DNA of 64,000 bases, from positions 11,110-75,109 of the forward strand of contig QKDR01000019.1 of the NCBI GenBank assembly GCA_003252515.1, read 5' to 3'. Positions within the stretch are counted from its first letter, which is position 1; every line of letters begins with the position of its first letter. Source of the DNA: Candidatus Delongbacteria bacterium. Lineage in GTDB: Bacteria > UBA4055. The notes below the pieces were generated by a model. The model was not told the DNA's origin. It saw only the letters and a list, made by a program, of their open reading frames with translations, and ran no database searches. Shown here one piece after another: positions 1 through 64,000 of this stretch. The translations under genes and the position numbers were made by a program.

Positions 1-28
1 CGCAAGAACGACCGAACAGAAGAACAGA

Positions 29-3000
29 ATGCAGGCGGCGGTGCTCTACAATCTTTCAATGACGGAATATGAAACCGGAAATGCGGAGATCGCGCAAGAA
101 GTGTTCCTTAAAGGGAAGGCGGCTGCAGAACTGACACAGGACAAACTGCTCAAATGGCGTTATCTCCTCAGGTCTGGCGATATAGAACAAGATGGAAAAG
201 CTAAGCTTGAATACTGGCTGGAAGCCGAAAAGCTGCTGTCGGAATACCTTCCCTCAACGGCGGACTACGAGCTTATTACAGGCTGGCGTGACGACATCAG
301 GCCCCTCTACGACCGGATCATATCCTCGTATGCTGACTCCGGAGAGCCGGAAAAGGCTATGAATTACGCGGAAAGATATAAAAGCAGGACAATTCTCAAC
401 TATTATTCCAGCCGTTACCTCGATTACAGGGAGCAGCTCCACAAGATACATATTAAAAAGATCAGATACAACAACGATGAGATCGTAAGGTACAGGCACA
501 GAGCAGAAGTGATGCGGAATAAGAATCCGGAAAAATACGCCAAAACGATCGCGGAATATGAAAAGCAGGCTGATTTTTACGAAAATGAACTGACGGAGAT
601 ATATGACCAGATAAAAAGATCAAGTGATGAGAGGCTGCTCCAGTTCGTAAGTATAGATGATATAGACACTGAAGCTTTATCGGATATTTTGGGCGAATAT
701 AAGGCTGTTTTGTCGATATATTCCCTGACTGACAGGGATTTGTATTTTTACAGGGACTATAAGGGTGTCAGGTTTTTTTCTACAGAACCAGGTGAAGTAA
801 TGCCATTCAATCAGATATCCGAAGAACTTGAAGATATCGAGCATTTATTCGTAATTCAGGACGGTGTTAACGACATCAACTATTCAGGAGCGCCTGAACA
901 TCTCGTTGTAACTCTGCTGCCTACAATACAGAGCATGAAGACCGTCACCGAGAATGCTAACATTAACTATTCTGAACTGAAAAAAGCATCGGAATATACG
1001 GTTGCCGGGAACGAAATATCAGCCGCTTTCGAGAATGGTGGTATAATTTATTTCGATATTCCTGCTGTAACAGACGGCGTGAACGTTCTGGAAACCTCTT
1101 TCTTATTCGGGGGAAACAGGATCAGGGTCAGCGACTTCCTCAAGTACAAGATCCCGGCTTACGCTGTGCTTATATCAGACGCAGTGATATCTTCCGACCC
1201 TGCCGGAGCGGTCATTACGGCCAACAGTCTGATCTTTGCCGGAGCGCAGACGGTTATAATGCCGGCACAGGAACAGGACGACAGCTGCATGAAGGTGCTG
1301 GCTGAGAAACTGAAGGAGGAAGCTCCGGAAAAGGACATCACTTCCGTGATCAGGGAGAACGGGATTAAGTGTACTATATACGGACTGTCCGGGATGGACA
1401 GGGATGCTCAGCGTGAGTTCGCTACGGTCAATCTCAGATCGTCTCTGGTAAACGGGGTCAGGTACTTCAACAGCAGGGTCTATGAGAAGGCGGCAGTTCA
1501 TTTTATTCAGGCTCTGGCCATGGCAAGGAATACGGGGGATAAACAGGAGCTGAATATTCTCAAAACGCTGATAAGCTCTCTGTCTAAAATGAAAGATTAC
1601 AGAAGAGCGGTCAGTTACGGACTCGAACTGATAGCGTATGCGGAGAAAAATTCTCTGGAGAATGAACTCCTGCAGGCATACGATTCGGTCTCGAAAGATC
1701 ATTTCAGGAATAAAGAATACGATAAAAGCATCGAATATCAGAATAAGATACTTAATTTTCCGGGTGTATCTGAAAAGGAGATTCTGTCGGTTTACGACAT
1801 GCTTTCAGTGATATATTCCTACAGCGGCGATTACTTAAAGAGTATAGCATTTAAAAAGAAATATCTTGAAAGGTCAGGAATGACTGAACCGGATGATATA
1901 AACCTTTTCAGTACTGAAGCGGGAGGAAAGGAAGCCGAGCTGCTTTTCAACTCACTCAGAAATATTATGGTCAGCTATTACAGAGCTGGAGAGACTGATT
2001 CGGCGCTTTATGTTTATGACAGCATAAATAACAATCTGGATATTTTCGAAGACGTTAGCGGCGAAGCTTTCGGCGGTCTGCTTGAGTCTGCCGGGCTGTG
2101 CTATATGAAAAAATCATTATACAAAAAAGCGGAAGAACAATACATAGAGGCTCTGGACTATTTCAGGAATGAAGAACAGAAAGTGTCTCTTTACATCGAT
2201 CTTGCCGACCTTTATTACTACACTGACAAGCTGTCATCCGCGGTCAAATATCTTGAAATGGCTGAAGCAGGCAATCCGGGCGATCCTGAAAAAATGAGGA
2301 TATACAATACAAGGAGTCTGGTAGAGGTCAAGCTGAACGATCTACCCGCGGCTATATCATATTCATATAAAGCGCTGGAAAAGACCATTGAAACGGCGGA
2401 TGTTTCGGGCGAGGCTACGGCCAGGGTGAATCTCGCTAAGATCATGATCCTGGATGACGACATTTCAGGTGCTGTCAGGAACCTTCAGAAAAGTATAGAA
2501 CTTTCCAGGAAATCCGGTAATATCAGGGCGGAAGCTTCTGCGAATTTCTATAAGGGAGAGATATTTTTGAATACAGCCGATAAACCGGACAGTTCTCTTT
2601 ACTATTACGGAACATGCGCCACACTGTCAGTACTGTCAGAGGACGATTATTTCCTTTCCAGAGCCTGCTATGGTAAAGGGATATCGTACCTTGCGCTGAA
2701 CAAGGCGGATTCTTCCGAAGTTTATCTGATTAGCAGTCTCTCATTATCCGGTAGACTCGGGTTCAATGATGTTTATCTTTCTTCCGCCTATGCTCTTTCA
2801 GGTATATATGAGGATAAACAGACATATAAAGCGACAGATATGCTTGATCAACTCACTGCGAGATCGGGGGAACTTCTCGTTTCGGGAGAGAACCAGCTTC
2901 CATCGGATCAGTTGTCGGTTATAATGTCCGGTTATGAAAGAAAGATACATCTGCTGCTCGGTAACGGCAAAACTGAAGAAGCTCTGTCGGCGATCCGGGA

Positions 3001-4066
3001 AAGGGACGGATTTTACTCGATGAACGACCTTAAGCATTTTTCAGGAAATAAGTCAGAAAACGAAAAAAATAAAACTGTCGCTTCAGACGATATAAAAAAG
3101 GAACTCAATGATGGAATGGCGTTCCTGCTGATACTGCCTTACGGTAATTCTGTTTATATGGTCGTAATAACGAAAAACAATATGCTCATGAACAGATCAG
3201 CACTTCCAAAGGAAACGGAAGAAATGGTGTCGAGAATCAGATCAAAAAGCGATTTTACGGGACCTTCAAAGAAAGTATACGAAACTATGTTCAGTAAAGA
3301 TGTTCAGGACGTTCTCTCCGGCATAAATGATATTGTGATCTATTCGTACGGAAGCATGAAGAATTTCCCGTTCGACGCGCTTTACGACGGGAAAGAATAC
3401 CTGATAGATAAATATAATATTACCGAAACCGACAGGATCGGCTTTAAAGAATCTGGACAGGCCGCAGTACAGAGTATATCGTTTTCCGATCCGTTCACTG
3501 CGGAAAGCGAACTTGTCTTCGCGAAAAGGGAGGCTGTAGCGCTTTCTGAAGCGTTCAGGAATACCACGCCGGTAAGCGGGATGGAGGCGACCGAGTCGCT
3601 GCTGAGATCGCCGATGATGGAAGACTACAGCATGATCCACCTTCCTGTCCACAGTTTTATAATGAGCAGGGATTCTCTTGCGGCATCAGGCAGAACGAGC
3701 TACATACAGCTCTCAGCCGATGACTATAACGACGGCAGGCTGGAGTGGAATGAGATCGTTTCCGGCAGCTACAAAGGAAAGCAGGTCATCCTTTCAGGAT
3801 GCGACACAGGCGGCGGTTCGGGACAGGAATATTATTCCTCCTTCGATCTTACCGGCGCGTTCCTCGAATCAGGTGCAAGGTCCGTCATTTCAAGTAAATG
3901 GCGCACGGACGACCTTGCGGCATCTGTACTAATGAAGCGCTACTTCAGATATCTCGCAACGGGTCAGAATGAAGCTGAAGCGCTTTCCCAGGCTAAACGG
4001 GATGTAAGAGCATATCTGAACCCTCACCCTTATTTTTGGGCCAATTTCAAGCTGTCAATCAGATAA
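29..4066 (+). CDS. TPR-repeat protein with C-terminal CHAT (caspase-like) protease domain; the reading frame is open back to base 2, so the true start may lie upstream of the window
   Basis: 1345-aa ORF. The N-terminal two-thirds is TPR-like (repeated hydrophobic/Tyr/Ala helical periodicity, e.g. AVLYNLSMTEY..GN...A). The C-terminus carries the CHAT signature: a conserved His (HLPVHSF) and the Cys motif ILSGCDTGGGSG (compare the CHAT consensus LSAC-T-G). No stop codon occurs between base 2 and the ATG at 29. Confidence 0.7.
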   Translation: MQAAVLYNLSMTEYETGNAEIAQEVFLKGKAAAELTQDKLLKWRYLLRSGDIEQDGKAKLEYWLEAEKLLSEYLPSTADYELITGWRDDIRPLYDRIISSYADSGEPEKAMNYAERYKSRTILNYYSSRYLDYREQLHKIHIKKIRYNNDEIVRYRHRAEVMRNKNPEKYAKTIAEYEKQADFYENELTEIYDQIKRSSDERLLQFVSIDDIDTEALSDILGEYKAVLSIYSLTDRDLYFYRDYKGVRFFSTEPGEVMPFNQISEELEDIEHLFVIQDGVNDINYSGAPEHLVVTLLPTIQSMKTVTENANINYSELKKASEYTVAGNEISAAFENGGIIYFDIPAVTDGVNVLETSFLFGGNRIRVSDFLKYKIPAYAVLISDAVISSDPAGAVITANSLIFAGAQTVIMPAQEQDDSCMKVLAEKLKEEAPEKDITSVIRENGIKCTIYGLSGMDRDAQREFATVNLRSSLVNGVRYFNSRVYEKAAVHFIQALAMARNTGDKQELNILKTLISSLSKMKDYRRAVSYGLELIAYAEKNSLENELLQAYDSVSKDHFRNKEYDKSIEYQNKILNFPGVSEKEILSVYDMLSVIYSYSGDYLKSIAFKKKYLERSGMTEPDDINLFSTEAGGKEAELLFNSLRNIMVSYYRAGETDSALYVYDSINNNLDIFEDVSGEAFGGLLESAGLCYMKKSLYKKAEEQYIEALDYFRNEEQKVSLYIDLADLYYYTDKLSSAVKYLEMAEAGNPGDPEKMRIYNTRSLVEVKLNDLPAAISYSYKALEKTIETADVSGEATARVNLAKIMILDDDISGAVRNLQKSIELSRKSGNIRAEASANFYKGEIFLNTADKPDSSLYYYGTCATLSVLSEDDYFLSRACYGKGISYLALNKADSSEVYLISSLSLSGRLGFNDVYLSSAYALSGIYEDKQTYKATDMLDQLTARSGELLVSGENQLPSDQLSVIMSGYERKIHLLLGNGKTEEALSAIRERDGFYSMNDLKHFSGNKSENEKNKTVASDDIKKELNDGMAFLLILPYGNSVYMVVITKNNMLMNRSALPKETEEMVSRIRSKSDFTGPSKKVYETMFSKDVQDVLSGINDIVIYSYGSMKNFPFDALYDGKEYLIDKYNITETDRIGFKESGQAAVQSISFSDPFTAESELVFAKREAVALSEAFRNTTPVSGMEATESLLRSPMMEDYSMIHLPVHSFIMSRDSLAASGRTSYIQLSADDYNDGRLEWNEIVSGSYKGKQVILSGCDTGGGSGQEYYSSFDLTGAFLESGARSVISSKWRTDDLAASVLMKRYFRYLATGQNEAEALSQAKRDVRAYLNPHPYFWANFKLSIR

Positions 4067-4070
4067 AATA

Positions 4071-4098
4071 AAAAAGCCCGTTGTCGACGGGCTTCAGA
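4071..4098. terminator. Hairpin between convergent genes; an A-run upstream on the plus strand makes it a likely rho-independent terminator for buk (minus strand), possibly bidirectional
   Basis: AAGCCCG-TTGTCGA-CGGGCTT forms a perfect 7-bp GC-rich stem (4074-4094). It is preceded by AAAATAAAAAA on the plus strand, which reads as a T-run on the minus strand. Confidence 0.5.
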
Positions 4099-4114
4099 TC
4101 ATAAAATATAAATA

Positions 4115-5188
4115 CTACACATATTCTATCGGTTCGATTTCCTTGTTGAGTACCATCAGACCGTTCATTGAAAGCGCTTCCATTTCATCTTCGCCGGGAT
4201 AAACGATCATAGGAGCTATCCATTCGCAGATCTCTCTCATTTTTACTATGAAAGGTTTGTTGTATGCAATACCGCCGGTGATGATGATCGCGTCGACTTT
4301 TCCCTTGAGGACTGTAGCCATCGCGCCTATGAATTTGCCGATCTGGTAAGCCATCGCGCAGTGGATCAGTTCGGCGTGCTTATCTCCCGCTTCGACCCTC
4401 TTTTCAACTTCATAAGCATCGTTCGTTCCCAGATGAGCTGCAAAACCGCCTTTTCCGGTAACCATTTTTCTCATTTCGTCTATAGTGTATTTTCCGCTGA
4501 ACGCCATAGTGATCACGTCGCCGACCGGAAGAGTTCCGCTCCTTTCGGGTGAGAACGGGCCTTCGCCGTCAATTGCCTGATTCACGTCAATAACTTTTCC
4601 TTCTCTGTGAGCTCCGATGGATATACCGCCGCCGAGGTGCGCTACTATCAGGTTCAGTTTATCGTAAGGTCTGTCGATGCTTTTTGCGTATTTTCTTGCG
4701 ACGGCTTTCTGATTCAGAGCGTGAAAAATAGATACTCTCTGGAAAAGAGGATGTCCGGATATACGGGCAAGATCATGGAATTCGTCAACTACGACAGGAT
4801 CCGCGATATATGCCTGAGCATCAGGTAAAGATTTCGCGATGTCGTCCGCGATAAGTCCGCCGAGGTTACTGGCGTGTTTTTTTTCAGCATGAATAAGATC
4901 GTGTTTCATTTTCTCATTTATCTTGAAAACACCGGAAGGAACCGGCTTTAAAATACCGCCTCTTCCTACTACTATCTTTATTTTGTCAAGATCGATCTCA
5001 GCTTCTTTAAGCTCCCGCAGGATGACTTCTTTCCTGAAATCAAACTGGTCGGTTATCTCCTTAAAGCTCGCAAGGTCTTCCACCGAATGTTTGATATTCT
5101 TGAGGAACAGAAGTTTGGTGCCGGCGTAAACCGCGATCTTCGTTGATGTCGAGCCCGGGTTTATGGCCAGTATTCTTTTTTCTTCCAT
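4115..5188 (-). CDS. buk: Butyrate (short-chain acyl) kinase, ASKHA superfamily
   Basis: 357 aa. The N-terminus ILAINPGSTSTKIAVY is the typical acetate/butyrate kinase ATP-binding motif. The length and the position immediately downstream of two ptb genes fit Buk. Confidence 0.85.
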   Translation of the reverse strand: MEEKRILAINPGSTSTKIAVYAGTKLLFLKNIKHSVEDLASFKEITDQFDFRKEVILRELKEAEIDLDKIKIVVGRGGILKPVPSGVFKINEKMKHDLIHAEKKHASNLGGLIADDIAKSLPDAQAYIADPVVVDEFHDLARISGHPLFQRVSIFHALNQKAVARKYAKSIDRPYDKLNLIVAHLGGGISIGAHREGKVIDVNQAIDGEGPFSPERSGTLPVGDVITMAFSGKYTIDEMRKMVTGKGGFAAHLGTNDAYEVEKRVEAGDKHAELIHCAMAYQIGKFIGAMATVLKGKVDAIIITGGIAYNKPFIVKMREICEWIAPMIVYPGEDEMEALSMNGLMVLNKEIEPIEYV

Positions 5189-5222
5189 TATTTTCTCCTT
5201 AATTATTATAAAATTTCAGTTA

Positions 5223-6131
5223 TTATGCCATCAGGCACGACATCGCGATGCAGTAATATTTTGACTTTTCGCTTTCGCTTCTGCTCATTACGACCACCGG
5301 TTTCTCAGTTCCCTGGATCAGTCCGCCCAATTCCGCTCCGGCAAACAGCATCAGGCCTTTATAAAAAGCGTTACACGCATCAAGAGAAGGGAAGATCAGT
5401 ATATCGGCGTCCCCGTCGACGGGAGTGTGGACACCTTTGATCTCTACGCTTTCCTTGTCACATGCCAGAAATATGTCGAGCGGGCCGTCAACGATACAGT
5501 TGTCGAGCTGTTTTCTTTCAGCCATTTTACATATAGCTGAATAATCTATCGTGTTAGGAAAATTAGGACTTACTTTTTCACTTGCACCTATAAGAGCGAC
5601 CTTAGGTCTTTCTATACCGAAAGCTCTCGCCATATTCAGACAGTATTTAATTTCGGCAAGTTTCTGTTTAAGATCCGGAAAAGGAAGTACCGCGGTATCG
5701 GAGACGAAAAGGAGTTTATGGTAAGCGGGGACCTGCATGACCGCCACATAGCTCATTATGGCTCCCGGCGGAAGAAGTCCTTTGTTCTTGTCAAGAACAG
5801 CTTTAAGAAATTCATCGGTACCGACAAGCCCTTTCATCAGAACATCAGCCTCGCCGGACTTTACCATTTCAAGGGCTTTCTCGATCGCGTTGGACGGGTG
5901 ATCGCAGTGTATTATGGTGAAAATGGAAGGATCTATTCCCTCTTCTTTAGCTCTCTGTTCGATCTTAGACTTGTTTCCGATAAGTACAGCCTCGGCAAAA
6001 CCGTCTTTTACTGCTCTTGAAATCGCTCCGATCGTGTTCTGATCCTCACCGGAAGCTACAGCGATCTTCTTTTTTATCCCTGACTTAATTACATGTTCGA
6101 CCATCTGGTCAAGAGATTTGATAGGTTCCAT
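5223..6131 (-). CDS. ptb: Phosphate butyryltransferase / phosphotransacylase (paralog 2)
   Basis: 302 aa with the phosphate acetyl/butyryl transferase fold (KGLVGTDEFLKAVL, VDGPLDIFLA, GDADILIFPSLDACN). Its start overlaps the stop of the upstream paralog by 1 nt. Confidence 0.8.
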   Translation of the reverse strand: MEPIKSLDQMVEHVIKSGIKKKIAVASGEDQNTIGAISRAVKDGFAEAVLIGNKSKIEQRAKEEGIDPSIFTIIHCDHPSNAIEKALEMVKSGEADVLMKGLVGTDEFLKAVLDKNKGLLPPGAIMSYVAVMQVPAYHKLLFVSDTAVLPFPDLKQKLAEIKYCLNMARAFGIERPKVALIGASEKVSPNFPNTIDYSAICKMAERKQLDNCIVDGPLDIFLACDKESVEIKGVHTPVDGDADILIFPSLDACNAFYKGLMLFAGAELGGLIQGTEKPVVVMSRSESEKSKYYCIAMSCLMA

Positions 6132-7069
6132 TATGCGTTCATCGCTCCGAGAGCTATCGAGTACAGTTTAGTTTTGACGCTGTCGCCTCTTGATGAAAGA
6201 ACGGCCGGTACTTTTGCGCCTACAACGATCGCTCCCAGTTCTCCGCCGCAAAGCTTTGTATGGCATTTGTAGAAAGTGTTACCCGCTTCGATATTCGGGA
6301 AAACGATGCAGTCGGCATCACCGGCGACCGGGCTCTTAAGCTTCTTTATCCCGGCGCTTTCTTTGTCGATGGCGACATCGAGTGCAAGAGGTCCGTCAAC
6401 AATCGCGCCTTTGATCTGTCCGCGGTCAGCCATCTGGGTGATAATAGCTGCATCGGTACATGAAGGATATTTATAGGAAACTTGTTCCGTGAATGAATGA
6501 ATGGCCACTTTCGGAGTTTCAATGCCAAGAGATTTCGCTACTTTGATGACATAGTTCGTTATAGCGATCTTCTGTTCAAGGTCCGGAAGAATAATCAAAG
6601 CGACATCTGACACGACCAGCAGTTTATGATATGCGGGATTTTCCAGTACTGTGACATGAGTAAGTACAGCCTTAGGAGGAGTGAGTCCTTTTTCTTTATC
6701 CAGTATAGCCTTCATGTATTTATCACTGCTGACAAGGCCTTTCATGATAAAGTCCGCTTTTCCCTCGTTCACGATCTCAACCGCTTTTCTTGTCGCGGTC
6801 ATTTCATCGCTTTCATCTACTATCTGAAATTTATTGATGTCAATATTTTCTTCTTTACAGACTTTTTCGATCTCGGTTCTGGACCCTACGAGCGTTCCCT
6901 CGATAATACCCATGTCTATCGCATGACTTACAGCATCTATAGTGTGAGCGTCATTGGCGTAAGCCGCAACCATTCTTTTTTTAGGTTTCGATTTTAGTTC
7001 TTCCAGCATCTGGTCGAGTTTTGTGATAGGCATTGTTCCCTCCAATAATAAAATTATTTCAATAGACAA
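6131..7069 (-). CDS. Phosphate butyryltransferase / phosphotransacylase (paralog 1)
   Basis: 312 aa, about 45-50% identical by eye to the downstream ptb (KGLVSSDKYMKAIL, VDGPLALDVA, GDADCIVFPNIEAGN). Confidence 0.8.
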   Translation of the reverse strand: MSIEIILLLEGTMPITKLDQMLEELKSKPKKRMVAAYANDAHTIDAVSHAIDMGIIEGTLVGSRTEIEKVCKEENIDINKFQIVDESDEMTATRKAVEIVNEGKADFIMKGLVSSDKYMKAILDKEKGLTPPKAVLTHVTVLENPAYHKLLVVSDVALIILPDLEQKIAITNYVIKVAKSLGIETPKVAIHSFTEQVSYKYPSCTDAAIITQMADRGQIKGAIVDGPLALDVAIDKESAGIKKLKSPVAGDADCIVFPNIEAGNTFYKCHTKLCGGELGAIVVGAKVPAVLSSRGDSVKTKLYSIALGAMNA

Positions 7070-7143
7070 ATTAAGGATACCAAAAATAATTTTTTGATAA
7101 CATTAAGTCAAGAAATTTATTATAGAGAATATGTCGTTAAAAT

Positions 7144-7341
7144 CTATCCGTCTATATCGTCAGCTTCCGGCATTATAAAAATAAGAAGGATATAGATCAG
7201 AAATCCCGGAAAAGCCGCGCTGAAAATTGATGCCAGAACATAACCTATTCTGACTATGGTCGGATCCCATTCCAGCCAGTCAGCTATTCCGCCGCACACA
7301 CCGAACAACATTGAATTCTTTTTAGATTTTGTAAGTCTCAT
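7144..7341 (-). CDS. PspC-domain small membrane protein
   Basis: 65 aa. FGVCGGIADWLEWDPTIVRIGYVLASIF matches the PspC domain signature (GVCGGLA....D....R) followed by a transmembrane segment. Confidence 0.7.
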   Translation of the reverse strand: MRLTKSKKNSMLFGVCGGIADWLEWDPTIVRIGYVLASIFSAAFPGFLIYILLIFIMPEADDIDG

Positions 7342-7407
7342 GTTTTCCTCCGTTTTATCTGTTAGACAGCATTTCCGGGAAAAAGTTGTCTTAATACAAG
7401 AGGTATT

Positions 7408-8307
7408 CTATTTTTTTCCGTCGCCGATATTCATCAGAGGTAGCGGATTGGGACTGTCTCCGTTGAGAAAGTATATTTTCGCGTTATCGTCTTTCGAGAT
7501 CGCTTTTAATGCATCAAGAGCCTGAAGTTTGATATAATTCGGATTGTTGCCTATAGAATTGTTTACTTTTGATATTCTGTACGCTTCAGCATCTGCAAGC
7601 AGCTTGATCTTATCCGCTTCCATAGATGCCGCGGTTTTTTCAGCCTCTGCCTGAGCTATTTTCTGCTGCTGTTCAGTCTTGAACCTTTCAAGTTCTGCTT
7701 TCTGTTTCTCGACTTCCTGCTCCCTTTCTTTCTTTTTCTCAATGGCGATCGTAATGAACTTGGGTAGAGTTATATCCCTGATAAGAACTGCGCTGACTTC
7801 GACTCCTTTAGGTTCAAGATATTCTTTCAGTCCCGCAAGAAGTGAATTCTCAAGAAATGTCTGTGTTTCATCAGTGAAGAAATCCTCTGCTCTTTTTATC
7901 GATTTACCCTGCTCGCGGATGATCGATCTTAATTTTGGGATGATATGTATCCTTAATACGTCATCGAAATCACCGGTAGACTTTAGTATTTCAGGCGTGT
8001 TAGCGGCTATCAGTCTGAACTGAACGCTCACATCAACGCTTGTCTGAAGCTGGTCCTGAGTCGGGACCTGAGCCTGTTCAAGATGGGTTTTTTCCCTTAC
8101 GTCGTAGATATGCCATCTGTAAAGCGGATTTACAGGAATATGAAGACCTTCATCATAGACTTTTTCCTGCACTTCTCCGAACAGAGTTGCTACACCGACA
8201 TGTCCCGCTTCTATGCTGATGAAAAACCTTTTTCCAAAAAGTAATACGATCAGCGCGATCAAAACTATGAAAGCGACTTTGAATTGTCTGAATCCTCCTG
8301 CTGCCAT
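7408..8307 (-). CDS. SPFH/band-7 (prohibitin/HflC-like) membrane protein
   Basis: 299 aa with an N-terminal TM helix, an SPFH core (GHVGVATLFGEV...) and a C-terminal Glu/Lys-rich coiled coil. Confidence 0.8.
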   Translation of the reverse strand: MAAGGFRQFKVAFIVLIALIVLLFGKRFFISIEAGHVGVATLFGEVQEKVYDEGLHIPVNPLYRWHIYDVREKTHLEQAQVPTQDQLQTSVDVSVQFRLIAANTPEILKSTGDFDDVLRIHIIPKLRSIIREQGKSIKRAEDFFTDETQTFLENSLLAGLKEYLEPKGVEVSAVLIRDITLPKFITIAIEKKKEREQEVEKQKAELERFKTEQQQKIAQAEAEKTAASMEADKIKLLADAEAYRISKVNNSIGNNPNYIKLQALDALKAISKDDNAKIYFLNGDSPNPLPLMNIGDGKK

Positions 8308-8443
8308 AAATTCCTCCCTGTAAGGTTGTTATTAAGTAATTTAAATTAAAATCTCATAAAAGTCCATAAACATAATTCTTGAAAAAATACAGCGGTTTTA
8401 TTTTAGAAAAAACCATATAACCAAATATTTGTATATTTATATC

Positions 8444-8472
8444 TTGCAATAAATCGAAAATTTACATAAATT
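8444..8472 (+). promoter_or_regulatory. Candidate sigma70-like promoter for the hdr-frd-suc-fum-mae operon
   Basis: TTGCAA, 17 nt, TAAATT lies in the AT-rich divergent intergenic region 8308-8536. The assignment is weak and by eye only. Confidence 0.3.
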
Positions 8473-8536
8473 CATATTTTTAATACTGAAGCACATCTTT
8501 TTTAACAATGTAAATTAAAATAGAACGGGTAATCAG

Positions 8537-10921
8537 ATGAGTAAAACCGGAGTATTTCTCTGCCAGTGCGGAGGTAACATCTCGAACACGATTGATCTTG
8601 AAAAGGTTACAGAAGATGTTAAGAAAAGATACGGCGATGATGTTGAGGTTAAGATTTTCTCACACATGTGTTCCGGCGCAGGTCAGAAGCTTATAAAGGA
8701 CGATATTGAAGCTCAGGGGCTCGACAGAGTGGTCGTTGCGGCATGTTCTCCGCAGTTCCATGAGAAGACCTTTAAGGGAGTAATGGAAAAAAGTGGCCTG
8801 AACCCTCATGTTCTTGAGATCGCGAATTTGAGAGAGCATATTTCCTGGACGCACAAGGACAAACCTGAGATCGCAACGGAAAAAGCGAAAGACATTGTCA
8901 GTGCTTCGGTCTCGAAAGTAAAACTCGACGAACCTCTCTTCCCGAAAACGATGAAACTTGGTGACAGAGTGCTTATAATAGGAGGCGGTATCGCAGGTAT
9001 ACAGACAGCCCTCGACCTGGCCGACTCGGGCAAAAAAGTAACGCTGGTCGAGAAACTGCCCACTATCGGCGGGAAAATGGCCGTTCTTACAAAGACCTTT
9101 CCTACTGAGGATTGTTCGGCATGTATAATCTCACCGAAGATGTCAGATGTTCAGGACCATCCGAACATAACTCTTTATACTAATTCGGATATCACCGACA
9201 TTCAGGGGCACAGACTTCATTTCAAAGCAACGATAAAGAACAAAGCCCGTTATATAAAAGACACGATAGATATGGACCAGTGCCTTTCATGCGAGAAATG
9301 CGTACAGGTATGTCCGGTTACCGTAAGAAACTACTGGGAGCAGGGCGTCATAAACAGAAAGGCCGTTTATATCCCTGCGGCCCTTGCAATACCATTCAGA
9401 TATACGGTCGATCCTGATGCATGCCTGAACTTCAAGGGCGAGACCTGCAATAAATGTGTGGAGATTTGTCCGCAGCAGGTGATCGATCTGACGCAGAAGG
9501 ACGAAGTGATCGAGGAAGTGTTCGATTCGATCGTAGTCGCAACCGGATTCGATCTATATGACGCGACGGAAAAGCCTGTCTTCGGATACGGCAAATACAA
9601 AAATGTAGTAACAGCGCTCGAGATGGAGAGGATAGTCGACCATATTAGCGAGGATCAGCCGCCGAGAGAGGTCGGGAACAGAGTGGCGTTCATACAGTGC
9701 GTGGGTTCAAGGGACGAACAGATCGGCAGAGAGTACTGTTCAAGGGTATGCTGCATGTACTCGGTCAAACTCGCTTCACTTTTAAAACAGGCGAAACCGG
9801 AAACGGATATTTATATTTTCTATACGGACCTCAGAGCTTTCGGAAAAGGTTTCGAGGAATATTATAAAAGAGCTCAGAAGATGGGAATTAAGTTCGTTAG
9901 GGGAAAACCTTCGCATTTCGCCGAGAATCCGTTCACGAAACAGGTTACTGTCAATGTAGAGGATACGCTTTCCAGAGATGTTATTGAGACCGATTTCGAT
10001 CTGGTCGTCCTTGCGAACGGTATCGGACTCAGCAAGGCTACGGATCCGATAGTTAATTTCCTGAAACTCGCGAAAAGCGAGGACGGTTTCCTAAAAGAGG
10101 CCCATCCGAAATATAAACCTGTAGATACGCTGATAGAGGGTGTTTTCATCGCCGGAACGGCGCAGGGACCGAAAGATATTCCTGACACTGTCGCTCAGGC
10201 GAGTGCTGCGGCATCTAGGGTTATGGTGACGCTTGCTCAAAAGGAATTCAAGATCGATCCTATACTGGCCTTTGTAAACCAGGAAAAATGCGACGGATGC
10301 AAACTCTGTCTGACGAACTGCCCGAAGAACGCGGTCCGGATGAATGATAGCGGCAAAGCGGAAGTCGAGGAGGCGCTCTGTCTTGGATGCGGGTCGTGCA
10401 TAGCAAGCTGCCCGACCGAAGCGCTGGACCTTTACGCGTACACTTCCGATCAGCTGTATGCCGCAATAGAAGCGATCTTCGCGAACAAAAAAGAAGATGA
10501 GAACAGGGTCCTCGTTTTTGCAGATGACAGCTGCACTTACCGTGTCGCCGATGCTCTGGGTGTCAGGAAGATGAAATACTCGACCGACGTAAGGATAATC
10601 AGAGTGCCTTCAAGCGGAAGGGTTACCCCGAGCCTGATGATGTACGCGATGAAGAAAGGCGCCGACGCGATCCTGATCGGGGACTGCGAGAAAGACAAGC
10701 TTAGAGTATCATGGACGAGCGAAATATGCAGAAAGAGCATTGACGCGGCTAAGAAGATACTGGCTGATGCGGGTGTAGACGGCGAAAGGATATATTTTGA
10801 CGAATTCACGGCAGGATCACTCGCAAAATTTGTTGACAGGGTTAACGGCATAGCCGAATCCGTCACAAAGATGAAAAAGATCACTTCTGATATAAGGGAG
10901 GAATTATGTCAAAGAAAATAA
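8537..10921 (+). CDS. hdrA: Heterodisulfide reductase subunit A-like flavoprotein fused to a C-terminal MvhD-like domain
   Basis: 794 aa with an FAD GxGxxG motif (IIGGGIAGIQTALDLA). HdrA-specific Cys motifs are present: DCSACII, CVGSRDE and CSRVCCMY. Four ferredoxin-type CxxCxxCxxxCP motifs follow (CLSCEKCVQVCP, CNKCVEICP, CDGCKLCLTNCP, CLGCGSCIASCP). The C-terminal ~140 aa resemble MvhD (VLVFADDSC...RVPSSGR...GADAILIGDC). Confidence 0.8.
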   Translation: MSKTGVFLCQCGGNISNTIDLEKVTEDVKKRYGDDVEVKIFSHMCSGAGQKLIKDDIEAQGLDRVVVAACSPQFHEKTFKGVMEKSGLNPHVLEIANLREHISWTHKDKPEIATEKAKDIVSASVSKVKLDEPLFPKTMKLGDRVLIIGGGIAGIQTALDLADSGKKVTLVEKLPTIGGKMAVLTKTFPTEDCSACIISPKMSDVQDHPNITLYTNSDITDIQGHRLHFKATIKNKARYIKDTIDMDQCLSCEKCVQVCPVTVRNYWEQGVINRKAVYIPAALAIPFRYTVDPDACLNFKGETCNKCVEICPQQVIDLTQKDEVIEEVFDSIVVATGFDLYDATEKPVFGYGKYKNVVTALEMERIVDHISEDQPPREVGNRVAFIQCVGSRDEQIGREYCSRVCCMYSVKLASLLKQAKPETDIYIFYTDLRAFGKGFEEYYKRAQKMGIKFVRGKPSHFAENPFTKQVTVNVEDTLSRDVIETDFDLVVLANGIGLSKATDPIVNFLKLAKSEDGFLKEAHPKYKPVDTLIEGVFIAGTAQGPKDIPDTVAQASAAASRVMVTLAQKEFKIDPILAFVNQEKCDGCKLCLTNCPKNAVRMNDSGKAEVEEALCLGCGSCIASCPTEALDLYAYTSDQLYAAIEAIFANKKEDENRVLVFADDSCTYRVADALGVRKMKYSTDVRIIRVPSSGRVTPSLMMYAMKKGADAILIGDCEKDKLRVSWTSEICRKSIDAAKKILADAGVDGERIYFDEFTAGSLAKFVDRVNGIAESVTKMKKITSDIREELCQRK

Positions 10922-11310
10922 AACTTACCGATAAGGGCGTCGAATTTCTGAAAAAAGTTCAGGAGCTCAGCGGAGAGATCATCACTCTGTGCGAACAGTG
11001 CGGGACCTGTACAGGCGGCTGTCCGTACGTGGATCAGATGGATATAACTCCTTCACAGATAATGAGAAAAACCATGCTGGGTCAGACGGACGTTCTGGAT
11101 TCGCAGACCATGTGGATATGCGCCTCATGCTTTACCTGTACGGTCAGGTGTCCGAGAATGTTAGACGTTTCAAAAGTCTCCGAAGCCCTCCGACAGGTTA
11201 AACTGAGAGAAGCGGTGGACAAGATCAATATAGACGGCATATCAGACGAGGACGCGAAAGAGCTTCCTTCAATTGCGGTAGTTTCCGCATTCAGAAAATT
11301 TACAGGTTAA
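10906..11310 (+). CDS. hdrC: HdrC-like subunit with two [4Fe-4S] clusters
   Basis: 134 aa with two cluster motifs, CEQCGTCTGGCP and CASCFTCTVRCP. It overlaps the hdrA stop by 16 nt, which indicates translational coupling. Confidence 0.7.
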   Translation: MSKKIKLTDKGVEFLKKVQELSGEIITLCEQCGTCTGGCPYVDQMDITPSQIMRKTMLGQTDVLDSQTMWICASCFTCTVRCPRMLDVSKVSEALRQVKLREAVDKINIDGISDEDAKELPSIAVVSAFRKFTG

Positions 11311-11333
11311 TTTAAATTTCAGGATATAGTAAA

Positions 11334-12236
11334 ATGAAAAAAAATATAAAAATATCCTATTTCCCCGGCTGTACTCTGAAAACTACCGCGAAGAACTTTG
11401 AAAGGTCCGCAGTTAAAGCAGGAGGGCTGATAGGTATAGAAATGGTCGAACTGTCGAAATGGAACTGCTGTGGCGTCGTCACCTCGCTCACAAGCGACGA
11501 TCTCATGAAGCACGTGGCACCGATAAGGAATTTTGTTCGCGCCGAAGAGATGAAAGATCAGGGACTGGTCAACGACAGCAGGATGCTCATTCTCTGCTCC
11601 ATGTGCTTCAACACAATGAAAAGAAGTAACAAAAGAGTAAGAGAGAACGCAGAAGACCTAAAATCTATAAACGATTTCATGTATCTGGAGAAAGATTATA
11701 ACGGATCCGTAGGTGTGGTCCACTATCTGGAACTTATGGCTGAGATCGGTTTCGATAATATTGCCGGAAAGATCAAAAAACAGCTGAAAGGTCTTAAGAT
11801 CGCCCCTTATTACGGGTGTATGCTTCTCAGACCGAAAGACATCGGTATAGATGACGCGGAAGCTCCTCACATTATAGAGGACTTCATAGGATCGGTAGGC
11901 GCCGAATCCGTCGGCTGGGACGCAAAAAGCAGATGTTGCGGAAGTTACCATACGGTCAACAACAAGGACATTGTGGTAAATCTGGCTAAAGGGATCATCG
12001 AGAACGCGAGACTTCACGGTGCGGAAGCTCTTATAACATCATGCCCGCTTTGCGCTTTCAATCTCGATAACAGGCAGAAACTAATAATGGAGAAAGATCC
12101 GAATTTCAGACCGATGCCGGTATTCTATTTTACTCAGCTTCTCGCTCTTGCGCTGGGACTCGGGGAAGAAGATATCGGGCTGGAAGGGAATTTCATTGAT
12201 ACCAAACCGCTTCTGAAAGAAAAAAATTTAATATAA
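11334..12236 (+). CDS. hdrB: HdrB-like subunit with two CCG Cys-rich domains
   Basis: 300 aa with duplicated CCG domains: YFPGCTL...NCCGV and YYGCMLLRP...RCCGS...CPLCAFN. Confidence 0.8.
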   Translation: MKKNIKISYFPGCTLKTTAKNFERSAVKAGGLIGIEMVELSKWNCCGVVTSLTSDDLMKHVAPIRNFVRAEEMKDQGLVNDSRMLILCSMCFNTMKRSNKRVRENAEDLKSINDFMYLEKDYNGSVGVVHYLELMAEIGFDNIAGKIKKQLKGLKIAPYYGCMLLRPKDIGIDDAEAPHIIEDFIGSVGAESVGWDAKSRCCGSYHTVNNKDIVVNLAKGIIENARLHGAEALITSCPLCAFNLDNRQKLIMEKDPNFRPMPVFYFTQLLALALGLGEEDIGLEGNFIDTKPLLKEKNLI

Positions 12237-12250
12237 TAACGGGAGTAATT

Positions 12251-12937
12251 ATGTCAGATACTCAAAAGATGGTCAGGGTGTATATCATGGGCGAAGCCTA
12301 CATGGTTCCCGAAAGCTCGACTATCATAATGGCTTTCGAGTATGCCGGTTTCCAGCTTAAGAAAGGGGTCGGATGCCGTGAGGGATACTGCGGAGCCTGT
12401 GCAACGGTCTATCGCGAAAAAGGCGACTATAAACTTAAAGGCGGGCTCGGATGTCAGACGGTCGTTTCGGAAGGAATGTATATAGCTCAGATACCTTTCG
12501 TACCTGCTGATAAACCTAAATACGATATCAATGAACTGGCTCCTGACGTATCAACGTTCATGGAACTTTATCCGAGTGTCTTCAGGTGCGTGTCGTGCAA
12601 TACATGTACCAAAGCCTGTCCTCAGGATATTCAGGTCATGGATTACGTTCAGGCAATAATCAAAGGAGATATAGCTAAATCGGCCCAGTTGTCGTTCGAC
12701 TGTATCAGATGCGGTCTGTGCGCTCTCAGATGTCCGGCGGAGATAGTTCAGTTCAACGTCGCGATCCTGGCTCAAAGACTCTACGGAAAATATCTTTCTC
12801 CCAAGAACGAGCAGCTTGACAACAGGGTAAAGGAGGTCGAGGAAGGCAAGTACGACGGAGAGATAAAGAAAATGATGAACATGGAAAAGAGGGAATTGAC
12901 TGACATGTATTTCGGACGCGAGATCAAGATATCGTAA
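12251..12937 (+). CDS. Succinate dehydrogenase/fumarate reductase iron-sulfur subunit-like protein ([2Fe-2S] plus two [4Fe-4S])
   Basis: 228 aa. The N-terminal [2Fe-2S] ferredoxin fold is CREGYCGACA....GC. Two CxxCxxCxxxCP motifs follow (CVSCNTCTKACP, CIRCGLCALRCP). Confidence 0.75.
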   Translation: MSDTQKMVRVYIMGEAYMVPESSTIIMAFEYAGFQLKKGVGCREGYCGACATVYREKGDYKLKGGLGCQTVVSEGMYIAQIPFVPADKPKYDINELAPDVSTFMELYPSVFRCVSCNTCTKACPQDIQVMDYVQAIIKGDIAKSAQLSFDCIRCGLCALRCPAEIVQFNVAILAQRLYGKYLSPKNEQLDNRVKEVEEGKYDGEIKKMMNMEKRELTDMYFGREIKIS

Positions 12938-12963
12938 TAAAGACCAATTTTAAGGAGTAAAAA

Positions 12964-14634
12964 ATGTATCCTGAATATATGATGGAATCAATAAGGAAAG
13001 TTGAAGCGACCAGAGGTGAAAGGCTTGAACTTGTCCGTAAAAAAGGTAAAATGATCTATCCCGGGATGAGCGAGCAGGAAAGGAAAGAAGTTCTTGATAA
13101 TTTTCACCCCGATTACAAATCCGATGCCAGAAGGAAGGTCAAAGTCGGTCCGGATAAAGATCTGATAATGACGACAGAGATAGCAGATATGTTAGAATCG
13201 TATTCGAGGATCGACATAAAAAAATTCGACCTGACAAAGCCTGATTTCGAGACCGATGTCTTCGTGATCGGAGCAGGGTCCGCCGGGATGTCGGCCGCGC
13301 TCGTGGCGTCCGAGAACGGAGCGGACGTTCTTCTCGCGACAAAGCTGAGGCTCGGGGACGCGAACTCCATGATGGCTCAGGGCGGTATTCAGGCGGCGGA
13401 CGCAAAAGACGACTCCCCGGCGATCCACTATCTTGACGTGATCGGCGGAGGGCATTTCGACAACAAGCCCGAACTGGTGGAGGCTCTCGTGAATGATGCT
13501 CCCAAGTCGATAAAATGGCTTGAAGAGCTCGGAGTAATGTTCGACAAGGAAAAAGACGGCAGGATGACCGTGAAATCCGGCGGCGGTACAAGCAGGAACA
13601 GAATGCATTCGGCAAGAGACTATACCGGTGCGGCTATCTGCAAGGTTATCAGGGATGAAGTCTACAACAGAATGGACAAGATCAAATATTTAGAGTATAC
13701 TGCTGCAGTCGAACTCATACTGAACGAAAAGAAAGAAGTGGCGGGGGCTGTTATTTATCACCTTGAAACCAAGCAGTATTCAATTGTAAAAGCAAAATCT
13801 GTGATCATCGCTACCGGTGGGTTCGGAAGACTGCACATCAGAGGTTACGAAACGACCAATCACTATGGAGCGACTGCGGACGGACTTATTATGGCTTACA
13901 GAGCAGGCGCGAACCTGCTGTATATGGACTCTGTACAGTACCACCCGACAGGCGCTGTTTATCCTGAGCAGATCGTAGGATTCCTATGTACCGAGAAGAT
14001 CAGAGGTCTTGGCGCTCAACCTGTCAACAAGGACGGCGAACTGTTCGTATATCCGCTTGAACCGAGAGATATCGAAGCGTCGGCTTTTATCAGAGAATGC
14101 GAGAAAGGTAAGGGAATTAAAACACCTTCCGGGCTTCATGGGATCTGGCTTGACACACCTCTGATCGAGCAGATAAGCGGTGAAGGAACCATAGAGAAAG
14201 CTCTCCCCGCCATGCTCAGGCAGTACGAAAGATTCGATATTGACATAAGGAAATATCCTATGCTTGTTTATCCGACTCTGCATTATCAGAATGGCGGTAT
14301 AGAGATCAACGCTAAAAGCGAATCGAAGATACCGGGACTGTATGTTGCGGGAGAAGCTACAGGCGGAGTTCACGGACGGAACAGACTGATGGGCAACTCT
14401 CAGCTTGACATTATCGTATTCGGCAAAAGAGCAGGCTACTATGCTTCAGAAAGATCGAAAGGGATCAAAGACGCAGGCAAACTCTCTCTTGAACACGTGA
14501 CCGCATACAATAAGGAAGTAGAAGCCCTCGGTATCGAAAAGAGCAAAATAGCTCCTATAATACTGCCGGATTACATTCCTGACCATGTAAAAGCGAAACA
14601 GCTCGTGAACGAATATAACGGAACTCTTATATAA
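12964..14634 (+). CDS. Fumarate reductase/succinate dehydrogenase flavoprotein subunit-like protein (FAD)
   Basis: 556 aa with FAD dinucleotide binding (VFVIGAGSAGMSAALVA...SMMAQGGIQAA) and the FrdA/SdhA catalytic region (HYGATADG..., YHPTG, RGLGA). By-eye alignment to E. coli FrdA places Asn/Ser where the covalent-FAD histidine sits. Confidence 0.8.
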   Translation: MYPEYMMESIRKVEATRGERLELVRKKGKMIYPGMSEQERKEVLDNFHPDYKSDARRKVKVGPDKDLIMTTEIADMLESYSRIDIKKFDLTKPDFETDVFVIGAGSAGMSAALVASENGADVLLATKLRLGDANSMMAQGGIQAADAKDDSPAIHYLDVIGGGHFDNKPELVEALVNDAPKSIKWLEELGVMFDKEKDGRMTVKSGGGTSRNRMHSARDYTGAAICKVIRDEVYNRMDKIKYLEYTAAVELILNEKKEVAGAVIYHLETKQYSIVKAKSVIIATGGFGRLHIRGYETTNHYGATADGLIMAYRAGANLLYMDSVQYHPTGAVYPEQIVGFLCTEKIRGLGAQPVNKDGELFVYPLEPRDIEASAFIRECEKGKGIKTPSGLHGIWLDTPLIEQISGEGTIEKALPAMLRQYERFDIDIRKYPMLVYPTLHYQNGGIEINAKSESKIPGLYVAGEATGGVHGRNRLMGNSQLDIIVFGKRAGYYASERSKGIKDAGKLSLEHVTAYNKEVEALGIEKSKIAPIILPDYIPDHVKAKQLVNEYNGTLI

Positions 14635-14656
14635 AGAAAATATAAGCAGGTGAATT

Positions 14657-15832
14657 ATGAAGATCCATGAATATCAGGCAAAAGAGCTTTTTGTCAGGTA
14701 CGGCATTCCCGTTCCGCCGGGAAAAATGACAGACAATCCTGAACAGGCGTCGGAAGCCGCGAAGTCGATCGGCGGAGGAATATGGGCGGTCAAAGCCCAG
14801 ATTCACGCAGGCGGCAGAGGCAAGGGCGGCGGAGTCAGACTGGCAAAAAGTCTCACTGAGGTAAACGAGCACGCAAAAGCGATCCTCGGGATGAACCTTG
14901 TCACCGCACAGACCGGTCCGGAAGGACAGCCGGTCAGAAAAATATATATCGAAGGCGGTGTAGATATTGCCAGAGAGTTTTATCTCGGTATGATACTCGA
15001 CAGATCCGCAGAGATGCCTGTAATGATGCTGTCGTCCGAAGGCGGGATGGAGATCGAGAAAGTAGCCGCCGAATCTCCCGAGAAGATAATAAAGATCTAT
15101 GTTGATCCGCTTTTCGGACTGAAGAAGTTCCAGATACTTGAAGCCGGTTACAAACTGGGGCTTCATAAAGACGATATAAAAGAACTGTATGTGTTCGCGA
15201 AAGGTCTCTATGATCTTTATACCGGGCTGGATGCGAGTATAGTCGAGATAAACCCTCTGGTGCTTACCAAAGAAGGTCGGTTCATTGCGCTGGACGCTAA
15301 AATCGTGTTCGATGATAATGCATTGTTCAGACATAATGAAGTGGTTGAAATGAGAGATTTTTCTGAAGAGGAACCCGCGGAGACAGAAGCAGGTAAATAC
15401 GGGCTGAGTTATGTTAAACTTGACGGTAATGTCGGGTGTATGGTGAACGGAGCAGGACTTGCAATGACCACAATGGACGTGATAAAGCTGGTTGGAGGAG
15501 AACCTGCCAATTTTCTTGATGTCGGAGGCAACGCAAGTGCAAAAACTGTAGCCAAAGGGTTCGAGATTATACTTAATGATCCTAACGTCAAGGTGATCTT
15601 CGTTAATATTTTCGGAGGTATCGTCAGATGCGACAGGATAGCGAACGGAATTCTTGAGGCGATAGGAGGTACCGGAATAAATATCCCGATAATAGTAAGG
15701 CTGGACGGTACTAACGCCCCGGAGGCTCTGGAGATACTGAAAAAGGCAGGTAATCCAAATATTATTACATCGGACAGACTGTCAGCAGGTGCAAAACTTG
15801 CTGTTCAGGTAGCTGCGGGAGGTGAAAAATGA
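14657..15832 (+). CDS. sucC: Succinyl-CoA synthetase (ADP-forming) beta subunit
   Basis: 391 aa. The canonical SucC N-terminus is [20 protein letters not shown], followed by an ATP-grasp fold. It overlaps sucD by 4 nt. Confidence 0.95.
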
Positions 15833-16707
15833 GCATATTGGTAGGCAGCGGATCAAAAGTTATCGTGCAGGGATTTACCGGGAAAGAAGGCACTTTTCAC
15901 GCTCAGCAATGTATTGAATACGGTACGAACATCGTGGGCGGCGTAACGCCCGGAAAAGGCGGTGAACACCATCTCGACAGGAAAGTGTTCAATACTGTAA
16001 AAGATGCTGTCGCTGAAACCGGAGCGGACGTATCTCTTATCTTCGTCCCGCCGTCTTCAGGCGGTGAGGCTATTATCGAGGCCGCATATGCCGGGATAAA
16101 GATAATAGTCTGCATAACGGAAGGTATTCCCGTGCTGGATGTATTGAAAGCGAAAAAATACGCAGAAATGAAAGGCGCAAGGCTTATAGGACCGAACTGT
16201 CCGGGTATAATTACACCGGAAGAAGCTAAAATAGGTATTATGCCGGGAAATATTTTCAGGAAAGGCAGAGTGGGGCTGATATCCAAATCGGGCACTTTGA
16301 CATACGAGGCGGCAAATCAGATCGTCAAGGCGGGTTTCGGAATTTCGACCGCTATCGGAATAGGCGGAGATCAGATAATCGGAACTACATTTATCGACGC
16401 GCTTAAACTTTTCAAAGAAGACGATAAAACTAAGGCTGTAGTACTTATAGGTGAGATCGGTGGTGATCTTGAGATACAGGCCGCTGAATATATAAAAAAG
16501 GAATTCAACAAACCTGTGATGGCTTTTATAGCCGGACAGACAGCTCCGAAAGGTAAAAGGATGGGACATGCCGGAGCGATCATAGCCAGTTCGAAAGGTA
16601 CCGCTGAAGAAAAAATAAAAGCTCTCAGGAACGCCGGTGTCGCGGTATGCGATATACCCGAGTGTTTCGGCGAACTTTTAAAGAAGGAGTTCGAAGGAAT
16701 AGCTTAA
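15829..16707 (+). CDS. sucD: Succinyl-CoA synthetase alpha subunit
   Basis: 292 aa with the CoA-binding N-terminus [15 protein letters not shown]. The phospho-His loop (GHAGAII) is present. Confidence 0.95.
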
Positions 16708-16719
16708 AACGGAGGGACT

Positions 16720-17565
16720 ATGAGAGAAATACATACTGACGACATAATATCCTCGGTAAAAAAACTCAGTATAGAAGCCAACTATTATCTCAGTGAAGAC
16801 GTGATCCGAAGAATAGAGTATCTAAAAGAAAAAGAGGAATCGGGAACGGCTGTCGAAGTCCTGAACATACTACTTGAGAATTATAAAATGGCCGCGAAGG
16901 AGAAGATGCCGATCTGTCAGGATACGGGTATTGCTGTCGTATTCCTCGAGATAGGTCAGGATGTACATATTATCGGCGGGGACCTGACCGAGGCCATAAA
17001 CGAGGGCGTCAGACAGGGTTATAAGAACGGCTATCTCAGGAAGTCTATGGTTGACGATCCGATAGTCGACCGCAAGAACACGACCGACAACACTCCTGCT
17101 ATAATCTATACCGACATCGTTCCCGGTGACAAAATGAAGATCACTCTCGCTCCGAAAGGCGGCGGCTCCGAAAACATGAGCGAAGTTAAGATGATGAAGG
17201 CTGCCGACGGCATAGAAGGCGTGATAAGCTTCGTTGTCGACAGGATAAAAAGATCGGGCGGCAATCCGTGTCCGCCGATTGTTGTAGGTGTTGGTCTCGG
17301 CGGCAATTTTGAACAGAGCGCCCTGCTCGCCAAGAAGTCTCTTCTCAGAAACCTCGACGAACCTAATCCTGATCCTAAATGGGAAAAGGTCGAGAACGAA
17401 ATACTCGAGAAAATAAATAAACTCGGCATCGGTCCGCAGGGACTGGGCGGAAGAACAACAGCCCTTGCCGTTCATATACTAACGAAACCTTGTCATATTG
17501 CGTCAATGCCGGTAGCCGTGAACGTCCAGTGCCACGCGGCAAGACATAAATCCGTAATATTGTAA
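16720..17565 (+). CDS. Fe-S hydro-lyase alpha subunit (class I fumarate hydratase / tartrate dehydratase alpha type)
   Basis: 281 aa. CQDTGIAVVFLEIGQD is the characteristic FumA/TtdA N-terminal catalytic motif. Confidence 0.85.
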   Translation: MREIHTDDIISSVKKLSIEANYYLSEDVIRRIEYLKEKEESGTAVEVLNILLENYKMAAKEKMPICQDTGIAVVFLEIGQDVHIIGGDLTEAINEGVRQGYKNGYLRKSMVDDPIVDRKNTTDNTPAIIYTDIVPGDKMKITLAPKGGGSENMSEVKMMKAADGIEGVISFVVDRIKRSGGNPCPPIVVGVGLGGNFEQSALLAKKSLLRNLDEPNPDPKWEKVENEILEKINKLGIGPQGLGGRTTALAVHILTKPCHIASMPVAVNVQCHAARHKSVIL

Positions 17566-17577
17566 CCGGAGGGAAAT

Positions 17578-18132
17578 ATGCCTAAAACAGTTTATCTTAA
17601 AACACCGTTGAAAAGCAGTGACCTTACCGGGCTCGAGATAGGCGACAAGGTCTTTATTACGGGAACGGTCTATACCGCCAGAGACGCGGCTCACAAGAGG
17701 CTTGTTCAGCTTTTGGAAAAAGGGGAAAAACTGCCTTTTGATCCTCATGGTCAGATCATATATTATGTCGGACCTGCGCCTACTCCTCCCGGAAAAGCGA
17801 TAGGATCGGCGGGACCGACAACAAGCTACAGGATGGACCCTTATGCTCCGGCTCTCATGGATGCAGGTATCAAGGCTATGATCGGTAAAGGCGAAAGGAG
17901 TAAAGCAGTAATTGATTCGATGATAAAGAATCAGGCTGTTTATCTCGCAGCTATAGGCGGAGCGGCTGTCGTTATATCTGAATCGATAAAAAAATCAGAA
18001 ATAATAGCATATGAAGATCTGGGCGCGGAAGCAATAAGGAAGCTTGAGGTGGAGAATTTCCCCTGCATAGTCGCGAACGATGTTAAAGGAAACGATATCT
18101 TTATCGAGGGCGTAAAGAAGTATAAAAGATGA
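17578..18132 (+). CDS. Fe-S hydro-lyase beta subunit (class I fumarate hydratase beta type)
   Basis: 184 aa resembling the FumA C-terminal/TtdB domain (GTVYTARDAAHKRL..., GKGERS). It pairs with the upstream alpha subunit. Confidence 0.85.
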   Translation: MPKTVYLKTPLKSSDLTGLEIGDKVFITGTVYTARDAAHKRLVQLLEKGEKLPFDPHGQIIYYVGPAPTPPGKAIGSAGPTTSYRMDPYAPALMDAGIKAMIGKGERSKAVIDSMIKNQAVYLAAIGGAAVVISESIKKSEIIAYEDLGAEAIRKLEVENFPCIVANDVKGNDIFIEGVKKYKR

Positions 18133-18168
18133 AGCTTATGAAATATAAATAAACAGCGGGAGTAAAAA

Positions 18169-19623
18169 ATGGAAAAGATCAAAATGGACCTGTCAAATCT
18201 GAATAAAGTATTTCCTGATGATTTTACGCAGGAACAGATCGCGAAAGCGAAGACAGCTTTCCTGAAAAGACTTTCAGAAACCGCGCATAAATTCTACGGC
18301 GGAAAGATACAGACAGTACCGAAAGCCGGCGTTTTCGGGTTCAACTGGTTCAACGTATGGTATACTCCCGGTGTATCTAAAGTGTCAACCGACATAAGAG
18401 ATAACAACGACGTTTCTTTTGAATTGAGCAACAGAGGTAACCTGGTCGGCGTGGTCAGCGATTCTACAAGGGTTCTCGGAGACGGGGACTGTACTCCTTC
18501 CGGTGGACTCGGAGTAATGGAAGGTAAAGCGTTCTTAATGAAATATCTCGGAGGGGTCGACGCCGTGGCTCTCTGCGTTGACAGTAAAGGTAAGGACGGC
18601 AGGAACGATCCAGACAAGATCATAGAGTTCGTTAAAATGGTTCAGCACAGCTTCGGAGCGATAAACCTCGAAGATATTTCCCAGCCGAACTGCTTTAAAG
18701 TACTTGACGTCCTCCGTGAAGAATGCGACATTCCAGTCTGGCACGATGATGCTCAGGGAACCGCAAGCGTAACACTCGCGGGACTTCTGAATGCACTTAA
18801 GCTGGTAAAAAAAGATATTAAAGACGTTAAAATAGTACTCCTCGGAGCCGGCGCTTCGAACACAACGATAGCAAGGCTGATCATTACTGACGGAGCCGAT
18901 CCGGGAAACCTGATAATCTTCGACTCCAGAGGATCGCTCAACAAAAGCAGAGAGGACATCAAAGCGGATACCCGTTTCTACAGGAAGTGGGAACTCTGCG
19001 AGACCACGAACAAAGATCAGGTGACCGAAATCGCTGAAGCAATGAAAGGTTCTGATGTACTGATCGCGCTGTCAACTCCGGGTCCGGATACTGTAAAAAA
19101 GGAATGGATATCGGTCATGGCCGAAAAATCTATCGTATTCACATGTGCGAATCCCGTTCCGGAGATATATCCGTACGCCGCAAAAGAAGCCGGAGCCTAT
19201 ATCGTGGCGACAGGAAGAGGCGACTTCCCGAACCAGGTCAACAACTCGATAGGATTTCCGGGAATACTTAAAGGTGCTCTGATGGTCAGGGCGAAAAAGA
19301 TCACCGACAATATGGCTATAGCTGCAGCTCATTCACTGGCGGACTATGCAGAAAAAAGAGGTATCGATCCCGAGAATATCGTTCCGACAATGGATGAAGC
19401 GGAAGTCTTCCCTGTCGAAGCTGCCGATGTGGCAATGCAGGCAATCAGGGACGGTGTTGCAAGGATCAACATTACATGGGAAGAAGCTTTCAGTAAAGCA
19501 AAACAGGATATCGAATATTCCAGAAGCATGACAAAAACGCTGATGGATACCGGATATATCAAAACGCCGGAAGAAACCATGCTCCAGGAAGCGCTTGACT
19601 TCGCTATATCTCAGGTAAGGTAA
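18169..19623 (+). CDS. NAD(P)-dependent malic enzyme (malate dehydrogenase, oxaloacetate-decarboxylating)
   Basis: 484 aa with the malic-enzyme N-terminal domain (VWYTPGVS, VSDSTRVLGDGD) and a Rossmann fold (LLGAGASNTTIARLI). Confidence 0.85.
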   Translation: MEKIKMDLSNLNKVFPDDFTQEQIAKAKTAFLKRLSETAHKFYGGKIQTVPKAGVFGFNWFNVWYTPGVSKVSTDIRDNNDVSFELSNRGNLVGVVSDSTRVLGDGDCTPSGGLGVMEGKAFLMKYLGGVDAVALCVDSKGKDGRNDPDKIIEFVKMVQHSFGAINLEDISQPNCFKVLDVLREECDIPVWHDDAQGTASVTLAGLLNALKLVKKDIKDVKIVLLGAGASNTTIARLIITDGADPGNLIIFDSRGSLNKSREDIKADTRFYRKWELCETTNKDQVTEIAEAMKGSDVLIALSTPGPDTVKKEWISVMAEKSIVFTCANPVPEIYPYAAKEAGAYIVATGRGDFPNQVNNSIGFPGILKGALMVRAKKITDNMAIAAAHSLADYAEKRGIDPENIVPTMDEAEVFPVEAADVAMQAIRDGVARINITWEEAFSKAKQDIEYSRSMTKTLMDTGYIKTPEETMLQEALDFAISQVR

Positions 19624-19649
19624 AGATCTATAAAATAATACAATCATTT

Positions 19650-19679
19650 GATCAGCAGCTTTTATTGCTGATCTTTTTT
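19650..19679. terminator. Rho-independent terminator hairpin between the convergent malic-enzyme and DTW genes
   Basis: GATCAGCA-GCTTTTAT-TGCTGATC (8-bp stem) followed by TTTTTT. Confidence 0.6.
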
Positions 19680-20322
19680 AAAGTCTGCCATTATGAGTCT
19701 TGAAACTGTCGACTATTTTACGGAATATTCTGTACATCTCGTTTACGACAAGGCCGTTCTCGAGAATCTCAATTGCGTTGATTACAGCTTCGATAGTGGA
19801 TACTTTTTCAGGATCTTTTGAATCTCTCAGTTCATACTCGCCTTTCTGACCAGAAGGAAGTCTGACCCTTTTTATCCCCGCAAGCAGTTCCGATCTTGTC
19901 ATTTTCACGGCCTGATGGTAGTTCCCGTCCGGAACGATCAGATTGATCGGCTTATTCAGTCTGGAAATGAAGTTGTCATCGAGTACGTTCGAAGCGTGGG
20001 GGAAGAGCACGAGGTTTTCATATCCATCCATAATTACATCGCTTTCGGTAACATTCCCGTTAGGCGCACCTATGATAACTGTCTTCGAGTTCGTGAGCAT
20101 TAATTCCGCTATTTTACCGGTGTTGGTTGAGCGGGCGAACTCTTTAACGTGCATCAGAAGAGTGACTCGCGTTCTGAGGTCAAACTTGGTAATATCACGG
20201 CATATGCAGATACTTGTGAAAAGTCTGCAGACCGGACATTTTTTCGATACTCTTCTGCTGTGCGACAAAAATGCTCCTGATAATTTACCGGCAAATATAG
20301 CGCATTTCAAATAATGCCGCAA
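19678..20322 (-). CDS. DTW-domain protein (tRNA aminocarboxypropyltransferase-like)
   Basis: 214 aa. The N-terminal CPVCRLFTSICIC is a C-x2-C-x6-C-x-C motif, and the DG(N/T)(Y/W) region VPDGNYHQA fits the DTW family. Confidence 0.55.
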   Translation of the reverse strand: MRHYLKCAIFAGKLSGAFLSHSRRVSKKCPVCRLFTSICICRDITKFDLRTRVTLLMHVKEFARSTNTGKIAELMLTNSKTVIIGAPNGNVTESDVIMDGYENLVLFPHASNVLDDNFISRLNKPINLIVPDGNYHQAVKMTRSELLAGIKRVRLPSGQKGEYELRDSKDPEKVSTIEAVINAIEILENGLVVNEMYRIFRKIVDSFKTHNGRL

Positions 20323-20399
20323 AGAAAATATGACATTTAATGTAGTAAAGAACGGTTTAATTTGCTATATTTAGTATTTAAGAAAAACGGGATTACAAA

Positions 20400-21035
20400 A
20401 TGAACAAAAACATTATCGATCTTACTCATACGATAAACGAAAAAATGACGGTATTTCCGGGAGAACAGAAAGCTGAAGTGAACAGAATAAAAGTTTTCGA
20501 AAAAGACGGATACGCCGTAACTGAACTTAAACTGACGACGCATACGGGAACTCATATTGATGCACCGGGTCATCTGATAGGCGGAGGAAAAACACTCGAT
20601 CAGCTTCAGATGGGAGTATTTACCGGGAAAGCAGTATGTGTAAACTGTGAGGGTGTTCAGGAAATTTCTCTTAATTTGCTTAAGACATACAGTGAACTCA
20701 TCTCAAATGCAGATTTCGTTCTTTTCAATTCGGGCTGGTATAAAAAATGGAATTCAGAAGACTATTTCGATCAGTATCCTGTTCTGACAATTGAATCCGC
20801 AAAATTACTTTCTTCATTCGATCTGAAAGCCGTCGGTTTCGATTACATCTCCGTTGATCCTGTAAGTTCGACAGATCTTCCGCTGCATAAAACATTTCTG
20901 AGCAGAGACATACTTATAATCGAGAACCTCACCAGCCTCGATTTACTTCCGGCCGGTCTTTTCGATTTTTTCTGCATTCCGTTAAAAATAGAACTTTCCG
21001 ACGGTTCTCCGGTAAGAGCGTTCGCGTATGTATAA
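20400..21035 (+). CDS. Putative cyclase / kynurenine formamidase-family metal hydrolase
   Basis: 211 aa carrying the cyclase-family motif HTGTHIDAPGH. Confidence 0.75.
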   Translation: MNKNIIDLTHTINEKMTVFPGEQKAEVNRIKVFEKDGYAVTELKLTTHTGTHIDAPGHLIGGGKTLDQLQMGVFTGKAVCVNCEGVQEISLNLLKTYSELISNADFVLFNSGWYKKWNSEDYFDQYPVLTIESAKLLSSFDLKAVGFDYISVDPVSSTDLPLHKTFLSRDILIIENLTSLDLLPAGLFDFFCIPLKIELSDGSPVRAFAYV

Positions 21036-21036
21036 C

Positions 21037-21064
21037 TTATTGTATAAAATTTATTGTATAAAAT
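21037..21064 (+). repeat. Perfect tandem direct repeat, 2 x 14 nt (TTATTGTATAAAAT), in the efflux-operon promoter region
   Basis: Read directly from the sequence, 53 nt upstream of the ATG at 21117. It is a candidate operator. Confidence 0.5.
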
Positions 21065-21116
21065 AATATTTGATATGATACGTTAACTGTGTTGAACTGA
21101 AAATGGAGCGAATTTA

Positions 21117-22454
21117 ATGAAATATTTTACAGTCTTAATCATATCAATTTCGACTCTTTTGAGCGCTGAGACAGTATCTCTCGAAAAAGCAAAAGCTTCG
21201 GCCCTGGAAAATAATTACGGTTACGCGATAGCCAAAGAAACGCTTAATTATTCCGAACTGTCGACCAAAAGCGCCTTCGCCGGATTTCTGCCGACGGCAA
21301 GTTTCAGTGCAGGTTACACTCTTTACACACCTGAAGTTGAAATAAGTTCATTCAATTTCACGACAATGTCTTCAGTAAGTATGACTCAGGAAGACAGAAC
21401 GGCATTCTCCATCCGTGTTTCACAGCCCCTTTTTACGGGCGGAAAAGTCTGGAACAATTATAAAATAGCATCAGGATCGGAAGAGATGAGCAGGAATACG
21501 CTGACATCTGAAATGTTCAAATTGTTGGCTGACGTAGAGTCTCAGTACTTAAGCGTTCTTGAAGCTCAGGAAATGATGAAGATCGCTGAGGAATCCATAG
21601 TGCTGTCAAAAAAGAACGAGGAAACGGCTAAGATAAAATTCGATTCGGGTCTGATCTCAAGGGCGGATTTTCTCAAGAATTCGTCTGCCCGGGCGTCCAG
21701 CGAAGTATCACTCGTGAACGCGGAGAAAATATTACAGCTTGCAAGGATATCATTTTCAAATATTACGGGTCTTAAGGAATTCGAACTGGAAACTCTTGAA
21801 CACGAAAAATGCGAGGATATAATTAAAGGCCTGTGTAATATGGAGCCTGCAGATATAACACTGAAAGTTCAGAGGCTCAGGGAAGTCGCTTTAAAAAATA
21901 ATATCGACTTGAAGAACGCGGTTCTGGGAAGAGAGATAAATGAAAAGAAAATATCGGTCTCGAAAGGCAGTTTCCTGCCTACACTAAGTCTTTCTTACAG
22001 CACTGAATGGTCAAAAACGAACCTGACTGACGAATACTCGAATTCGGGTGCTGTAGCTCTTTCAGCTTCTGTTCCGATCTTGCCGCTTTACGATAATTAT
22101 ATTACACTTGAAAAGAGCAGGATAGACTTGAAAAGATCAGAATTATCCGAAAAACAGCTTGAGGATAATATATCAACGCTGATAAATACATACTTGTATA
22201 CTCTTGTATCAGGATCAAAACAGCTTCAGAGCTCCATCACTGCGGTAGAACTGGCCGACGAGACGTACAAAAGCGTAGAAGAAAGAGCAAATTCCGGTTT
22301 GTCGACAGAGGATGAGCTCAATACGGCAAGGCTTTCACTTATCCAGGCTAAATATGATCAGACTTCAGTATATTATTCTATCCTGAAAACAAAAACCGAG
22401 CTTATGAGAGTACTCGGGATCACTGACGGCAACGAACTTCTTAAACTGTTTTAA
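21117..22454 (+). CDS. TolC-family outer-membrane efflux protein
   Basis: 445 aa with a signal peptide and an internally duplicated alpha/beta structure with coiled-coil segments. It is the first gene of an OMP-adaptor-RND operon. Confidence 0.75.
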   Translation: MKYFTVLIISISTLLSAETVSLEKAKASALENNYGYAIAKETLNYSELSTKSAFAGFLPTASFSAGYTLYTPEVEISSFNFTTMSSVSMTQEDRTAFSIRVSQPLFTGGKVWNNYKIASGSEEMSRNTLTSEMFKLLADVESQYLSVLEAQEMMKIAEESIVLSKKNEETAKIKFDSGLISRADFLKNSSARASSEVSLVNAEKILQLARISFSNITGLKEFELETLEHEKCEDIIKGLCNMEPADITLKVQRLREVALKNNIDLKNAVLGREINEKKISVSKGSFLPTLSLSYSTEWSKTNLTDEYSNSGAVALSASVPILPLYDNYITLEKSRIDLKRSELSEKQLEDNISTLINTYLYTLVSGSKQLQSSITAVELADETYKSVEERANSGLSTEDELNTARLSLIQAKYDQTSVYYSILKTKTELMRVLGITDGNELLKLF

Positions 22455-22465
22455 AAAGGGGACCT

Positions 22466-23575
22466 TTGATGAAAAAGATGACTTATTTAATTTCGATAGC
22501 GATCCTGATATTGACTTCATGCTCAAAAAGTACCGATGCTGCCAAAAAACCGGGACAGTCCGGAATGCAGGATTCACCTCCCGTAACTGTCAAAGTTGAG
22601 AAAGTTCAGCCTAGGGATCTTCAGCTGTATGCCGAAATAACCGGAAAGCTTGAAGGTATCACCGATATCGTTTATTACAGCGAAGTGGCGGGGAAAGTAA
22701 AATCAATAGAGAAAAAACTCGGCGACAGTGTGAAGAAAGGCGAGGCTATCGCTTATCTGGATTCAAAAAATTATCAGATATCCTACGATCAGGCTAAATC
22801 CGAGCTTAAATCAGCCGAAGCCGGACTGGATGCGCTGAAATTGAAGGCTGAGACCACGAAGAAACTGTTCGAGTCCGGGAAAGTATCGAAGTACGAACTT
22901 ACCAACGACGAAAGCTCGCTTAAGAAAGCCGAAGCGGCAGTAGACGCCGCAAAAGCCGGTCTGGAGCGCGCAAGAATAAATTACGAGAACTCCAAATTCC
23001 TTTCGCCGGTCGTCGGCTCTATTGCGCAACTTAATATCAAGGAAGGCCAGTTCGTGGCGACCGGTCAGGCCGTCGCCTCTATTGTCGACTGCAGAAAGCT
23101 TCTGATAAAAACGGGAGTTACCGAAAATGACATCGTGTCGCTTAAAAACGGAAGTCCCGTGGAGATAAAACACAACGGATCGGAGAAAATAATTTATGGG
23201 GAAGTGACAGGTTCAGGGAAAAAACCCGATGCGACAGGCAATTATCCTGTTGAAATAGAGATTGACAATTCAGGGAACGCGCTCCTTCCGGGAATGATAG
23301 TAAGAGGAAAGATCGAATCCGCAAGACTTGAGAATATGATTTATACGGATTTTGACAATATTATAGAAGAATTCGGTAATTATTTCGTATATGTGATCGG
23401 ATCGCAGAACAAAGCTGAAAAGCGTAAGATCACTCTGGGGAGGAAATACGGGAATACTATCATTATAGCTTCAGGTGTAAAAACCGGCGATATGATGGTT
23501 GTGTCAGGCATAGACGCTTTAAAAGACGGTGCTGAAGTAAGAGTGTTCGGAAGCGCTAAAAAGAACGAAAAATAA
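22466..23575 (+). CDS. Efflux RND periplasmic adaptor (membrane fusion protein), lipoprotein
   Basis: 369 aa with the lipobox LTSC, coiled-coil hairpin, lipoyl-like and beta-barrel regions typical of HlyD/AcrA. Confidence 0.8.
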   Translation: MMKKMTYLISIAILILTSCSKSTDAAKKPGQSGMQDSPPVTVKVEKVQPRDLQLYAEITGKLEGITDIVYYSEVAGKVKSIEKKLGDSVKKGEAIAYLDSKNYQISYDQAKSELKSAEAGLDALKLKAETTKKLFESGKVSKYELTNDESSLKKAEAAVDAAKAGLERARINYENSKFLSPVVGSIAQLNIKEGQFVATGQAVASIVDCRKLLIKTGVTENDIVSLKNGSPVEIKHNGSEKIIYGEVTGSGKKPDATGNYPVEIEIDNSGNALLPGMIVRGKIESARLENMIYTDFDNIIEEFGNYFVYVIGSQNKAEKRKITLGRKYGNTIIIASGVKTGDMMVVSGIDALKDGAEVRVFGSAKKNEK

Positions 23576-23588
23576 TTCTCCGGGGCCA

Positions 23589-26500
23589 ATGATGAACCTT
23601 CCAAAATTTTCAGTATCAAATCCCGTACTTATAAATATGGTGATGATAATTATATTTATTCTAGGGATTTTTTATACATATAGAATACCTAAAGAATCCA
23701 TGCCACAGATAGAATGGGGATCTTTCATGATAAACGTCGCATACCCCGGGGTCGCACCTGATGAGATTGAGACGCTGATCATTCAGGAGATCGAGGACGA
23801 ACTTTCAGATCTGACCGATATTGACTATATAAGTTCCACGGCGTACGAGGGAAGAGCGGTCATATTCGTGAACCTTAACGCCGGAGTTGACTTAGACAAG
23901 GCGTGGAACGACGTGTCCAGAGAGCTCGACAAGGTAAGAGGTCTGCCCGAGGACGCTACAGATCCGTTCATGCAGAACATGAGCATGAGAGAGCTTAAAT
24001 CGGTCTGTACCGTCGCGATCGAAGGCGAGAAATACACTCCGGACGGCATAAGAAGGATATCCGAGCAGATAAAGGACGATCTGGCGAAGATCAATTACGT
24101 TTCCAAGGTAGAGCTGAAGGGAGCTAAGGTAAGAGAGATCAGGATCGAGCCGGACCTGAATAAAATGGAATATTTCAACATCGGGTTTTCTGATATTGAG
24201 ACAGCTGTACAGGCCAAGAACCTCAATCTGCCGGGCGGTACTGTAATGGCCGGAAAATCGGAAGTGCTTGTGCGAACTATGGGACAGTTCGAGTCGGTCA
24301 ATCAGATAGAATACGTGGTACTGAAAGCTTTCGACAACGGATCTGTCCTCAGGGTCAGAGATATTGCGAAAGTGATCGATACTTACGAAGATGTGAACGT
24401 TAAAACAAGGCTGGACGGGAAAGAGAGTCTGAATCTGTACGTTTATCAGAACGCTGACGGTAACATTCTTGATATAATAAAAGACATCAGAAGTTACATA
24501 AAAACTATTCCCGAAAAATATACCGACGTACGGGCAAGAGTAGTGAACGACGACTCTATATCTGTCAGAAGCAATATTAATACTCTTTCTATGTCGGCCC
24601 TTTTAGGTATTATACTGGTATTTATAACACTTTATGTTTTTATAGGATGGAGGAACGCAGTATTCGCGGCTATGGGGATCCCGTTCTCTTTTATGATGAC
24701 CTTCTGGCTGATGCAGTATTTCGGGATAACGATAAACAATCTGAGCCTTTTCGCCCTCGTTCTGGTGCTGGGTATGGTCGTGGATGACGCTATAGTGGTG
24801 ATCGAAAACGTGCACAGGAACATTGAAGACGGAATGAGCCCTGAAGACGCCGCCGTGAAAGGCGCGGGAGAAGTCATGTGGCCGGTTATTGCAGCCGTAC
24901 TTACTACGATAGCCGCTTTTCTGCCTCTTCTTATGATGGAAGGTCATATGGGCAGGTTCCTGGGAGTTTTTCCGAAAGTTGTTTCGCTTGCGCTTTTCGC
25001 TTCGCTTTTCGAAGCACTTCTCATACTGCCGTCACATCTGGCCGACTTCTCGAAACCTCACGATAAAACCAAAGCTGAAGGACATTTCTATAAAAAACTC
25101 GTAAAAAAATATTCCGCCGTGCTCATCGGATTTTTGAAGAGAAGGACACTTGTCATGACTGTTGTTGTTCTTGCGCTGCTGGCTTCAATGTTCACTGTCG
25201 TAAAAGGGCTTGTCAAGTTTGAGTTCTTTCCAAAAACAGCTCCGACTACAATTACAATAAAAGCTGAGACATTTGCAGGAACCCATCTGGAGAAAACCGA
25301 TTCTCTGACGCGTGTGATCGAGAACTTCGTGATGAACATGCCCTATCAGGAGAACTTCAAAGCGCTCAATACGAATGTCGGACAGCAGCAGGACAGGGCA
25401 TTCTGGGATGAATCGACCAATCTTATAGAGCTCCGGCTTGACCTTATAGATGCTGACAGCCTGACAGTTGATCTGAATGTCGTAAACTCCGAGATAAGGA
25501 AGTTCCTCAACGGCATGCAGGAGATCGTCAGCTATAAATTCTCTACCGGCAGAAGCGGACCTCCGACCGGTGAGGATGTCGAGATAAGGATCCTCGGTGA
25601 CGATCTGAAAAGGCTGCAGGAGCTGTCTGAAAAGGTTAAAGGTGTAGTATCATCAATTTCCGGTGTCAAAGATGTCGAAGACAATTTCGATGCGGGAAAG
25701 AAGGAAATGAAGATCTATCCCGACTACGAGAAACTTATGCTCTACGGTATCAGTGTTTCCGAGCTGGCGGCTTTTATCAGGACAGCATCGGTGGGCAAAA
25801 TCATATCGGAATATTCGGAAAGATCTGACAAGTACAATATCAGGGTTATACTTCCCGATGATCAGTTCAATTCTATCGATAAAGTACGCAACATGAAGAT
25901 GAATACGCGTACAGGCATGAAGATCGTGCTCAAGGATGTGGCCGAATTTGAGATTTCCAACACTATTTCAAGGATAGTCAGAAGGGACGGAAAGAGGACT
26001 GTAACGATCACAGGTAATGTCGGCACATATACGGAGAACGGGAAAACCATGATGAGAACTCCTGATGAGGCTAACGAACTGCTGTTCGGCAACAAGATCA
26101 AAGGTATAACCGGTAAGCTTGAGAACTTCGATAGAGAAAATCCCGGTTACAGGATAGAGGTGGGCGGTGCCAGCGACGAACGGGCTAAGAGTTTTCATTC
26201 TCTTTATATTGCTTTCGTAATAGCCCTGATCATGATATATATGATACTAGGTACCCAGTTCAAATCGTACGTACAGCCACTCATCGTGATGATAACCATA
26301 CCTTTCGCGTTCATCGGGGTCATCTTCGGGCTCGTGGTCACGAACACGCCTTTTTCGATCCTTTCCATGATCGCAGTGGTCGCGCTTGCCGGCATCGTCG
26401 TGAACGACTCGATCGTTTTTGTTGACTTTATCAATAAAGAAAGGGAAAAAGGAATTGACCGCTGGAACAGCCTCATAAATGCCGGCATGACAAGGCTGAG

Positions 26501-26759
26501 GCCGATAATTCTTACAACCGTAACGACCATCTTCGGACTTGTACCTATGATAATATCCCAGTCGGAGTCGGTCAGGATGTGGAAGCCAATGGCGGTCAGC
26601 ATATCGTTCGGGCTCGGGTTCGCGACTATTCTTACGCTTCTGGTACTTCCAGTAGTATATTCACTCATAGACAGTTTGGCCTGCAGGTGCAGCGGAACGC
26701 AGAAGATGAGACTGACGGATGCTCTGGGCCTTCGTAAAGAAAAAGGTTACGATAAATAA
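23589..26759 (+). CDS. RND efflux transporter permease (AcrB/CzcA family)
   Basis: 1056 aa with 12 predicted TM helices and two large periplasmic loops. Conserved RND motifs are present (GMVVDDAIVVIENV, VVNDSIVFVDF). Confidence 0.9.
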   Translation: MMNLPKFSVSNPVLINMVMIIIFILGIFYTYRIPKESMPQIEWGSFMINVAYPGVAPDEIETLIIQEIEDELSDLTDIDYISSTAYEGRAVIFVNLNAGVDLDKAWNDVSRELDKVRGLPEDATDPFMQNMSMRELKSVCTVAIEGEKYTPDGIRRISEQIKDDLAKINYVSKVELKGAKVREIRIEPDLNKMEYFNIGFSDIETAVQAKNLNLPGGTVMAGKSEVLVRTMGQFESVNQIEYVVLKAFDNGSVLRVRDIAKVIDTYEDVNVKTRLDGKESLNLYVYQNADGNILDIIKDIRSYIKTIPEKYTDVRARVVNDDSISVRSNINTLSMSALLGIILVFITLYVFIGWRNAVFAAMGIPFSFMMTFWLMQYFGITINNLSLFALVLVLGMVVDDAIVVIENVHRNIEDGMSPEDAAVKGAGEVMWPVIAAVLTTIAAFLPLLMMEGHMGRFLGVFPKVVSLALFASLFEALLILPSHLADFSKPHDKTKAEGHFYKKLVKKYSAVLIGFLKRRTLVMTVVVLALLASMFTVVKGLVKFEFFPKTAPTTITIKAETFAGTHLEKTDSLTRVIENFVMNMPYQENFKALNTNVGQQQDRAFWDESTNLIELRLDLIDADSLTVDLNVVNSEIRKFLNGMQEIVSYKFSTGRSGPPTGEDVEIRILGDDLKRLQELSEKVKGVVSSISGVKDVEDNFDAGKKEMKIYPDYEKLMLYGISVSELAAFIRTASVGKIISEYSERSDKYNIRVILPDDQFNSIDKVRNMKMNTRTGMKIVLKDVAEFEISNTISRIVRRDGKRTVTITGNVGTYTENGKTMMRTPDEANELLFGNKIKGITGKLENFDRENPGYRIEVGGASDERAKSFHSLYIAFVIALIMIYMILGTQFKSYVQPLIVMITIPFAFIGVIFGLVVTNTPFSILSMIAVVALAGIVVNDSIVFVDFINKEREKGIDRWNSLINAGMTRLRPIILTTVTTIFGLVPMIISQSESVRMWKPMAVSISFGLGFATILTLLVLPVVYSLIDSLACRCSGTQKMRLTDALGLRKEKGYDK

Positions 26760-26832
26760 TTTATATATTTCGCTTGCTTTCGGATTAACACTTAGCTATT
26801 TTGCTAATAGAGAGTAAAATAGGAGAAGTGTT

Positions 26833-28488
26833 ATGAAGAAGTTTGTACTTTTAGTTTTATTAGTTGTATTGTCTGTTTTTGCCGGATCACCTAAATTGTA
26901 TTACATCTCAATTGAGGATCAATGGGATGGAGTATATGATTTTACAAAATTCCCTTACGATAATGTTACGTTCGAATTCTGGATCTCAGGAAGGGAATAT
27001 GACATATGTGATCAGAATGGGATAATGTGTGGGTATGACGATTTTGATATGGGAATCTCAGCCATCTATCTTGATCTGCAGAATTTTCAGGAGACTTGGA
27101 ATTTTAATGACATCCTGAATATCAGAATCAAACAGGATGATAATCCTTTCGATACACTCTGGTTCGAGGCGGTTTTAGCGGAGACACTCGACGGAACAGC
27201 AGACCCGGTATTTATCGGATTTACAGATGATCCGATCGCGCTGGGTCTGATAGCAGGAGGATCTGACATATCAACAATAACTTATCCGTGCGTAACGACA
27301 CCGGCATCGGATATAAACCTGGTCGGACTGCCATTTGATAACGGCTGGACAAAAGCATCCAATTTCGATCCGTCAGGCACGAATATGGACGCAGTATCTC
27401 ACTGGAGCGCCGAACATCAGGGATGGTATACGGCAGGTCATCACCCGTCGCTGGGATGGGGAACTGATTTTGAAGTCGGGACCGGCAATGCCTACATGAT
27501 CAACGCGCTTAATAATTTTGATTTTACAGTAACGGGTCAGTATGTTAAAGAGGATTACGACCTGTTCCCGACGGCAGGTACTGATATCAATATGGTACTT
27601 CATCCTGTTTTTAAATATCAGTTGGATTCTCTATCTGAAATAGGCGATGACATTGGTACTGATTATCTTAGTACATTATCGAAATGGGATAATATCAATC
27701 AGCATTGGATTTCAACAGCATATAATGTGATAATCGGCTGGTTTGGTGATCAGTTTTCTCAGGCGGGAGATGGTCTTATTCTAAATATGAAAGACAGTAT
27801 CAACTGGCCAGGATCAAAGAATACGGTAAAAGGCGGCGGAATTCCCAGAGTTGCGTATTTCAATCTTGTAAATGTCTCTACGGGAAAAGCTCTAACTTAT
27901 GACGAATACAGGTTGATCGAATTTGATGCATGGATCGACCAGAGACCGTCAGAAATACTTCATGAGTACAGTTACGGCTGCGGTTTTACGATGATCGATA
28001 CTTTAAGCGTTGCATACGTGGAGGTCAGCAATTTTACATCCGGGTGGGATCCGGGTGAGTATCTGAATATAAGATTTACGAATTTCGATTCAATGTGGGG
28101 CTGGGAGATACTGGATAATTATCTTGATGGATCAGGATCACCTTTATATATTGGATTTGAGCCAATAATTCCAAGATCAGGTCTTCCAGGCCTGATTTCT
28201 ATGGATCATGTAATTCCTATTTGTAGCGTGGACTTAAATATCGAATGTGAGATCTTCAGCTCGGTAGCTTTATTATCATGGGGGTTTAACGGTTATTCGA
28301 TCTTCCATGTATATACTTCCGATACGCCTTACGGTGAATTCATACTTGCAGGAACAGTTGAACATCAGTATGAATGGTCTGAACCGATAGCGGAAGATAA
28401 AAAGTTCTATCATGTGAGATCTTCAAGCGGCGACAGCGAGCCTCCCAAAACGATTTATATAAGTGTTGACGGTGAAGTTAGTGAATGA
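26833..28488 (+). CDS. Secreted hypothetical protein with two copies of an unrecognised domain (paralog of the next gene)
   Basis: 551 aa with a signal peptide. Residues ~20-150 and ~345-440 share motifs with each other and with the N-terminal domain of the next ORF (AWIDxRP, DNPF, IGF). An SD motif AGGAGA lies 7 nt upstream. Confidence 0.5.
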   Translation: MKKFVLLVLLVVLSVFAGSPKLYYISIEDQWDGVYDFTKFPYDNVTFEFWISGREYDICDQNGIMCGYDDFDMGISAIYLDLQNFQETWNFNDILNIRIKQDDNPFDTLWFEAVLAETLDGTADPVFIGFTDDPIALGLIAGGSDISTITYPCVTTPASDINLVGLPFDNGWTKASNFDPSGTNMDAVSHWSAEHQGWYTAGHHPSLGWGTDFEVGTGNAYMINALNNFDFTVTGQYVKEDYDLFPTAGTDINMVLHPVFKYQLDSLSEIGDDIGTDYLSTLSKWDNINQHWISTAYNVIIGWFGDQFSQAGDGLILNMKDSINWPGSKNTVKGGGIPRVAYFNLVNVSTGKALTYDEYRLIEFDAWIDQRPSEILHEYSYGCGFTMIDTLSVAYVEVSNFTSGWDPGEYLNIRFTNFDSMWGWEILDNYLDGSGSPLYIGFEPIIPRSGLPGLISMDHVIPICSVDLNIECEIFSSVALLSWGFNGYSIFHVYTSDTPYGEFILAGTVEHQYEWSEPIAEDKKFYHVRSSSGDSEPPKTIYISVDGEVSE

Positions 28489-28512
28489 TAATTGATTTAA
28501 TGGGGAAGTAAA

Positions 28513-29229
28513 ATGAAGAAACTGCGAACTATCTTATTTTTTGTTACTACTTTAACCGTACTTGCAGGGATTACAAAAGAATTTTATATTGAAGTAATTG
28601 ATAAAGACGGCGTATCACATTTTGATTTCAGCGGACCACCCTATGATTATATCGTTACTAAAGCATGGATCGATGCAAGACCCTATGAACTGTTTACGAA
28701 TTCTCTTGAAATTGAATATTTGTGGATTGATAATTATTTATCACTTATTTATTTTGATATCGGAGATTTCCCGACATCATGGTCAACAGGAGATAATTTA
28801 TATGTATATTTAAAGCAGGAGACAACGAATGTTGATAATCCTTTTCCAAATTATATGACACTGGATACAGGAGATCAGAATGTTGTATTTGACGGACCCA
28901 GTTTAGGAGGCGGTCCGGGGATATCAATTTATATACCGTCTTCAGTTGAAGCTCAGAATATCCCGATGCAAACAGAGCTGTACCAGAACTATCCGAACCC
29001 GTTCAATCCTGAAACGAAGATCAGTTTCGATCTGCATGAGGATTCTGATGTTACTTTGAGTATTTTCAACTATGATGGACAGCTTGTAAAGGAACTTGTG
29101 AGCGGAAAATTCTCAGCAGGAAATCATTCTGTTAATTTCAATGCTGCTGATCTGAACAGCGGTGTTTACTTTTATATACTGGAAACTGGAGAAACTAAAT
29201 TTACGAAGAAAATGTTGTTGATTAAATAA
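28513..29229 (+). CDS. Secreted protein: N-terminal unrecognised domain plus T9SS type-A C-terminal sorting domain
   Basis: 238 aa with a signal peptide. The C-terminal ~80 aa match the Por/T9SS C-terminal-domain consensus (NYPNPFNPETKISF...LSIFNYDGQLV...SGVYFYIL...KMLLIK). Confidence 0.7.
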   Translation: MKKLRTILFFVTTLTVLAGITKEFYIEVIDKDGVSHFDFSGPPYDYIVTKAWIDARPYELFTNSLEIEYLWIDNYLSLIYFDIGDFPTSWSTGDNLYVYLKQETTNVDNPFPNYMTLDTGDQNVVFDGPSLGGGPGISIYIPSSVEAQNIPMQTELYQNYPNPFNPETKISFDLHEDSDVTLSIFNYDGQLVKELVSGKFSAGNHSVNFNAADLNSGVYFYILETGETKFTKKMLLIK

Positions 29230-30267
29230 TTATTCAGGCAGTATAACCTTAAACGAGCACTTGTCGTCACCGCTCAGTACCGAAGTCAGGATCTCAACCC
29301 TGACTTCTTTATTTGTGGCGGCTTCCCATTGCTGCCTGTACCATCCGGCTCCGCAGTAGCAGTATGTCTTACTCATACTTCCGTTCAGATTTTCTCTGAT
29401 GATAGGGCAGAAACAGTATGCTTTTCTTCTTTCCTCATCCGTTTTGGCTTCTGCAAAAGCTTTCGGATCGCGCGGTTTCTTCTCGGAATATATCTCGTTC
29501 CCTTTTCTGACCGGAGGTTCTATCCAGCCTGGATCTGCAGCTATAAAATCTATGACAGCATCGACAGGATCTTTTCCGGCTTTTTCTGCTTCGATATAAG
29601 CGTTGCGGAGCTTCTGCAACTGCTCTTTCGGGAATATATGCGAACAGCCTGACAGGATCTTGTATTTTGCGTATTCTTTGTTCCTGTCGACTATATCGAC
29701 CATCTTCTTTATTTTTTCAAACCTTTCGTTTATTTCGGTCTCAGGTGAAATATCTTCACATATTTTTCCAATTTCTTTAGTATCGGTATGTTCAAGGATC
29801 GAGCGGCAGTTCTTTAGGAAAAGTTCCGTCCACTGATGCTCTACGAAAAGAAGCTCGACCTCTCCTTCCGTGCTTCCGTCGAGGTATACTTCGATCACGA
29901 ACTCATCTGATATCATTCCTTTATTATAAGCATACCCGTAGACTTCCGAATACTTTTCCCCAAGATCCTTTAATCCCATATCTGTCTTTAAGGACAGAAC
30001 TTTAAGCGCGTTATATTTTTTAACGGCGAAATCTCCTGCGGATACGATCTTATCTGTCACGGGAAATCCCGCTTCCACCCAGTAACCTTCTGTAACGCTC
30101 GAAATATAACTGATCTTACAGAACGCGGGACCTGTGATCTCGTCTTTGAACTCTTCTTTAATGGAACTGAATACGCCGTTCAGTTCGGATCTTTTCTTCA
30201 TATTGAAGATGCTTACGACAGCGTTGAATCCGCCGAAAGTGGTATGTTCAATCATATTTACGCTCAT
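29230..30267 (-). CDS. Hypothetical protein; N-terminal GyrI-like effector-binding fold with a Cys-rich C-terminus
   Basis: 345 aa. The first ~150 aa resemble the GyrI-like/AraC effector-binding domain by composition only. The C-terminus carries CFCP...CYCGAGW. Confidence 0.4.
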   Translation of the reverse strand: MSVNMIEHTTFGGFNAVVSIFNMKKRSELNGVFSSIKEEFKDEITGPAFCKISYISSVTEGYWVEAGFPVTDKIVSAGDFAVKKYNALKVLSLKTDMGLKDLGEKYSEVYGYAYNKGMISDEFVIEVYLDGSTEGEVELLFVEHQWTELFLKNCRSILEHTDTKEIGKICEDISPETEINERFEKIKKMVDIVDRNKEYAKYKILSGCSHIFPKEQLQKLRNAYIEAEKAGKDPVDAVIDFIAADPGWIEPPVRKGNEIYSEKKPRDPKAFAEAKTDEERRKAYCFCPIIRENLNGSMSKTYCYCGAGWYRQQWEAATNKEVRVEILTSVLSGDDKCSFKVILPE

Positions 30268-30351
30268 TACCCGGCTCCGTATTTTAATCTAAATAATAAA
30301 CAAGGAAGTATCAAAATGCAAATACTTCCTTGTTTTGTGAAAAAGTAAAAT

Positions 30352-32490
30352 TTACTTTTCGACTATTGAGGAACTGTTTATACTGTATACGAATCTGTCT
30401 CCTTTATACTCAGGGCAGTAGAAATCCGCTTTTACACCATCAGCTACAGCTTCATTTTTGAATTTCAGCAGGTTGGCTTCGTTGTTACCAGCGTGCATCG
30501 GGAAAACAACACTCGGATTCAATTTGCCCACAGCGTATTTTACCCCCATTTTTAAAGCTGTCTGATCCATGAAATTACATCCGGTAACAGGAAAGAATGC
30601 GATATCCACTCTGTCGGTCAGTCCGGCAAGATAATCTATTTCAGTAACGTACGGGCCTTTCAGCTCTCTGTCCATATTGGCGTGATCTCCGGGATGAAGT
30701 ATGGTGATCCCGTTGGTTTTGACAAGAAAGCCGACTCCTGTATCTGTTGACGGAACGGTAGTAATATCAACTCCGTCGATCACAATATGCCTCCTGCCTT
30801 CGACGATGTTAAGGTCTTTTACGTTCCTCTTCGGATCGAAACCGGTGACGAATTTAATGTTATCGAATTTCTCTTTCCAGTCGAACATCGCGGGAGTATA
30901 GTGGTCTCTGTGGTCATGGGATATAAATACTATTACATTTTCATTTTTAAGTTCTTCAGGTACAAGATATCCGTTGTTTATATTCGGATGTCCCGGTTCC
31001 GATGAATTTTCATTTACCCAGTAATCGAATACCAGCAGGTGATCTTTTGTTCTGACCGCCCATCCGCTGTGCCCCAGAAAAAATATCTTCGCTTCTTCCG
31101 CATCTGCTGCCAAGCCTTTATGAAGATCGTCGATGTCTTTATTTTCCGCTTTATTTTTTATAAGAAGTTTAGCGATCTGATCATTTCCGTGATATAAAGC
31201 CGAATATAAAGGTGAATGTCCGTTGTTGTCTGTTATATTTACTTCAGCTCCTTTGGATACCAGTACTGAAGCGATCTTTTGGTAACCTTTTGATGCCGCG
31301 ATATGCAGTGCCGTTCTTCCGTACGCAATATCCTTTATATCAGGATCGGCTCCGTTGTCGATCAGTAACTGTGCAATTTCGTCAGATCCTCTGTTAACGG
31401 CGATCATAAGCGGGGTGGAACCGTTCGAATCTATCACATTCAGAGGTGCTTTTCTCTTTATGAGAAGTTCCACGATCTCGGGATTATTGGCGTACATGGC
31501 ATGATGAAGTGTGGTAGTACCGTCAATTGTGCAGGAATTACCTGACATGCATTCTTTCGGAGCGATCTCGGCTCCCTTGTCGAGAAGAAATTCAACCGTT
31601 TCTTTACCTCCTCTTATAGCTGACAGTAAAGGTGTCATTCCGAAATTATCCTTTTCATTAATATCCAGTCCATAGCTCTGAAGCAGTTCAATTGTTTCTT
31701 TAGATCCTCTTGCGGCCGCGTTGAACATCAGTGACTTTCCGTCAGAGTCCTTTGCATTAATATCCGCGCCTTTCTCTTTAAGGAATTTGATAACTTCGGG
31801 AGTATTCCCCGCTACAGCCCATACTATCGGAACCTGTCCGGCATCGTTCTTCTGGTTTAAATCGTATCCTTTCGAAAGAATGTATTCAATCAGTTCTATG
31901 TTCCCGTTCCTCGCAGCAAAATGAATCGGTGTATTGCCGTAGGAATTCACATCTTTGAGATCTCCTCCCATTTTCTCAAGGAATCTGATCGTCTCAAGAT
32001 CAGCACCCCAGACAGCTTCGAAGATAGGCTTTCTGCCGGCTTTTGATACAGCATTAATATCAGCTCCTTTGTCAATCAGGAACTTAACAAGTTTAAAGTT
32101 CCCGGACATACACGCGAAATGCAGCGGAGTAACATCATTATTGTCCTTGTAATTCACGTCCGAACCTTTTTCGACAAGTATCTTAGCGATATCCAGATAA
32201 CCTTTTACAGCGGCATTCTGCAAAGGTATACTGCCTTCCCTGTCTTTTGTATTTATGTCTGCGTCTTTTTCCACAAGATATTCTACTATATCTGTTTTCC
32301 CTTCGATTGAAGCAAAATTGAGAGGTGAAAAATAATTGTCTATTTTGCTTTCGAGCAGGTCTTTATTCCCCTCGATCATTGATTTTACCTGGACCAGGTC
32401 ACCGTTATTGATAGCCGTTTTCATGTCCGACACTCCGATCAGCAGTGAAATTGACGCAAGAACTGCGGTTGTAAGCATTTTTTTCAACAT
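30352..32490 (-). CDS. Secreted ankyrin-repeat protein fused to a C-terminal metallo-beta-lactamase-fold hydrolase domain
   Basis: 712 aa with a signal peptide. About 12 ankyrin repeats (G-TPLH-A, LL--GADIN recurring) are followed by an MBL domain with HDHRDH (HxHxDH) and downstream His/Asp ligands (HPGDH, PMHAG). Confidence 0.7.
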   Translation of the reverse strand: MLKKMLTTAVLASISLLIGVSDMKTAINNGDLVQVKSMIEGNKDLLESKIDNYFSPLNFASIEGKTDIVEYLVEKDADINTKDREGSIPLQNAAVKGYLDIAKILVEKGSDVNYKDNNDVTPLHFACMSGNFKLVKFLIDKGADINAVSKAGRKPIFEAVWGADLETIRFLEKMGGDLKDVNSYGNTPIHFAARNGNIELIEYILSKGYDLNQKNDAGQVPIVWAVAGNTPEVIKFLKEKGADINAKDSDGKSLMFNAAARGSKETIELLQSYGLDINEKDNFGMTPLLSAIRGGKETVEFLLDKGAEIAPKECMSGNSCTIDGTTTLHHAMYANNPEIVELLIKRKAPLNVIDSNGSTPLMIAVNRGSDEIAQLLIDNGADPDIKDIAYGRTALHIAASKGYQKIASVLVSKGAEVNITDNNGHSPLYSALYHGNDQIAKLLIKNKAENKDIDDLHKGLAADAEEAKIFFLGHSGWAVRTKDHLLVFDYWVNENSSEPGHPNINNGYLVPEELKNENVIVFISHDHRDHYTPAMFDWKEKFDNIKFVTGFDPKRNVKDLNIVEGRRHIVIDGVDITTVPSTDTGVGFLVKTNGITILHPGDHANMDRELKGPYVTEIDYLAGLTDRVDIAFFPVTGCNFMDQTALKMGVKYAVGKLNPSVVFPMHAGNNEANLLKFKNEAVADGVKADFYCPEYKGDRFVYSINSSSIVEK

Positions 32491-32665
32491 AACTTCCTCC
32501 GGTTTTGTTTAGTTAAATTTATGAAAATAACAGAGAAATCATTGAGAATTCCGATAAAGCGATTTTATTCAGGGATGAAAAGAATAAAAAAGAAAAATAA
32601 TGTTGGCGGTATCGGATATTTATTATATATTTACAACATGGTGTATGAAATACAGGATTTTTTTT

Positions 32666-32941
32666 ATGCAATCACGGAAAATATATAACAGGATCGCACT
32701 TTTAAGGCAGGAATCCTGTATCGGCAGGAAAGAGCTCGCAGAGATGATCGGTGTCAATTTCCAGACGATAGGTTACCTGGAGCGCGAGGAATACAATCCC
32801 AGCCTAGATCTTGCCTTCAGGATATCTGATGTATTTAAAAAGCCTGTAGATTTTATTTTTTCAATAGAACCGATGGAGTCATTAAGCAAGATCGCTTATG
32901 AAAAATACCTTGGAGGAAAAAATGAAGAAAAAGCTGAATAA
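32666..32941 (+). CDS. XRE-family helix-turn-helix transcriptional regulator (small, YozG-like)
   Basis: HTH segment LRQESCIGRKELAEMIGVNFQTIGYLER. The ORF is open from 32600, and the internal Met at 32666 was chosen as the start. Confidence 0.65.
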   Translation: MQSRKIYNRIALLRQESCIGRKELAEMIGVNFQTIGYLEREEYNPSLDLAFRISDVFKKPVDFIFSIEPMESLSKIAYEKYLGGKNEEKAE

Positions 32942-33344
32942 TATACACTACATCGGACTGAACCTGCTGAGCGCGGTGCTTTTCGTACCGGCAATAGAAT
33001 ACATGAAAGAATTAGAAGCCCGTTGGCCGCTTATTACAGTTCTGTCATTTCTCGGAGCCGTGTTCACTATAAGTTTCTACTTTGCATTCTATAGAACCGG
33101 AGCGTGGAAGTTCGTTCATACTCCACTTGAAAAACTTGACGAGAGGGAACTCAAGATAGCGGGAAGCACATCGAGAATATCTTACGCGGTATTTACAGTG
33201 GTATCCCTTCTTGTAATGCTGGTACTGTCGCTGACTGACCTTCAAATAAATGTCGTTTTCACTGCAGTCTTCATCTACTTCGCCCATATACTTCCGTCGT
33301 CGATAGTGTCATTGGGAACAAAAAATGTACCTGAAGCAGAATGA
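32922..33344 (+). CDS. Small multi-pass membrane protein co-transcribed with the XRE regulator
   Basis: About 140 aa with 3-4 hydrophobic helices. It overlaps the regulator stop by 20 nt. The alternative start at 32898 is in the ORF track. Confidence 0.45.
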   Translation: MKKKLNNIHYIGLNLLSAVLFVPAIEYMKELEARWPLITVLSFLGAVFTISFYFAFYRTGAWKFVHTPLEKLDERELKIAGSTSRISYAVFTVVSLLVMLVLSLTDLQINVVFTAVFIYFAHILPSSIVSLGTKNVPEAE

Positions 33345-33850
33345 AAAGGATACTCGTCATAGGCTGCGGAGGAGCCGGGAAATCCACTTTTGCAAAGGAG
33401 CTGCATAAAAAATTAGGATTGAAACTAATCCATCTTGACTGTCATTTCTGGCTGCCGGGCTGGGAAACCGTCGAAAAAGATAAGTGGGAAAAACTTACTG
33501 ACGAATTCATTGCCCGTGACGAATGGATAATGGACGGCAATTATTCAGGTACGATGGATAAAAGGATCGAAAAAGCTGATGCTGTAATATATTTCGACTT
33601 CCCCCGCTGGAGATGTCTTTACAATGCTTTTATGAGGATGTTAAAAGGTAAACTGTTCAAGAAAGAGAGATCCGATATTACATCCGGATGCGATGAAAGA
33701 TTCGATCTTGAATTCTATAAATGGATATGGAATTATAACAGTAACAACAGAGAAACGAATCTGCAGAAATTAAACAAAGCTTCTTCGACAAAAAAAGTTT
33801 ATATAATCAGATCATATAAACAGAAAAGAGAGCTGCTGAGATCAATTTAA
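33341..33850 (+). CDS. P-loop NTPase / small kinase (topology-modulation FlaR-like, adenylate-kinase fold)
   Basis: 169 aa with a Walker A motif (GCGGAGKST) at the N-terminus. It overlaps the upstream gene by 4 nt. Confidence 0.6.
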   Translation: MKRILVIGCGGAGKSTFAKELHKKLGLKLIHLDCHFWLPGWETVEKDKWEKLTDEFIARDEWIMDGNYSGTMDKRIEKADAVIYFDFPRWRCLYNAFMRMLKGKLFKKERSDITSGCDERFDLEFYKWIWNYNSNNRETNLQKLNKASSTKKVYIIRSYKQKRELLRSI

Positions 33851-34366
33851 CTTGTAACGGTACTCATTGCATAAAACTGATCTGCCGAACGCATTCCGTG
33901 TTTCTTCTCTGACGAACGAATAACCGGATTTTTCAAGAACCCTGACGGAAGCGGCGTTTGCGCTGTCGACAATACCTGTGATCCCGTCCAATCCGAAGTG
34001 TTTTATTCCATATACCGAGAGAGCTTTTACAGCTTCTGTCGCGAAACCTTTTCCCTGATGCTTTTCTTCGACAGCATAACCGATCTCAACTCTCTCATTC
34101 AGAGGACTTAATCCTGCGTGACCAATTAGTTCGCCTGTAGTTGTCAGCTCAATTCCGAGTACGAAAGGTTTAGTTTTCGGATCGGGATTATTATAGCGTG
34201 AGATCAGGAACTCAAGAACTTCGTGTGCTTCATTTTCCTCAGAATAAACCTGGTCAGGGATCCACTTTTTCATACCTTCCTCAATGCTCATCTGATATAT
34301 TTTCTGAGCATCGTTCAAAGTGAACGGGCGAAGTAAAAGGTTTTTGGTTTCGATCATAAAGCACAA
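33842..34366 (-). CDS. GNAT-family N-acetyltransferase (RimJ/RimL-like)
   Basis: 174 aa. LLLRPFTLNDAQ and the acetyl-CoA-binding motif HQGKGFATEA fit the family. Confidence 0.8.
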   Translation of the reverse strand: MCFMIETKNLLLRPFTLNDAQKIYQMSIEEGMKKWIPDQVYSEENEAHEVLEFLISRYNNPDPKTKPFVLGIELTTTGELIGHAGLSPLNERVEIGYAVEEKHQGKGFATEAVKALSVYGIKHFGLDGITGIVDSANAASVRVLEKSGYSFVREETRNAFGRSVLCNEYRYKLN

Positions 34367-35277
34367 CCCTGAACGAGATTGTTTTTTATAAGATATTTGA
34401 ATACTTTATCCTGTATTCCGGTCTTGTTAATGCACCACAGAGGAGCGATCAGATCTTTTTCCGGTGCGTCTGCGTAAAGTCTGTGAATAACTGTGTCCTT
34501 ATTCAGATGAGAAAGAAGAAGCCCGAGCCTGTGGAAATATTCTTCTTCGGCCAATATCTTCGGAGCAGACCCTTCATGGTAGAGTTTTTCAAGCCGAGTA
34601 TTTTTCAGTACCATGAGCTGGTGGATCTTAAGTCCGGTGGTCTTTGAACCGTTCAGGAAACGGGCAAGTTCGATAATTTTATCATCGTTCTCGTTCGGAA
34701 GACCCAAGATTATGTGAGCTACAGATTCAAATCCGTATGAAGAAACAAGATCAACTGCTTCAGTAAACTGTCTCACTGTGTGTCCGCGACCTATCCATTC
34801 AAGGTCTTTTTCGTTTATGGTCTGAAGACCCATTTCTACCGTCACGTCCGTTTCCAGTGATTTGAGTAAATCAAGAATTTCTTCACCAATTGTGTCAGGT
34901 CTGGATGAAACTGCGATACCAACTATGCCTGAATTAGAGACAGCGTTTTTATATAATACTTCAAGATATTTAAGTTTGTTCTTGACTTTGTGTGATGTGT
35001 AAGTTGACGAATAATCCTGAAAGTACGCTATGAAAGCTTCGGCACCGTTCCTTTCTCTAAGGTAGTTCATATGGTCTTCGACCTTGCTGTCAGCCTCGAG
35101 GTCAAGTAGAGGTTCAAGTGACTTCATGTTGCAGTAGACACAGCCTTCATGTCCTATGGTTCCGTCAAGGTTCGGGCAGGTAAAATCACCGTGAAAGTTC
35201 AGTTTATAGACTTTTTTGCCGAATTTGTTCTTCCAGTGGTCGCTTAAGCGTGTTACTATTTCCGACAGGTCTGTCAA
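34354..35277 (-). CDS. Radical SAM protein, TIGR01212 (YhcC-like) family
   Basis: 307 aa. CPNLDGTIGHEGCVYC is the CxxxxxxxxxxCxxC radical-SAM cluster motif with the family-typical spacing. Confidence 0.75.
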   Translation of the reverse strand: MTDLSEIVTRLSDHWKNKFGKKVYKLNFHGDFTCPNLDGTIGHEGCVYCNMKSLEPLLDLEADSKVEDHMNYLRERNGAEAFIAYFQDYSSTYTSHKVKNKLKYLEVLYKNAVSNSGIVGIAVSSRPDTIGEEILDLLKSLETDVTVEMGLQTINEKDLEWIGRGHTVRQFTEAVDLVSSYGFESVAHIILGLPNENDDKIIELARFLNGSKTTGLKIHQLMVLKNTRLEKLYHEGSAPKILAEEEYFHRLGLLLSHLNKDTVIHRLYADAPEKDLIAPLWCINKTGIQDKVFKYLIKNNLVQGCAL

Positions 35278-37319
35278 AACAGTTTCCTGCCAAGATTAAA
35301 ATTAAGTCCGGGGAATAGTGCAGGATCTTTTTTCAGTTTTTCGAATTTATACAGGATGTTGTCCTCGCCTGTAAGGTCTATAATGATCTCGTGTGCCCGC
35401 ACATCTGGGATAGGAGCGCCTTCAATGGTAAAATGCTCATCTGAAATGAACATAGTGATCCCGTTGTATTTTCTGACCGAGAATCTGAAACATTCTCTAT
35501 CAGAGAAAGTGCTTCCGTCCGGGAAGTTGTCCGACATAGACCGGGTATAGAAAAGAGGTATCCTTGAATATATTGTCATGCGCAGAGGAAGAGGGGAGTA
35601 TTTTAGACCTTCCAGAGTTTCAGCGTCGGATTCAAAGGGCAGATGTGCCGAAGAGAGCCCAAGTTCTTTAAGCTGTTTCGCAGCCAAGATATTATAAGGA
35701 GAAAGACCGGGACCGCAGTCAATTTTTTTGTTCGAGTTTTTAAGAAGTTTAATATGTCCTATGTCGTTAACTTCGTAAGATATGCTGTTGGTGTGTTCAA
35801 GAGCCTCGATCATTTTAGCGCACTCTTCCAGGTCTTTTTCGAACAGTATAGGGAAGAAAGATATCTCGACCCGTACTTTTGAAGCAAGTTTCTTATATAA
35901 GTACAGAAATGAAGACGACGGTTCGGTTACGATCACTTTTTTTATCCCGCGATCCTTTACATCATCCATAATTTGTGCGATGTCGCCCGATGCGATCTTA
36001 AGAATATTTGTATTCTGAAAACATATATCCAGAGTATTCTTAGGGTCCGGATCGAAATTATTCAGTTCATATTCAAGCTTGGGTGGAAGTTTAACATTCT
36101 TCAGAAATTTCTTTTCTTTTCTGCTTAAAGGCGCTACAGTCGAACCTATTTCCGAGATGATATTGTTGAGTTGAGATTTCGGGATGAGAATGTCATTATC
36201 AAGCTCGAATCTGCCAAGGAACAGACCTCCGAAGGCAGTGTTCCTGATCCTGCTCTCCAGTTCTGAAAGATATGTCCCGCGGTTTTCGTTCCGGACCGCT
36301 TTGTGTCTGACAGAAAATTCAGTGTTGCCGTGATCGCTGAAAATCTCGAGTTTCAGTTCCGTTCCTGTTCTGACACATAGATCGTACTTTCCCTGACCGA
36401 CAGTTCTGGAACTTCCGGAATAGGGTCGCGCTTCATGTGCGGCGACGGATCCAAAGTTCTGTCCGGTGATGAGTTTGTCTAGACCACCAAAAAATCCTTC
36501 TCCCTGCTCGCGGCCGGAAAAGTTTGAAGGGTCCGTACCTTCAGATTTTTCACCATTAAGCAGGCTTCTGTAATATCTGGTCACGGATCCGACCCAGTTC
36601 GCACTTTTCAGTCTGCCCTCGATCTTGAGAGCGGAAATGCCCGTTTCCTGCAGTTCAGAAAGTTTTTCTGAAAGGTTCAGGTCTTTCATAGAGAAATAAG
36701 CTTTATATTCGTCCGAGCCGTCTTTTCTGAACCTGAACCTGCAGGGAGCCTGACAAGAACCTCTATTCGCCGATCTTCCGCCGAACCACGACGACATCAG
36801 GCACCTTCCCGAAAATGAAAAACACATCGATCCCTGAACGAATACTTCCGTTTTCGGGAAATACGGCTTAACAAGATATTTAAACTCATCCCGATTCAGC
36901 TCACGGGCAAGCACGACTCTCGAAGCGCCGATGTTCTCTGCGGCGGCCATAGCCTTTGAATTGGCTATCCCGAACTGGGTGCTGAGATGGTATTCCACTC
37001 CGGTGAGATATTTATTGAGTATATATATAAGACCAAGGTCCTTCACTATAACGGCATCTGTACCGGACTTTTTCAAATATAATAGAATAGATGCTGCGTC
37101 TTCGAGTTCTGATGTTTTCAGATCAATATTGAGAGTAATGTATACCCTGACGTCTCGCGAATGTGCAAGTTCCAATATATCAGGAAGTTCGTCGATCCTG
37201 AAATTCTTAGCAGGCTTTCTTGCATTGAACATATTAAGTCCGAGGTAAACTGCATCAGCGCCGTTTTCAAGAGCAGCCGAAAAAGCGTCCCTATTTCCCG
37301 CAGGAGACATCAGTTCCAT
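35274..37319 (-). CDS. Peptidase U32-family protein (long form with a C-terminal extension)
   Basis: 681 aa. The typical U32 N-terminus is MELMSPAGN...AVYLGL, followed by the conserved U32 Cys motif (CFSFSGRC). It overlaps the rSAM gene by 4 nt. Confidence 0.75.
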   Translation of the reverse strand: MELMSPAGNRDAFSAALENGADAVYLGLNMFNARKPAKNFRIDELPDILELAHSRDVRVYITLNIDLKTSELEDAASILLYLKKSGTDAVIVKDLGLIYILNKYLTGVEYHLSTQFGIANSKAMAAAENIGASRVVLARELNRDEFKYLVKPYFPKTEVFVQGSMCFSFSGRCLMSSWFGGRSANRGSCQAPCRFRFRKDGSDEYKAYFSMKDLNLSEKLSELQETGISALKIEGRLKSANWVGSVTRYYRSLLNGEKSEGTDPSNFSGREQGEGFFGGLDKLITGQNFGSVAAHEARPYSGSSRTVGQGKYDLCVRTGTELKLEIFSDHGNTEFSVRHKAVRNENRGTYLSELESRIRNTAFGGLFLGRFELDNDILIPKSQLNNIISEIGSTVAPLSRKEKKFLKNVKLPPKLEYELNNFDPDPKNTLDICFQNTNILKIASGDIAQIMDDVKDRGIKKVIVTEPSSSFLYLYKKLASKVRVEISFFPILFEKDLEECAKMIEALEHTNSISYEVNDIGHIKLLKNSNKKIDCGPGLSPYNILAAKQLKELGLSSAHLPFESDAETLEGLKYSPLPLRMTIYSRIPLFYTRSMSDNFPDGSTFSDRECFRFSVRKYNGITMFISDEHFTIEGAPIPDVRAHEIIIDLTGEDNILYKFEKLKKDPALFPGLNFNLGRKLF

Positions 37320-37335
37320 ATATTCCGTGATAATT

Positions 37336-37659
37336 TTATTTTTTTTCTGTCAGACTATATTTTACGAGCAGTTGATTCTTTTCAACTATATCACCCCTGT
37401 TAACATAGATATCTTTTATAACAACATCAGAATCAAGAGTTATCTCGTTGATCATTTTCATAGCTTCCAGAGAAATTATATTTGAACCGGCTTTAATTGT
37501 TTTACCTTTTTTTGCGGGTATCTCCACTATCTGCCCGGGAATGAAAGCCCTTATCTCGGATTTGTTCAACTGAGGAGGTTTCCGGTTCTTACTTAATTCG
37601 TATTTTTTTGTCAGATTCGTCTGATATTCAGCACCGTCTACATTAATTATATCGTCCAT
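37336..37659 (-). CDS. Biotin carboxyl carrier (1.3S/gamma-type) subunit
   Basis: 107 aa. The biotinyl domain carries EAMKM (ISLEAMKMINEI). Confidence 0.75.
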   Translation of the reverse strand: MDDIINVDGAEYQTNLTKKYELSKNRKPPQLNKSEIRAFIPGQIVEIPAKKGKTIKAGSNIISLEAMKMINEITLDSDVVIKDIYVNRGDIVEKNQLLVKYSLTEKK

Positions 37660-37679
37660 ATTTTAACCTGTCCGTACTT

Positions 37680-39218
37680 TTATAATGGTATTGAATCATG
37701 CTTATGCTGTTTTTTCACGATCTTTTTTGATTTTCCCAGTTCGAAAGATCTGATTATTTTCTCTCTTGTCTCTTCAGGTGTTATCACTGCATCGATGTAT
37801 GCTTTTGATGCGGCATTGTAAGGGTTCGAATACTTTTCCTTGTATTCTCTGATCTTCTGCTGCCTGACTTTTTCAGGTTCAGTTGCTTCGGAAATCTCTT
37901 TGGCAAAGATGATATTACAAGCGCCTTCGGGACCCATTACGGCTATCTCTGCGGTAGGCCATGCATAAACAAAATCAGTTCTGAGATGTTTTGAAGCCAT
38001 CGCTATATATCCTCCGCCGTATGCTTTTCTTATTATGACAGTCACGGTGGGAACCGTAGCTTCAGAATATGCGAAAAGAAGTTTCGCGCCGTGCCTGATA
38101 ACTCCGTAATGTTCCTGATCAATACCCGGAAGATAACCCGGAAGATCTACAAGCGTCAGGATAGGTATGCCGAAAGAATCGCAAAAACGAACAAATCTTG
38201 CAGCTTTATCACTCGAATCAACATCAAGAACACCTGCCAGATATTTCGGATTATTGGCGATAATGCCTACAGATTTACCGCCCATTCTCGCGAAACCCAC
38301 AGTGATGTTGGGTGCGAAATATTTCTGGACCTCAAAAAAGTAGGAATCGTCAACAAGGTAAGAGATAAGATCTTTCATATCATAAGCAAGTCTGTTGTCA
38401 TCAGGGATAATGTTCTCTATTTTCTTTTTACTTTTCGGGGATTTAGGTCTCACTTCGGGAACGGGTTTATCCCAAGCTGAAGGTATAAAACTCAGAAGTT
38501 CTTTTATCTGATCAAGTGCTTCAGTTTCAGATTGTGCAAAAAAATGTGCGTTCCCCGTAATTTCATTATGCACTCTTGCTCCGCCTAAACTTTCAGCGTC
38601 GATCTTTTCTCTAAGGACGGATTCGATCACTTTCGGACCGGTAATGAACATCTGCGACAGTTTGTCGACCATAAAAACGAAGTCTGTGATAGCCGGAGAA
38701 TATACTGCACCTCCCGCGCACGGACCCATAATTACGGATATCTGAGGTATTTTTCCGCTGTTAATAGTATTCCTGTAAAATATTTCACCATATCCCGCAA
38801 GTGAATCGACACCCTCCTGTATCCTGGCTCCGCCGGAATCGTTTATTCCGATAACTGGTATGCCCATGTTAGAGGCGATATCCATAACTTTTGTGATTTT
38901 TGCAGCATGCATCCTTCCAAGAGACCCTCCCGCTACAGTGAAATCCTGAGCGAAAACACAGACCGGTCTACCGTCGATATTTCCAAAACCTGTTATTACG
39001 CCGTCACCGGCCAGTTTCTGTTTATCAAGTCCGAAATCCCTTCCCTGATGTTCAACAAAAAGATCTATTTCATTAAATGTGTTTTTATCAAGAAGCTGTT
39101 CGATCCTCTCTCTTGCGCTCAACAGACCTTTTTCTTTCCTTTTCTGGAGCTTTTCTTCACCACCTCCTTTCTTAAGAATACCGGCACGGGACAGGAGCTG
39201 ATTTATTTTTTCCAGCAT
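37680..39218 (-). CDS. Acyl-CoA carboxyltransferase: methylmalonyl-CoA decarboxylase alpha, transcarboxylase 12S, or propionyl-CoA carboxylase beta family
   Basis: 512 aa with a duplicated crotonase-like carboxyltransferase fold (GGARIQEG, AWPTAEIAVMG). Confidence 0.85.
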   Translation of the reverse strand: MLEKINQLLSRAGILKKGGGEEKLQKRKEKGLLSARERIEQLLDKNTFNEIDLFVEHQGRDFGLDKQKLAGDGVITGFGNIDGRPVCVFAQDFTVAGGSLGRMHAAKITKVMDIASNMGIPVIGINDSGGARIQEGVDSLAGYGEIFYRNTINSGKIPQISVIMGPCAGGAVYSPAITDFVFMVDKLSQMFITGPKVIESVLREKIDAESLGGARVHNEITGNAHFFAQSETEALDQIKELLSFIPSAWDKPVPEVRPKSPKSKKKIENIIPDDNRLAYDMKDLISYLVDDSYFFEVQKYFAPNITVGFARMGGKSVGIIANNPKYLAGVLDVDSSDKAARFVRFCDSFGIPILTLVDLPGYLPGIDQEHYGVIRHGAKLLFAYSEATVPTVTVIIRKAYGGGYIAMASKHLRTDFVYAWPTAEIAVMGPEGACNIIFAKEISEATEPEKVRQQKIREYKEKYSNPYNAASKAYIDAVITPEETREKIIRSFELGKSKKIVKKQHKHDSIPL

Positions 39219-39325
39219 TATACCTCCAAATACATTAAATTAGCCTATCATTGCCAAAAAATCGGCATTATAATTTAAATCATATTTTTATTAAATGCAA
39301 TTTATTTTATCCGTTGAGAATTTTC

Positions 39326-39356
39326 TTGACAAACAAAACGGTTATACATATATTTG
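39326..39356 (+). promoter_or_regulatory. Promoter for tRNA-Leu: TTGACA, 17 nt, TATATT(TG)
   Basis: A perfect -35 TTGACA (39326-39331), a 17-nt spacer and TATATTTG (39349-39356) sit ~10 nt upstream of the mature tRNA 5' end. Confidence 0.55.
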
Positions 39357-39365
39357 GCGCAGTTT

Positions 39366-39447
39366 GCGGGTATGGTGGAACTGGCAGACACGCCAGACTT
39401 AGGATCTGGTGCCTTTCGGTGTGGGGGTTCAAATCCCTCTATCCGCA
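39366..39447 (+). tRNA. tRNA-Leu (anticodon UAG)
   Basis: Hand-folded cloverleaf: acceptor stem GCGGGTA/TATCCGC, a GTGGAACTGGCAGAC D-arm and anticodon arm CCAGA-CTTAGGA-TCTGG (anticodon TAG). A long variable arm marks it as class II, and the T-arm is GGGGG-TTCAAAT-CCCTC. CCA is not encoded. Confidence 0.8.
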
Positions 39448-39451
39448 CTAC

Positions 39452-39480
39452 AAACGGCTGATTGAAGCCGTTTTTTTATT
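39452..39480 (+). terminator. Rho-independent terminator after tRNA-Leu
   Basis: AAACGGC-TGATTGA-GCCGTTT followed by TTTTTTT. Confidence 0.55.
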
Positions 39481-39531
39481 AGACAAAGCTGAAATTCCAT
39501 TTTGGCAGTTTAAAATTTATTAAAATATTAC

Positions 39532-39562
39532 TTGACGGGTCAAAATAAGGACGTTATATTTG
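39532..39562 (+). promoter_or_regulatory. gdhA promoter: TTGACG, 17 nt, TATATT(TG)
   Basis: -35 TTGACG (39532-39537), a 17-nt spacer and TATATTTG (39555-39562) give a ~70-nt leader to the ATG at 39632. The architecture matches the tRNA promoter. Confidence 0.45.
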
Positions 39563-39631
39563 TGACAAAATGCGACGTGTTGTGAAAGTAATAACAACAC
39601 TTGAAATAAAATATAACGAAGAGAGGCAAAA

Positions 39632-40975
39632 ATGTATAACATTGACAGGTTCATGGCAGAACTCGAAAGAAAAAATCCTTCTCAGCCGGAATTTATTCAG
39701 GCGGCAAGAGAAGTGATCGAATCGGTTATTGATGTTGTCAACGAGAATCCAGCTTACCTTAAAGCTAAGATTCTTGACAGGATCACCGAGCCGGACAGAG
39801 TATTCATGTTCAAAGTAGAGTGGGAAGATGACAACGGCGATGTTCAGGTTAACAAAGGCTACCGCGTACAGTTCAATAACGCGATCGGCCCTTATAAAGG
39901 CGGTCTCAGATTCCATCCGAGCGTAACACTCGGCGGTCTCAAATTCCTGGGTTTCGAACAAATGTTCAAGAACAGCCTTACAACTCTTCCAATGGGTGGA
40001 GGAAAAGGCGGATCTGATTTTAATCCTAAAGGAAAATCGGACAATGAAATTTTGAGATTCTGCAGATCTTTCATGACAGAACTACAGAAGTATATAGGAC
40101 CTGAGACAGACGTACCTGCAGGTGACATAGGTGTTGGAGGAAGAGAAATAGGGTATATGTATGGTCAGTATAAAAGGCTTAGAAGCGAGAATACCGGTGT
40201 ACTTACCGGAAAAGGACTCAACTGGGGCGGTTCGCTGATCAGACCTGAAGCTACAGGATTCGGCGCAGTTTACTACGCTGACGAGATGCTGAAATATAAA
40301 AAAGAATCGATGAAAGGTAAGATCGTATCCTGTTCCGGTTTCGGTAACGTTACATGGGGTACGGTTATCAAGGCTACAGAACTTGGCGCAAAAGTCGTAA
40401 CGATTTCAGGACCGGACGGTTATATATATGATAAAGACGGTGTAAATACTCAGGAAAAATTCAATTACCTTCTTGAATTAAGAGCGTCAAATAATGATAT
40501 AGTAGCACCTTACGCAAAAAAATTCCCGAATGCCAAATTCTTCCCTGGCAAAAAACCGTGGGGTGAGAAATGCGATATGGCTTACCCGTGTGCAATTCAG
40601 AATGAACTTAATGGTGAAGACGCAAAGAAACTTGTTGAGAACGGCTGTAAATATGTAATAGAAACTTCCAATATGGGATGTACTCCGGAAGCTGTCGAAG
40701 TATTTCTTCATGCTAAGATCGCATTCGCACCGGGAAAAGCTGCAAATGCCGGCGGTGTTGCTACTTCGGGACTTGAAATGAGCCAGAACTCAATGAAACT
40801 GTCATGGTCTAAAGAAGAAGTTGACGAGAAGCTGAAAGGGATCATGAAAAATATTCACGATGCAGGTGTAAAATACGGTAAAGATAAAAAAGGCAGCTTT
40901 GTAAATTACGTTAAAGGATCTAATATCGCCGGTTTCAAGAAAGTCGCCGACGCAATGATAGACTTAGGATACTAG
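39632..40975 (+). CDS. gdhA: NADP-specific glutamate dehydrogenase
   Basis: 447 aa with the GDH catalytic motif KGGLRFHPS, the lysine region (PMGGGKGGSDF) and a C-terminal Rossmann domain. Confidence 0.9.
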   Translation: MYNIDRFMAELERKNPSQPEFIQAAREVIESVIDVVNENPAYLKAKILDRITEPDRVFMFKVEWEDDNGDVQVNKGYRVQFNNAIGPYKGGLRFHPSVTLGGLKFLGFEQMFKNSLTTLPMGGGKGGSDFNPKGKSDNEILRFCRSFMTELQKYIGPETDVPAGDIGVGGREIGYMYGQYKRLRSENTGVLTGKGLNWGGSLIRPEATGFGAVYYADEMLKYKKESMKGKIVSCSGFGNVTWGTVIKATELGAKVVTISGPDGYIYDKDGVNTQEKFNYLLELRASNNDIVAPYAKKFPNAKFFPGKKPWGEKCDMAYPCAIQNELNGEDAKKLVENGCKYVIETSNMGCTPEAVEVFLHAKIAFAPGKAANAGGVATSGLEMSQNSMKLSWSKEEVDEKLKGIMKNIHDAGVKYGKDKKGSFVNYVKGSNIAGFKKVADAMIDLGY

Positions 40976-41010
40976 TCAGTACCACATAAACCCTCCAAAT
41001 TACTAAAAAA

Positions 41011-41033
41011 GGCTCGTTTTTGAGCCTTTTTTA
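41011..41033 (+). terminator. Rho-independent terminator after gdhA
   Basis: AAAGGCTC-GTTTTT-GAGCCTTT followed by TTTT. Confidence 0.65.
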
Positions 41034-41093
41034 GTTTGCGCAAAATATAAATATAAAATATATTTACATCCATTAATAAAAAGGAGAATCGTT

Positions 41094-42149
41094 ATGCAAA
41101 AAGATTCCAGAGATTTTCTGCTTGAGCTGCTCAGAACTCCCTCGCCATCCGGTTACGAGTTTAATATACAGAAAAAATGGCTGAAATATACAGAAAAATA
41201 TGCAGACAGGACTGAAACTGATATCGGAGGCAACGCCATAGCCGTTCTCAACCCGAAAGCGAAATTCAAAGTACTCCTTGCCGGTCACTGCGATGAGATC
41301 GGATTTATAGTAACAAGGATAGACGGGGACGGATTCGTTTACTTCAGCCCTGTTGGCGGGATCAGCCATAAAGTAGCGCCGGGGTTAAGGGTCGAGATCC
41401 TTGGTGAGAAAGAAATTGTAACCGGAGTTATCGGAGTTAACGCGGAACATCACGGAGGACTGAAGGATAAATTCGAGTTCGATGACCTGTTCATTGACTG
41501 CGGGTTCAGGAATAAAAAACAGGCGGAGAAATTCATATCAACTGGTGACTACGCTGTCTATTCAAGCGAGATAACAGAGCTCAAGAACGGCCTTATATCG
41601 TCCAAAGCGCTTGACGACAAGAGCGGTTCATTTATAGTTGCTGAAGTTATAAAGAGACTGAAAGGTCAGCCGCTGAACGTTGGAGTGTATTCAGTAAGCA
41701 CGACAAGCGAGGAAACAGGTCTTCAGGGCGCATATTTCGCTTCTACCGGTATTGAACCGGATCTTGCGATCGCCTGCGACGTCACCTGGGCGACTGACTA
41801 TCCGACTGTGAACAGATCTAAATACGGCGACTACACAATTGAGGGCGGCCCGGTGCTCGCTGTAGGATCGCCTGTGAGCGTTAAGATAAATAAAATGCTG
41901 AAGGCAGCTGCAAAAGAGTTGAAGATCGGGATACAGACCGAGGTCACTCCAAGAATTACCGGTACTGACGCTGACAGGATAAGATTCACGAACAAAGGTG
42001 TTCCTGTAGCCCTCGTTTCGCTCCCGATACGATATATGCACTCTCCTGTAGAGACCGCCAGTATGAAGCAGATAGAGAATGTGATCAAACTGCTGGTCGG
42101 GTTCATAAAGAACATGACCGGAAAAGAAAATCTGAAACCTCTGGAATGA
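41094..42149 (+). CDS. M42-family metallo-aminopeptidase (FrvX/CelM-like)
   Basis: 351 aa. The N-terminus LLELLRTPSPSGYE and the metal-ligand regions (GHCDEIG, DDKSG, SEETG) are typical of M42. Confidence 0.8.
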   Translation: MQKDSRDFLLELLRTPSPSGYEFNIQKKWLKYTEKYADRTETDIGGNAIAVLNPKAKFKVLLAGHCDEIGFIVTRIDGDGFVYFSPVGGISHKVAPGLRVEILGEKEIVTGVIGVNAEHHGGLKDKFEFDDLFIDCGFRNKKQAEKFISTGDYAVYSSEITELKNGLISSKALDDKSGSFIVAEVIKRLKGQPLNVGVYSVSTTSEETGLQGAYFASTGIEPDLAIACDVTWATDYPTVNRSKYGDYTIEGGPVLAVGSPVSVKINKMLKAAAKELKIGIQTEVTPRITGTDADRIRFTNKGVPVALVSLPIRYMHSPVETASMKQIENVIKLLVGFIKNMTGKENLKPLE

Positions 42150-42150
42150 T

Positions 42151-42564
42151 ATGGAAGAAAAAGAAAGCGTAAGGATCGACAAATGGCTTAAAGTGGCAAG
42201 GTTTTTCAAGCAGAGGGAACTTGCGGCGGAAGCGGTCGAGTCCGGGAAAGTAAGGTTGAACGGCGAAAAAGTAAAACCGTCAAGAATTCTCAAACCAGGA
42301 GATCAGATTACAGTCAAACAGGGCTCATCATATGTAAAATATACCGTTCTTGGGATCACGGACAGATCATTACCGAAAGAACAGGCAAAGGAACTATATA
42401 AGATGCTGGATCCTGAAGAAAAAAGATCTAAAGAGACAAATGAACTGATGAAGATACTTGAAGAGCAGGATAAGAAAAATGCCGAAGAGATCAAGCATAA
42501 GGGAAGGCCTACAAAGAAGGACAGAAGGATACTTAACAAATATAAGTATATGACAAATGATTAA
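42151..42564 (+). CDS. S4-domain RNA-binding protein (Hsp15/HslR-like)
   Basis: 137 aa. The S4 fold is RIDKWLKVARFFKQRELAAEAVESGKVRLNG. A Lys/Glu-rich tail follows. Confidence 0.7.
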   Translation: MEEKESVRIDKWLKVARFFKQRELAAEAVESGKVRLNGEKVKPSRILKPGDQITVKQGSSYVKYTVLGITDRSLPKEQAKELYKMLDPEEKRSKETNELMKILEEQDKKNAEEIKHKGRPTKKDRRILNKYKYMTND

Positions 42565-43186
42565 AATAAAAGACCTGAAAAAAGATTTTCCCAAGTACGG
42601 ATTTTCGATCGAATGCAGGCATTTATCTGTAGAGTCCGGTACGGCGGCCGGGATCTATGGACCTGCAGGATCAGGAAAAACTCTGTTTACAAAAACTCTT
42701 GCCGGTCTGACAGGCAGTTATTCCGGATCAGTTGAGATAGCATCAACGGAACTTAAAAATACTTACAGAAGAAAAATAGGCTATCTTCCGTTCAGAAATG
42801 TGCTTTATGGAAATCTGACTTTAAAAGAAATGTCACATTATCTTCTGGGGCAATACAAATTAAAACGTGAGGAATTCGATCTTAAACTTGACTGGTTTTC
42901 ATCTTTATGGAATATAAGTCAATTCACGAACAGAAGAATCGCATCTCTGACCGACGGTCAGCTGCAGTCTGTCAAATTCTTTACATCCCTGCTTCACTCT
43001 CCAACTGTTCTGATCATAGACGAACCTTTTAATGGTCTGGGAACTGAGAGTACAGACAGTTTCTCCGCAGTCTTTGATGATATCAGGAAAAAACAGGTTA
43101 CTGTTATTGCCGCATCAGCCAATTTTGATCTTCTCGAAAAGATCGTTCAGATAAGTACTCAAATATCAAACGGCAAGATAGAATAA
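42557..43186 (+). CDS. Short ABC-transporter ATP-binding protein with a degenerate signature motif
   Basis: 209 aa with Walker A GPAGSGKT and Walker B LIIDEP. The signature is LTDGQ rather than LSGGQ. It overlaps the S4 gene by 8 nt. Confidence 0.65.
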   Translation: MIKIKDLKKDFPKYGFSIECRHLSVESGTAAGIYGPAGSGKTLFTKTLAGLTGSYSGSVEIASTELKNTYRRKIGYLPFRNVLYGNLTLKEMSHYLLGQYKLKREEFDLKLDWFSSLWNISQFTNRRIASLTDGQLQSVKFFTSLLHSPTVLIIDEPFNGLGTESTDSFSAVFDDIRKKQVTVIAASANFDLLEKIVQISTQISNGKIE

Positions 43187-43188
43187 AT

Positions 43189-43929
43189 ATGAGTTTATGC
43201 GGAATTATGAAAGAGATCAGGATATTTTTCAGAAACAGGACCGTTTCTGTTACTGTGATTTTTATGATAATACTAGAAATTACAGTAATTATAAAATCGG
43301 TAAATGTCATTCCTGACGGATCGGTAAGTCCTTTTTTCAGTTTCAGTTTTTTTCAGAAGCATTTGATACTGATGTTCTTTCCGTGTCTGCTTATTAATAT
43401 ACTCATTATGGCTTTTTCAGTTACTGCCGAAAGGCAGAACGGAATGCTGTCTAAACTGCTTCCGTACGGAGAATCTTTAATGGTCAGGAATAAAACAGCA
43501 GCAGCGACCGTGATCTCACTCTTTTTCAGTGTGCTATATGTGATCTCAGCTGTAATTGCAAGCGGATTAAAAACTTATTTGAGCTTCAAATTCGCAGTGT
43601 TCCTGACAGCATCATATATTTTTGTATTCTACGCGCTGTCATCATTCTCAGTTTCATTTGCTTTTATGTATTATCACGGAGACAACGACTATGGACCTGA
43701 ACTGAAGCAAATGCTCATATATATATTCATAGTGTCGGCAGCAGTTTCATCATTTTATTATTTCATATCAGAGAACATGATATATTTTTATGAATTTATT
43801 ACAGGATACAGACGAGTTTATCCTAACGCAGAGTTCATTTTATTCATGGTTCTGACTTTTATTTTTATGACTGGGGCGAGGATCATGCTTAAAAAGGCAG
43901 AGAAGAAGCTTTATGAAGAGCAATATTGA
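43189..43929 (+). CDS. ABC-2-type permease-like membrane protein (GldF-like size)
   Basis: 246 aa with ~6 TM helices. The ABC-2 family motif AERQNGMLSKLL follows TM2. Confidence 0.5.
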   Translation: MSLCGIMKEIRIFFRNRTVSVTVIFMIILEITVIIKSVNVIPDGSVSPFFSFSFFQKHLILMFFPCLLINILIMAFSVTAERQNGMLSKLLPYGESLMVRNKTAAATVISLFFSVLYVISAVIASGLKTYLSFKFAVFLTASYIFVFYALSSFSVSFAFMYYHGDNDYGPELKQMLIYIFIVSAAVSSFYYFISENMIYFYEFITGYRRVYPNAEFILFMVLTFIFMTGARIMLKKAEKKLYEEQY

Positions 43930-43983
43930 ACATTTGAAGTCTTTTTTAGTTTATTACAGGTTTAACCGGGAGTATTTACAGAT

Positions 43984-45828
43984 TTGAAGAACGTGTCACT
44001 TGCAATACTATTATGCTTAATTGCTGTAAGCAATGTGATGTCTCAGACAAGGGGATCTGCTATAAAGAAAGACAGAAACACCGCAGATAACAGGATCCTT
44101 GACAGACAATTGGCCTACGCTGTTTCTTCAGAGAAGAACGGCAATATCAATTCTGCTTACCAAGCTTACAGTAACCTGATGAAGAGATATCCTGCAGAAA
44201 TTAAAGTCTTAACCGGATTCGTTGACACGAGCATAAAAACTGGTAAAATAAAAGAATGTGAAATATCATTGAAACAGCTGGTCAACAAACATCCCGTTAA
44301 ACAGACGTTTACTGATCCTTCGGACGATTCGTCTTCATACGGAATAAAACTTCTCGGATTCATCGCTGAACTTTATTTCAGGACCGGAAGAAATCCCGAA
44401 GGTTATGAGATAATTACTCTGATAGATTCAGCAAATACTGAAAAGAAATTTAAGAAAGAGATCAAAGCCGCGGTGTTCATGAGATCAGGTTATTCTGAGG
44501 AAGCTGAAAAAATATACAAAGAACTGAGAAAGGAATCCGGAGATGAGAACTCTTATTCAGAGGAACTTTTCCCGATCTATCTCTTACAAAATAAAGTTGA
44601 GAAATTCACAGATGAGCTTATCAGATCCGCAGAATACAAAGATAAAAGACCGGATTCAGGTAAAATTAAAGATGCAGCATCTTTTAATCCGAAAGCCGAG
44701 CTATTAAGACTTTACGAGATCGGAGAGCTCAGAGACTCAATTCTTATGACCGCCGAAAAGTTGTTTCAAAAGAAAGGTTCTAAACATACCGGGCTGATCC
44801 TTTCTGAACTTTATTTCAGTTCGAATGAGTACGATAAAGCTTTTAGTGTCATGAAAAAATTATACGACGAAAAGGAAAGCCGCAGGCTATTAACTGATTT
44901 TGCATTAAAACTGTACAATTCGAAAGAATATGAAAAAGCATCAGATTTTTTCGAACTTCTGTATCAGAATGAAGGATCATCGCCGGATGGAGAACTACTG
45001 AGAATATACATCACCTGCCTTGAAAATTCTTCGAAATTTCTCTCAGCTGAAAATGTCATCAGGGAAAGCGGTATAAAGAACGGGGATCTGATGCTCGCTC
45101 AAATGTACCATAATCATATGGGGAAGTTAAACGAGTCAGCAAATCTGTACAAAAAAAATCTGACTGTCAATAAAAGCCTTTCTCATTACTGGCGGGATTA
45201 TCTGAACCTTATGATCGCTGAAAGGAAATTCAATGAAGCTCAGGATATCCTGTCTGAAATACTGAAAGGAAGTATAATGGATATATTCTCATCGGAGCCG
45301 TTCTTTGAGTTAAAAGCGCTTGAAGCCGAATTGCAGCTTTTTTCAGGTAATAAAGAAAAATTTATTACTCTTTCCGAACCTCTGATAAGAGATGATTTCT
45401 TTTCCGATTATGACAACGATCTTCTGAAAATAAGAAAAGACCTGAATATAATCGGCGGCGACAATGACCTGCTCGATAAATATCTTGAAGTGACCGCCTG
45501 CGGGATTGATATTTCAGGAGGTTTAAGAGAATTGGAATTCGTGTATGAAAAGGAAGGTGATCCCGAAAAGAAGAAACTTATTCTGGAAACGGCCTTAAGA
45601 TATCATATTTTCAGAAACGAAAAATTCGAGGTCATAAAACTTGCAGATTATATTAACGGGTCAGGAGAAATGAACAATTCTTTTGCAAGACTGATAACTG
45701 GTTTTTCGAATAAATTCCACAATGACTCCGATGTGAGAGAACTGCTTCTTGCATTATTAAAAAGCGGAATAGATGAGGAGGTCAAGGCTGAAGTAAGAGA
45801 TTTAATAAGAGAAAGAGAGCCGTCTTGA
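43984..45828 (+). CDS. Secreted TPR-like repeat protein
   Basis: 614 aa with a signal peptide and helical-repeat composition (Leu/Tyr/Glu-rich, ELYF..G motifs). Its stop overlaps the start of the next gene (ATGA). Confidence 0.5.
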   Translation: MKNVSLAILLCLIAVSNVMSQTRGSAIKKDRNTADNRILDRQLAYAVSSEKNGNINSAYQAYSNLMKRYPAEIKVLTGFVDTSIKTGKIKECEISLKQLVNKHPVKQTFTDPSDDSSSYGIKLLGFIAELYFRTGRNPEGYEIITLIDSANTEKKFKKEIKAAVFMRSGYSEEAEKIYKELRKESGDENSYSEELFPIYLLQNKVEKFTDELIRSAEYKDKRPDSGKIKDAASFNPKAELLRLYEIGELRDSILMTAEKLFQKKGSKHTGLILSELYFSSNEYDKAFSVMKKLYDEKESRRLLTDFALKLYNSKEYEKASDFFELLYQNEGSSPDGELLRIYITCLENSSKFLSAENVIRESGIKNGDLMLAQMYHNHMGKLNESANLYKKNLTVNKSLSHYWRDYLNLMIAERKFNEAQDILSEILKGSIMDIFSSEPFFELKALEAELQLFSGNKEKFITLSEPLIRDDFFSDYDNDLLKIRKDLNIIGGDNDLLDKYLEVTACGIDISGGLRELEFVYEKEGDPEKKKLILETALRYHIFRNEKFEVIKLADYINGSGEMNNSFARLITGFSNKFHNDSDVRELLLALLKSGIDEEVKAEVRDLIREREPS

Positions 45829-48800
45829 AGAATTTCAGCCTGAATATCTTATTTTATCTTCTGGCTTCTGTTTTTGTCTTTAAGCTGTCTGCCGAAAGTT
45901 TTCCTGTCAGACCGTTGTCCGACCTGTCCGGTACGGCAGATATTTATTCTGATGTCAGGCTGAACTATCTGGTAGTTTTTGCAAGAGATTCCGTTCTTTT
46001 GAAGGCGGACCCGAAAACATATAATACTGAAGTGGAAATTGACTCCACTTTCCGGTTCGTGACTTTGTATGAAAGAATTTATGATCAGGATGTCAGAACT
46101 CCGAGAACAGTGAAGATAGACGATTTCATAAAGATGAGACTAAATTACGAGAACCGCAATATATGGCTGATCTCAGTAAATAAAAATCTGGGAATTGAAA
46201 CGTCATCGCTACTTTCGGGAGATGAAATAGCTCTGGATATACCTTTCAAGATAAAATCCAAAACATTTCACCGTGTATTTGGTGGAAATAACATCGGTCT
46301 GAGAGTAAAAGGATCGCTTTCGATCAGTATTATAGGTCAGAAAAGCTACACCGATCTGCCTAACGCCGAGAATGAAAGTTTCGATTTCACGCTTGATCAG
46401 ACACAGAACATATCAATCAGGGGCAAAGTTGGAACTAAAGTGGATGTCGATATCGCTCAGAATACCGAATCATTCGATTTCGAGAACTCTTTAAAGATCA
46501 CTTATACAGGGGAGAGTGATGAAATAATTCAGAAACTTGAAGCCGGTAACATAGGCCTGAGTCTTCCCGGTACGAGGTATGTCAGTTTCAGCGGGGTTAA
46601 TAAAGGGCTCTTCGGATTAAAAGCAGAAACAAAGATCGGGAACCTGAAATCGACTTCAATAATGTCTTTCGAGAAAGGCAAGAAGAACCAAATTCACGCA
46701 CCAAACGGTGTCAGCAACCATGTGATTTCTCCGCGTGCGGACGAGTTTGAACGATATAAATATTTTTTCATTGACGAAGATTTCAGGGAGAACATGGGTT
46801 CCGCCGCCAATTTTCAAAATCTTACAGAGCATACAGCGCTCGAGACACCTTTATATAAGATAAAGAATTATTCTTTTCAACTTTTTATTACCAGATCGTC
46901 AACAGGTACGCGATATAATGCCGATATTTATATTGATTTCCTGAACAGGAACGATTCTTTAACGATAGGCGGAGTGGATAATCTATATGAAACATCCGTT
47001 GTAAAGCTTGTTGAAGACGACGAATATGAAATCAATTACGAACTCGGTTATATCAGACTGAAATCATTAAATCTCAGCGGTGATGAGATCCTTGCCGCAA
47101 GGTATATAAAACAGAATAAAACTAATACAAGCCAGCAGTATTCGGTCGGCAGTATCGATTCTACAGGGACAAAACTGGAACTTCAAATACTGGGTCAATG
47201 CGGTCAGGACCCATCCAATCCGTGGGATAAGCTCGAATGGAAGAACGTATATTCTCTAGGCGGAGTTGATATATCTGCGGATGAATTTAAACTTACGGTT
47301 CAGAAGAAGGAACCTACAGGTGTGAAAACGGAAGAATATGACTCTTCAGGAAATCCGAAATCATACTTATACTGGTTCGATATCAGCGATCCTGAAGTTC
47401 ATGACGAAGTCGATATTAAATTTCTGAACCAGTCAAAGGGAGAATTTATCTTTCCGTCACTGACGCCGTTCATGCCTGACCCGGCAACAAGCGTTATTTA
47501 TCGCGAAGCGGCTTCCGACACTCTTTTTACGGAACCTTTTATATACACTAACACTTCATCGTCATATACAACTTCAGATTTTAATCTGAAGTTCGAATTC
47601 TTCAGCAAATCAAGCACATATCCTCTCGGATTCAATGTGATCGAAGGATCAGAGGTTGTAAGGTCGGGGGCTACAACACTTGTCAAGGATGTTGATTATG
47701 TAATAAACTACAATTCCGGTGACCTGACGATAATAAATGAAAGGTATCTTACGGCGGATATAGACATTCTATATGAATCTGCGACGCTGTTTCAGCTCGA
47801 TCAGAAAATGCTTCTGGGTAACAGGCTCGAATACAGCTTCGGGAAGAATTCTTATATCGGAGCTACGGTATTATATCTGTCGGAAGAGACTAACGAAGAA
47901 AGAGTTCATGTCGGATATGAGCCCAAACAGAATCTTGTACTCGACCTTAACGGTCAGTCTGATTTCGATCTTCCGTTCCTCACGAAAGCCGTCGACTGGC
48001 TGCCTTTAATAGAAACAGATAAGGAATCCAATATTTCTTTCGAAGGAGAGATCGCCCAGATAATACCGAACCCGAACCCGCTTGGGGCGGCGTATATTGA
48101 TGATTTCGAGAACAGCAAAATAAAGAAAACTCTTGGAATAAGTTACGGATCGTGGACGGAAGCGTCTTTTCCGGATGAATACAGTACTTTTAAAAACTAT
48201 TCTCTGCTCCCGGAAGTAGATTCACTGGGAATACCGTTCCAGTATTTTTTAAAATCATATTCAGGTAGTGAAGATCTGTCATTTTACTGGTATAACCCTA
48301 AAGATGAAAATAAATACATTAAAGATCAGATATACAATGATGTTCCGGGAGATCAGAAGAATGATAAAGTAAATACTCTTAACATAGTTTTTACACCGTC
48401 AGTTTCCAATCCTGCGTTCGAGGACGAAAATATCAATGCAGCAGATTCATGGGGCGGAGTTATGAGATACCTTTATTCAGGTTATCAGGACATGCGTGAG
48501 ATAAAATATATAGAATTCCTTGCATCCGCGTCAAGAGATATAACGCTTAATATTGATATAGGTGATCTAAGTGAAGATGTTATACCTAACGGTGATCTGA
48601 ATACTGAAGATTTTAAATATGAGAACAATGTGCTGGATGTGGGAAGTGACTCTGAAGATGTAGGTGTTGATCAAATATCCGGTGATAATGATTATCATGC
48701 TTTAACCGATCCTGAAGGAAGAGAAAAGAAGTTCTATGAATTTTTTTCATTTGACAACCATCCTGCTCAGGACGGAAGCCCTACACCTGATTCGCAGATC

Positions 48801-51800
48801 GGTAACGACTGGGACTTCTGCAAAACTGAAAATAACGGGAAACTGGATTCGGAGGACCTTGACGGAAGTAATGATGTTGACAGAAGTATTCGGGCATACA
48901 GATATACAATAAACCTGAAATCGGATCCGGGCCTAGATAACGAATATGTGGTCAGTGTTGATTTCGGTTCAGATTTCGCGCTGTACAGGATACCGGTCAA
49001 GGATTTTAAAACCTATCTTAATAAAGAACCTGATCTTTCAAGAATGAAATATATAAAATTATGGTTGAATAATGCTAAAGATGATCTTTATCCCTCAAAA
49101 GTTGATTTCGTCAGTTTTGATCTTGTAGGCAACGAGTGGGCTGCAAAGGGTGACAACATAGGACTGGTCGAACCAAAGACCATTAACAATGAAGAAGATA
49201 AGGAGCGGTATCAATCTCCTCCGGGCGTGAAAAGATACGACGATAACGGAAATCTGGAACCTGAACAGTCATTAGCGTTGAGCATAAGTTTGACTGATAA
49301 TTTAAGTGCATATGAATATGAAAATCCGGGAAGATATGCTTTTCTTACAAAAAAGATAAATGAGGGAGAGAACTATCTACTTTATGAACAGCTTAAAATG
49401 TTCGTTCATGGCGGTACTCCGGCGTTAAATACGGAATGGGATGAGGAAAGATCTCTATATTTTATCTACAGGTTCGGAACGGATTCAGTCAATTATTACG
49501 AGTATCGGTCGAAACTGGTTAAAGGATGGAAGAGCGACCTGGTTAATAATCAGATGGTGATCGAATTGACTGACCTAACAAATCTGAAGACATCAAGATC
49601 AGATACAGGAAGTCCGGTCGATTCAATATATCTGGTCAATTATAAAGACGATAATATAAAAAGATATATCGGTATCAGGGGGAACCCTACTCTTCAGTCT
49701 GTAAAATTCTTTAACGCCGGAATACTTGATTCCGCATATACGGAGCTGAATACAGAGATCTGGATCGACGAGCTCAGACTTGCTAAAGTAACTAAAGAGA
49801 CAGGTATGGCTATGAGGGCTAAAACTCATATTCAGGTAGCCGATGTGGGTACTATCGACGCTGAAGTCACGAAACAGGATGAAGAATTTCACAGGATCGA
49901 GGAAAATAAAGGTTCCGGTGTAAATCAGCTTAGTACCAGTTTTAATACGTCATTGAACTTAGATAAGCTGACACCGAAAAAATGGGGACTGTCGCTTCCG
50001 GTAAGGTACAGTTATAATAATGCCGATTCATACACAAAATATCAGGGGACAACGGATATACTGGTCGATAAGGATAATATTCCGGACTCGGTAAGAACAC
50101 GGACAACAAGGAATCAGTATGATTTCTCTATTAGAAAAACATCAAAATCCAACAGTCCGTATCTAAAATATACACTGGATAATTTAAGTCTTACCGGAAA
50201 TGCATCCTTCAGTGATGCATCAAATCCAAGCTATATCTCACAGAAGACCGAGGCTTATAATTATAATCTTGGATATTCTCTCGGTCTGCCTGATTCGTGG
50301 TTCAGCTTCAGCCCGTTCGGATGGGGAAAAGATATCTCGTTTTTCAAAAGCATCAGCGGTGTTAAATTCGCGTTCTTCCCGAACAGCTACAATTTCTCAA
50401 TACAGTCCGGTCAGTCGGAAACTGTTTCTCTTTCCAGGCGCACTAATGCGACTCCGACGGCAAGCCGTTCTTTTTTGGTCACAAGGAATTTCTCGACGAG
50501 TCTTACTCCATTACCTTTCATAACTTCGAATTATTCCCTTTCACTCAAGTCGGATATGTATAAAAAGGCCGTTGAAACGAACAGACTTGATACAGATACT
50601 GTGATCACTGTATACAACAGAGATATCGGCGATCTTTTCAAATTAGATTTCGGAGAACTGACCAGCTTTGACAATACATTAAAGAACAACGTTAAGATAA
50701 ACGCGTCAAAATATCTGACTAACGATCTAAGTTATAATACCGGGTATAACTGGACAGGAAATCTGACGAGTGCAATACCCAGCAGCAATATAAAGAACAG
50801 GTACGATTCCAAACTTAATTCCAGGATTAAAGTAAAGGAAATTATCGGAAGCGTCCAGGCAGGTATAAGTAATATTTTTCCCGAAAAGAAGATCAGTGAT
50901 AACAGAGATCAGAAAGACTCAGTGAAAGTTGTTACCGAAGAAGATAAAAAGCAGTCAGGCGCATCAAGATTGTCAAGAACCAGTACAGCATCTTCAGGCA
51001 AAAAGAAATCAATTCTGGATTTTATTAAAAATAATCTTTCAGATATTGCTTTATCATATTCTCAGGGAAGGGAAAACTCGTTCTCTGATATTAAATCTCT
51101 CGATCAGGCAAACCCTTTATTCATGTTAGGATTCTCAAGTGAACCTGAAGATGAAAATTATTCTTCATCAAGCTGGAGCGGCAACTGGGGAATGAGCGGG
51201 AATACAAGACTAAGTCTAACCAAAAATTTGAGTTTTGACGGGATATCGTACCAGTTCACAAGATCATACAGGCAGAATAATAATGAAGGTTTTACAGGTA
51301 GCGACAGCGAGACGAAGTTCATTTGGCCCTGGGTAACCGACGAAGAGCACAGGAAAACAGGAGCCAATCCCCTGATCCTTCCAAATTATTCTATTACGAT
51401 CTCAGGTCTTAAAGACTTGCTGCAGGCAAAAGAAAGTATATCCAGTCTGACTATCACTCATTCAAAATCCGGATCTGAAACAAAATCATGGTATATTGAC
51501 GGAGATGCTCCGGGAATGTATCTTACAGGTATTCCGGATCTCGCCGGATCAGACCTCAGGATCAGATCTGTAGGATATGCTACAGGATTTTCACCGCTGG
51601 CAGGAATAAGCCTGAGTTTAAAGAACGGGCTGAGTTTTAGCGCGAATTATAATTATTCGTTCGATATGAAAGAAAACTATATTTATAATGATGAAAATAA
51701 AAGTATCCAGTCCGGTGACAAGAAATATACAAGAGAATTACGAGTGTCGGCGGGATATAACCAGAAAGGCGGTTTCGACGTGCCGTTCAATTTCTGGCCT

Positions 51801-52097
51801 TTCAACGGGAAGAGACTTGACAATGATATAACCTATAACCTGTCGGTTACATATAATTCGAACGATACTCACAAATACGATATCGAGCTTAAAGAATATG
51901 AAGGACTGGATAACGGCATCAAATCCGATAATTTCACGGTCTCACCCGACATAACATATAAAATTTCCAGAAAACTGAACGGCACGATATCATACTCGTA
52001 CAATTATAATGAAAGCAAAAGCTACGAAGCGAGAAGCATAGTAAACACAAATCATAAATTCGAGCTAAGAGCCGTACTCAGTATAACAGGGAGATAG
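45825..52097 (+). CDS. Giant secreted beta-rich outer-membrane protein, SprA-like (candidate T9SS translocon)
   Basis: 2090 aa with a signal peptide and an N/S/T/Y/G-rich composition carrying amphipathic beta-strand periodicity throughout. Size and context (T9SS CTD cargo in the window, FCB-type features) match the SprA/Sov family. The assignment rests on size and composition, not on a recognised motif. Confidence 0.5.
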   Translation: MKNFSLNILFYLLASVFVFKLSAESFPVRPLSDLSGTADIYSDVRLNYLVVFARDSVLLKADPKTYNTEVEIDSTFRFVTLYERIYDQDVRTPRTVKIDDFIKMRLNYENRNIWLISVNKNLGIETSSLLSGDEIALDIPFKIKSKTFHRVFGGNNIGLRVKGSLSISIIGQKSYTDLPNAENESFDFTLDQTQNISIRGKVGTKVDVDIAQNTESFDFENSLKITYTGESDEIIQKLEAGNIGLSLPGTRYVSFSGVNKGLFGLKAETKIGNLKSTSIMSFEKGKKNQIHAPNGVSNHVISPRADEFERYKYFFIDEDFRENMGSAANFQNLTEHTALETPLYKIKNYSFQLFITRSSTGTRYNADIYIDFLNRNDSLTIGGVDNLYETSVVKLVEDDEYEINYELGYIRLKSLNLSGDEILAARYIKQNKTNTSQQYSVGSIDSTGTKLELQILGQCGQDPSNPWDKLEWKNVYSLGGVDISADEFKLTVQKKEPTGVKTEEYDSSGNPKSYLYWFDISDPEVHDEVDIKFLNQSKGEFIFPSLTPFMPDPATSVIYREAASDTLFTEPFIYTNTSSSYTTSDFNLKFEFFSKSSTYPLGFNVIEGSEVVRSGATTLVKDVDYVINYNSGDLTIINERYLTADIDILYESATLFQLDQKMLLGNRLEYSFGKNSYIGATVLYLSEETNEERVHVGYEPKQNLVLDLNGQSDFDLPFLTKAVDWLPLIETDKESNISFEGEIAQIIPNPNPLGAAYIDDFENSKIKKTLGISYGSWTEASFPDEYSTFKNYSLLPEVDSLGIPFQYFLKSYSGSEDLSFYWYNPKDENKYIKDQIYNDVPGDQKNDKVNTLNIVFTPSVSNPAFEDENINAADSWGGVMRYLYSGYQDMREIKYIEFLASASRDITLNIDIGDLSEDVIPNGDLNTEDFKYENNVLDVGSDSEDVGVDQISGDNDYHALTDPEGREKKFYEFFSFDNHPAQDGSPTPDSQIGNDWDFCKTENNGKLDSEDLDGSNDVDRSIRAYRYTINLKSDPGLDNEYVVSVDFGSDFALYRIPVKDFKTYLNKEPDLSRMKYIKLWLNNAKDDLYPSKVDFVSFDLVGNEWAAKGDNIGLVEPKTINNEEDKERYQSPPGVKRYDDNGNLEPEQSLALSISLTDNLSAYEYENPGRYAFLTKKINEGENYLLYEQLKMFVHGGTPALNTEWDEERSLYFIYRFGTDSVNYYEYRSKLVKGWKSDLVNNQMVIELTDLTNLKTSRSDTGSPVDSIYLVNYKDDNIKRYIGIRGNPTLQSVKFFNAGILDSAYTELNTEIWIDELRLAKVTKETGMAMRAKTHIQVADVGTIDAEVTKQDEEFHRIEENKGSGVNQLSTSFNTSLNLDKLTPKKWGLSLPVRYSYNNADSYTKYQGTTDILVDKDNIPDSVRTRTTRNQYDFSIRKTSKSNSPYLKYTLDNLSLTGNASFSDASNPSYISQKTEAYNYNLGYSLGLPDSWFSFSPFGWGKDISFFKSISGVKFAFFPNSYNFSIQSGQSETVSLSRRTNATPTASRSFLVTRNFSTSLTPLPFITSNYSLSLKSDMYKKAVETNRLDTDTVITVYNRDIGDLFKLDFGELTSFDNTLKNNVKINASKYLTNDLSYNTGYNWTGNLTSAIPSSNIKNRYDSKLNSRIKVKEIIGSVQAGISNIFPEKKISDNRDQKDSVKVVTEEDKKQSGASRLSRTSTASSGKKKSILDFIKNNLSDIALSYSQGRENSFSDIKSLDQANPLFMLGFSSEPEDENYSSSSWSGNWGMSGNTRLSLTKNLSFDGISYQFTRSYRQNNNEGFTGSDSETKFIWPWVTDEEHRKTGANPLILPNYSITISGLKDLLQAKESISSLTITHSKSGSETKSWYIDGDAPGMYLTGIPDLAGSDLRIRSVGYATGFSPLAGISLSLKNGLSFSANYNYSFDMKENYIYNDENKSIQSGDKKYTRELRVSAGYNQKGGFDVPFNFWPFNGKRLDNDITYNLSVTYNSNDTHKYDIELKEYEGLDNGIKSDNFTVSPDITYKISRKLNGTISYSYNYNESKSYEARSIVNTNHKFELRAVLSITGR

Positions 52098-52099
52098 AA

Positions 52100-53347
52100 T
52101 TGACGGACCTTTTCTCATATCAGACGGACGAACCTGAAGAAAAACCTGAGAAAAAAAATGAGGAATCCGTTTATTCTGTACATGAAATATCTATGCTGGT
52201 CAAAGGAATTCTCGAACCTGAATTCTCAGATATCTGGATAGAAGGTGAAATGTCAAACTACAAGAAACACAGTTCGGGACATCATTATTTCAGTCTGAAG
52301 GACGAAAAAGCCGTTATCAGTTGCGTAATGTGGAGAAGTACGGGAGACAGGCTGGATTTTGCTCCAGAAAACGGACAAAAAGTCAAATTAAGGGGAAGTA
52401 TAACTGTTTATGAGGCAAGCGGCAGATATCAGGTGGACGTTAAAAAGATAGTACTTTCAGGTATAGGTTATCTGCAGGCTCAATTCGAGGCGCTGAAGAG
52501 AAAGCTGTTCGAGGAAGGTCTTTTCGGTCAGGCGCACAAAAAACGCCTTCCGTTCCTCGTAAGGAACCTGGGTGTAGTGACAGCGGAGACCGGGGCCGCG
52601 TTCCAGGATATAAAAAAAGTGATCCGTTCAAGATCACCGTTCATGAATATCTATTTATACAATGCAAGAGTACAGGGGAAAGGAACTGAAGCAGAGATCG
52701 TTGACGGTATCCGTTATTTCAATTCAAAATCCGGACTGGTCGACGTGATCATTATCGGGAGGGGAGGCGGATCGCTTGAAGATCTGTGGACTTTTAATGA
52801 GGAGGTCGTAGCCAGGGCTGTTTACGATTCCGGGATACCTGTCATATCGGCAGTCGGGCACGAGATTGATTTTTCGATCTCCGACTTCGTCGCCGATATA
52901 AGAGCCGCTACGCCTTCACACGCTGCTGAGATCGTCAGTCTGAACGCTAAAGAAGAGCTTTATAAAATATCTCAATACGAATCCAGAGTGAACAACCTTG
53001 TCGTTTCATATTTCAATTTTCAGAAGGAAAAGATAAGAGGGATCGAGAATTCGCACGCTTTCAGAATGCCTGAGGATATTATAAAAAACTACTCGATGTC
53101 CCTTGATAATCTTGAGGATAATTTCGACAGCTACTTCAGTCAGAGAATATCGAACGACAAACTGAGACTTGAGCATTTTGAGACGATCTTCAGATCGCTT
53201 AATCCTGAATCCGTGCTTAACAGAGGTTATGCGATAGTAAAGGATAAAAAGACCTCAAAGATATTATCCGAAGCTAAACGGATAATAAAAGGTCAGGAAC
53301 TCGAGATCAAGTTCAAAGACGGCAGTATTGACGCTGTCAGCGAGTAA
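52100..53347 (+). CDS. xseA: Exodeoxyribonuclease VII large subunit
   Basis: 415 aa with the N-terminal OB fold (WIEGEMSNYKKHSSGHHYFSLKD) and the catalytic core GRGGGSLEDLWTFNEE...SAVGHEIDFSISDFVAD, a strong match to XseA. Confidence 0.95.
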   Translation: MTDLFSYQTDEPEEKPEKKNEESVYSVHEISMLVKGILEPEFSDIWIEGEMSNYKKHSSGHHYFSLKDEKAVISCVMWRSTGDRLDFAPENGQKVKLRGSITVYEASGRYQVDVKKIVLSGIGYLQAQFEALKRKLFEEGLFGQAHKKRLPFLVRNLGVVTAETGAAFQDIKKVIRSRSPFMNIYLYNARVQGKGTEAEIVDGIRYFNSKSGLVDVIIIGRGGGSLEDLWTFNEEVVARAVYDSGIPVISAVGHEIDFSISDFVADIRAATPSHAAEIVSLNAKEELYKISQYESRVNNLVVSYFNFQKEKIRGIENSHAFRMPEDIIKNYSMSLDNLEDNFDSYFSQRISNDKLRLEHFETIFRSLNPESVLNRGYAIVKDKKTSKILSEAKRIIKGQELEIKFKDGSIDAVSE

Positions 53348-54203
53348 TTTTTTTAAGGCTGCGTTTCATCGACGAGTAAAATAAATAAGATAAATTAATA
53401 CGGCCTAAGAAACCTTTAATGAACTTAGATTTGAATTTTCCCATAGTATAGAAGAAAGGATTGAATACGATTGATCCGAAGGTCGAAGTGAGTAGCCCGT
53501 AACGTATGTTTTTTCTGAATTCAGGATATTTTTGTATGAGAAGCGAAAGATTTTTGCCTGAATTTTCCAGTTGATCAAGCCACTGAAATACGGTTTTATC
53601 GTGATAATGTAACAAGCTGTTCGTGCGGACGAAAGATATTTTTCCTCCTTCCGATTCTATGCGCAGACCGAGCTCGGGATCTTCCCATCCGTAGCCTTCA
53701 AAGTTCTCGTCGAATTTTCCGATGCGTTCGAAGAACGGTCTTTTTATGCTGCAGAACGCAGTAGTGAAATAATTGCTTTTAACGTTCTGACCTGACCCTT
53801 TCCTGTTAGCGCCGCGCGTGTTGAGGAATTCGTTCAGGAACGATCCCTTACCGTCAGTTCTGATATTGACGACATTGGAGAAAACCGCGTCCGCGCCGTT
53901 CTCAAGTTCAGCCAGATGTTTTGCGAACATGTTCTCTTTTACTTTGATATCGTCGTCAATGAAGAAAAGCACGGGGTGCTTACAGACCGCGGCGCCCCTG
54001 TTCCTCGACTTCGAACGCCCGATATTAACATCGTTGTTCATGACCGTCACTCTAGCGTCGCCGAATTCGCCGATCGCACATTCAGGACAGTCGTTCACGA
54101 TCACGATCTCGAACTTATCCCTGATATCAAGTTCGAGGATCGAACTAACCGTTCTTTTAAGCGCATCAGGCCTGTTATATGTCGGGATTACTATCGAGAA
54201 CAT
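53337..54203 (-). CDS. Family 2 glycosyltransferase
   Basis: 288 aa. FSIVIPTYNR and the DDD region (FIDDDIKV) define the GT-A fold. Confidence 0.8.
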   Translation of the reverse strand: MFSIVIPTYNRPDALKRTVSSILELDIRDKFEIVIVNDCPECAIGEFGDARVTVMNNDVNIGRSKSRNRGAAVCKHPVLFFIDDDIKVKENMFAKHLAELENGADAVFSNVVNIRTDGKGSFLNEFLNTRGANRKGSGQNVKSNYFTTAFCSIKRPFFERIGKFDENFEGYGWEDPELGLRIESEGGKISFVRTNSLLHYHDKTVFQWLDQLENSGKNLSLLIQKYPEFRKNIRYGLLTSTFGSIVFNPFFYTMGKFKSKFIKGFLGRINLSYLFYSSMKRSLKKITR

Positions 54204-55308
54204 TTTTCGCCTTTTTCAGTCTGTAGAAATATGCGGTAACAAAGAACAGCGTAATTAAAGAGACAGCTACTTTCCAGTCTCTTCCCGGCAATCTGTACCT
54301 GAAATAGATATGGTGCGGGATCGAAAGCACGCAGGCTGATAATACTATAATTCTGCCTTTAAGTTCAATGAACCCGTACTTTTCGAATATTGAACCAAGC
54401 AGAAAAAAGAAAACGGGGAACATCGGTACGATCAACCTTTCAGTATCACCCGCAAGAAAACAGCTGGCATAGTAGATCAGGATCAATGCGAGAAAATGGA
54501 TATTCTTTTTAAAGAAATCCTTTGTCGTACTCCAGAATACGAGCGGTATGAAGGTAAGAGGTATAAAAGTGTTGATTATCCGGTAATATGTTATGGGATT
54601 GAACAGCTTGTTCGATTCGTCGAAATGCAGTCTCCCGAAAGAATAAAGCATACCTGAACCGGTCGCGGATTCAGTGACGATCAGAGATCTCAGTATCGCG
54701 AATATAAAAAACGCAGGAAGTACCGAATAAATGATCTTCATTCTGTAGGGCTTTTTGTCTTTCACTATATAGTAATATAGAACTGCGGCAGGAACAAGAA
54801 ACAATATTGTTTCTCTGTTGAGTACGCCTAAAGCAAGAACCGCGCTCATCGTGAAAAAATTGTTTTGCTTTAACTTAATAAGAAACAGTAAGATCAGGAT
54901 GTGGGTCAGAAGATCGTGGACGTCATAAAAATCCCAGACGGGAAATCCGAAAGTATATCTGCCTGCTATGAACAGAATTGTGAGATAGAATACAGTATCC
55001 TCTTTTAACCCGTAAACCTTCAAGTATCTTAAGAAAACGAATGGCAGGATGAAAGACATTATCAGGGTAATTATATAAAAACTCATATCCACATCGAACG
55101 GCATAAGACCGGCAATGTATGGCAAAAGTATCCTGTAGCCGAAGTTTCTTGACACTGTATCGTCAAAACCCGGGGAAGCAAGAGCCATCTGTCTGTAATT
55201 CTGAATGTCCGGAATGTCGGAAAATTGCGCGTGAGTAATATCTATCCGGCCGTAATATACCACCATGACAGCTGTAATAATAAATATAAACAGGTACCTG
55301 TTCTTCAT
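54175..55308 (-). CDS. Polytopic membrane protein, possibly a GT-C-type glycosyltransferase, co-transcribed with the GT2
   Basis: 377 aa with ~10 TM helices. It overlaps the GT2 start by 29 nt. Confidence 0.4.
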   Translation of the reverse strand: MKNRYLFIFIITAVMVVYYGRIDITHAQFSDIPDIQNYRQMALASPGFDDTVSRNFGYRILLPYIAGLMPFDVDMSFYIITLIMSFILPFVFLRYLKVYGLKEDTVFYLTILFIAGRYTFGFPVWDFYDVHDLLTHILILLFLIKLKQNNFFTMSAVLALGVLNRETILFLVPAAVLYYYIVKDKKPYRMKIIYSVLPAFFIFAILRSLIVTESATGSGMLYSFGRLHFDESNKLFNPITYYRIINTFIPLTFIPLVFWSTTKDFFKKNIHFLALILIYYASCFLAGDTERLIVPMFPVFFFLLGSIFEKYGFIELKGRIIVLSACVLSIPHHIYFRYRLPGRDWKVAVSLITLFFVTAYFYRLKKAKNVLDSNPDI

Positions 55309-55369
55309 CCGTTCAAATATAAATCAAATACGCGTTAATCAAAATATAAATTTTGAAAATAAACTGTTT

Positions 55370-55384
55370 CAAAGACAGTCTTTG
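55370..55384. promoter_or_regulatory. Perfect palindrome CAAAGAC-A-GTCTTTG in the divergent promoter region upstream of hisS
   Basis: Read directly from the sequence, ~45 nt upstream of the hisS ATG. Confidence 0.3.
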
Positions 55385-55428
55385 GAAGTTATATTTAGTT
55401 ATCAATTGAATTAACCGATGAGAGTGCT

Positions 55429-56688
55429 ATGAAAGTCAACACGAATCCGGTCAGAGGTATGAAGGATTTTCTGCCTGACGAGGCCGAACTCAGAGAAAGA
55501 GTGAGAAGAACTATTATTGATACATACACATCTTTCGGATATAGAAAGATCGAGACACCCGCTCTAGAGCATATGGAACTCTTGGGCGGAAGCGACGGCG
55601 GAGAGAACGAAAAGCTAATATTCAAAGTGCTGAAAAGAGGGGAGAAACTCGATCTCGCGAACGCGAAAGACGAAAAAGACCTTTCCGAGGAAGGGCTCAG
55701 GTTCGATCTTACAGTTCCGCTGACCAGGATATACGCTAACAATCAGGGGAATATCCCTCTGCCGTTCAAAGTCATCCAGACCGACTGGGTATTCAGGGCG
55801 GAAAGACCGCAAAAGGGACGTTACCGTCAGTTCATGCAGTGCGATATTGATATAATTGGCGAGAAGGATATTACTGCTGAGATCGACCTTCTGATAGCAT
55901 CTTCTCAGGCGCTTCTGAATCTTGGATTTAAAGATTTTACGATACACGTAAACGACAGGAATATCCTGCACGCGATGGCAGACAAATGGGGATTTAAATC
56001 TGAAGACCACGACAGTGTTTTCATCACCCTCGATAAGCTTGATAAGATCGGAGCTGACGGTATTTTAGAAGAACTTCAGAAAAAGGATTTTGATCAAGGT
56101 GCTGTCGGTTCTATGGTGAATGATATTACTGAGATGGAAGTTGGTACTTTAAACCATTTATACCTCAACGACGATGTTAAGAAAGTTATAGAAGCTGTTT
56201 CTCTGGTATCTGAGGGAAGATATAAGATCAAATTCGATCCGACGCTTGTCCGCGGAATGGGTTACTATACCGGAATGATCTACGAGATAAAAGTTGAAGG
56301 CTATTCCGGTTCGGTCGGCGGCGGCGGCAGGTATGACAAAATGATCGGCAAGCGTACGGGACAGGACGTTCCCGCCTGTGGATTCTCTATCGGTTTCGAA
56401 CGCATCGTTGACATTATGCTCGGAGAGGAAAAAGAGAAAGAGAAGAAAGAGAAGAAAGAGAAGCTGGCAATTATTTTCGATCCTGAAGTTAACGATGTTA
56501 AAAAAGTATATACCGAAGCGGAAACTCAGCGCCTAACCAATAAATATATAGTATCCGTAGTTAAAAAAGAGAAAAAATTCGGAAAGCAGTTGAAAAAATT
56601 GCACGATTCCGGATTCACAAGATACGGAGAGCTGACGGATAATATTTCTGCTTTTACGACTAAAGAGTTGAAAATGAATGAAGAATAA
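55429..56688 (+). CDS. hisS: Histidine--tRNA ligase
   Basis: 419 aa with class II aaRS motifs: motif 1 (RGMKDFLP), the HisA loop region and motif 3 (GGGRYD). It contains an EKEKEKKEKKEK low-complexity insertion. Confidence 0.9.
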   Translation: MKVNTNPVRGMKDFLPDEAELRERVRRTIIDTYTSFGYRKIETPALEHMELLGGSDGGENEKLIFKVLKRGEKLDLANAKDEKDLSEEGLRFDLTVPLTRIYANNQGNIPLPFKVIQTDWVFRAERPQKGRYRQFMQCDIDIIGEKDITAEIDLLIASSQALLNLGFKDFTIHVNDRNILHAMADKWGFKSEDHDSVFITLDKLDKIGADGILEELQKKDFDQGAVGSMVNDITEMEVGTLNHLYLNDDVKKVIEAVSLVSEGRYKIKFDPTLVRGMGYYTGMIYEIKVEGYSGSVGGGGRYDKMIGKRTGQDVPACGFSIGFERIVDIMLGEEKEKEKKEKKEKLAIIFDPEVNDVKKVYTEAETQRLTNKYIVSVVKKEKKFGKQLKKLHDSGFTRYGELTDNISAFTTKELKMNEE

Positions 56689-57601
56689 ATTAGTGATACT
56701 GGGAGCAGGCGGTGTCGGGACGGCGATCGGCGCGGCTCTTGCTGAAAAATATTATGAGGAGACCCTCCTCATAGGCAGAAAAGAGCACGTTTTTGCGCTC
56801 AACCTGAAGGGCTGCGATATAACCGGTTCGATGAAACGAAGCATCAAAGCAAAAGCCGCGGAGGAAATTGATTTCCCTCTGGAAAACGCTCTCCTGATCG
56901 TAGCCGTGAAAATAACGGATCTCGAAAGCTCGCTTAGAAAAATACAGCCTTATCTGACAGATACGACTTCGGTATTGCTTATCCAGAACGGCTACGGTGT
57001 AAAGAACATTGCGAACAGAGCTCTGTTCGGACTGATCGATCAGGAGAAGGTTTTCCAGGCGATCGCCGCTATGGGCGCCGTTCTTTCCGCCCCGGGTCAG
57101 CTGGAGCTTTATCCCGGCGGACTGAAAGCGGAGAAAGCGTTCGCTGAGTCAGAATACGGGGATATTTTCAAAGACACGTTCTTCGATTTTAAAGTGACTT
57201 TCGATCTTGAGAAAGCGATATGGATCAAGCTGATCATAAACTCTATAGCTAATCCGCTTTCAGTGATCTTCCGCGCGAAGAACAAAGTGATCGCGGAAGA
57301 GAGAATGAACGGCGTAAAGGATATGCTCCTTCAGGAGGGACTGGCGGTCGCGAAAGCGGAAGGGCATGATATCAGGCTGACCGTACAAGATATAAATTCG
57401 TTCATAAACAGCGACAACAGGACTTCGATGCTTCAGGATCATTTCAGAAAAAGACCGAACGAGATAGATTACATTAACGGCGCTATAATCTCAGCAGCGG
57501 AAAAGCACGATATTAATGTTCCGGCGAACAAGCTGGTGTACGATATAGTTAAAAACATCGAAATAAACAATTTCGAAGGTAAAGAAGAGTTAAATCTGTA
57601 A
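56678..57601 (+). CDS. panE: 2-dehydropantoate 2-reductase (ApbA/PanE family)
   Basis: 307 aa. The N-terminal Rossmann is LVILGAGGVGTAIGAAL. The C-terminal domain resembles KPR. Confidence 0.7.
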   Translation: MKNKLVILGAGGVGTAIGAALAEKYYEETLLIGRKEHVFALNLKGCDITGSMKRSIKAKAAEEIDFPLENALLIVAVKITDLESSLRKIQPYLTDTTSVLLIQNGYGVKNIANRALFGLIDQEKVFQAIAAMGAVLSAPGQLELYPGGLKAEKAFAESEYGDIFKDTFFDFKVTFDLEKAIWIKLIINSIANPLSVIFRAKNKVIAEERMNGVKDMLLQEGLAVAKAEGHDIRLTVQDINSFINSDNRTSMLQDHFRKRPNEIDYINGAIISAAEKHDINVPANKLVYDIVKNIEINNFEGKEELNL

Positions 57602-57609
57602 GGCGCCGA

Positions 57610-58398
57610 TTGGAATTTTATGAAATAATAATACTTCTTATAACAGGTCTCGCTTCAGGGTTCCTGTCCGGGTTTCTCGGTATAGGCGGAGGTATTATCA
57701 CCATACCTGTAATGATCATCTTTCTGGAAGGAAAAGTTCCGCAGGAGAACCTGTTTCTCGCAACTTCAACAATATCTCTCGCAATAATCGTGCTGTCATC
57801 GCTTAACGCGTCGCTAAAGCATATAAGACACGGGAATTATTACAAACAAGCCATAATACCTCTCGTTCTGGGATCAATAATCGGACCTATACCGGGTAAC
57901 TACATCTGTTATGTGATCGACGATAAAAGCAGGATAACCTTTTTTGCGGTCGTGATATTACTTCTCGCGTTCAAGATACTCTGGTTCAGAAACAAAGATG
58001 ACAACGACAGAGCAAGTTTCAATTTCTGGATCATGCTTGCAGCGGGAATCGTTATGGGTATGATATCGTCGATGACGGGCCTTGGCGGAGGAGCCGTTTT
58101 AGTGCCTCTTCTGACTGTATTTTTGCACTTCGATATTAAAAAAGCTGTCGGAATATCCACGATCGTCATGATCTTTACTGCTGCTTCCGGACTTGTTGGC
58201 AGGATTTATACGGGGGTCAGCGGCTATCTGTCATACGATGTATTCCTTCCGTTCTTCCTGACAATAACCGTCGGAACTCTGTTCTCGGCCAGACTGGGAG
58301 CGGCATTCAATATAAAAAGCAAGAGTAAGAATATAAAAGTATTCGCGTCAATTCTTTATTTTATTGTGGCGATAAAGATGATCTGGAGAGTGATTTGA
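57610..58398 (+). CDS. TauE/SafE (DUF81) sulfite/anion exporter-family membrane protein
   Basis: 262 aa with duplicated 4-TM repeats carrying GxGGG motifs (GFLGIGGGII, GLGGGAVLVPLL). Confidence 0.8.
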   Translation: MEFYEIIILLITGLASGFLSGFLGIGGGIITIPVMIIFLEGKVPQENLFLATSTISLAIIVLSSLNASLKHIRHGNYYKQAIIPLVLGSIIGPIPGNYICYVIDDKSRITFFAVVILLLAFKILWFRNKDDNDRASFNFWIMLAAGIVMGMISSMTGLGGGAVLVPLLTVFLHFDIKKAVGISTIVMIFTAASGLVGRIYTGVSGYLSYDVFLPFFLTITVGTLFSARLGAAFNIKSKSKNIKVFASILYFIVAIKMIWRVI

Positions 58399-59931
58399 GC
58401 GGTTCTGCCGGAAATACGAGAGTAAGAGGGAATATCTTTAAGATATTTACAGGGACTTTCATTTCAAGAATATTCGGGTTCGTTCGCGAGATGGTCGTCG
58501 CATGGTTCTTCGGTACATCGAAGACTGCCGACGCATTCTCTTTCGCGCTGATATTCCCGAACCTTTTCAGGCAGATCCTCGGCGAGGACATGGTGGAACG
58601 CGCATTCATGCCTCCGTTCAAGACGAAATACGATCAGGGTGACGCTGCGGGTTCCTGGAAGTTCCTGTCAGTTATATTCAACTGGTTTTTCGTATCGCTG
58701 CTGATCGTGATGACGCTGTTGTATCTTATTACTCCGCTGGTATTCATTCTGCTGAAGAAATTCAACACGGGAGCGGACTTCGATTACGATCTCTCGCTTA
58801 AGCTGATCTTCATACTTATGCCGTTCATGCTGTTCATTGGACTGGCCGCCTTCGTCGGGAGCCTGCTGGATATTCGGCTTCGCCCCGATCATGCTGAGCG
58901 TCGGTGTCATCCTGGGTATCGTCTGGCTTGAGCCCGTAATCGGCGATTATTCGATCGCAGCAGGTTATCTTCTCGGCGCTTTCCTGCAGTTCATAGTCCA
59001 CATTCCGTTCCTCGTATCGAAGAAGTTCAGGGGCGAAACGGAAATAAAATATTCGCTTACCTTTAAGGACGGCTCGAACGACTATAGGGTAATAAAGCGG
59101 GAGTCGAAGATAATCACTCTCAACGCTGTGTTCAACAAGAGCGCCGAGTTCTTCGACAGGCTCATCGCAACATGGCTGATCACCGGTTCAGCTTCCTCAC
59201 TGTTCTATTCTCAGAGGCTTTTCCAGCTTCCGTTCGCGATAATTTCTCTTCCGATCGCAAGGGGAATAAATCCTCTGCTGAATACGCTCAAAAGCCTCAG
59301 CGACCGCGAAAAGTTCACTGAACTTTTCGAGAAAGGCAGCCGCATTTACTACAGCATACTCATACCCGTCACGGTTATCTGCATAGCGGCATCGGACGAG
59401 ATTGTTTCTGTCATATACAGGCGCGGCGCCTTTGACTCAGCTTCGCTGAGCATGACCTCGCAGGCCTTCGTCATGTATTCCCTCGGCCTTATCCCGGTCA
59501 GCTTCGCAGGATATTACATGCGTGTCCTGTCTCTGGTCAGCAAGAACATTCATTCCCTTAAAGTATCAGTCATCAGCGCAGGTATCAACGTCGTACTGTC
59601 GTATATCCTCGCCGTCTTCACTCCAATGGGCCATGCCGGCGTCGCTCTCGGAACTTCGCTCGCTTTCTATTACAATATGATAAGACTCAACACCTACATC
59701 AAAGTCGAAATGAAAGATCTGCTCCTCCCCGGGAAAGCGATATTCTTTACAAAAGGGAACATCATTTCAATAATAACCGGGATCATCCTGATCTTTTTAC
59801 TCAGATCGGAATTTATTTCAAATGTTAAAATTTGCGAGGGCAGTATAAACATTCCCGTTACCGGAACTCTGAAAGCACTTGTGATAATCGCAGTATATAT
59901 GCTGATCGTAAGGATCACTAGTAAAAAATAA
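58395..59931 (+). pseudogene. murJ: murJ (MviN) lipid II flippase, split into two ORFs by a frameshift near 58869-58880; translation begins at TTG 58395
   Basis: ORF 58395-58931 encodes the MurJ N-terminus (FGFVREMVVAWFFGTSKTADAF, compare E. coli [22 protein letters not shown]). ORF 58837-59931 continues the protein in the +1 frame. The junction FVGSLLDI / FGFAPIM aligns to E. coli FVGALLNAWNRFSIPAFAP. Confidence 0.65.
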
Positions 59932-60002
59932 ATTTCATTACTTGATGTAATTACATATTTTGCTTAAATTCATATCGGATAATAAATTCCGTAGAGGTTC
60001 TT

Positions 60003-61640
60003 ATGCTCAAAAAAATAAATCCTACGCATACGATCGCCTGGGAGAAGCTGATGAGGCACTATAAAGAGATCCGGAAGATGCATCTGAGAACTCTGTTTGA
60101 AGATAAGAACAGATTTAAGAAGTTCTCTTTAAGATTTGAAGACATTCTGATTGACTATTCAAAGAATAAGATAGACGAGACTACAATTTCACTTTTGATC
60201 AATCTTGCTGATGAAGTGGGTCTTTCCAAAGCTATAGCGTCCATGTTCGACGGTGACAGGATCAACGAGACCGAAAGCAGAGCGGTCCTTCATATCGCGC
60301 TAAGGGACTTTAAGAGCAGGGAGTTTAAAATTGACGGGAAAGATATACTTACGGATGTTCGTGAAGTAAGAGAAAAGATGAAATCCTTCTCCGAGTCCGT
60401 CCGAAGCGGAATCTGGAAAGGTTATACAGGGAAAAAGATCACTGATGTCGTGAACATCGGAATAGGCGGTTCTGACCTCGGGCCATACATGGTATGCGAA
60501 GCACTTAAATTTTACGCCGACGGTCCGGAAGTTCATTTCGTTTCGAACGTGGACGGAACACATATAACAGAGACCCTAAAGCGGCTTGATCCCAAAACGA
60601 CGCTTTTCCTTATAGCCTCCAAGACCTTCACGACCCAGGAAACGATGACCAACGCGAATACCGCACGGGAATGGTTTTTGAATAAAGCCAAGAAGAAAGA
60701 GTATATAAAGAAGCATTTCGCGGCGATGTCGACCAATGCCGGGAAAGTATCGGAATTCGGTATCGACAAAAAGAACATGTTCGAATTCTGGGACTTTGTC
60801 GGCGGGCGTTATTCGCTGTGGTCCGCGATAGGTCTTCCTATAGCTATATCCGCCGGATACGAACGTTTCGAAGAGCTGCTCAAAGGCGCGGAGAGCATGG
60901 ATATACACTTCAGGTCGACACCGATAAAAAAGAACATTCCCGTAATACTAGGACTTCTCGGTGTGTGGTACTCGGATTTCTTCGGAGCATCATGCGAAAT
61001 GATATTGCCTTACGACCAGTACCTGCACAGGTTCCCGGCCTACCTCCAGCAGCTTTCAATGGAGAGCAACGGCAAAAGCACGACGCGCGACGGATCGAAA
61101 GTGAATTATCCCACTGGGCAGATACTTCTCGGTGAGCCGGGTACGAACGGACAGCACTCGTTCTACCAGCTGATCCATCAGGGGACCAGAACGGTCCCGT
61201 GCGATTTCCTCTGTGCGAAAGAACCGCTCAACAAGGCGGGAGACCATCATGAGAAGCTGCTTTCAAACTTTCTGGCGCAGACCGAAGCGCTGATGAACGG
61301 CAAGACGAAGGAGGAAGTGATAGATCAACTTGAACGGGCGGGATTTCAGGCGGCAGAGATAAGGAAACTCTACCCGCACAAGATATTCGAAGGTGACCAT
61401 CCGACCAATTCGATCGTTTACGATAAACTTACACCGGGCGCGCTGGGCAAACTTATCGCGATGTATGAGCATAAGACATTCGTTCAGGGTGTGATTTGGA
61501 ATATATTCAGCTTTGATCAGTGGGGAGTTGAACTTGGGAAAGAACTGGCGGTTAAAATACTGAAGGAGCTTAAAGACGGAAAATCATCGAAAGGACATGA
61601 CTGCTCGACCGGAGGACTTCTTAAATATTTAGTGAAATGA
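60003..61640 (+). CDS. pgi: Glucose-6-phosphate isomerase
   Basis: 545 aa carrying PGI signatures ([29 protein letters not shown]). Confidence 0.9.
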
Positions 61641-61650
61641 CGCGGAAAGT

Positions 61651-62130
61651 ATGAAGAAAAAACTGTTCATTATAATTTCAATTATAGCTGCGATCCTTAT
61701 CTCGTCCTGCTCATCTGCGGGAGTCAGGGAAGATGTATCATATTCCTCCGATACGGGTCAATATAAAGGCGACCTCGAAAAGTTCTTCAGGAAATACGAG
61801 AATGTTCCGCATAAGATGGGCGCGACCGGCCCGAAGGCATTCGACTGCAGCGGTTTTGTCGGAAGAGCTTTCAGAGAAGTATACGGGATCGAACTGCCGA
61901 GGACTTCACAGACCATGTACGGCGTCGGCAAATCAGTTAAAAGGAGCGATCTGAAATACGGAGACCTCGTTTTCTTCAACATATACGGAAAAGGAATATC
62001 CCATGTCGGCATCTATACGGGGAAGAACTCATTTATTCATGCTTCGACTAAGCTCGGAGTGACGAAAAGCGACTTAAATCTTGAATATTACAGGGCCCGA
62101 TACGTCGGGGCAAGGAGAATACTCGAATGA
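61651..62130 (+). CDS. NlpC/P60 (C40) family peptidoglycan endopeptidase, lipoprotein
   Basis: 159 aa with the lipobox ISSC and the catalytic Cys in DCSGFV. His appears in ISHVGIYTG and the third catalytic residue in HAS. Confidence 0.8.
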   Translation: MKKKLFIIISIIAAILISSCSSAGVREDVSYSSDTGQYKGDLEKFFRKYENVPHKMGATGPKAFDCSGFVGRAFREVYGIELPRTSQTMYGVGKSVKRSDLKYGDLVFFNIYGKGISHVGIYTGKNSFIHASTKLGVTKSDLNLEYYRARYVGARRILE

Positions 62131-63485
62131 AGAAAATAATGACGGTGTTATTACTGTTCGCGGCATTCATGCTGACGGCCAAAGAGTACTTTTATGTTGA
62201 TTACTCATGTTTCAGAACGGCTGACGACTCAAAGACAAGAACGGATATCTATATATCCATCCCTGTCATATATCTGGAATTCGACAATTCGCTAACAAGC
62301 CTTTTTGCCATAAGCGTTTATATTTATGACGGAAACAAGCTTGTCAAAGAGGACAAATGGAAACAGAAATATATTATCGGCAATGAATCCGAAAAATATT
62401 CGGGAGCTGAGATACCTGTGCTTTCAAAGCTTGAGCTGCCTCCGGGATATTACAAACTGGTAGTCGAAGTGGAAGACCTGAACGCGGGGAAAAAGATCGA
62501 CACTCTGGAAGTACCTCAGGAATCCAAGATGTTCATGGTCGCGGCTTTTTCGGACAAATTCTCCATCTCAACCATACAGCTGGCTTCCAGGATCATAACG
62601 GACAAACCTGATGAGAAATCCGAGTTCTACAGGCAGGGGGTCGTTATCCTTCCCAATCCGAGCAAGGTTTTCGGTACGACAAGACCTTTCCTGTATTATT
62701 ATCTTGAGCTGTACGGGCTTAATGAGGATGACGAGATAGAATATACATGGACGATATCTTCAGCTGAAACTGATGAAGTCAAGAAAGGCGATATGCAGTT
62801 GAAAAAGTCTCCCGGCAGATCCCTTGTGCTGGCGGACAGGATATCCGTTCCCGTTCTTAAGACAGGATCGTACGATCTGAGCGTTAAGATCACCAATAAA
62901 ACTTCTGGAAAAACGATCGAAGGTCGGAATAATTTTTACATGTACCGAAAGCTTGATTTCGTAAAAGACAGGTACAGACTGCCTGATGACATCTCGGCTT
63001 CTCAAAGAGATTCTCTCGAACTCGATATAATGAAGGACGAAGACGTCTCAACCGAATTCGATCAGGTATATTCGATACTGGAGAAGACGGATCAGAACAA
63101 GTATACCGGGCTGATAATCAACGGTAAAAGAGAATTTTTGAAGAAATACTGGACGGATCAGGAGAAGAAACAGGAAAACGCGAGAGACAATTTTAAAGCT
63201 CTGATCATTAAGATAAATACCGAATTTTCGAGCAAGAATACAGAGGGATGGAAAACCGACAGAGGCAGGATTCACCTGAAGCTCGGTCCTCCGAACAAAA
63301 GAGATATCGAGACTTATAATAACGAAACGCAGGATCACGAGGTCTGGAGTTATTTTACGGGCGGGTATACATTTGTCTTCGCTGACCCTCACGGGCTTGA
63401 CGATTTCAAACTGATCCATTCCGATTATCCCGGCGAGAAATACGATCCGAACTGGGAGACCAAGATCAAGAAGAGCAACTATTAA
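62127..63485 (+). CDS. GWxTD-domain secreted protein
   Basis: 452 aa with a signal peptide. The C-terminal domain contains the GWKTDRGRIHLKLGPP motif (GWxTD family). Confidence 0.7.
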   Translation: MKKIMTVLLLFAAFMLTAKEYFYVDYSCFRTADDSKTRTDIYISIPVIYLEFDNSLTSLFAISVYIYDGNKLVKEDKWKQKYIIGNESEKYSGAEIPVLSKLELPPGYYKLVVEVEDLNAGKKIDTLEVPQESKMFMVAAFSDKFSISTIQLASRIITDKPDEKSEFYRQGVVILPNPSKVFGTTRPFLYYYLELYGLNEDDEIEYTWTISSAETDEVKKGDMQLKKSPGRSLVLADRISVPVLKTGSYDLSVKITNKTSGKTIEGRNNFYMYRKLDFVKDRYRLPDDISASQRDSLELDIMKDEDVSTEFDQVYSILEKTDQNKYTGLIINGKREFLKKYWTDQEKKQENARDNFKALIIKINTEFSSKNTEGWKTDRGRIHLKLGPPNKRDIETYNNETQDHEVWSYFTGGYTFVFADPHGLDDFKLIHSDYPGEKYDPNWETKIKKSNY

Positions 63486-63989
63486 TTGATCATAGACGGG
63501 TTCGAGATACAGATCGTAAGGTCGAAGGCGAGAAAAAAGACCGTTCAGGCCAGACTTATCGGGGATAATACGGTAAAGGTTATGGCTCCGTACCACACGA
63601 CTGACGCTTTTATCAAGGATTTCGTAACAAAAGCGATCAAGAAATTTAAGAATAAAGTTCCCGTTGCTAAGGGTGAAACCGACCTTCAGAATAGAGCCGA
63701 AATGTTAAGGGACAAATACATTCCGAAAGCACCGAATTTCACTATAACTTACTCGAACCGGCTCAAGCGCAGCTGGGGCAAGTGCTTTTTCAGAACCCGG
63801 GAGATCATCATCAATCCCGTCCTCGCGGACTTTCCCCGCTGGGTGTCGGACATGGTCATCATACACGAGATCGCTCACCTCATCTATCCCAACCACGGAA
63901 AGCAGTTCAGGGAACTCGTCTCCCGCTACAGGCTCAAAGAACGTGCCACAGGATACCTGCTTGCGAAAGGGCTGAAAGCGGAGGAGTAA
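63486..63989 (+). CDS. YgjP-like (DUF45/SprT-like) metal-dependent hydrolase
   Basis: 167 aa with an HExxH zinc motif (HEIAHLIYPNH) and the family-typical N-terminal region. Confidence 0.7.
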   Translation: MIIDGFEIQIVRSKARKKTVQARLIGDNTVKVMAPYHTTDAFIKDFVTKAIKKFKNKVPVAKGETDLQNRAEMLRDKYIPKAPNFTITYSNRLKRSWGKCFFRTREIIINPVLADFPRWVSDMVIIHEIAHLIYPNHGKQFRELVSRYRLKERATGYLLAKGLKAEE

Positions 63990-64000
63990 AAATTATATTT

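Follow-up and report, generated by a model that had tools for sequence, protein, structure and literature searches.

A ten-gene Delongbacteria operon predicted to encode an anchor-free fumarate reductase fed through Hdr-like proteins

Gene organization of the locus

The analysed window, a 64,000-nt stretch from a Candidatus Delongbacteria bacterium (GCA_003252515.1, contig QKDR01000019.1, 11,110-75,109 of the forward strand), contains a tightly packed block of ten ORFs at 8537-19623, all on the + strand, which encode in order HdrA with an MvhD-like tail, HdrC, HdrB, an Fe-S protein, a flavoprotein, SucC, SucD, the fumarase alpha and beta subunits and malic enzyme. Spacers of 12-36 nt, along with two places where neighbouring genes overlap (by 16 and 4 nt), bear out the co-directional, close-packed operon proposed in an earlier sequence-only reading; the eleven genes counted there are corrected to ten, since MvhD is the C-terminal domain of the HdrA ORF and not a separate gene. 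The AT-rich 229-nt intergenic region upstream of hdrA (8308..8536, +) is the presumed promoter region, and scanning it for sigma-70-like sites returned nothing at threshold. A promoter previously placed at 8444 (TTGCAA-17-TAAATT) matches at 8 of 12 positions by hand count, which is below the scan threshold and lies in this AT-rich spacer, so that the scan did not report it. The terminator placed at 19650 was found as an intrinsic-terminator-like element (19650..19680, +), a 9-bp stem-loop followed by a T-run, with stem-loop and T-run placed at 19650-19673. No transmembrane-like segments were detected in the proteins of the ten-gene block, and the five redox genes are conserved together as a unit without an anchor, as had been claimed. 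Pfam and NCBIfam searches bore out all domain calls of the block.

HdrA, HdrC and HdrB

The first gene (8537..10921, +) encodes a 794-aa HdrA2-like HdrA with a fused MvhD-like C-terminal domain, which belongs to a monophyletic fused-HdrA lineage (bootstraps 100/100). Its best-scoring NCBIfam model was HdrA2, at 875 bits and under the cut-off of 1100, and methanogen HdrA structures were matched with 662 bits across residues 3-648. Motif, Pfam and NCBIfam results confirmed the FAD domain, the four ferredoxin-type CxxCxxCxxxCP motifs and the CVGSRDE and CSRVCCMY motifs. The protein retains every feature of a bifurcating HdrA. The tail at residues 653-779 (10493..10873, +) is indeed a PF02662 domain (6e-29), as the name MvhD implied, but when aligned with M. 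wolfeii MvhD (5odc_D) and with free-standing MvhD proteins from sister loci it keeps just two of the five conserved Cys of a bona fide MvhD (D-C-S-C-L), and in some relatives none is left. The tail thus probably lacks the [2Fe-2S] cluster.

The HdrC-like protein (134 aa; 10906..11310, +) carries two [4Fe-4S] motifs (CxxCxxCxxxCP) and aligns with chain 7bkb_C (191 residues) at positions 18-118. It is shorter than methanogen HdrC, in which about 60 residues at the C-terminus are left without a match. The HdrB/SdhE-like CCG protein (300 aa; 11334..12236, +) has PF02754 in two copies, and both CCG motifs are complete with all ten Cys (C13, C45/46, C88, C91; C162, C201/202, C237, C240), which confirmed the earlier motif calls for both proteins. 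HdrB structures were matched over the full length (2e-38), and near-equal scores were obtained with HdrB (TIGR03288, 161 bits) and with SdhE of methylmenaquinol:fumarate reductase (MFR; 154 bits), which provides a precedent for CCG proteins partnering SdhAB-type proteins.

The Fe-S subunit and a divergent flavoprotein

The fourth gene (12251..12937, +) encodes a 228-aa Fe-S subunit with an SdhB-type [2Fe-2S] motif (CREGYCGAC...C) and two complete CxxCxxCxxxCP motifs (2x[4Fe-4S]); searching it for a 3Fe-4S motif or a CCG domain found neither, and it matched SdhB models weakly. The fifth (12964..14634, +) encodes a 556-aa flavoprotein of the Sdh/Frd superfamily with PF00890 at residues 98-479, in which the C-terminal domain PF02910 was not found by Pfam. 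It falls under all NCBIfam cut-offs, TfrA being the best match at 328 bits against a cut-off of 718. The residues equivalent to FrdA H232, R287, H355 and R390 are all kept, and a conserved CTEK motif contains T244/E245. Both proteins of the pair, described earlier as SdhA/SdhB-like, are divergent. An AlphaFold2 model of the flavoprotein (pLDDT 75.8) found SdhA and FrdA as its top Foldseek matches. The position of the covalent-FAD His is Asn across the whole clade, and a conserved N-terminal extension of 95 residues (12964..13248, +), with many invariant positions among 53 homologues, has no counterpart in FrdA, SdhA, NadB or TfrA: E. coli FrdA, SdhA and NadB are unaligned there, and the NCBIfam TfrA match begins at residue 95.

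Several database sources name homologues of the flavoprotein 'L-aspartate oxidase', and this, together with NCBIfam scores that are all under the cut-offs, would suit an enzyme other than a fumarate reductase, either L-aspartate oxidase or a reductase acting on a different enoate, that clusters with C4 genes by coincidence. We consider this so improbable as to be nearly negligible, because in an NJ tree the flavoprotein forms its own clade (bootstrap 99%) apart from NadB, TfrA and FrdA/SdhA, with 99-100% support for its separation from NadB, the NadB-specific Glu121 is replaced by Gly, every fumarate-site residue that was tested is kept, and the operon includes fumarase and SucCD across phyla. 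The flavoprotein is thus predicted to be the catalytic subunit of a fumarate reductase, in a clade of its own.

Downstream C4 genes

SucC (succinyl-CoA synthetase beta; 14657..15832, +; NF001913, 561 bits, cut-off 370), SucD (alpha; 15829..16707, +; NF004230, 429 bits, cut-off 336) and the class I (Fe-S) fumarate hydratase alpha (16720..17565, +; NF004885, 416 bits, cut-off 276; PF05681) and beta (17578..18132, +; NF005310, 272 bits, cut-off 238; PF05683) all scored above their NCBIfam cut-offs, and the 484-aa malic enzyme (18169..19623, +) has both Pfam domains, PF00390 and PF03949, which sustained the earlier calls. With these five genes the operon would provide a reductive C4 branch from pyruvate + CO2 through malate, fumarate and succinate to succinyl-CoA, which may serve propionate formation, 2-oxoglutarate/glutamate synthesis or both. 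The earlier assignment to a propionate pathway is compatible with these genes, and equally so is 2-oxoglutarate synthesis by 2-oxoglutarate:ferredoxin oxidoreductase (OGOR), the genes of which adjoin the cluster in many relatives. A carboxyltransferase gene lies elsewhere in the window (37680-39218).

Conservation of the cluster in relatives

The neighbourhood comparison showed that the hdr-frd linkage recurs across several phyla, hdr genes accompanying the Fe-S/flavoprotein pair in 57 of 80 related loci; among the 33 loci with ample flanks, 27 have them. Two Delongbacteria MAGs (L002, L003) carry all ten genes in the same order with otherwise different flanks, and a four-gene core of HdrC-HdrB-FeS-Flav is present in L066, L067 and L076. 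The Fe-S gene is directly upstream of the flavoprotein gene in 71/72 related loci, and a natural fusion of the two was found (P0122). The operon also includes the genes for fumarase, SucCD and malic enzyme, both in the window and in 24 of the 33 well-flanked relatives, and the malic enzyme gene is immediately 3′ of the flavoprotein gene in many. No hdr gene was found within 5 kb in 11 of the 53 loci having enough upstream DNA, which indicates that the Fe-S/flavoprotein core can take different partners, one example being a NuoF-like gene in L085.

In many sister loci (e.g. L008, L049, L052, L063, L065, L071, L077) mvhD lies on one side of the pair and mvhGA, which encode a [NiFe]-hydrogenase, on the other, and this placement of the pair, together with the tight hdrC-hdrB-FeS-Flav order, favours one complex. 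Both features also weigh against a methanogen-like arrangement of two separate enzymes that exchange a diffusible thiol/disulfide, in which a Tfr-like enzyme would oxidise thiols and Hdr would re-reduce the disulfide. Such a pair would agree with the two complete CCG motifs of HdrB, the disulfide-reducing site of methanogen Hdr, and with TfrA as the best NCBIfam match of the flavoprotein; a single CCG protein is encoded, however, and the Fe-S subunit, having no CCG domain, lacks a site at which it could itself oxidise thiols. To our knowledge, CoM or CoB is not made by these bacterial phyla, which further counts against the thiol-linked pair. While the complete site of HdrB leaves room for a thiol cofactor, we regard the two-enzyme arrangement as highly improbable.

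Direction of the reaction

Complex II variants without the covalent-FAD ligand reduce fumarate and cannot oxidise succinate, for which covalent FAD is needed (PMC5773532). Given the clade-wide Asn at this position, fumarate reduction is favoured and succinate oxidation disfavoured; the missing covalent-FAD His, the missing C-terminal domain and the 95-residue extension together favour a predicted role in fumarate reduction over the reverse one. The adjoining OGOR of relatives, a consumer of reduced ferredoxin and succinyl-CoA, also counts toward the reductive direction.

The sequence-only reading had considered the reverse. In such a confurcating mode, reduced ferredoxin would be oxidised together with succinate and so pull its conversion to fumarate, which would give syntrophic propionate oxidation a cytoplasmic succinate-oxidising step. 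The reactions of SucCD, fumarase and malic enzyme can run both ways and are compatible with an oxidative methylmalonyl-CoA route, which the carboxyltransferase gene would also suit, and Cloacimonadota have been linked in the literature to syntrophic propionate oxidation, with the canonical succinate dehydrogenase reported missing there. Nevertheless, besides the features of the flavoprotein, the window variant encodes no third partner for redox exchange, sister clusters with a group-3c-type Mvh hydrogenase and OGOR have a reductive layout, and the succinate/ferredoxin mean of about -210 mV (an estimate from standard potentials) is considerably more positive than the potentials at which NAD+ or H+ is reduced, except at extremely low H2. 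Reverse operation is therefore very improbable.

Proposed electron path and donor

Based on sequence and synteny, we lean towards an anchor-free cytoplasmic fumarate reductase in a reductive C4 operon, encoded by the five upstream genes and fed via the Hdr proteins, with ferredoxin as the simplest donor. Electrons would enter at HdrA and pass from its FAD/[4Fe-4S] centres through HdrC and the non-cubane clusters of HdrB to the Fe-S subunit, which would hold one [2Fe-2S] and two [4Fe-4S] clusters, and on to the non-covalent FAD of the flavoprotein, where fumarate would be reduced to succinate; a diffusible thiol or disulfide would not be required. Reduced ferredoxin at HdrA appears to be the simplest donor because the MvhD tail is mostly stripped of cluster ligands and there is no nearby hydrogenase gene, although a donor module may be encoded elsewhere in the genome. 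With ferredoxin at about -450 mV and fumarate at +33 mV, direct transfer would lose about 90 kJ/mol, which makes a coupled, bifurcating mode attractive.

If the complex were instead a genuine flavin-based electron-bifurcating fumarate reductase, the HdrA flavin would take two electrons from a mid-potential donor, of which one would go downhill via HdrCB and the Fe-S subunit to fumarate and the other uphill to ferredoxin. Candidate donors are H2 (with MvhAG encoded elsewhere), formate, NADH (through a module resembling Flx or NuoF) or a hydride carrier that binds HdrA directly. This model, already in the literature (PMC6315080, PMC11636981, PMC8542988), is consistent with the full-length HdrA and its 662-bit match to bifurcating methanogen HdrA, with the intact MvhD and MvhGA that surround the same pair in many sister clusters, where OGOR adjoins as a consumer of reduced ferredoxin, and with thermodynamics better than with heterodisulfide. 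In the window variant, however, three of the five conserved Cys are lost from the tail, a NAD(P)H-binding domain was found in none of the five redox proteins by Pfam or NCBIfam, mvhGA, flx and fdh genes are absent from the window, and neither the window nor the sequenced portions of the sixteen loci of the fused-HdrA lineage contain a hydrogenase gene, mvhGA included. The MvhADG-HdrABC analogy drawn earlier thus applies to the sister clusters with intact mvhD and mvhGA and not to the window variant, for which the Cys-depleted tail and the lack of a hydrogenase gene at these loci make bifurcation a possibility that we consider unlikely, if well worth keeping in view.

Comparison with known systems

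Genome papers from between 2016 and 2026 had already reported the Hdr-"Tfr" linkage and the idea of bifurcation (PMC4914600, 2016; PMC6315080, 2019; PMC8542988, 2021; PMC11636981, 2024; PMC13147460, 2026), and PMC8542988 concerns the same protein family, since it gives the identifier of the MAG from which L049 comes, Ca. Celaenobacter antarcticus MAG_3300025698_8. In agreement with the earlier reading, our literature search found no biochemical characterisation of such an Hdr-Frd complex. The locus in the window represents a variant of a widespread, putative Hdr-linked, membrane-free fumarate reductase, with a fused Cys-depleted MvhD-like tail and no accompanying hydrogenase gene seen. For the preferred ferredoxin-fed reading, the archetype would be HdrA2B2C2, which uses ferredoxin as a direct donor and heterodisulfide as the acceptor (PMC5296606). 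The flavoprotein and Fe-S subunit together are equivalent to TfrA plus the N-terminal half of TfrB, whereas the CCG module, fused into TfrB in methanogens, is here a separate HdrB that is accompanied by HdrC.

Layout and gene content of the operon

Ten open reading frames (ORFs), all on the forward strand, were called at 8537-19623. The sequence-only reading had counted eleven genes; its co-directional cluster was recovered, and the count was too high because the MvhD/FlpD domain is fused within the HdrA ORF. By Pfam and NCBIfam searches, the first five ORFs encode HdrA with an MvhD/FlpD domain (8537-10921, 794 aa), HdrC with two [4Fe-4S] motifs (10906-11310, 134 aa), HdrB with two CCG domains (11334-12236, 300 aa), an iron-sulfur (Fe-S) protein (12251-12937, 228 aa) and a flavoprotein of the Sdh/Frd superfamily (12964-14634, 556 aa). 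They are followed by SucC (14657-15832, 391 aa), SucD (15829-16707, 292 aa) and the alpha (16720-17565, 281 aa) and beta (17578-18132, 184 aa) subunits of a class I fumarase, all four scoring above the curated NCBIfam cut-offs, and by a malic enzyme with both Pfam domains present (18169-19623, 484 aa). Taken as a whole, the operon would lead from pyruvate and CO2 to succinyl-CoA. The genes are separated by gaps of 12-36 nt, with two gene overlaps, and the five redox genes span 6.1 kb, a compactness that makes the operon suited to heterologous expression. None of the ten proteins contains a transmembrane-like segment.

An AT-rich spacer of 229 nt lies upstream of the operon, and a 9-bp stem-loop with a T-run (19650-19673) directly follows it, which bears out the terminator placed at 19650 by the sequence-only reading. 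A promoter proposed at 8444 found no support, as it matches 8 of 12 consensus positions by manual count and fell below the threshold of the promoter scan, where it went unreported. No obvious Shine-Dalgarno sequence precedes hdrA, and Rfam and tRNA scans identified no RNA element in the operon, their sole match being a tRNA-Leu at 39366.

The flavoprotein and its Fe-S partner

Sequence analysis of the flavoprotein found PF00890 at residues 98-479 and no match to the C-terminal domain PF02910, the C-terminus being ~100 residues shorter. Its N-terminal extension of 95 residues, for which E. coli FrdA, SdhA and NadB offer no equivalent, is highly conserved across 53 homologues. The protein scored below every NCBIfam cut-off (TfrA, 328 versus 718 bits; SdhA/FrdA, ~290; NadB, 281), and was aligned with E. 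coli FrdA, SdhA and NadB and 22 representatives from an exhaustive search. In this alignment, the equivalents of FrdA H232, R287, H355 and R390 are invariant, and the NadB-specific Glu121 is replaced by Gly in the flavoprotein. The His that binds FAD covalently (FrdA His44) is Asn throughout the flavoprotein's clade and Gly in P0192, a homologous protein that is a true TfrA equivalog (765 bits, NF004900 cut-off 718) and is 39% identical to the window's flavoprotein.

A neighbour-joining tree (434 columns, 100 bootstraps) placed the flavoprotein in a clade with 99% bootstrap, together with further N-extended proteins and some short ones of 400 residues. This clade is separate from the NadB clade (NadB and the homologue P0199, 100% bootstrap), from FrdA/SdhA, and from a group formed by P0192 and actinobacterial Sdh1-like proteins. 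An identity as NadB, which would have refuted the sequence-only reading, was thus ruled out by the tree and by the Gly at the Glu121 position, and on the alignment and tree the flavoprotein is an orthologue of neither TfrA nor FrdA. An AF2 model (pLDDT 75.8) had SdhA and FrdA as its first PDB matches, with NadB at rank 37 of the Foldseek search; this PDB search confirmed the Sdh/Frd flavoprotein fold, did not discriminate among subfamilies, and gave no match informative on the N-terminal extension. One N-extended member of the clade, 40% identical, comes from an unexpected host, Prochlorococcus sp. MIT 1201 (WP_413360575.1; P0128/P0392).

The Fe-S protein carries an SdhB-type [2Fe-2S] motif (CREGYCGAC...C). 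Its two CxxCxxCxxxCP motifs are both complete, and from them two [4Fe-4S] clusters are predicted instead of a [3Fe-4S] cluster; the [3Fe-4S] motif CxxxxxCxxxCP is not present in it. No CCG domain was found by Pfam or NCBIfam in its 228 residues, the CCG domains residing in the separate HdrB, and three proteins match successive regions of TfrB weakly (25-31 bits). In the homologue P0122 (727 aa), Fe-S protein and flavoprotein are naturally fused into one chain, the Fe-S part being 32% identical over 215 residues. In all five redox proteins of the window, Pfam and NCBIfam found no NAD(P)H-binding domain.

The Hdr module and its degenerate MvhD-like tail

Residues 3-648 of HdrA align with solved structures of the methanogen protein (8rvu, 5odc; 662 bits). 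HdrA comprises a TrxR-like FAD domain, an N-terminal domain, and ferredoxin domains both inserted and at the C-terminus, with four CxxCxxCxxxCP motifs as well as the motifs CVGSRDE and CSRVCCMY. HdrB retains all 10 Cys of its two CCG motifs, which correspond to two non-cubane [4Fe-4S] clusters, and aligns end to end with HdrB structures (2e-38), and the C-terminus of HdrC is ~60 residues shorter than that of methanogen HdrC. The domains named by the sequence-only reading were thus confirmed, but HdrABC, like the flavoprotein, missed the NCBIfam equivalog cut-offs: HdrA2, the HdrA-MvhD fusion type and the top model for HdrA, scored 875 versus 1100 bits, HdrB 161 versus 345 and HdrC 70 versus 160. 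HdrB scored nearly as high (154 bits) on the SdhE model of methylmenaquinol:fumarate reductase as on that of HdrB.

The fold of the MvhD-like tail (HdrA residues 653-779) was recognised (PF02662, 6e-29), so that the MvhD domain previously claimed does exist; most of its cluster ligands do not, since only two of the five conserved Cys are left (D-C-S-C-L). M. wolfeii MvhD keeps all five (CxxC, C, C, C), as do all free-standing MvhD proteins of the related loci, and some relatives of the fused type have none left. Having lost three of five Cys, the tail is probably without a [2Fe-2S] cluster.

A conserved core associated with different electron-input modules

Relatives of the flavoprotein were sought in one genome per species, which yielded 395 stretches, and the best 80 of these (62-82% flavoprotein identity; all from MAGs or single-cell assemblies) were compared by matching the ORFs of all loci to the window's proteins and to recurrent neighbour families. 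The hosts belong to Delongbacteria, Cloacimonadota, Neomarinimicrobiota, Fidelibacterota, Spirochaetes, Sumerlaeota, Aminicenantes, Myxococcales and Armatimonadota. The Fe-S gene lies directly 5' of the flavoprotein gene in 71 of 72 loci, and hdr genes occur in 57 of the 80, so the linkage of hdr and frd genes seen by the sequence-only reading does recur, and in several phyla. Of 33 well-flanked loci (at least 6 kb upstream and at least 3 kb downstream), 27 carried hdr, 14 mvhGA and 13 the korDABG genes of 2-oxoglutarate:ferredoxin oxidoreductase (OGOR); SucCD, fumarase or malic enzyme was encoded in 24. The neighbours of the best 80 loci included no recurrent family of membrane proteins, and the operon itself encodes no membrane anchor, as the sequence-only reading had stated.

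Three locus types were distinguished. Type 1, to which the window belongs, comprises sixteen loci with a fused-tail HdrA of ~800 residues, HdrC, HdrB, the Fe-S protein and the flavoprotein, and its fused HdrA is monophyletic in 100 of 100 bootstraps. In type 2, HdrC and HdrB come before an HdrA of ~650 residues and MvhD; the Fe-S protein and the flavoprotein are next, and MvhG, MvhA and a maturation protease are last. This places the reductase pair after mvhD and ahead of the hydrogenase genes, and korDABG often precedes the whole set. Type 3, with no hdr within 5 kb, accounts for 11 of 53 informative loci, such as FeS-Flav-ME on large Cloacimonadales contigs and KorABG-epimerase-FeS-Flav-SucCD-Fum. 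Within the sequence available, mvhGA was found in none of the 16 type 1 loci, and tblastn with MvhA, MvhG, KorA, KorB and KorG representatives gave no match in the 64-kb window.

The exact ten-gene order of the window recurs in two Delongbacteria loci (L002 and L003). The flank shared with the closest syntenic loci consists of one DTW-domain gene just downstream of the operon (19678-20322, reverse strand, in the window; L003:11621-12238; 57% identity), and as this is the sole common flanking gene, the ten-gene block is the conserved unit.

A further arrangement was found in L085, a gammaproteobacterial symbiont-type locus on a deeper (44%) branch of the flavoprotein clade, where a NuoF-like NADH-dehydrogenase gene (Complex1_51K) and korAB come after the Fe-S/flavoprotein core (L085:9354-12877), with two mdh genes and a citrate synthase gene adjoining. 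The flavoprotein sequence of this metagenome contig is the same as one named for the Ridgeia piscesae endosymbiont. This may represent an NADH-dependent version of the enzyme. The differing neighbours (Hdr with Mvh, fused HdrA, NuoF-like) indicate that the Fe-S/flavoprotein pair is a conserved core joined to different electron-input modules.

Several other neighbours were observed. In sister clusters with tandem hdrA genes (L045, L046 and L049), a second HdrA of ~800 residues with a Cys-free MvhD-like tail adjoins the 654-residue HdrA and an intact MvhD. In six loci (L022, L054, L058, L059, L060 and L064), genes for GlcD/GlcF-like FAD and Fe-S oxidases and a second mvhD follow the flavoprotein gene, the inserted glcD/glcF-like genes preceding mvhGA where the latter is present. 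A TPR protein (~240-275 residues) lies beside the cluster in 18 loci, for example between fumB and hdrA in L024, L027 and L029, and a DsrE-like protein in two loci; both are absent from the window's operon.

Other genes in the window

Upstream of the operon and on the opposite strand, 4115-7069 carries two tandem phosphate acetyl/butyryl-transferase paralogues and then an acetate/butyrate-kinase-like gene, whose products could make the acid from propionyl- or butyryl-CoA and gain ATP in doing so. A stand-alone carboxyltransferase of the methylmalonyl-CoA decarboxylase alpha/propionyl-CoA carboxylase beta type (PF01039, 616 bits) is encoded at 37680-39218 on the reverse strand; it is the only other gene of methylmalonyl-CoA-pathway type found in the window, which showed no mutase or epimerase. 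The two phosphotransacylases with the kinase, a glutamate dehydrogenase, peptidases and the carboxyltransferase fit an amino-acid or sugar fermenter making propionate and/or 2-oxoglutarate.

A 712-residue protein at 30352-32490 (reverse strand) combines many ankyrin repeats with a metallo-beta-lactamase-fold domain in one chain, which is unusual in bacteria. The lipid II flippase MurJ is matched in two pieces by overlapping forward-strand ORFs, 58395-58931 (PF03023 profile positions 2-123) and 58837-59931 (positions 129-431), so that murJ looks to be split by a frameshift or an assembly error. A protein with a Por_Secre_tail (type IX secretion sorting) domain at 28513-29229 and a 2090-residue SprA-like protein at 45825-52097, both on the forward strand, point to an organism of the FCB superphylum. 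This placement agrees with the closest relatives, which are Ca. Delongbacteria MAGs, and with the lack of an obvious Shine-Dalgarno sequence before hdrA.

Proposed complex, direction of reaction and electron donor

A soluble Hdr-linked fumarate reductase, as put forward by the sequence-only reading, is well supported. From the observed gene content, cofactor motifs, clade membership and conserved synteny, we infer a mechanism that covers the complex, its wire, the direction and the donor. One soluble complex would be the most economical reading, in which the Fe-S protein and flavoprotein would represent TfrA plus the N-terminal half of TfrB, the CCG module that is fused within TfrB would be provided by HdrB, and HdrC and HdrA would prolong the wire as far as the flavin and the ferredoxin-interacting domains of HdrA.

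Fumarate reduction is the most likely direction, because the whole clade is without the covalent-FAD ligand and because the relatives' enzyme adjoins OGOR, a consumer of succinyl-CoA and reduced ferredoxin. The covalent link lifts the FAD potential from about -145 to -55 mV, as needed for succinate oxidation, and complex II variants without the ligand still reduce fumarate (PMC5773532). The same two features make the reverse, succinate-oxidising mode formerly suggested unlikely.

For type 2, H2-driven reduction of fumarate and ferredoxin, by analogy with Mvh-Hdr, is well motivated by synteny; in the window's variant, the bifurcation suggested by the sequence-only reading is hypothetical. In type 1, the MvhD [2Fe-2S] wire has apparently been lost and no donor module lies nearby, so a linear reduced-ferredoxin:fumarate oxidoreductase is the parsimonious reading, and HdrA2B2C2 is a precedent for ferredoxin-driven activity, its acceptor being heterodisulfide (PMC5296606). 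Electron transfer from ferredoxin to fumarate would lose ~90 kJ/mol by our own calculation (E0' ~-450 and +33 mV), and bifurcation with some other donor was therefore kept as a serious, though less likely, rival. On that view HdrACB, the Fe-S protein and the flavoprotein would constitute a new class of flavin-based electron-bifurcating enzyme, with fumarate replacing heterodisulfide as the high-potential acceptor. Bifurcation in the window's lineage would need a mid-potential donor that works without the MvhD [2Fe-2S] wire, such as a hydride carrier at HdrA or a module encoded elsewhere. Anaerobes without quinones or a membrane-bound reductase could thereby gain energy from the reduction of fumarate, in the form of reduced ferredoxin for Rnf or OGOR.

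Relation to published work and significance

An frdA/sdhA gene has been reported beside hdrA and mvhD genes in large sulfur bacteria (PMC4914600), and tfrAB amid flxABCD-hdrABC and korABCD in tubeworm symbionts and Thioflavicoccus, with direct electron delivery proposed (PMC6315080); co-expression backs this symbiont cluster model, except for the tfrAB genes themselves (PMC11636981). In Ca. Celaenobacter, TFR, OGOR, fumarase, succinyl-CoA synthetase, Mvh and Hdr lie in one cluster (PMC8542988), and a 2026 survey sums up the bifurcating-complex idea (PMC13147460). Locus L049, which comes from a Ca. Celaenobacter antarcticus MAG, encodes the window's protein family. Cloacimonadota papers disagree, arguing for the reductive TCA cycle (rTCA), for an mmc-like cluster in propionate oxidation, or for a missing succinate dehydrogenase. 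For biochemical characterisation of an Hdr-fumarate reductase complex, literature searches gave only genomic or transcriptomic proposals. Of the soluble relatives, those that have been characterised are TfrAB of methanogens and the Hydrogenobacter five-subunit NADH-dependent enzyme. The system is already known from genome papers and bench work was not found; the novelty claimed by the sequence-only reading thus held for the biochemistry and was overstated for the linkage and the bifurcation idea, both already published.

Fumarate is normally reduced at the membrane, in a respiratory step linked to quinones. An Hdr-wired soluble reductase would offer quinone-free fermenters and rTCA autotrophs of Cloacimonadota, Marinimicrobia, Delongbacteria, Aminicenantes and others another means to use or conserve the large free-energy drop to fumarate and, if true, would settle the succinate/fumarate step of abundant uncultured groups, now assigned in three ways (rTCA, propionate oxidation, or "missing"). 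What is added here is that the catalytic pair forms its own clade with a predicted non-covalent FAD, that this core pairs with at least three electron-input modules, and that the MvhD cluster site has decayed in the window's lineage, which makes the electron donor of that lineage a testable question.

Comparison with known systems

Published Hdr-"thiol:fumarate reductase" clusters come from Cloacimonadota including Ca. Celaenobacter (PMC8542988), from tubeworm symbionts and Thioflavicoccus (PMC6315080), and from Bipolaricaulia (10.1101/2023.11.26.568696). They share with the window a soluble AB-type fumarate reductase beside hdrABC, fumarase and succinyl-CoA synthetase, the symbionts being likened by neighbourhood. 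Among the loci compared, L049 comes from Ca. Celaenobacter antarcticus MAG_3300025698_8, which is among the identifiers given in PMC8542988. The flavoproteins of L049 and the window are 70% identical, and the gene order of L049 is KorABG-HdrC-HdrB-HdrA-HdrA-MvhD-FeS-Flav-MvhG-MvhA. The published clusters contain an input module (MvhADG hydrogenase or FlxABCD) and OGOR, whereas both are absent from the window, where MvhD takes the form of a Cys-depleted tail fused to HdrA.

In methanogens, Tfr serves the reductive branch to succinyl-CoA and 2-oxoglutarate. The methanogen thiol:fumarate reductase TfrAB (Heim et al. 1998, as cited in PMC8542988) resembles the window's enzyme in its soluble flavoprotein, which lacks the covalent-FAD His and keeps the fumarate-site residues, and, together with MvhADG-HdrABC, in the predicted one [2Fe-2S] and two [4Fe-4S] clusters and the CCG chemistry. 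HdrA, HdrB and HdrC are full-length homologues of methanogen Hdr (structures 5odc and 8rvu), apart from the shorter HdrC C-terminus. In contrast to TfrA, the window's flavoprotein belongs to another clade (39% identity to the equivalog), has an N-terminal extension and is without the C-terminal domain, and the Fe-S and CCG halves, one polypeptide in TfrB, are two proteins in the window. Compared with MvhADG-HdrABC, the MvhD cluster ligands are lost and the thiol cofactors CoM and CoB are not expected.

Methanosarcina acetivorans HdrA2B2C2 is similar in its HdrA-MvhD fusion, HdrA2 being the best-scoring model for the window's HdrA, and in this enzyme reduced ferredoxin donates directly via HdrA2, HdrC and HdrB to a high-potential acceptor (PMC5296606). 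Its MvhD domain was reported with a [2Fe-2S] cluster (PMC5296606), whereas the window's tail is without most ligands; its acceptor is CoM-S-S-CoB and its mid-potential donor F420H2, and the window's HdrA, at 875 bits, falls short of the HdrA2 cut-off of 1100.

The extra subunits of the Hydrogenobacter thermophilus fumarate reductase may be Hdr-like, a likeness that was not counted as evidence. As described in papers that cite the original work (Miura et al. 2008, cited in PMC13147460 and PMC10052474), this soluble five-subunit NADH-dependent enzyme is irreversible, belongs to the reductive TCA branch, and has A/B subunits that use extra Fe-S and flavin subunits and no membrane anchor. By the same accounts, it differs in its NADH donor, which acts via a dedicated subunit, and in having its genes scattered in the genome.

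In type E succinate:quinone reductase and methylmenaquinol:fumarate reductase (SdhABE), the CCG-domain protein SdhE partners an SdhAB-type pair, as HdrB would in the window. Type E SdhB has a second [4Fe-4S] in place of the [3Fe-4S] cluster, and the window's Fe-S protein likewise shows the motif for a second [4Fe-4S]. These enzymes are quinone-linked and membrane-associated, some of them succinate-oxidising, whereas the window adds HdrA and HdrC and is without the covalent-FAD ligand. Compared with complex II (SdhABCD/FrdABCD), the window's pair lacks the covalent-FAD His, PF02910 and the [3Fe-4S] motif, and is encoded in an operon with no membrane anchor.

Follow-up and report, generated by a model that had tools for sequence, protein, structure and literature searches.

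Fumarate reduction is normally membrane-bound and quinone-linked. The operon described here lies in a 64,000-nucleotide stretch of Candidatus Delongbacteria DNA (contig QKDR01000019.1; hereafter the window) and encodes a fumarate reductase-type flavoprotein together with an Fe-S partner, which can be compared with several described systems. With E. coli complex II (FrdABCD/SdhCDAB) the pair shares the flavoprotein fold, the substrate-binding and proton-donor residues and the [2Fe-2S] N-domain of the Fe-S subunit. In contrast to complex II, however, it has no covalent-FAD His and no anchor subunits, the Fe-S subunit has a full fourth Cys at the [3Fe-4S] motif, and the flavoprotein is without most of the helical/C-terminal domain. 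TfrAB of Methanothermobacter resembles the window enzyme in being soluble, in a flavoprotein without the covalent-FAD His, in an Fe-S subunit with one [2Fe-2S] and two [4Fe-4S] clusters and in its link to HdrB-type CCG chemistry. For soluble enzymes of the Tfr type, neither the absence of the His nor the second full [4Fe-4S] motif is in fact unusual. In TfrB, however, Fe-S subunit and CCG domains form one polypeptide, whereas the window encodes a separate HdrB, which is closer to HdrB/SdhE than to the TfrB C-terminus; HdrA, HdrC and a flavoprotein extension of 95 residues come in addition.

A further reference is the methanogen MvhAGD-HdrABC complex (5odc, 8rvu), or HdrA2B2C2 with fused MvhD, to which the window HdrA aligns over its full length with 662 bits (phmmer, residues 3-648 against HdrA of the solved complexes). 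The window HdrB and HdrC keep all cluster ligands, and MvhD is represented by a domain. As in the methanogen system, MvhAG is encoded in many related loci, too; the window differs in having no hydrogenase and a fumarate reductase pair in the operon as presumed high-potential outlet. Unlike methanogens, these bacteria are not known to produce CoM-S-S-CoB.

The combination of a soluble Frd with Hdr genes has already been noted in metagenome papers, with a putative function. For Antarctic Cloacimonadota, TFR, Hdr, Mvh, OGOR, fumarase and SCS are described as functionally linked (PMC8542988), and putative tfrAB genes with flxABCD-hdrABC are reported for Ca. Endoriftia/Thioflavicoccus, where tfrAB expression in Endoriftia departs from the pattern of the remaining Hdr-Flx/rTCA cluster (PMC11636981). 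An electron-bifurcating Hdr-Frd complex was proposed for related clusters (PMC6315080), and the coupling idea also appears in PMC8542988 and PMC11636981. Since orthologues 70-75% identical to the window flavoprotein, from the Cloacimonadota Ca. Celaenobacter (L040) and Ca. Tenebribacter (L068), have already been called "TFR + Hdr", our operon belongs to a known kind. Compared with the published tfrAB + Hdr clusters, it has the order HdrA-HdrC-HdrB with MvhD fused to HdrA, lacks Mvh, Flx and oxoglutarate oxidoreductase and includes malic enzyme. A His-to-Asn change, an N-terminal extension or failed Tfr thresholds are not reported in the consulted passages of these papers. By description, the operon can also be set beside FrdABCDE of Hydrogenobacter thermophilus, a soluble, irreversible enzyme of the reductive TCA cycle with five subunits, one of them NADH-binding, whose A subunit is homologous to SdhA/FrdA (as summarised in PMC13147460) and for which, unlike for the window enzyme, NADH is the proven donor.

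A soluble flavoprotein and Fe-S pair in a ten-gene operon

Ten genes between 8537 and 19623 on the forward strand form the operon, whose features are as follows:

8537-10921, +, HdrA-like flavoprotein, 794 aa, with C-terminally fused MvhD/FlpD (NCBIfam HdrA2, Pfam FlpD)
10508-10873, +, MvhD/FlpD domain within HdrA, residues 658-779 (PF02662, 100.9 bits)
10906-11310, +, HdrC-like protein, 134 aa, two CxxCxxCxxxCP motifs (TIGR03290, 70 bits)
11334-12236, +, HdrB-like protein, 300 aa, two complete CCG domains (PF02754 matched twice)
12251-12937, +, Fe-S subunit, 228 aa, [2Fe-2S] ferredoxin-like N-domain and 2x[4Fe-4S] dicluster (Pfam Fer2, Fer4_9)
12374-12454, +, [2Fe-2S] ligand region, Cys42/47/50/68, aligning with CxxxxCxxC...C of E. 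coli FrdB/SdhB
12587-12622, +, first CxxCxxCxxxCP motif CVSCNTCTKACP, residues 113-124
12701-12736, +, second, complete CxxCxxCxxxCP motif CIRCGLCALRCP, residues 151-162
12953-12958, +, AAGGAG ribosome-binding site of the flavoprotein gene, read directly, 5 nt 5' of the ATG
12964-14634, +, fumarate reductase-type flavoprotein, 556 aa (PF00890, Foldseek, residue alignment)
12964-13248, +, N-terminal extension specific to the family, residues 1-95, not present in FrdA, SdhA, NadB and TfrA
13363-13365, +, Asn134 codon at the 8-alpha-N3-histidyl-FAD ligand position (phmmer and MAFFT alignments)
14657-15832, +, succinyl-CoA synthetase beta (NF001913, 561 bits, above cutoff)
15829-16707, +, succinyl-CoA synthetase alpha (NF004230, 429 bits, above cutoff)
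16720-17565, +, class I two-subunit fumarate hydratase, alpha (NF004885, 416 bits, above cutoff)
17578-18132, +, class I two-subunit fumarate hydratase, beta (NF005310, 272 bits, above cutoff)
18169-19623, +, malic enzyme, 484 aa (PF00390, PF03949)
19650-19673, +, terminator-like hairpin followed by a T run after malic enzyme, marking the operon end

The genes are tightly packed, with an overlap of HdrA and HdrC and gaps of 12-36 nt, and a scan of the intergenic region 8307-8537 for a sigma-70 consensus gave no convincing promoter. None of the ten proteins contains a transmembrane segment, the highest 19-residue Kyte-Doolittle mean of 1.74 belonging to a Rossmann strand of SucD; neither are SdhC/D- or FrdC/D-type anchor genes found in the operon, which leaves no space for further genes. 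Membrane association was rejected on these grounds. The suggestion of the earlier note that the enzyme is cytoplasmic and has no membrane anchor genes thus agrees with the lack of transmembrane segments, the missing SdhC/D-type genes and the soluble Hdr-type partners. Elsewhere in the window, tRNA and Rfam scans returned only a tRNA-Leu, which is unrelated.

The open reading frame of the flavoprotein had been correctly placed, in coordinates and in frame. PF00890 (FAD_binding_2) matches residues 98-479 with 246 bits, and Foldseek assigns the protein to the SdhA/FrdA superfamily, with SdhA/FrdA as best matches (TMq ~0.6). Alignment to FrdA further showed that all residues of the dicarboxylate site are kept, H327, T329, E344 and R347 corresponding to FrdA H232, T234, E245 and R248, and R368, H440 and R474 to R287, H355 and R390. 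These are the capping residues H, T, E, R, R, H, R typical of the SdhA/FrdA/NadB superfamily, whose PF00890 domain with the GxGxxG dinucleotide fold is present as well. The AF2 model has an overall pLDDT of 73.7 and falls below 50 exactly at the FAD/substrate loops (133-139, 150-163, 204-219, 296-303, 328-341 and 471-477); from it we used the fold assignment alone.

At the level of curated families the protein stands apart. It misses the complex II flavoprotein models, among them TIGR01812 (286 bits, cutoff 567) and PRK09231 (222 bits, cutoff 854), and also the best-scoring NCBIfam family, the TfrA equivalog NF004900 (327.7 bits, cutoff 718), which a bona fide TfrA, P0192, passes with 765 bits. 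The match to NF004900 covers only model positions 6-409 of 546, the C-terminal third being absent: after the NRL motif, about 80 residues follow in our flavoprotein vs about 160 in TfrA. Judged by sequence, the flavoprotein is a separate clade with an N-terminal extension of ~95 residues and a truncated C-terminus. The extension has no match in a Pfam scan, has a column identity of 0.68-0.79, about equal to the conservation of the core, and is predicted to form helices at 4-31 and 37-47 (pLDDT ~80-90). In a natural fusion of Fe-S protein and flavoprotein (P0122) it sits between the fused Fe-S subunit and the core.

The earlier note had proposed, from an alignment by eye, that the covalent-FAD histidine is missing, and this holds in phmmer and MAFFT L-INS-i alignments. 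The translation of 13342-13386, KLRLGDANSMMAQGG, is paired by phmmer against PDB with KSLFGKAHTVMAEGG of M. smegmatis Sdh, KVFPTRSHTVSAQGG of E. coli SdhA and KVYPMRSHTVAAEGG of FrdA. In the MAFFT L-INS-i alignment of the flavoprotein with 45 other sequences, references included, no histidine of the window protein falls at the ligand position; Asn134 shares the column with FrdA His45 (mature His44), SdhA His45 and NadB Ser45. Bona fide TfrA P0192 likewise has no His there. The Asn is invariant in 81 of 81 family sequences from 80 genomes and in all 52 database homologues. As one of the six peptide patterns with which the genomes were fetched contained the DANSMMAQ motif of this very region, conservation was cross-checked on HMMER-derived representatives found independently of the patterns, which also carry Asn, except for three short forms of ~400 aa with Lys (P0152, P0164 and P0181).

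As Asn replaces the His ligand, FAD is very probably bound non-covalently and the flavoprotein would, with the same high likelihood, work as a one-way fumarate reductase. In E. coli FrdA, absence of the histidyl bond shifts the FAD potential from -55 to -145 mV, and variants without the ligand keep fumarate reduction and lose succinate oxidation (PMC5773532). A lower flavin potential is thus established for E. coli FrdA and may be expected by analogy for the window protein.

The Fe-S partner indeed features two full CxxCxxCxxxCP motifs, as previously reported, and besides these a [2Fe-2S] motif, amounting to 12 Cys altogether. CIRCGLCALRCP takes the place of the three-Cys [3Fe-4S] motif of membrane complex II, and the dicluster domain is closer to polyferredoxins than to SdhB. 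Consistently, the SdhB/FrdB models are missed (TIGR00384, 25 vs 88 bits; PRK05950, 26 vs 228 bits), as is the TfrB model NF004898 (30.5 bits, cutoff 385). The Fe-S subunit is without a CCG domain; the CCG domains lie in the separate HdrB-like protein, which reaches 31.5 bits on the same model.

Hdr genes and the neighbourhood of related loci

The three genes directly upstream, HdrA-MvhD, HdrC and HdrB, had been overlooked in the earlier note. They are probably the electron source of the fumarate reductase pair, and we judge them to be the more interesting part. All features of an HdrABC module were found: the FAD and Fe-S domains of HdrA, two [4Fe-4S] motifs in HdrC (8 Cys, at 29-39 and 72-82) and two CCG motifs in HdrB with all ten Cys kept (13, 45, 46, 88, 91 and 162, 201, 202, 237, 240). 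The HdrC start overlaps the HdrA stop by 16 nt. The HdrA-like protein scores 875 bits over residues 3-783 on NCBIfam HdrA2 and stays below the cutoff of 1100; the HdrB-like protein reaches 161 bits on HdrB (TIGR03288), 154 bits on SdhE, both below the cutoffs (345 and 500 bits, respectively), and 136 bits against the solved HdrB 9sfi_C. That methanogen Hdr equivalog cutoffs are missed is as expected for bacterial homologues. The window has MvhD fused to HdrA and encodes no dehydrogenase. Pfam scans of its other large ORFs gave no hydrogenase, Flx/NuoF or formate dehydrogenase, and apart from the flavin domain of HdrA the operon shows no NAD(P)H-binding subunit in Pfam.

Synteny was counted in 54 related genome loci with enough flank. 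The Fe-S gene adjoins the flavoprotein gene in every one of them, and Hdr genes lie near the pair in 45, spread over distant phyla and in two different gene orders. All of HdrABC is present in 34 loci, TCA genes in 32, Kor-type oxoacid:ferredoxin oxidoreductase in 18 and MvhAG, i.e., the Mvh [NiFe] hydrogenase, in 17; in many loci MvhD is a separate gene beside MvhAG. As the gene order differs between the two architectures, adjacency does not indicate which Hdr subunit touches the Fe-S subunit. Moreover, the pair occurs without Hdr in nine loci (within 7-10 kb of upstream and 1-10 kb of downstream flank), and in a tubeworm-symbiont locus it is adjoined by a NuoF-like gene with no Hdr; Hdr is therefore not obligatory. 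The gammaproteobacterial sister clade (P0123, 44% identical to the window flavoprotein) resembles it in the Asn, in the N-terminal extension and in its short C-terminus. This clade includes a protein of a tubeworm (Ridgeia) symbiont, P0354, with 69% identity to P0123. Altogether, at least 463 of 185,579 species-level genomes contain relatives, annotated inconsistently as 'FAD-binding protein', 'L-aspartate oxidase' or 'TfrA'.

Proposed electron supply to fumarate and alternative explanations

The best explanation overall, and in our view a fairly likely one, is a soluble fumarate reductase wired to the Hdr module. The conserved synteny, the tight gene packing, the kept substrate site and the natural fusion of Fe-S protein and flavoprotein speak for it; the nine loci without Hdr, the full disulfide-reducing site of HdrB, the tfrAB expression in Endoriftia, the absence of an electron-donor module from the window and the low AF2 confidence at the FAD/substrate loops speak against it. 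The operon would convert pyruvate via malate, fumarate and succinate to succinyl-CoA, by malic enzyme, fumarase, fumarate reductase and succinyl-CoA synthetase in turn. The fumarate step would be carried out by a soluble two-subunit unit of a flavoprotein with non-covalent FAD and an Fe-S protein with one [2Fe-2S] and two [4Fe-4S] clusters. Having no donor site of its own, this unit could dock on HdrA(MvhD)-HdrC-HdrB, and we consider a physical Hdr-Frd complex to be likely. Electrons would then pass from the HdrA flavin via the clusters of HdrC and HdrB to the Fe-S subunit, FAD and finally fumarate. In the methanogen Mvh-Hdr complex, the high-potential acceptor is CoM-S-S-CoB, whose counterpart would here be fumarate. 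With fumarate as a strong acceptor (+30 mV), the electron pairs of a mid-potential donor could be split at the HdrA flavin: one electron would go to fumarate, the other uphill to ferredoxin. We put forward this bifurcation tentatively, on the grounds of homology to bifurcating HdrA and of thermodynamic plausibility. The donor would be H2 in clusters with Mvh hydrogenase.

The most far-reaching form of the proposal, which we regard as rather speculative, is that all five proteins form one soluble bifurcating complex in which fumarate replaces the heterodisulfide without a thiol intermediate, i.e., a new enzyme class. Each fumarate reduced would then also yield reduced ferredoxin, and the N-terminal extension of the flavoprotein could serve as docking element. 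In the hydrogenase-less version of the window, the fused MvhD or HdrA itself would accept electrons from a soluble donor, e.g., NAD(P)H.

Alternatively, HdrB, the Fe-S subunit and the flavoprotein could act as a split TfrAB, that is a thiol:fumarate reductase oxidising a dithiol (two low-molecular-weight thiols, or a protein like DsrC), with HdrA/HdrC re-reducing the disulfide, so that a thiol, either diffusible or bound to protein, would connect the half-reactions in place of a direct wire. This appears unlikely to us, even though TfrA is the best NCBIfam match, related genes are labelled tfrAB with a DsrC-like carrier as one option (PMC11636981, PMC8542988) and HdrB has both complete CCG motifs of disulfide-reducing non-cubane clusters. 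Electron wiring alone would not require such a full disulfide-reducing site, which is a hint of a thiol intermediate. However, since the operon encodes just one HdrB-like module, the disulfide would have to be formed and consumed at one and the same site; there is no gene for a thiol carrier or cofactor synthesis in the operon, CoM and CoB are not known in these bacteria, and both Tfr models are missed widely (328 vs 718 bits for TfrA, 30 vs 385 bits for TfrB). A less probable option still is that the enzyme runs as succinate dehydrogenase in syntrophic propionate oxidation by the methylmalonyl-CoA pathway, with Hdr confurcating the electrons of succinate and of reduced ferredoxin so as to form H2, formate or NADH. 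Propionate oxidation via succinyl-CoA synthetase, Sdh/Frd and malic enzyme has often been suggested for Cloacimonadota (PMC12590816), every step of the operon is reversible on paper, and the window contains a carboxyltransferase gene at 37680-39218. Against this reading, loss of the covalent-FAD ligand abolishes succinate oxidation in FrdA (PMC5773532), and succinate (+30 mV) and ferredoxin (~-450 mV) average ~-210 mV by our own calculation, which is too positive for the reduction of NAD+ or protons under standard conditions. Furthermore, related loci contain Mvh-type hydrogenase and Kor-type oxidoreductases, which the literature reads as a reductive TCA context (PMC8542988).

We give equally little weight to the idea that the Hdr genes are co-regulated neighbours only, acting on an unrelated disulfide, and that reduced ferredoxin or another soluble carrier feeds the pair. 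The nine loci without Hdr near the pair, the NuoF-like partner in the symbiont locus and the resemblance of the dicluster domain to a generic ferredoxin speak for it; the presence of Hdr genes in five sixths of the loci, across distant phyla and in two gene orders, and the packing of the window's five genes, with overlap or gaps of 14-26 nt, speak against it. The nearly equal scores of the HdrB-like protein on the SdhE/MFR and HdrB models might also recall a membrane-associated type-E-like succinate:quinone or quinol:fumarate reductase with an SdhE 'anchor'. Yet both scores lie far below their cutoffs, HdrA and HdrC are present and translationally linked, whereas type E enzymes are without them, the covalent His is lost, and neither an SdhF-like gene nor hydrophobic or Tat features were found, which makes this explanation very improbable. 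We regard it as practically negligible that the protein is NadB (L-aspartate oxidase) or a superfamily flavoenzyme with a different substrate. The His is missing from NadB too, E. coli having Ser45 and some NadB-like representatives Asn, the catalytic residues are common to both proteins, and some databases label relatives 'L-aspartate oxidase'. The flavoprotein nevertheless scores only 281 bits on the NadB model TIGR00551 (cutoff 453), groups apart from NadB in a simple neighbour-joining tree (BLOSUM62, no bootstrap support), always has its Fe-S partner and usually has fumarase and succinyl-CoA synthetase as neighbours. NadB is a monomeric enzyme and is not known to have an Fe-S subunit. NadB, which the earlier note had named as the identity that would overturn its reading, was rejected on the score, the tree position and this obligatory partner.

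The family is large, its annotation is inconsistent and it reaches the cutoff of no curated family, so that a model of its own and one biochemical characterisation would be of use. With regard to the preferred Hdr-wired fumarate reductase, the lost covalent flavin argues that these enzymes run only towards succinate, which speaks against their commonly assumed role in syntrophic propionate oxidation by Cloacimonadota. If the five-protein complex were real, fermenting or autotrophic members of Cloacimonadota, Marinisomatota, Delongbacteria and Aminicenantes would gain an energy-conserving fumarate step without quinones or membranes. In this context, a soluble, Hdr-coupled version would allow quinone-less anaerobes to capture the large drop in free energy as reduced ferredoxin. 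For a number of abundant uncultured phyla, the energy balance of carbon fixation by the reductive TCA cycle and of fermentation to succinate/propionate would change with it.

Operon structure and the Fe-S partner

The flavoprotein is the product of the fifth gene in a compact + strand operon of ten genes, which also encodes all three heterodisulfide reductase (Hdr) subunits:

8537-10921, + strand: HdrA, 794 aa, with a fused MvhD/FlpD domain (residues 658-779)
10906-11310, + strand: HdrC, overlapping the HdrA stop
11334-12236, + strand: HdrB
12251-12937, + strand: Fe-S subunit, twelve Cys
12964-14634, + strand: flavoprotein, 556 aa, Pfam FAD_binding_2 at residues 98-479
14657-15832, + strand: SucC
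15829-16707, + strand: SucD
16720-17565, + strand: fumarase alpha
17578-18132, + strand: fumarase beta
18169-19623, + strand: malic enzyme
19650-19673: terminator-like hairpin 3′ of the malic enzyme gene

HdrA was matched along its whole length to HdrA of solved electron-bifurcating complexes of Hdr with the [NiFe] hydrogenase Mvh (8rvu, 662 bits; 5odc, 656 bits), HdrC carries two [4Fe-4S] motifs, and HdrB, which matched solved HdrB chains, keeps all ten Cys of its two CCG motifs. In the Fe-S subunit, Cys42/47/50/68 fall on the FrdB and SdhB [2Fe-2S] ligands in the alignment, and the two full CxxCxxCxxxCP motifs claimed in the earlier note are present at residues 113-124 and 151-162. The flavoprotein is paired with this three-cluster protein and co-encoded with HdrABC and with enzymes on either side of fumarate in the pathway. 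A natural single-chain fusion among the database representatives (P0122, 727 aa) comprises an Fe-S subunit (2Fe-2S plus two CxxCxxCxxxCP), an N-terminal extension and the flavoprotein. This Rosetta-stone evidence shows that the two subunits work together and locates the extension beside the Fe-S subunit.

The flanks are unrelated genes on the opposite strand; those upstream encode a Band 7 protein, a kinase and two phosphotransacylases, and the downstream one encodes a DTW protein. The two tandem phosphate acetyl/butyryl-transferase paralogues (5223-7069 and 4115-5188, both –) adjoin the acetate/butyrate-kinase-family gene, an acyl-phosphate ATP-yielding module divergent from the operon, with the Band 7 gene in between. 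Elsewhere, a 1345-aa TPR + CHAT-domain protein (29-4066, +), a 2090-aa SprA-like type IX secretion protein (45825-52097, +) and a Por_Secre_tail protein (28513-29229) are consistent with an FCB-group organism. A 712-aa protein (30352-32490, –) fuses many ankyrin repeats to a metallo-beta-lactamase-fold domain, an unusual architecture for bacteria. No Pfam match was found for 26833-28488 (+, 551 aa) at E <= 1e-5, or for 43189-43929 (+, 246 aa) and 54175-55308 (–, 377 aa) at E <= 1e-6.

The FAD site and family of the flavoprotein

Since an AAGGAG ribosome-binding site, read from the sequence, lies 5 nt 5′ of the ATG, the long N-terminus of the flavoprotein is real. In a phmmer search of all PDB chains, the translated segment 13342-13386, KLRLGDANSMMAQGG, was aligned with KSLFGKAHTVMAEGG (M. 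smegmatis enzyme), KVFPTRSHTVSAQGG (E. coli SdhA) and KVYPMRSHTVAAEGG (E. coli FrdA). Alignment by MAFFT L-INS-i with the products of frdA, sdhA and nadB (E. coli MG1655 record) and 42 database representatives agrees: because its column joins Asn134 to FrdA His45 (mature numbering His44), SdhA His45 and NadB Ser45, the earlier by-eye placement of an Asn/Ser at the covalent-FAD His position was correct. This Asn is kept in 81/81 sequences (80 genomes) and in all 52 of 52 database homologues. The substrate and catalytic residues of a fumarate/succinate-type active site are complete in the alignment (H327, T329, E344, R347, R368, H440 and R474, corresponding to FrdA H232, T234, E245, R248, R287, H355 and R390). 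An AlphaFold2 model (pLDDT 73.7, pTM 0.79) adopts the SdhA/FrdA fold, with M. smegmatis Sdh1 and E. coli FrdA as best Foldseek matches (TM ~0.6). The N-terminal extension, for which there was no Pfam match, was modelled as two helices with good confidence.

None of the curated NCBIfam models reached threshold, with 328 bits vs a cutoff of 718 for TfrA of thiol:fumarate reductase (Tfr), 286 vs 567 for SdhA/FrdA (TIGR01812) and 281 vs 453 for NadB. When 1.8 billion cluster representatives were searched exhaustively with HMMER, scores dropped steeply beyond a small group of relatives. All of these carry the Asn, are extended by ~80-95 residues at the N-terminus and have a short C-terminus, with 22-80 residues past the NRL motif vs 150-210 in FrdA, SdhA, NadB and TfrA. 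In a neighbour-joining tree, they cluster with ~400-residue forms bearing Asn or Lys at the His site, apart from both the TfrA/SdhA-like and the FrdA/SdhA/NadB groups. Phylogeny hence leaves the flavoprotein outside the NadB group, and with the low model score a NadB identity is poorly supported. The ~400-residue sister group (P0145, P0148, P0151, P0163, P0170, P0196 and similar) has neither the N-terminal extension nor the C-terminal domain. A 40%-identical member of the Asn-bearing, N-extended clade (P0128/P0285) is annotated in the genome of Prochlorococcus sp. MIT 1201 (WP_413360575.1), where a soluble fumarate reductase of anaerobe type would not be expected. As P0192, a bona fide TfrA scorer (765 bits, passing the equivalog cutoff), likewise has no His, a missing covalent ligand is normal among Tfr-like soluble enzymes.

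Distribution and published clusters

A relative is present in at least 463 of 185,579 species-level genomes. The nearest proteins are from Candidatus Delongbacteria (82%), followed at 62-77% identity by Cloacimonadota, Neomarinimicrobiota, Fidelibacterota, Sumerlaeota, Aminicenantes and assorted MAGs. The operon proteins as well as Mvh, Kor (2-oxoacid:ferredoxin oxidoreductase) and NuoF-like proteins were mapped on 80 loci, fetched by six peptide patterns including one with the Asn motif, and counted in the 54 with at least 5 kb upstream. The Fe-S gene directly precedes the flavoprotein gene in 54/54, at least one Hdr gene is found in 45/54 and complete HdrABC in 34/54, while SucCD, fumarase or malic enzyme occur in 32/54, Kor-type oxidoreductases in 18/54 and the MvhAG [NiFe] hydrogenase in 17/54. 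Two architectures recur: the hydrogenase-free window type, HdrA(MvhD-fused)-HdrC-HdrB-FeS-Flavo, and HdrC-HdrB-HdrA-MvhD-FeS-Flavo with adjoining MvhG-MvhA (one example read with precomputed Pfam annotation). A 161-aa protein without Pfam match, perhaps a hydrogenase maturation protease, repeatedly separates the Fe-S gene from MvhD or MvhA, and homologues of a 231-aa TPR-repeat protein (L084:1934-2629), absent from the window, lie beside fumarase, Mvh and Hdr genes in ~15 loci.

Linkage of Hdr and fumarate reductase genes is already known. Rubin-Blum et al. place putative tfrAB among flxABCD-hdrABC and korABCD in tubeworm symbionts and Thioflavicoccus and propose a complex shuttling electrons to fumarate reductase (PMC6315080), the expression data of Mitchell et al. 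set tfrAB outside the differential-expression pattern of the remaining cluster (PMC11636981), Williams et al. describe one cluster in Ca. Celaenobacter with TFR, OGOR, fumarase, SCS, Mvh and Hdr (PMC8542988), and the idea of bifurcation reappears in a 2026 survey (PMC13147460). The Williams et al. MAGs Celaenobacter (L040, 70% identity) and Tenebribacter (L068, 75%) are among our loci. P0123, of a gammaproteobacterial sister clade, has 44% identity to the window protein and likewise carries the Asn, the extension and the short C-terminus; P0354, which bears the name of the Ridgeia symbiont, has 69% identity to P0123. Our literature search found no biochemical work on any clade member, and the window locus is a further member of an uncharacterised cluster type recognised in metagenomic literature. 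The available parts of the published accounts do not describe that these "TfrA" proteins form their own clade failing the TfrA, TfrB, SdhA and NadB thresholds, their invariant Asn at the flavinylation site, their conserved N-terminal extension and truncated C-terminus, or the hydrogenase-free architecture with MvhD fused to HdrA.

Electron supply and direction

No hydrophobic stretch fit for a membrane helix occurs in any of the ten operon proteins, in line with the lack of an anchor asserted earlier, and a type-E-like membrane enzyme is poorly supported. Together with the missing FAD ligand, this supports the earlier reading as a soluble fumarate reductase, whose low potential would follow by analogy. 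In E. coli FrdA, the covalent bond lifts the FAD potential from -145 to -55 mV, and ligand-free variants lose succinate oxidation but remain active as fumarate reductases (PMC5773532). In the window protein, FAD would very probably be non-covalent and of low potential, so that the enzyme would reduce fumarate and not oxidise succinate. Succinate oxidation in syntrophic propionate degradation is commonly assumed for Cloacimonadota (PMC12590816); however, the loss of the ligand and the energetics both speak against it. The intact CCG site of HdrB leaves room for a true thiol-mediated Tfr mechanism, although there is a single HdrB copy, no thiol-carrier gene is present and the TfrA and TfrB thresholds are failed.

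Hdr and Frd could also be independent of each other, as 9/54 loci hold the pair without Hdr, but this is unlikely given a linkage conserved across phyla in two gene orders. In a tubeworm-symbiont locus (L087:9354-12877, endosymbiont of Ridgeia), the pair is followed not by Hdr but by a NuoF-like gene (Complex1_51K, NADH_4Fe-4S) and a Kor-type oxidoreductase, suggesting a direct NADH-linked form. Because of these nine loci and this NuoF-like replacement, the pair behaves as a catalytic cassette plugged into varied cytoplasmic electron-input modules, mostly Hdr.

In the window operon, the pair probably draws its electrons from Hdr, and the simplest path would run from HdrA FAD via HdrC, HdrB and the Fe-S subunit to the flavoprotein FAD. 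HdrA could even bifurcate, with the second electron reducing ferredoxin, since fumarate (+30 mV) accepts electrons still more readily than the heterodisulfide; for a donor at -320 to -414 mV and acceptors at +30 and ~-450 mV, we estimate the overall reaction to be exergonic. The donor would be H2 in loci with Mvh. As no donor module is encoded in the 64-kb window, NAD(P)H, an unlinked hydrogenase or ferredoxin itself are all candidates here.

Taken as a whole, the operon looks like a reductive route leading from pyruvate to succinyl-CoA, which might supply a reductive TCA cycle or the formation of succinate or propionate. A solitary carboxyltransferase gene of methylmalonyl-CoA/propionyl-CoA type (37680-39218, –; PF01039, 616 bits), has tRNA-Leu (39366-39448) and a gene for glutamate dehydrogenase (39632-40975) as neighbours and might connect succinyl-CoA with propionate metabolism, which fits a methylmalonyl-CoA route without proving it. 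The upstream Hdr module is more informative than the missing His, which is ordinary for Tfr-like enzymes, and we regard the Hdr-Frd system as a credible, testable candidate for a new class of electron-bifurcating enzymes, at somewhat less than even chances.

Follow-up and report, generated by a model that had tools for sequence, protein, structure and literature searches.

The window (the whole stretch of 64,000 nt analyzed here) contains a string of seven co-directional genes, the coordinates of which are collected in Table 1. The open reading frames were recovered at the positions given in the initial annotation, which had described gaps and overlaps of no more than 55 nt; the largest gap is 54 nt, and the spacings from the M42 peptidase gene to xseA are +1, -8, +2, +54, -4, and +2 nt. 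The family labels proposed there for the genes agreed with the results of Pfam, NCBIfam, and signal-peptide analyses. The junction between the TPR gene (TPR, tetratricopeptide repeat, a scaffold fold built of helical repeats) and the giant gene, read earlier as ATGA, is in fact cgtcTTGAag, that is, a TTG start codon over a TGA stop codon. Upstream, gdhA ends 118 nt before the string on the same strand. No terminator-like hairpins were found in any gap of the string; counts from the promoter and terminator scans did not exceed the shuffled background, so these scans are uninformative for this phylum. Tight co-directional packing is ordinary in bacteria, and what goes beyond chance at this locus is that part of the string is kept in distant relatives.

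Table 1. Genes of the string and associated features, with positions in the window
Feature	Position	Strand	Description
Predicted T9SS cargo with type-A sorting domain	28513-29229	+	238 aa; TIGR04183
gdhA	39632-40975	+	co-directional with the string
M42 peptidase	41094-42149	+	351 aa; PF05343, 261.8 bits
S4-domain, Hsp15-like protein	42151-42564	+	137 aa; PF01479, 49.2 bits
ABC ATPase	42557-43186	+	209 aa; PF00005
ABC-2-type permease	43189-43929	+	246 aa; ABC2_membrane_4 sub-threshold
TPR protein	43984-45828	+	614 aa; TTG start; signal peptide
TTGA overlap, TPR gene/sprA	45825-45828	+	4 nt; sequence read directly
sprA	45825-52097	+	2090 aa; TTG start; TIGR04189, PF14349
xseA	52100-53347	+	415 aa; TTG start; TIGR00237

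The giant protein had been put forward as a candidate SprA, and the SprA profile bore this out: TIGR04189, an equivalog model, matched with 727.9 bits (cutoff, 200; E = 3.1e-218) in four stretches. SprA_N (PF14349) was found at residues 1008-1408 (111 bits; cutoff, 27), and a phmmer comparison with the solved SprA of Flavobacterium johnsoniae (6h3j_A) gave an E value of 1.4e-55. An AF2 model of residues 1-1200 was beta-rich (pLDDT 76.9), and in the structure check by Foldseek it gave significant matches to SprA chains only, ranging from 6e-58 (8gl8_A) to 4e-39 (6h3j_A), with the next non-SprA match at 2e-3. The global TM-score of this model is low (0.29) because it contains only half of the SprA barrel. 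The protein carries a Sec signal peptide, is conserved over its full length with SprA homologues, and has relatives with 57-69% identity in Candidatus Delongbacteria that are named "cell surface protein SprA." By sequence and predicted fold, we identify it as SprA/Sov, the pore that a type IX secretion system (T9SS) has in the outer membrane, in a Delongbacteria-like genome. The fallback reading, a large surface protein of the adhesin or S-layer type, would fit a large, beta-rich, secreted product, but it is refuted by the matches to TIGR04189, SprA_N, and solved SprA in both sequence and fold, and the full-length conservation with SprA homologues likewise speaks against it; we consider it next to impossible.

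Compared with F. johnsoniae SprA (6H3I/6H3J/8GL8; TIGR04189), the window protein likewise passes the family cutoff, contains SprA_N, has a signal peptide, and can be aligned in sequence and predicted fold, and a cargo with a sorting domain is encoded nearby. It differs in length (2090 versus 2403 aa), shares ~20% identity in the structural alignment, and comes from a candidate phylum outside the Bacteroidota. That it falls short of ~2400 aa was pointed out initially but is no peculiarity; the size is typical outside the Bacteroidota, as SprA homologues of other members of the Fibrobacteres-Chlorobi-Bacteroidetes (FCB) group mostly measure 2000-2200 aa. A further difference is that the window gene lies within a TPR-sprA-xseA unit, which itself was not seen at the examined loci of KSB1, LCP-89, and L008.

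The T9SS is a known system, and its mechanism is known almost wholly from the Bacteroidota. In Flavobacterium and Porphyromonas, the partners of the SprA barrel are PorV and a plug, together with a chaperone of the Skp type and the TPR lipoprotein SprE/PorW, and its energy is supplied by the GldLM/PorLM motor. The T9SS context proposed for the locus gained support from a cargo gene in the window, located 17 kb upstream of sprA on the same contig. Its 238-aa product has a signal peptide, an NYPNPFNP motif, and a Por_Secre_tail domain at residues 160-235 (TIGR04183, 46.9 bits; cutoff, 23) and is a predicted T9SS cargo; in the relative L001, a Por_Secre_tail protein is encoded beside the sprA locus. 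Pfam and NCBIfam scans of the 64-kb window returned none of PorV, PorU, GldK/L/M/N, and SprT/PorT.

The ATPase and permease genes upstream of the TPR gene had been likened to gldA and gldF, a reading that did not hold. The ATPase scored 76 bits with the GldA model TIGR03522 (cutoff, 402.6), level with its score for the unrelated ABC ATPase WtpC (76.4) and little above those for DrrA (70.7) and GlcV (69.1), and it is 209 aa long against 301 positions in the GldA model. Motif reading identified a Walker A (GPAGSGKT) and a Walker B (VLIIDEP) motif and a degenerate signature (LTDGQ), with no H-loop His. The permease has the motif AERQNGML, reaches 22.7 bits with ABC2_membrane_4 (cutoff, 27), and matched no NCBIfam family at E <= 0.01, including GldF, whose model we take to be TIGR03518. 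No gldG follows; the gene after the permease encodes the TPR protein. What the pair has in common with GldA/GldF/GldG (TIGR03522, TIGR03518) is the order of an ATPase and then a ~240-aa ABC-2 permease with an ER-x-x-G motif, whereas it departs from that system in its short ATPase far under the GldA cutoff with degenerate signature and H-loop, in having neither a GldF match nor a GldG, and in not being co-inherited with sprA.

The pair occurs at the locus only in L001 and L009, which are the closest relatives. L002, L004, and L013 lack it upstream of TPR-sprA, and the fetched parts of L011 and L012 contained no copy; the relatives that lack it include both Delongbacteria with a 55-57% identical SprA and Cloacimonadota, and the seven genes are therefore not one conserved functional unit. 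On sequence grounds, the ABC pair is an orphan local neighbor outside the T9SS module, with no shown link to secretion or gliding. The M42 peptidase and S4 genes, likewise kept at the locus only in L001 and L009, are housekeeping neighbors that share the strand; the S4 protein scored 76.6 bits with the Hsp15 model (cutoff, 148). An assembly operon for T9SS or gliding comprising all seven genes, in which the ABC pair would be the equivalent of GldA/GldF and serve SprA, could be read from the single strand, the gaps of <=54 nt free of terminator-like hairpins, a permease near GldF in size with an ERQNGML-type ABC-2 motif, and the retention of the full string in the two close relatives L001 and L009. 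We regard such an operon as very improbable, given a GldA score tied with those of unrelated ABC families, the missing GldF and GldG, the patchy occurrence of the pair, and the fact that in both L002 and L013 the unit opens with the TPR gene; the conserved TTTTAGTTTA block 5' of the TPR gene, if it is an internal start, would point the same way.

What is conserved is a smaller core. In 12 of the 13 loci examined, the gene immediately 5' of sprA is the TPR gene, the linked loci being those of the window, L001, L002/3, L004/5, L009-L014, L016, and L017. At the remaining locus the match to the TPR profile (P0147; 5.6e-11) does not adjoin sprA, and P0147 looks like a generic TPR protein. Spacings between the TPR gene and sprA were -4, -4, -4, -4, -1, 0, +5, +5, +13, and +36 nt, and the TTGA overlap is shared by the window, L001, L009, and L010. 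The proposed coupling of the TPR gene to the giant gene is upheld to the extent that the 4-nt overlap is present and tight adjacency is conserved in relatives; the geometry of the overlap fits translational coupling.

Downstream, xseA (TIGR00237, 450.4 bits; cutoff, 180), with both PF13742 (OB-fold) and PF02601 (Exonuc_VII_L), lies 3' of sprA in every Delongbacteria or Cloacimonadota-level locus that reaches that far, at distances of +1 to +15 nt (+185 nt in L002). We conclude from the sequence comparisons that the operon core is TPR-sprA-xseA and not the seven-gene string. This core spans Delongbacteria and Cloacimonadota-level relatives, with SprA identity down to 38%. The gene for the large subunit of exodeoxyribonuclease VII is a conserved downstream neighbor, which we would not expect to take part in secretion. 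xseA encodes a cytoplasmic nuclease yet is linked to sprA no less tightly and widely than the TPR gene, so that conserved adjacency says little about function. No TPR gene of this family was found at the SprA loci of KSB1, LCP-89, and L008, so that SprA does not universally need the TPR protein. A conserved TTTTAGTTTA block is also present in the 54-nt gap 5' of the TPR gene and may mark an internal start.

The TPR protein (614 aa from the TTG at 43984; 611 aa in the database version) matched TPR_19, TPR_14, and ANAPC3 in Pfam, and its AF2 model (pLDDT 82.8) is an all-alpha, continuous solenoid of ~32 helices. A signal peptide is followed by a mature N-terminus with the conserved pattern Q21-x-R23. 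Among 24 family members, the signal peptides end in A, S, or G followed by Gln, and no conserved lipobox Cys was present in the N-termini. A general rule of this kind for the genome was considered and rejected: since Gln is not found at the predicted +1 site of other exported proteins encoded in the window, the conserved Gln is, as far as these sequences tell, specific to the TPR family. With signal peptides throughout and no conserved Cys, the family would be placed in the periplasm.

The family is small, with 50 clusters at E <= 1e-3 and 23 at E <= 1e-10 among 1.84 billion representatives. The long tail matches of this search (810-1026 aa), inspected as SprE-like candidates, were generic TPR proteins (PEP-CTERM PrsT, PilW, and similar) or belonged to no family. 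A scan of the genome collection with a back-translated TPR profile, the patterns of which are narrow, returned four loci only. Homology extends to the L002 copy (2e-54) and to the Cloacimonadota copy (7e-27), while identity within the family falls to 19-24%; the TPR proteins are 28-45% identical, compared with 55-69% for SprA. The best natural match of the family profile in the PDB was LapB (3e-9), and the PDB matches also include PilF. With the BamD/LapB/PilF/PilW class, TPR proteins devoted to the assembly of large outer-membrane proteins, the window protein shares being an exported TPR protein encoded with or near an outer-membrane client, but several members of that class are lipoproteins or face the cytoplasm, and the similarities are generic, with no family cutoff reached.

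A TPR partner of SprA has been described in the Bacteroidota: SprE/PorW binds the rim and the N-terminus of SprA and is essential (PMC10994853; PMC8754138). SprE has 13 TPR units (PMC10994853), close to the ~15 helical hairpins of the window protein, and both would be periplasmic TPR solenoids with SprA as presumed partner, although the window protein is a candidate only, from its sequence and model. Every PorW family member is reported to carry a lipobox Cys at +1 after a type II signal peptide (PMC8754138), in contrast to the window family, in which none is conserved. SprE/PorW proteins are also longer (870-1160 versus 614 aa), and the model of the window protein has no insertion the size of their Finger region. 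Specific similarity was sought in several ways. SprE was not returned by phmmer against the PDB with the TPR protein (E <= 1); it was not listed by the 24-sequence family profile against the PDB down to E = 0.028, where generic or designed TPR proteins and LapB lead; and it was not among the top 50 Foldseek matches of the model, which were TPR/HAT solenoids of a generic kind (TM-scores, 0.15-0.31), in a fold library that includes SprE as part of 8gl8 and for a fold class, TPR solenoids, that is hard to distinguish. The NCBIfam scan gave no match of the TPR protein to a T9SS TPR model. With no lipid anchor, a smaller size, and no specific similarity detected, membership in SprE/PorW found no support; judged by sequence and model, the TPR protein is not a detectable member of that family. 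Gene order differs as well: to our knowledge, neither F. johnsoniae nor P. gingivalis has sprE/porW beside sprA/sov, in contrast to the TPR gene of the window, which overlaps sprA.

A true SprE/PorW orthologue might nevertheless have diverged beyond recognition, losing the lipid anchor, the Finger region, and the C-terminal extension. The shared fold class and compartment, the presumed common partner, and the nearly equal repeat number would accord with such descent, as would the fast divergence of TPR proteins, which in the window family has already gone far; against it stand the lipobox Cys of all PorW members (PMC8754138), the difference in length, and the failure of phmmer, the family profile, and the top 50 Foldseek matches to bring up SprE. 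We think this descent improbable.

The explanation that we favor, and hold to be probable as a whole, is that SprA in this lineage has a lineage-specific, coupled TPR partner, with xseA as a passenger and the other genes of the string as mere neighbors. The giant protein is the T9SS pore SprA, in a Candidatus Delongbacteria-like (FCB-group) genome. Genes of the TPR family are found almost nowhere but immediately 5' of sprA, in the Delongbacteria/Cloacimonadota clade, and most of them overlap or abut sprA; the two proteins would be made together. The TPR protein would then act on SprA in the periplasm, either as a scaffold, as SprE/PorW does in the Bacteroidota, or as a dedicated assembly chaperone for a very large barrel; we infer from sequence that it may be a periplasmic SprA partner with an SprE-like or assembly role. 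xseA, inherited along with the two genes on the downstream side, is probably a passenger of the operon. While the T9SS itself is familiar, the TPR-sprA arrangement is new and lineage specific.

The main competitor to a partnership with SprA is that the TPR gene is merely a syntenic neighbor with its own, unrelated role in envelope or lipopolysaccharide assembly, of the LapB/BamD type, kept in place by operon inertia. xseA is a precedent for this, being tightly linked to sprA across phyla with no plausible functional tie; LapB as the best natural PDB match and the much faster divergence of the TPR protein than of SprA (see above) would also be in line with it. However, xseA is universal, whereas the TPR family, over its whole known range, is tied to the place 5' of sprA, the sole exception resembling a generic TPR protein. 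Different lineages retain the 4-nt overlap or abutment, both the TPR protein and SprA are exported, and a TPR partner of SprA has experimental precedent (PMC10994853). We therefore rate an independent role as the less likely reading, though one with an appreciable chance, and prefer the SprA partnership.

Going further, the T9SS of Delongbacteria and Cloacimonadota might use a soluble, nonlipidated TPR protein, whose gene overlaps sprA and which would be produced jointly with SprA, in place of SprE/PorW; we advance this replacement tentatively and think it rather doubtful. If true, an "extended translocon" would have evolved independently or been radically simplified, and the comparison would show which features of the SprE scaffold (lipid anchor, Finger region, PorN-binding tail) type IX secretion can do without. 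An SprA tied to a TPR partner that is far smaller and has no anchor would offer a natural minimal comparison for the job of the periplasmic scaffold. The annotation becomes cleaner in that sprA is upheld, the names gldA/gldF are to be avoided for the ABC pair, and the core is TPR-sprA-xseA, within which TPR-sprA, if it is such a pair, would be a small unit of two genes suited to co-expression or structure prediction.

The 2090-aa protein, put forward in the initial annotation as a candidate SprA of the type IX protein secretion system (T9SS), is SprA. It scored 727.9 bits against the equivalog model TIGR04189 (cutoff, 200), contained the Pfam domain SprA_N (PF14349), and was matched by the solved SprA of Flavobacterium johnsoniae in a sequence search (1.4e-55). 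An AlphaFold model of residues 1 to 1200, built from 50 homologues, was mostly beta (pLDDT 76.9); its only significant PDB matches were SprA chains (8gl8_A, 6e-58, to 6h3j_A, 4e-39), the next best being at 2e-3. The nearest database relatives (57 to 69% identical) were titled "cell surface protein SprA" and came from Candidatus Delongbacteria, placed by NCBI under candidate phylum Delongiibacteriota. An adhesin or S-layer-type protein was excluded by these profile, domain, sequence, and fold matches. Nor is the length peculiar, as had been suggested: SprA homologues outside Bacteroidota (Delongbacteria, Cloacimonadota, KSB1, LCP-89, and unnamed lineages) were mostly 2000 to 2200 aa. A partial SprA 46% identical to that of the window (P0025) was deposited as "Candidatus Atribacteria bacterium 4572_76"; since Atribacteria are a phylum outside the Fibrobacteres-Chlorobi-Bacteroidetes (FCB) group, its contig was probably mis-binned. 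In two metagenome contigs (L014 and L016), sprA was split into several ORFs, called as separate hypothetical proteins, with part of it on the opposite strand in L016; this probably reflects misassembly or pseudogenes.

An ORF scan reproduced the string of seven co-directional genes exactly, with successive spacings of +1, −8, +2, +54, −4, and +2 nt. Pfam and NCBIfam upheld the labels M42 peptidase, S4-domain protein (Hsp15-like, yet under the NCBIfam Hsp15 cutoff), ABC ATPase, TPR protein, and xseA, and the permease gave only a sub-threshold ABC-2 match in Pfam. Promoter and terminator scans were no better than those of shuffled sequence. The string did not hold up as a functional unit, as the ABC pair, S4, and M42 genes were absent from the locus in more distant relatives. 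Among the relatives, just the closest two, L001 and L009 (SprA 68% identical), kept the order gdhA-M42-S4-ABC-permease-TPR-sprA-xseA intact, and the ABC, S4, and M42 genes were missing from the fetched loci of L002/3, L011, and L012 (Delongbacteria; SprA 55 to 57% identical to the window's), L004/5 (a Cloacimonadota MAG; 38%), and L013. Upstream, where read, lay PmbA/TldD (L002), a polysaccharide deacetylase (L004), or a long intergenic gap (L013). The ABC pair is not GldA/GldF, to which a resemblance had been proposed, the question being settled by synteny. The ATPase had good Walker A and B motifs but lacked the H-loop histidine, and its signature was degenerate (LTDGQ); it scored 76 bits against GldA (cutoff, 402.6), with WtpC equal (76.4) and DrrA and GlcV close. 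The permease contained AERQNGML as described and matched no NCBIfam model at E ≤ 0.01, and no GldG gene accompanied the pair. A different ABC neighbor, lptF/lptG (LPS-transport ABC permeases, by Pfam non-homologous to the window permease), preceded sprA on the opposite strand in L007 (KSB1) and L008.

The conserved core of the string is TPR-sprA-xseA. The TPR gene was directly 5′ of sprA in 12 of the 13 loci with a family match (the window, L001, L002/3, L004/5, L009 to L014, L016, and L017), including L014 and L016, where fragmented sprA still follows it, so that the reported TPR-sprA coupling is real and conserved. The exception, P0147 in L015, had many canonical TPR Pfam matches and is probably outside the family. 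The TPR proteins are true homologues (2e-54 to L002 and 7e-27 to the Cloacimonadota copy), and their profile retrieved 50 clusters at E ≤ 1e-3 (23 at ≤ 1e-10) from 1.84 billion representative proteins, the tail being generic TPR proteins. The junction, described as ATGA, read cgtcTTGAag, the TTG start of sprA overlapping the TGA stop of the TPR gene; the distance was −4 in four loci (all TTGA) and −1, 0, +5, +5, +13, and +36 nt in others. No TPR gene of this kind was found at the SprA loci of KSB1, LCP-89, and another lineage (SprA ~30% identity), and thus the arrangement is confined to a Delongbacteria/Cloacimonadota-level clade. The TPR gene was first of the unit in L002 (upstream gene on the other strand) and L013 (466 nt off). 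Within the 54-nt permease-TPR gap, the block TTTTAGTTTA was identical in L001 and L009, with the flanking proteins diverged to ~45% identity; it may serve TPR-sprA-xseA as an internal promoter or as a signal for translation. xseA lay 3′ of sprA in the window, L001, L002, L004, L009 to L011, and L013, at +1 to +15 nt in most of these clade-level loci and at +185 nt in L002. For so tight and phylum-spanning an association of a secretion pore with a DNA-repair nuclease, no functional reason is obvious. The glycosyltransferase/377-aa pair beyond xseA was kept in all Delongbacteria loci reaching it and not in Cloacimonadota.

The TPR partner already known for SprA is SprE/PorW, an essential protein that, within the Extended Translocon, binds to the rim and the N-terminus of SprA (PMC10994853). 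AlphaFold modeled the TPR protein of the window as a continuous all-alpha solenoid of ~32 helices after an N-terminal signal peptide (pLDDT 82.8). Family alignments (A1 and A2), with 24 members compared, showed a conserved Gln immediately behind the predicted cleavage site (Q21 and R23 were invariant among close members) and no conserved Cys, and from signal peptide and missing Cys the protein is predicted to be soluble and periplasmic rather than a lipoprotein. In contrast, PorW family members reportedly carry a lipobox Cys at +1 (PMC8754138) and measure 870 to 1160 aa (PMC8754138, PMC10994853), against 614 aa here. Membership of SprE/PorW thus fails on the lipid anchor and was otherwise undetected: the PDB matches listed by phmmer, the family profile, and Foldseek were generic TPR proteins, LapB among them, and did not include SprE, although it was in the searched copies via 8gl8. 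A SprE-like role may still reasonably be proposed from compartment, fold class, and obligate coupling to sprA.

Adjacency alone is no proof of function, since xseA, encoding a cytoplasmic nuclease, is equally tightly linked to sprA, and the TPR gene might likewise sit there by mere synteny. We consider this unlikely, as the TPR case is stronger than that of xseA: the entire known distribution of the family coincides with a position 5′ of sprA, the TPR protein and SprA are both exported, and there is experimental precedent for SprA having a TPR partner. A functional partnership with SprA, as SprE-like scaffold or assembly chaperone taken jointly, is rather probable. The system is of a known kind, and its putative TPR partner, obligate, overlapping, and predicted not to be a lipoprotein, makes it a variant specific to this lineage, of which no description was found in the literature searched.

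Coordinates of features in the window and at compared loci (L numbers)
Feature	Sequence	Coordinates	Strand	Remark
TPR plus CHAT-domain protein, 1345 aa	Window	29-4066		
551-aa protein	Window	26833-28488		No family match; precedes 238-aa cargo gene
T9SS cargo candidate, 238 aa, secreted	Window	28513-29229	+	TIGR04183 type-A sorting domain
Ankyrin-repeat protein, 712 aa	Window	30352-32490	−	Many repeats fused to metallo-beta-lactamase-like domain
Seven-gene string	Window	41094-53347	+	
Permease-TPR gap	Window	43930-43983		
TPR gene	Window	43984-45828	+	
Q21 to R23 of TPR protein	Window	44044-44052		
sprA	Window	45825-52097	+	
xseA	Window	52100-53347	+	
Family-2 glycosyltransferase; 377-aa protein	Window	53337-54203; 54175-55308	−	Latter without family match; mutually overlapping, convergent on xseA
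murJ, two overlapping ORFs	Window	58395-58931; 58837-59931		Match N- and C-terminal parts of TIGR01695
GWxTD-domain protein	Window	62127-63485		
Peptidase_M28 (Pfam), ~305-318 aa	L007; L006; L008	14759-15697; 14276-15193; 16304-17260		Directly 3′ of sprA
lptF/lptG	L007; L008	4430-7083; 5045-7485		
Split sprA	L014; L016	6103-12633; 3544-5783		

The conserved Gln is family-specific and not the product of a genome-wide Q-rule, as a Gln start was not seen in other exported window proteins. At other sprA loci (L007, KSB1; L006, LCP-89; L008, a third lineage), a Peptidase_M28 protein was encoded next to sprA, and the full length of the KSB1 copy matched glutamine cyclotransferases with solved structures from oral Bacteroidota (6qro, 1.7e-60; 6qql, 1.6e-50). 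A glutaminyl-cyclase gene linked to sprA beyond Bacteroidota is notable because the Q-rule, in the abstract of PMC5837995, is said not to hold across the entire FCB group.

Family scans of the remaining ORFs found no other T9SS machinery genes within the 64-kb window; these comprised genes for central metabolism and for an RND efflux set, along with hisS, murJ, and others of that sort. Three more proteins encoded on the contig are unusual (the TPR plus CHAT-domain, ankyrin-repeat, and GWxTD-domain proteins of the table). As evidence of T9SS use, the 238-aa cargo candidate scored 46.9 bits against TIGR04183 (cutoff, 23), and a Por_Secre_tail protein adjoined the locus in a close relative. Cloacimonadota have already been counted among FCB phyla possibly having T9SS (PMC11285876). 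The 551-aa protein gave no sorting-domain match; its mature N-terminus resembled that of the cargo protein (YYISIEDQWDGVYDF against FYIEVIDKDGVSHFDF), and the two may therefore be paralogues. The division of murJ points to a frameshift, via a pseudogene or an assembly error.
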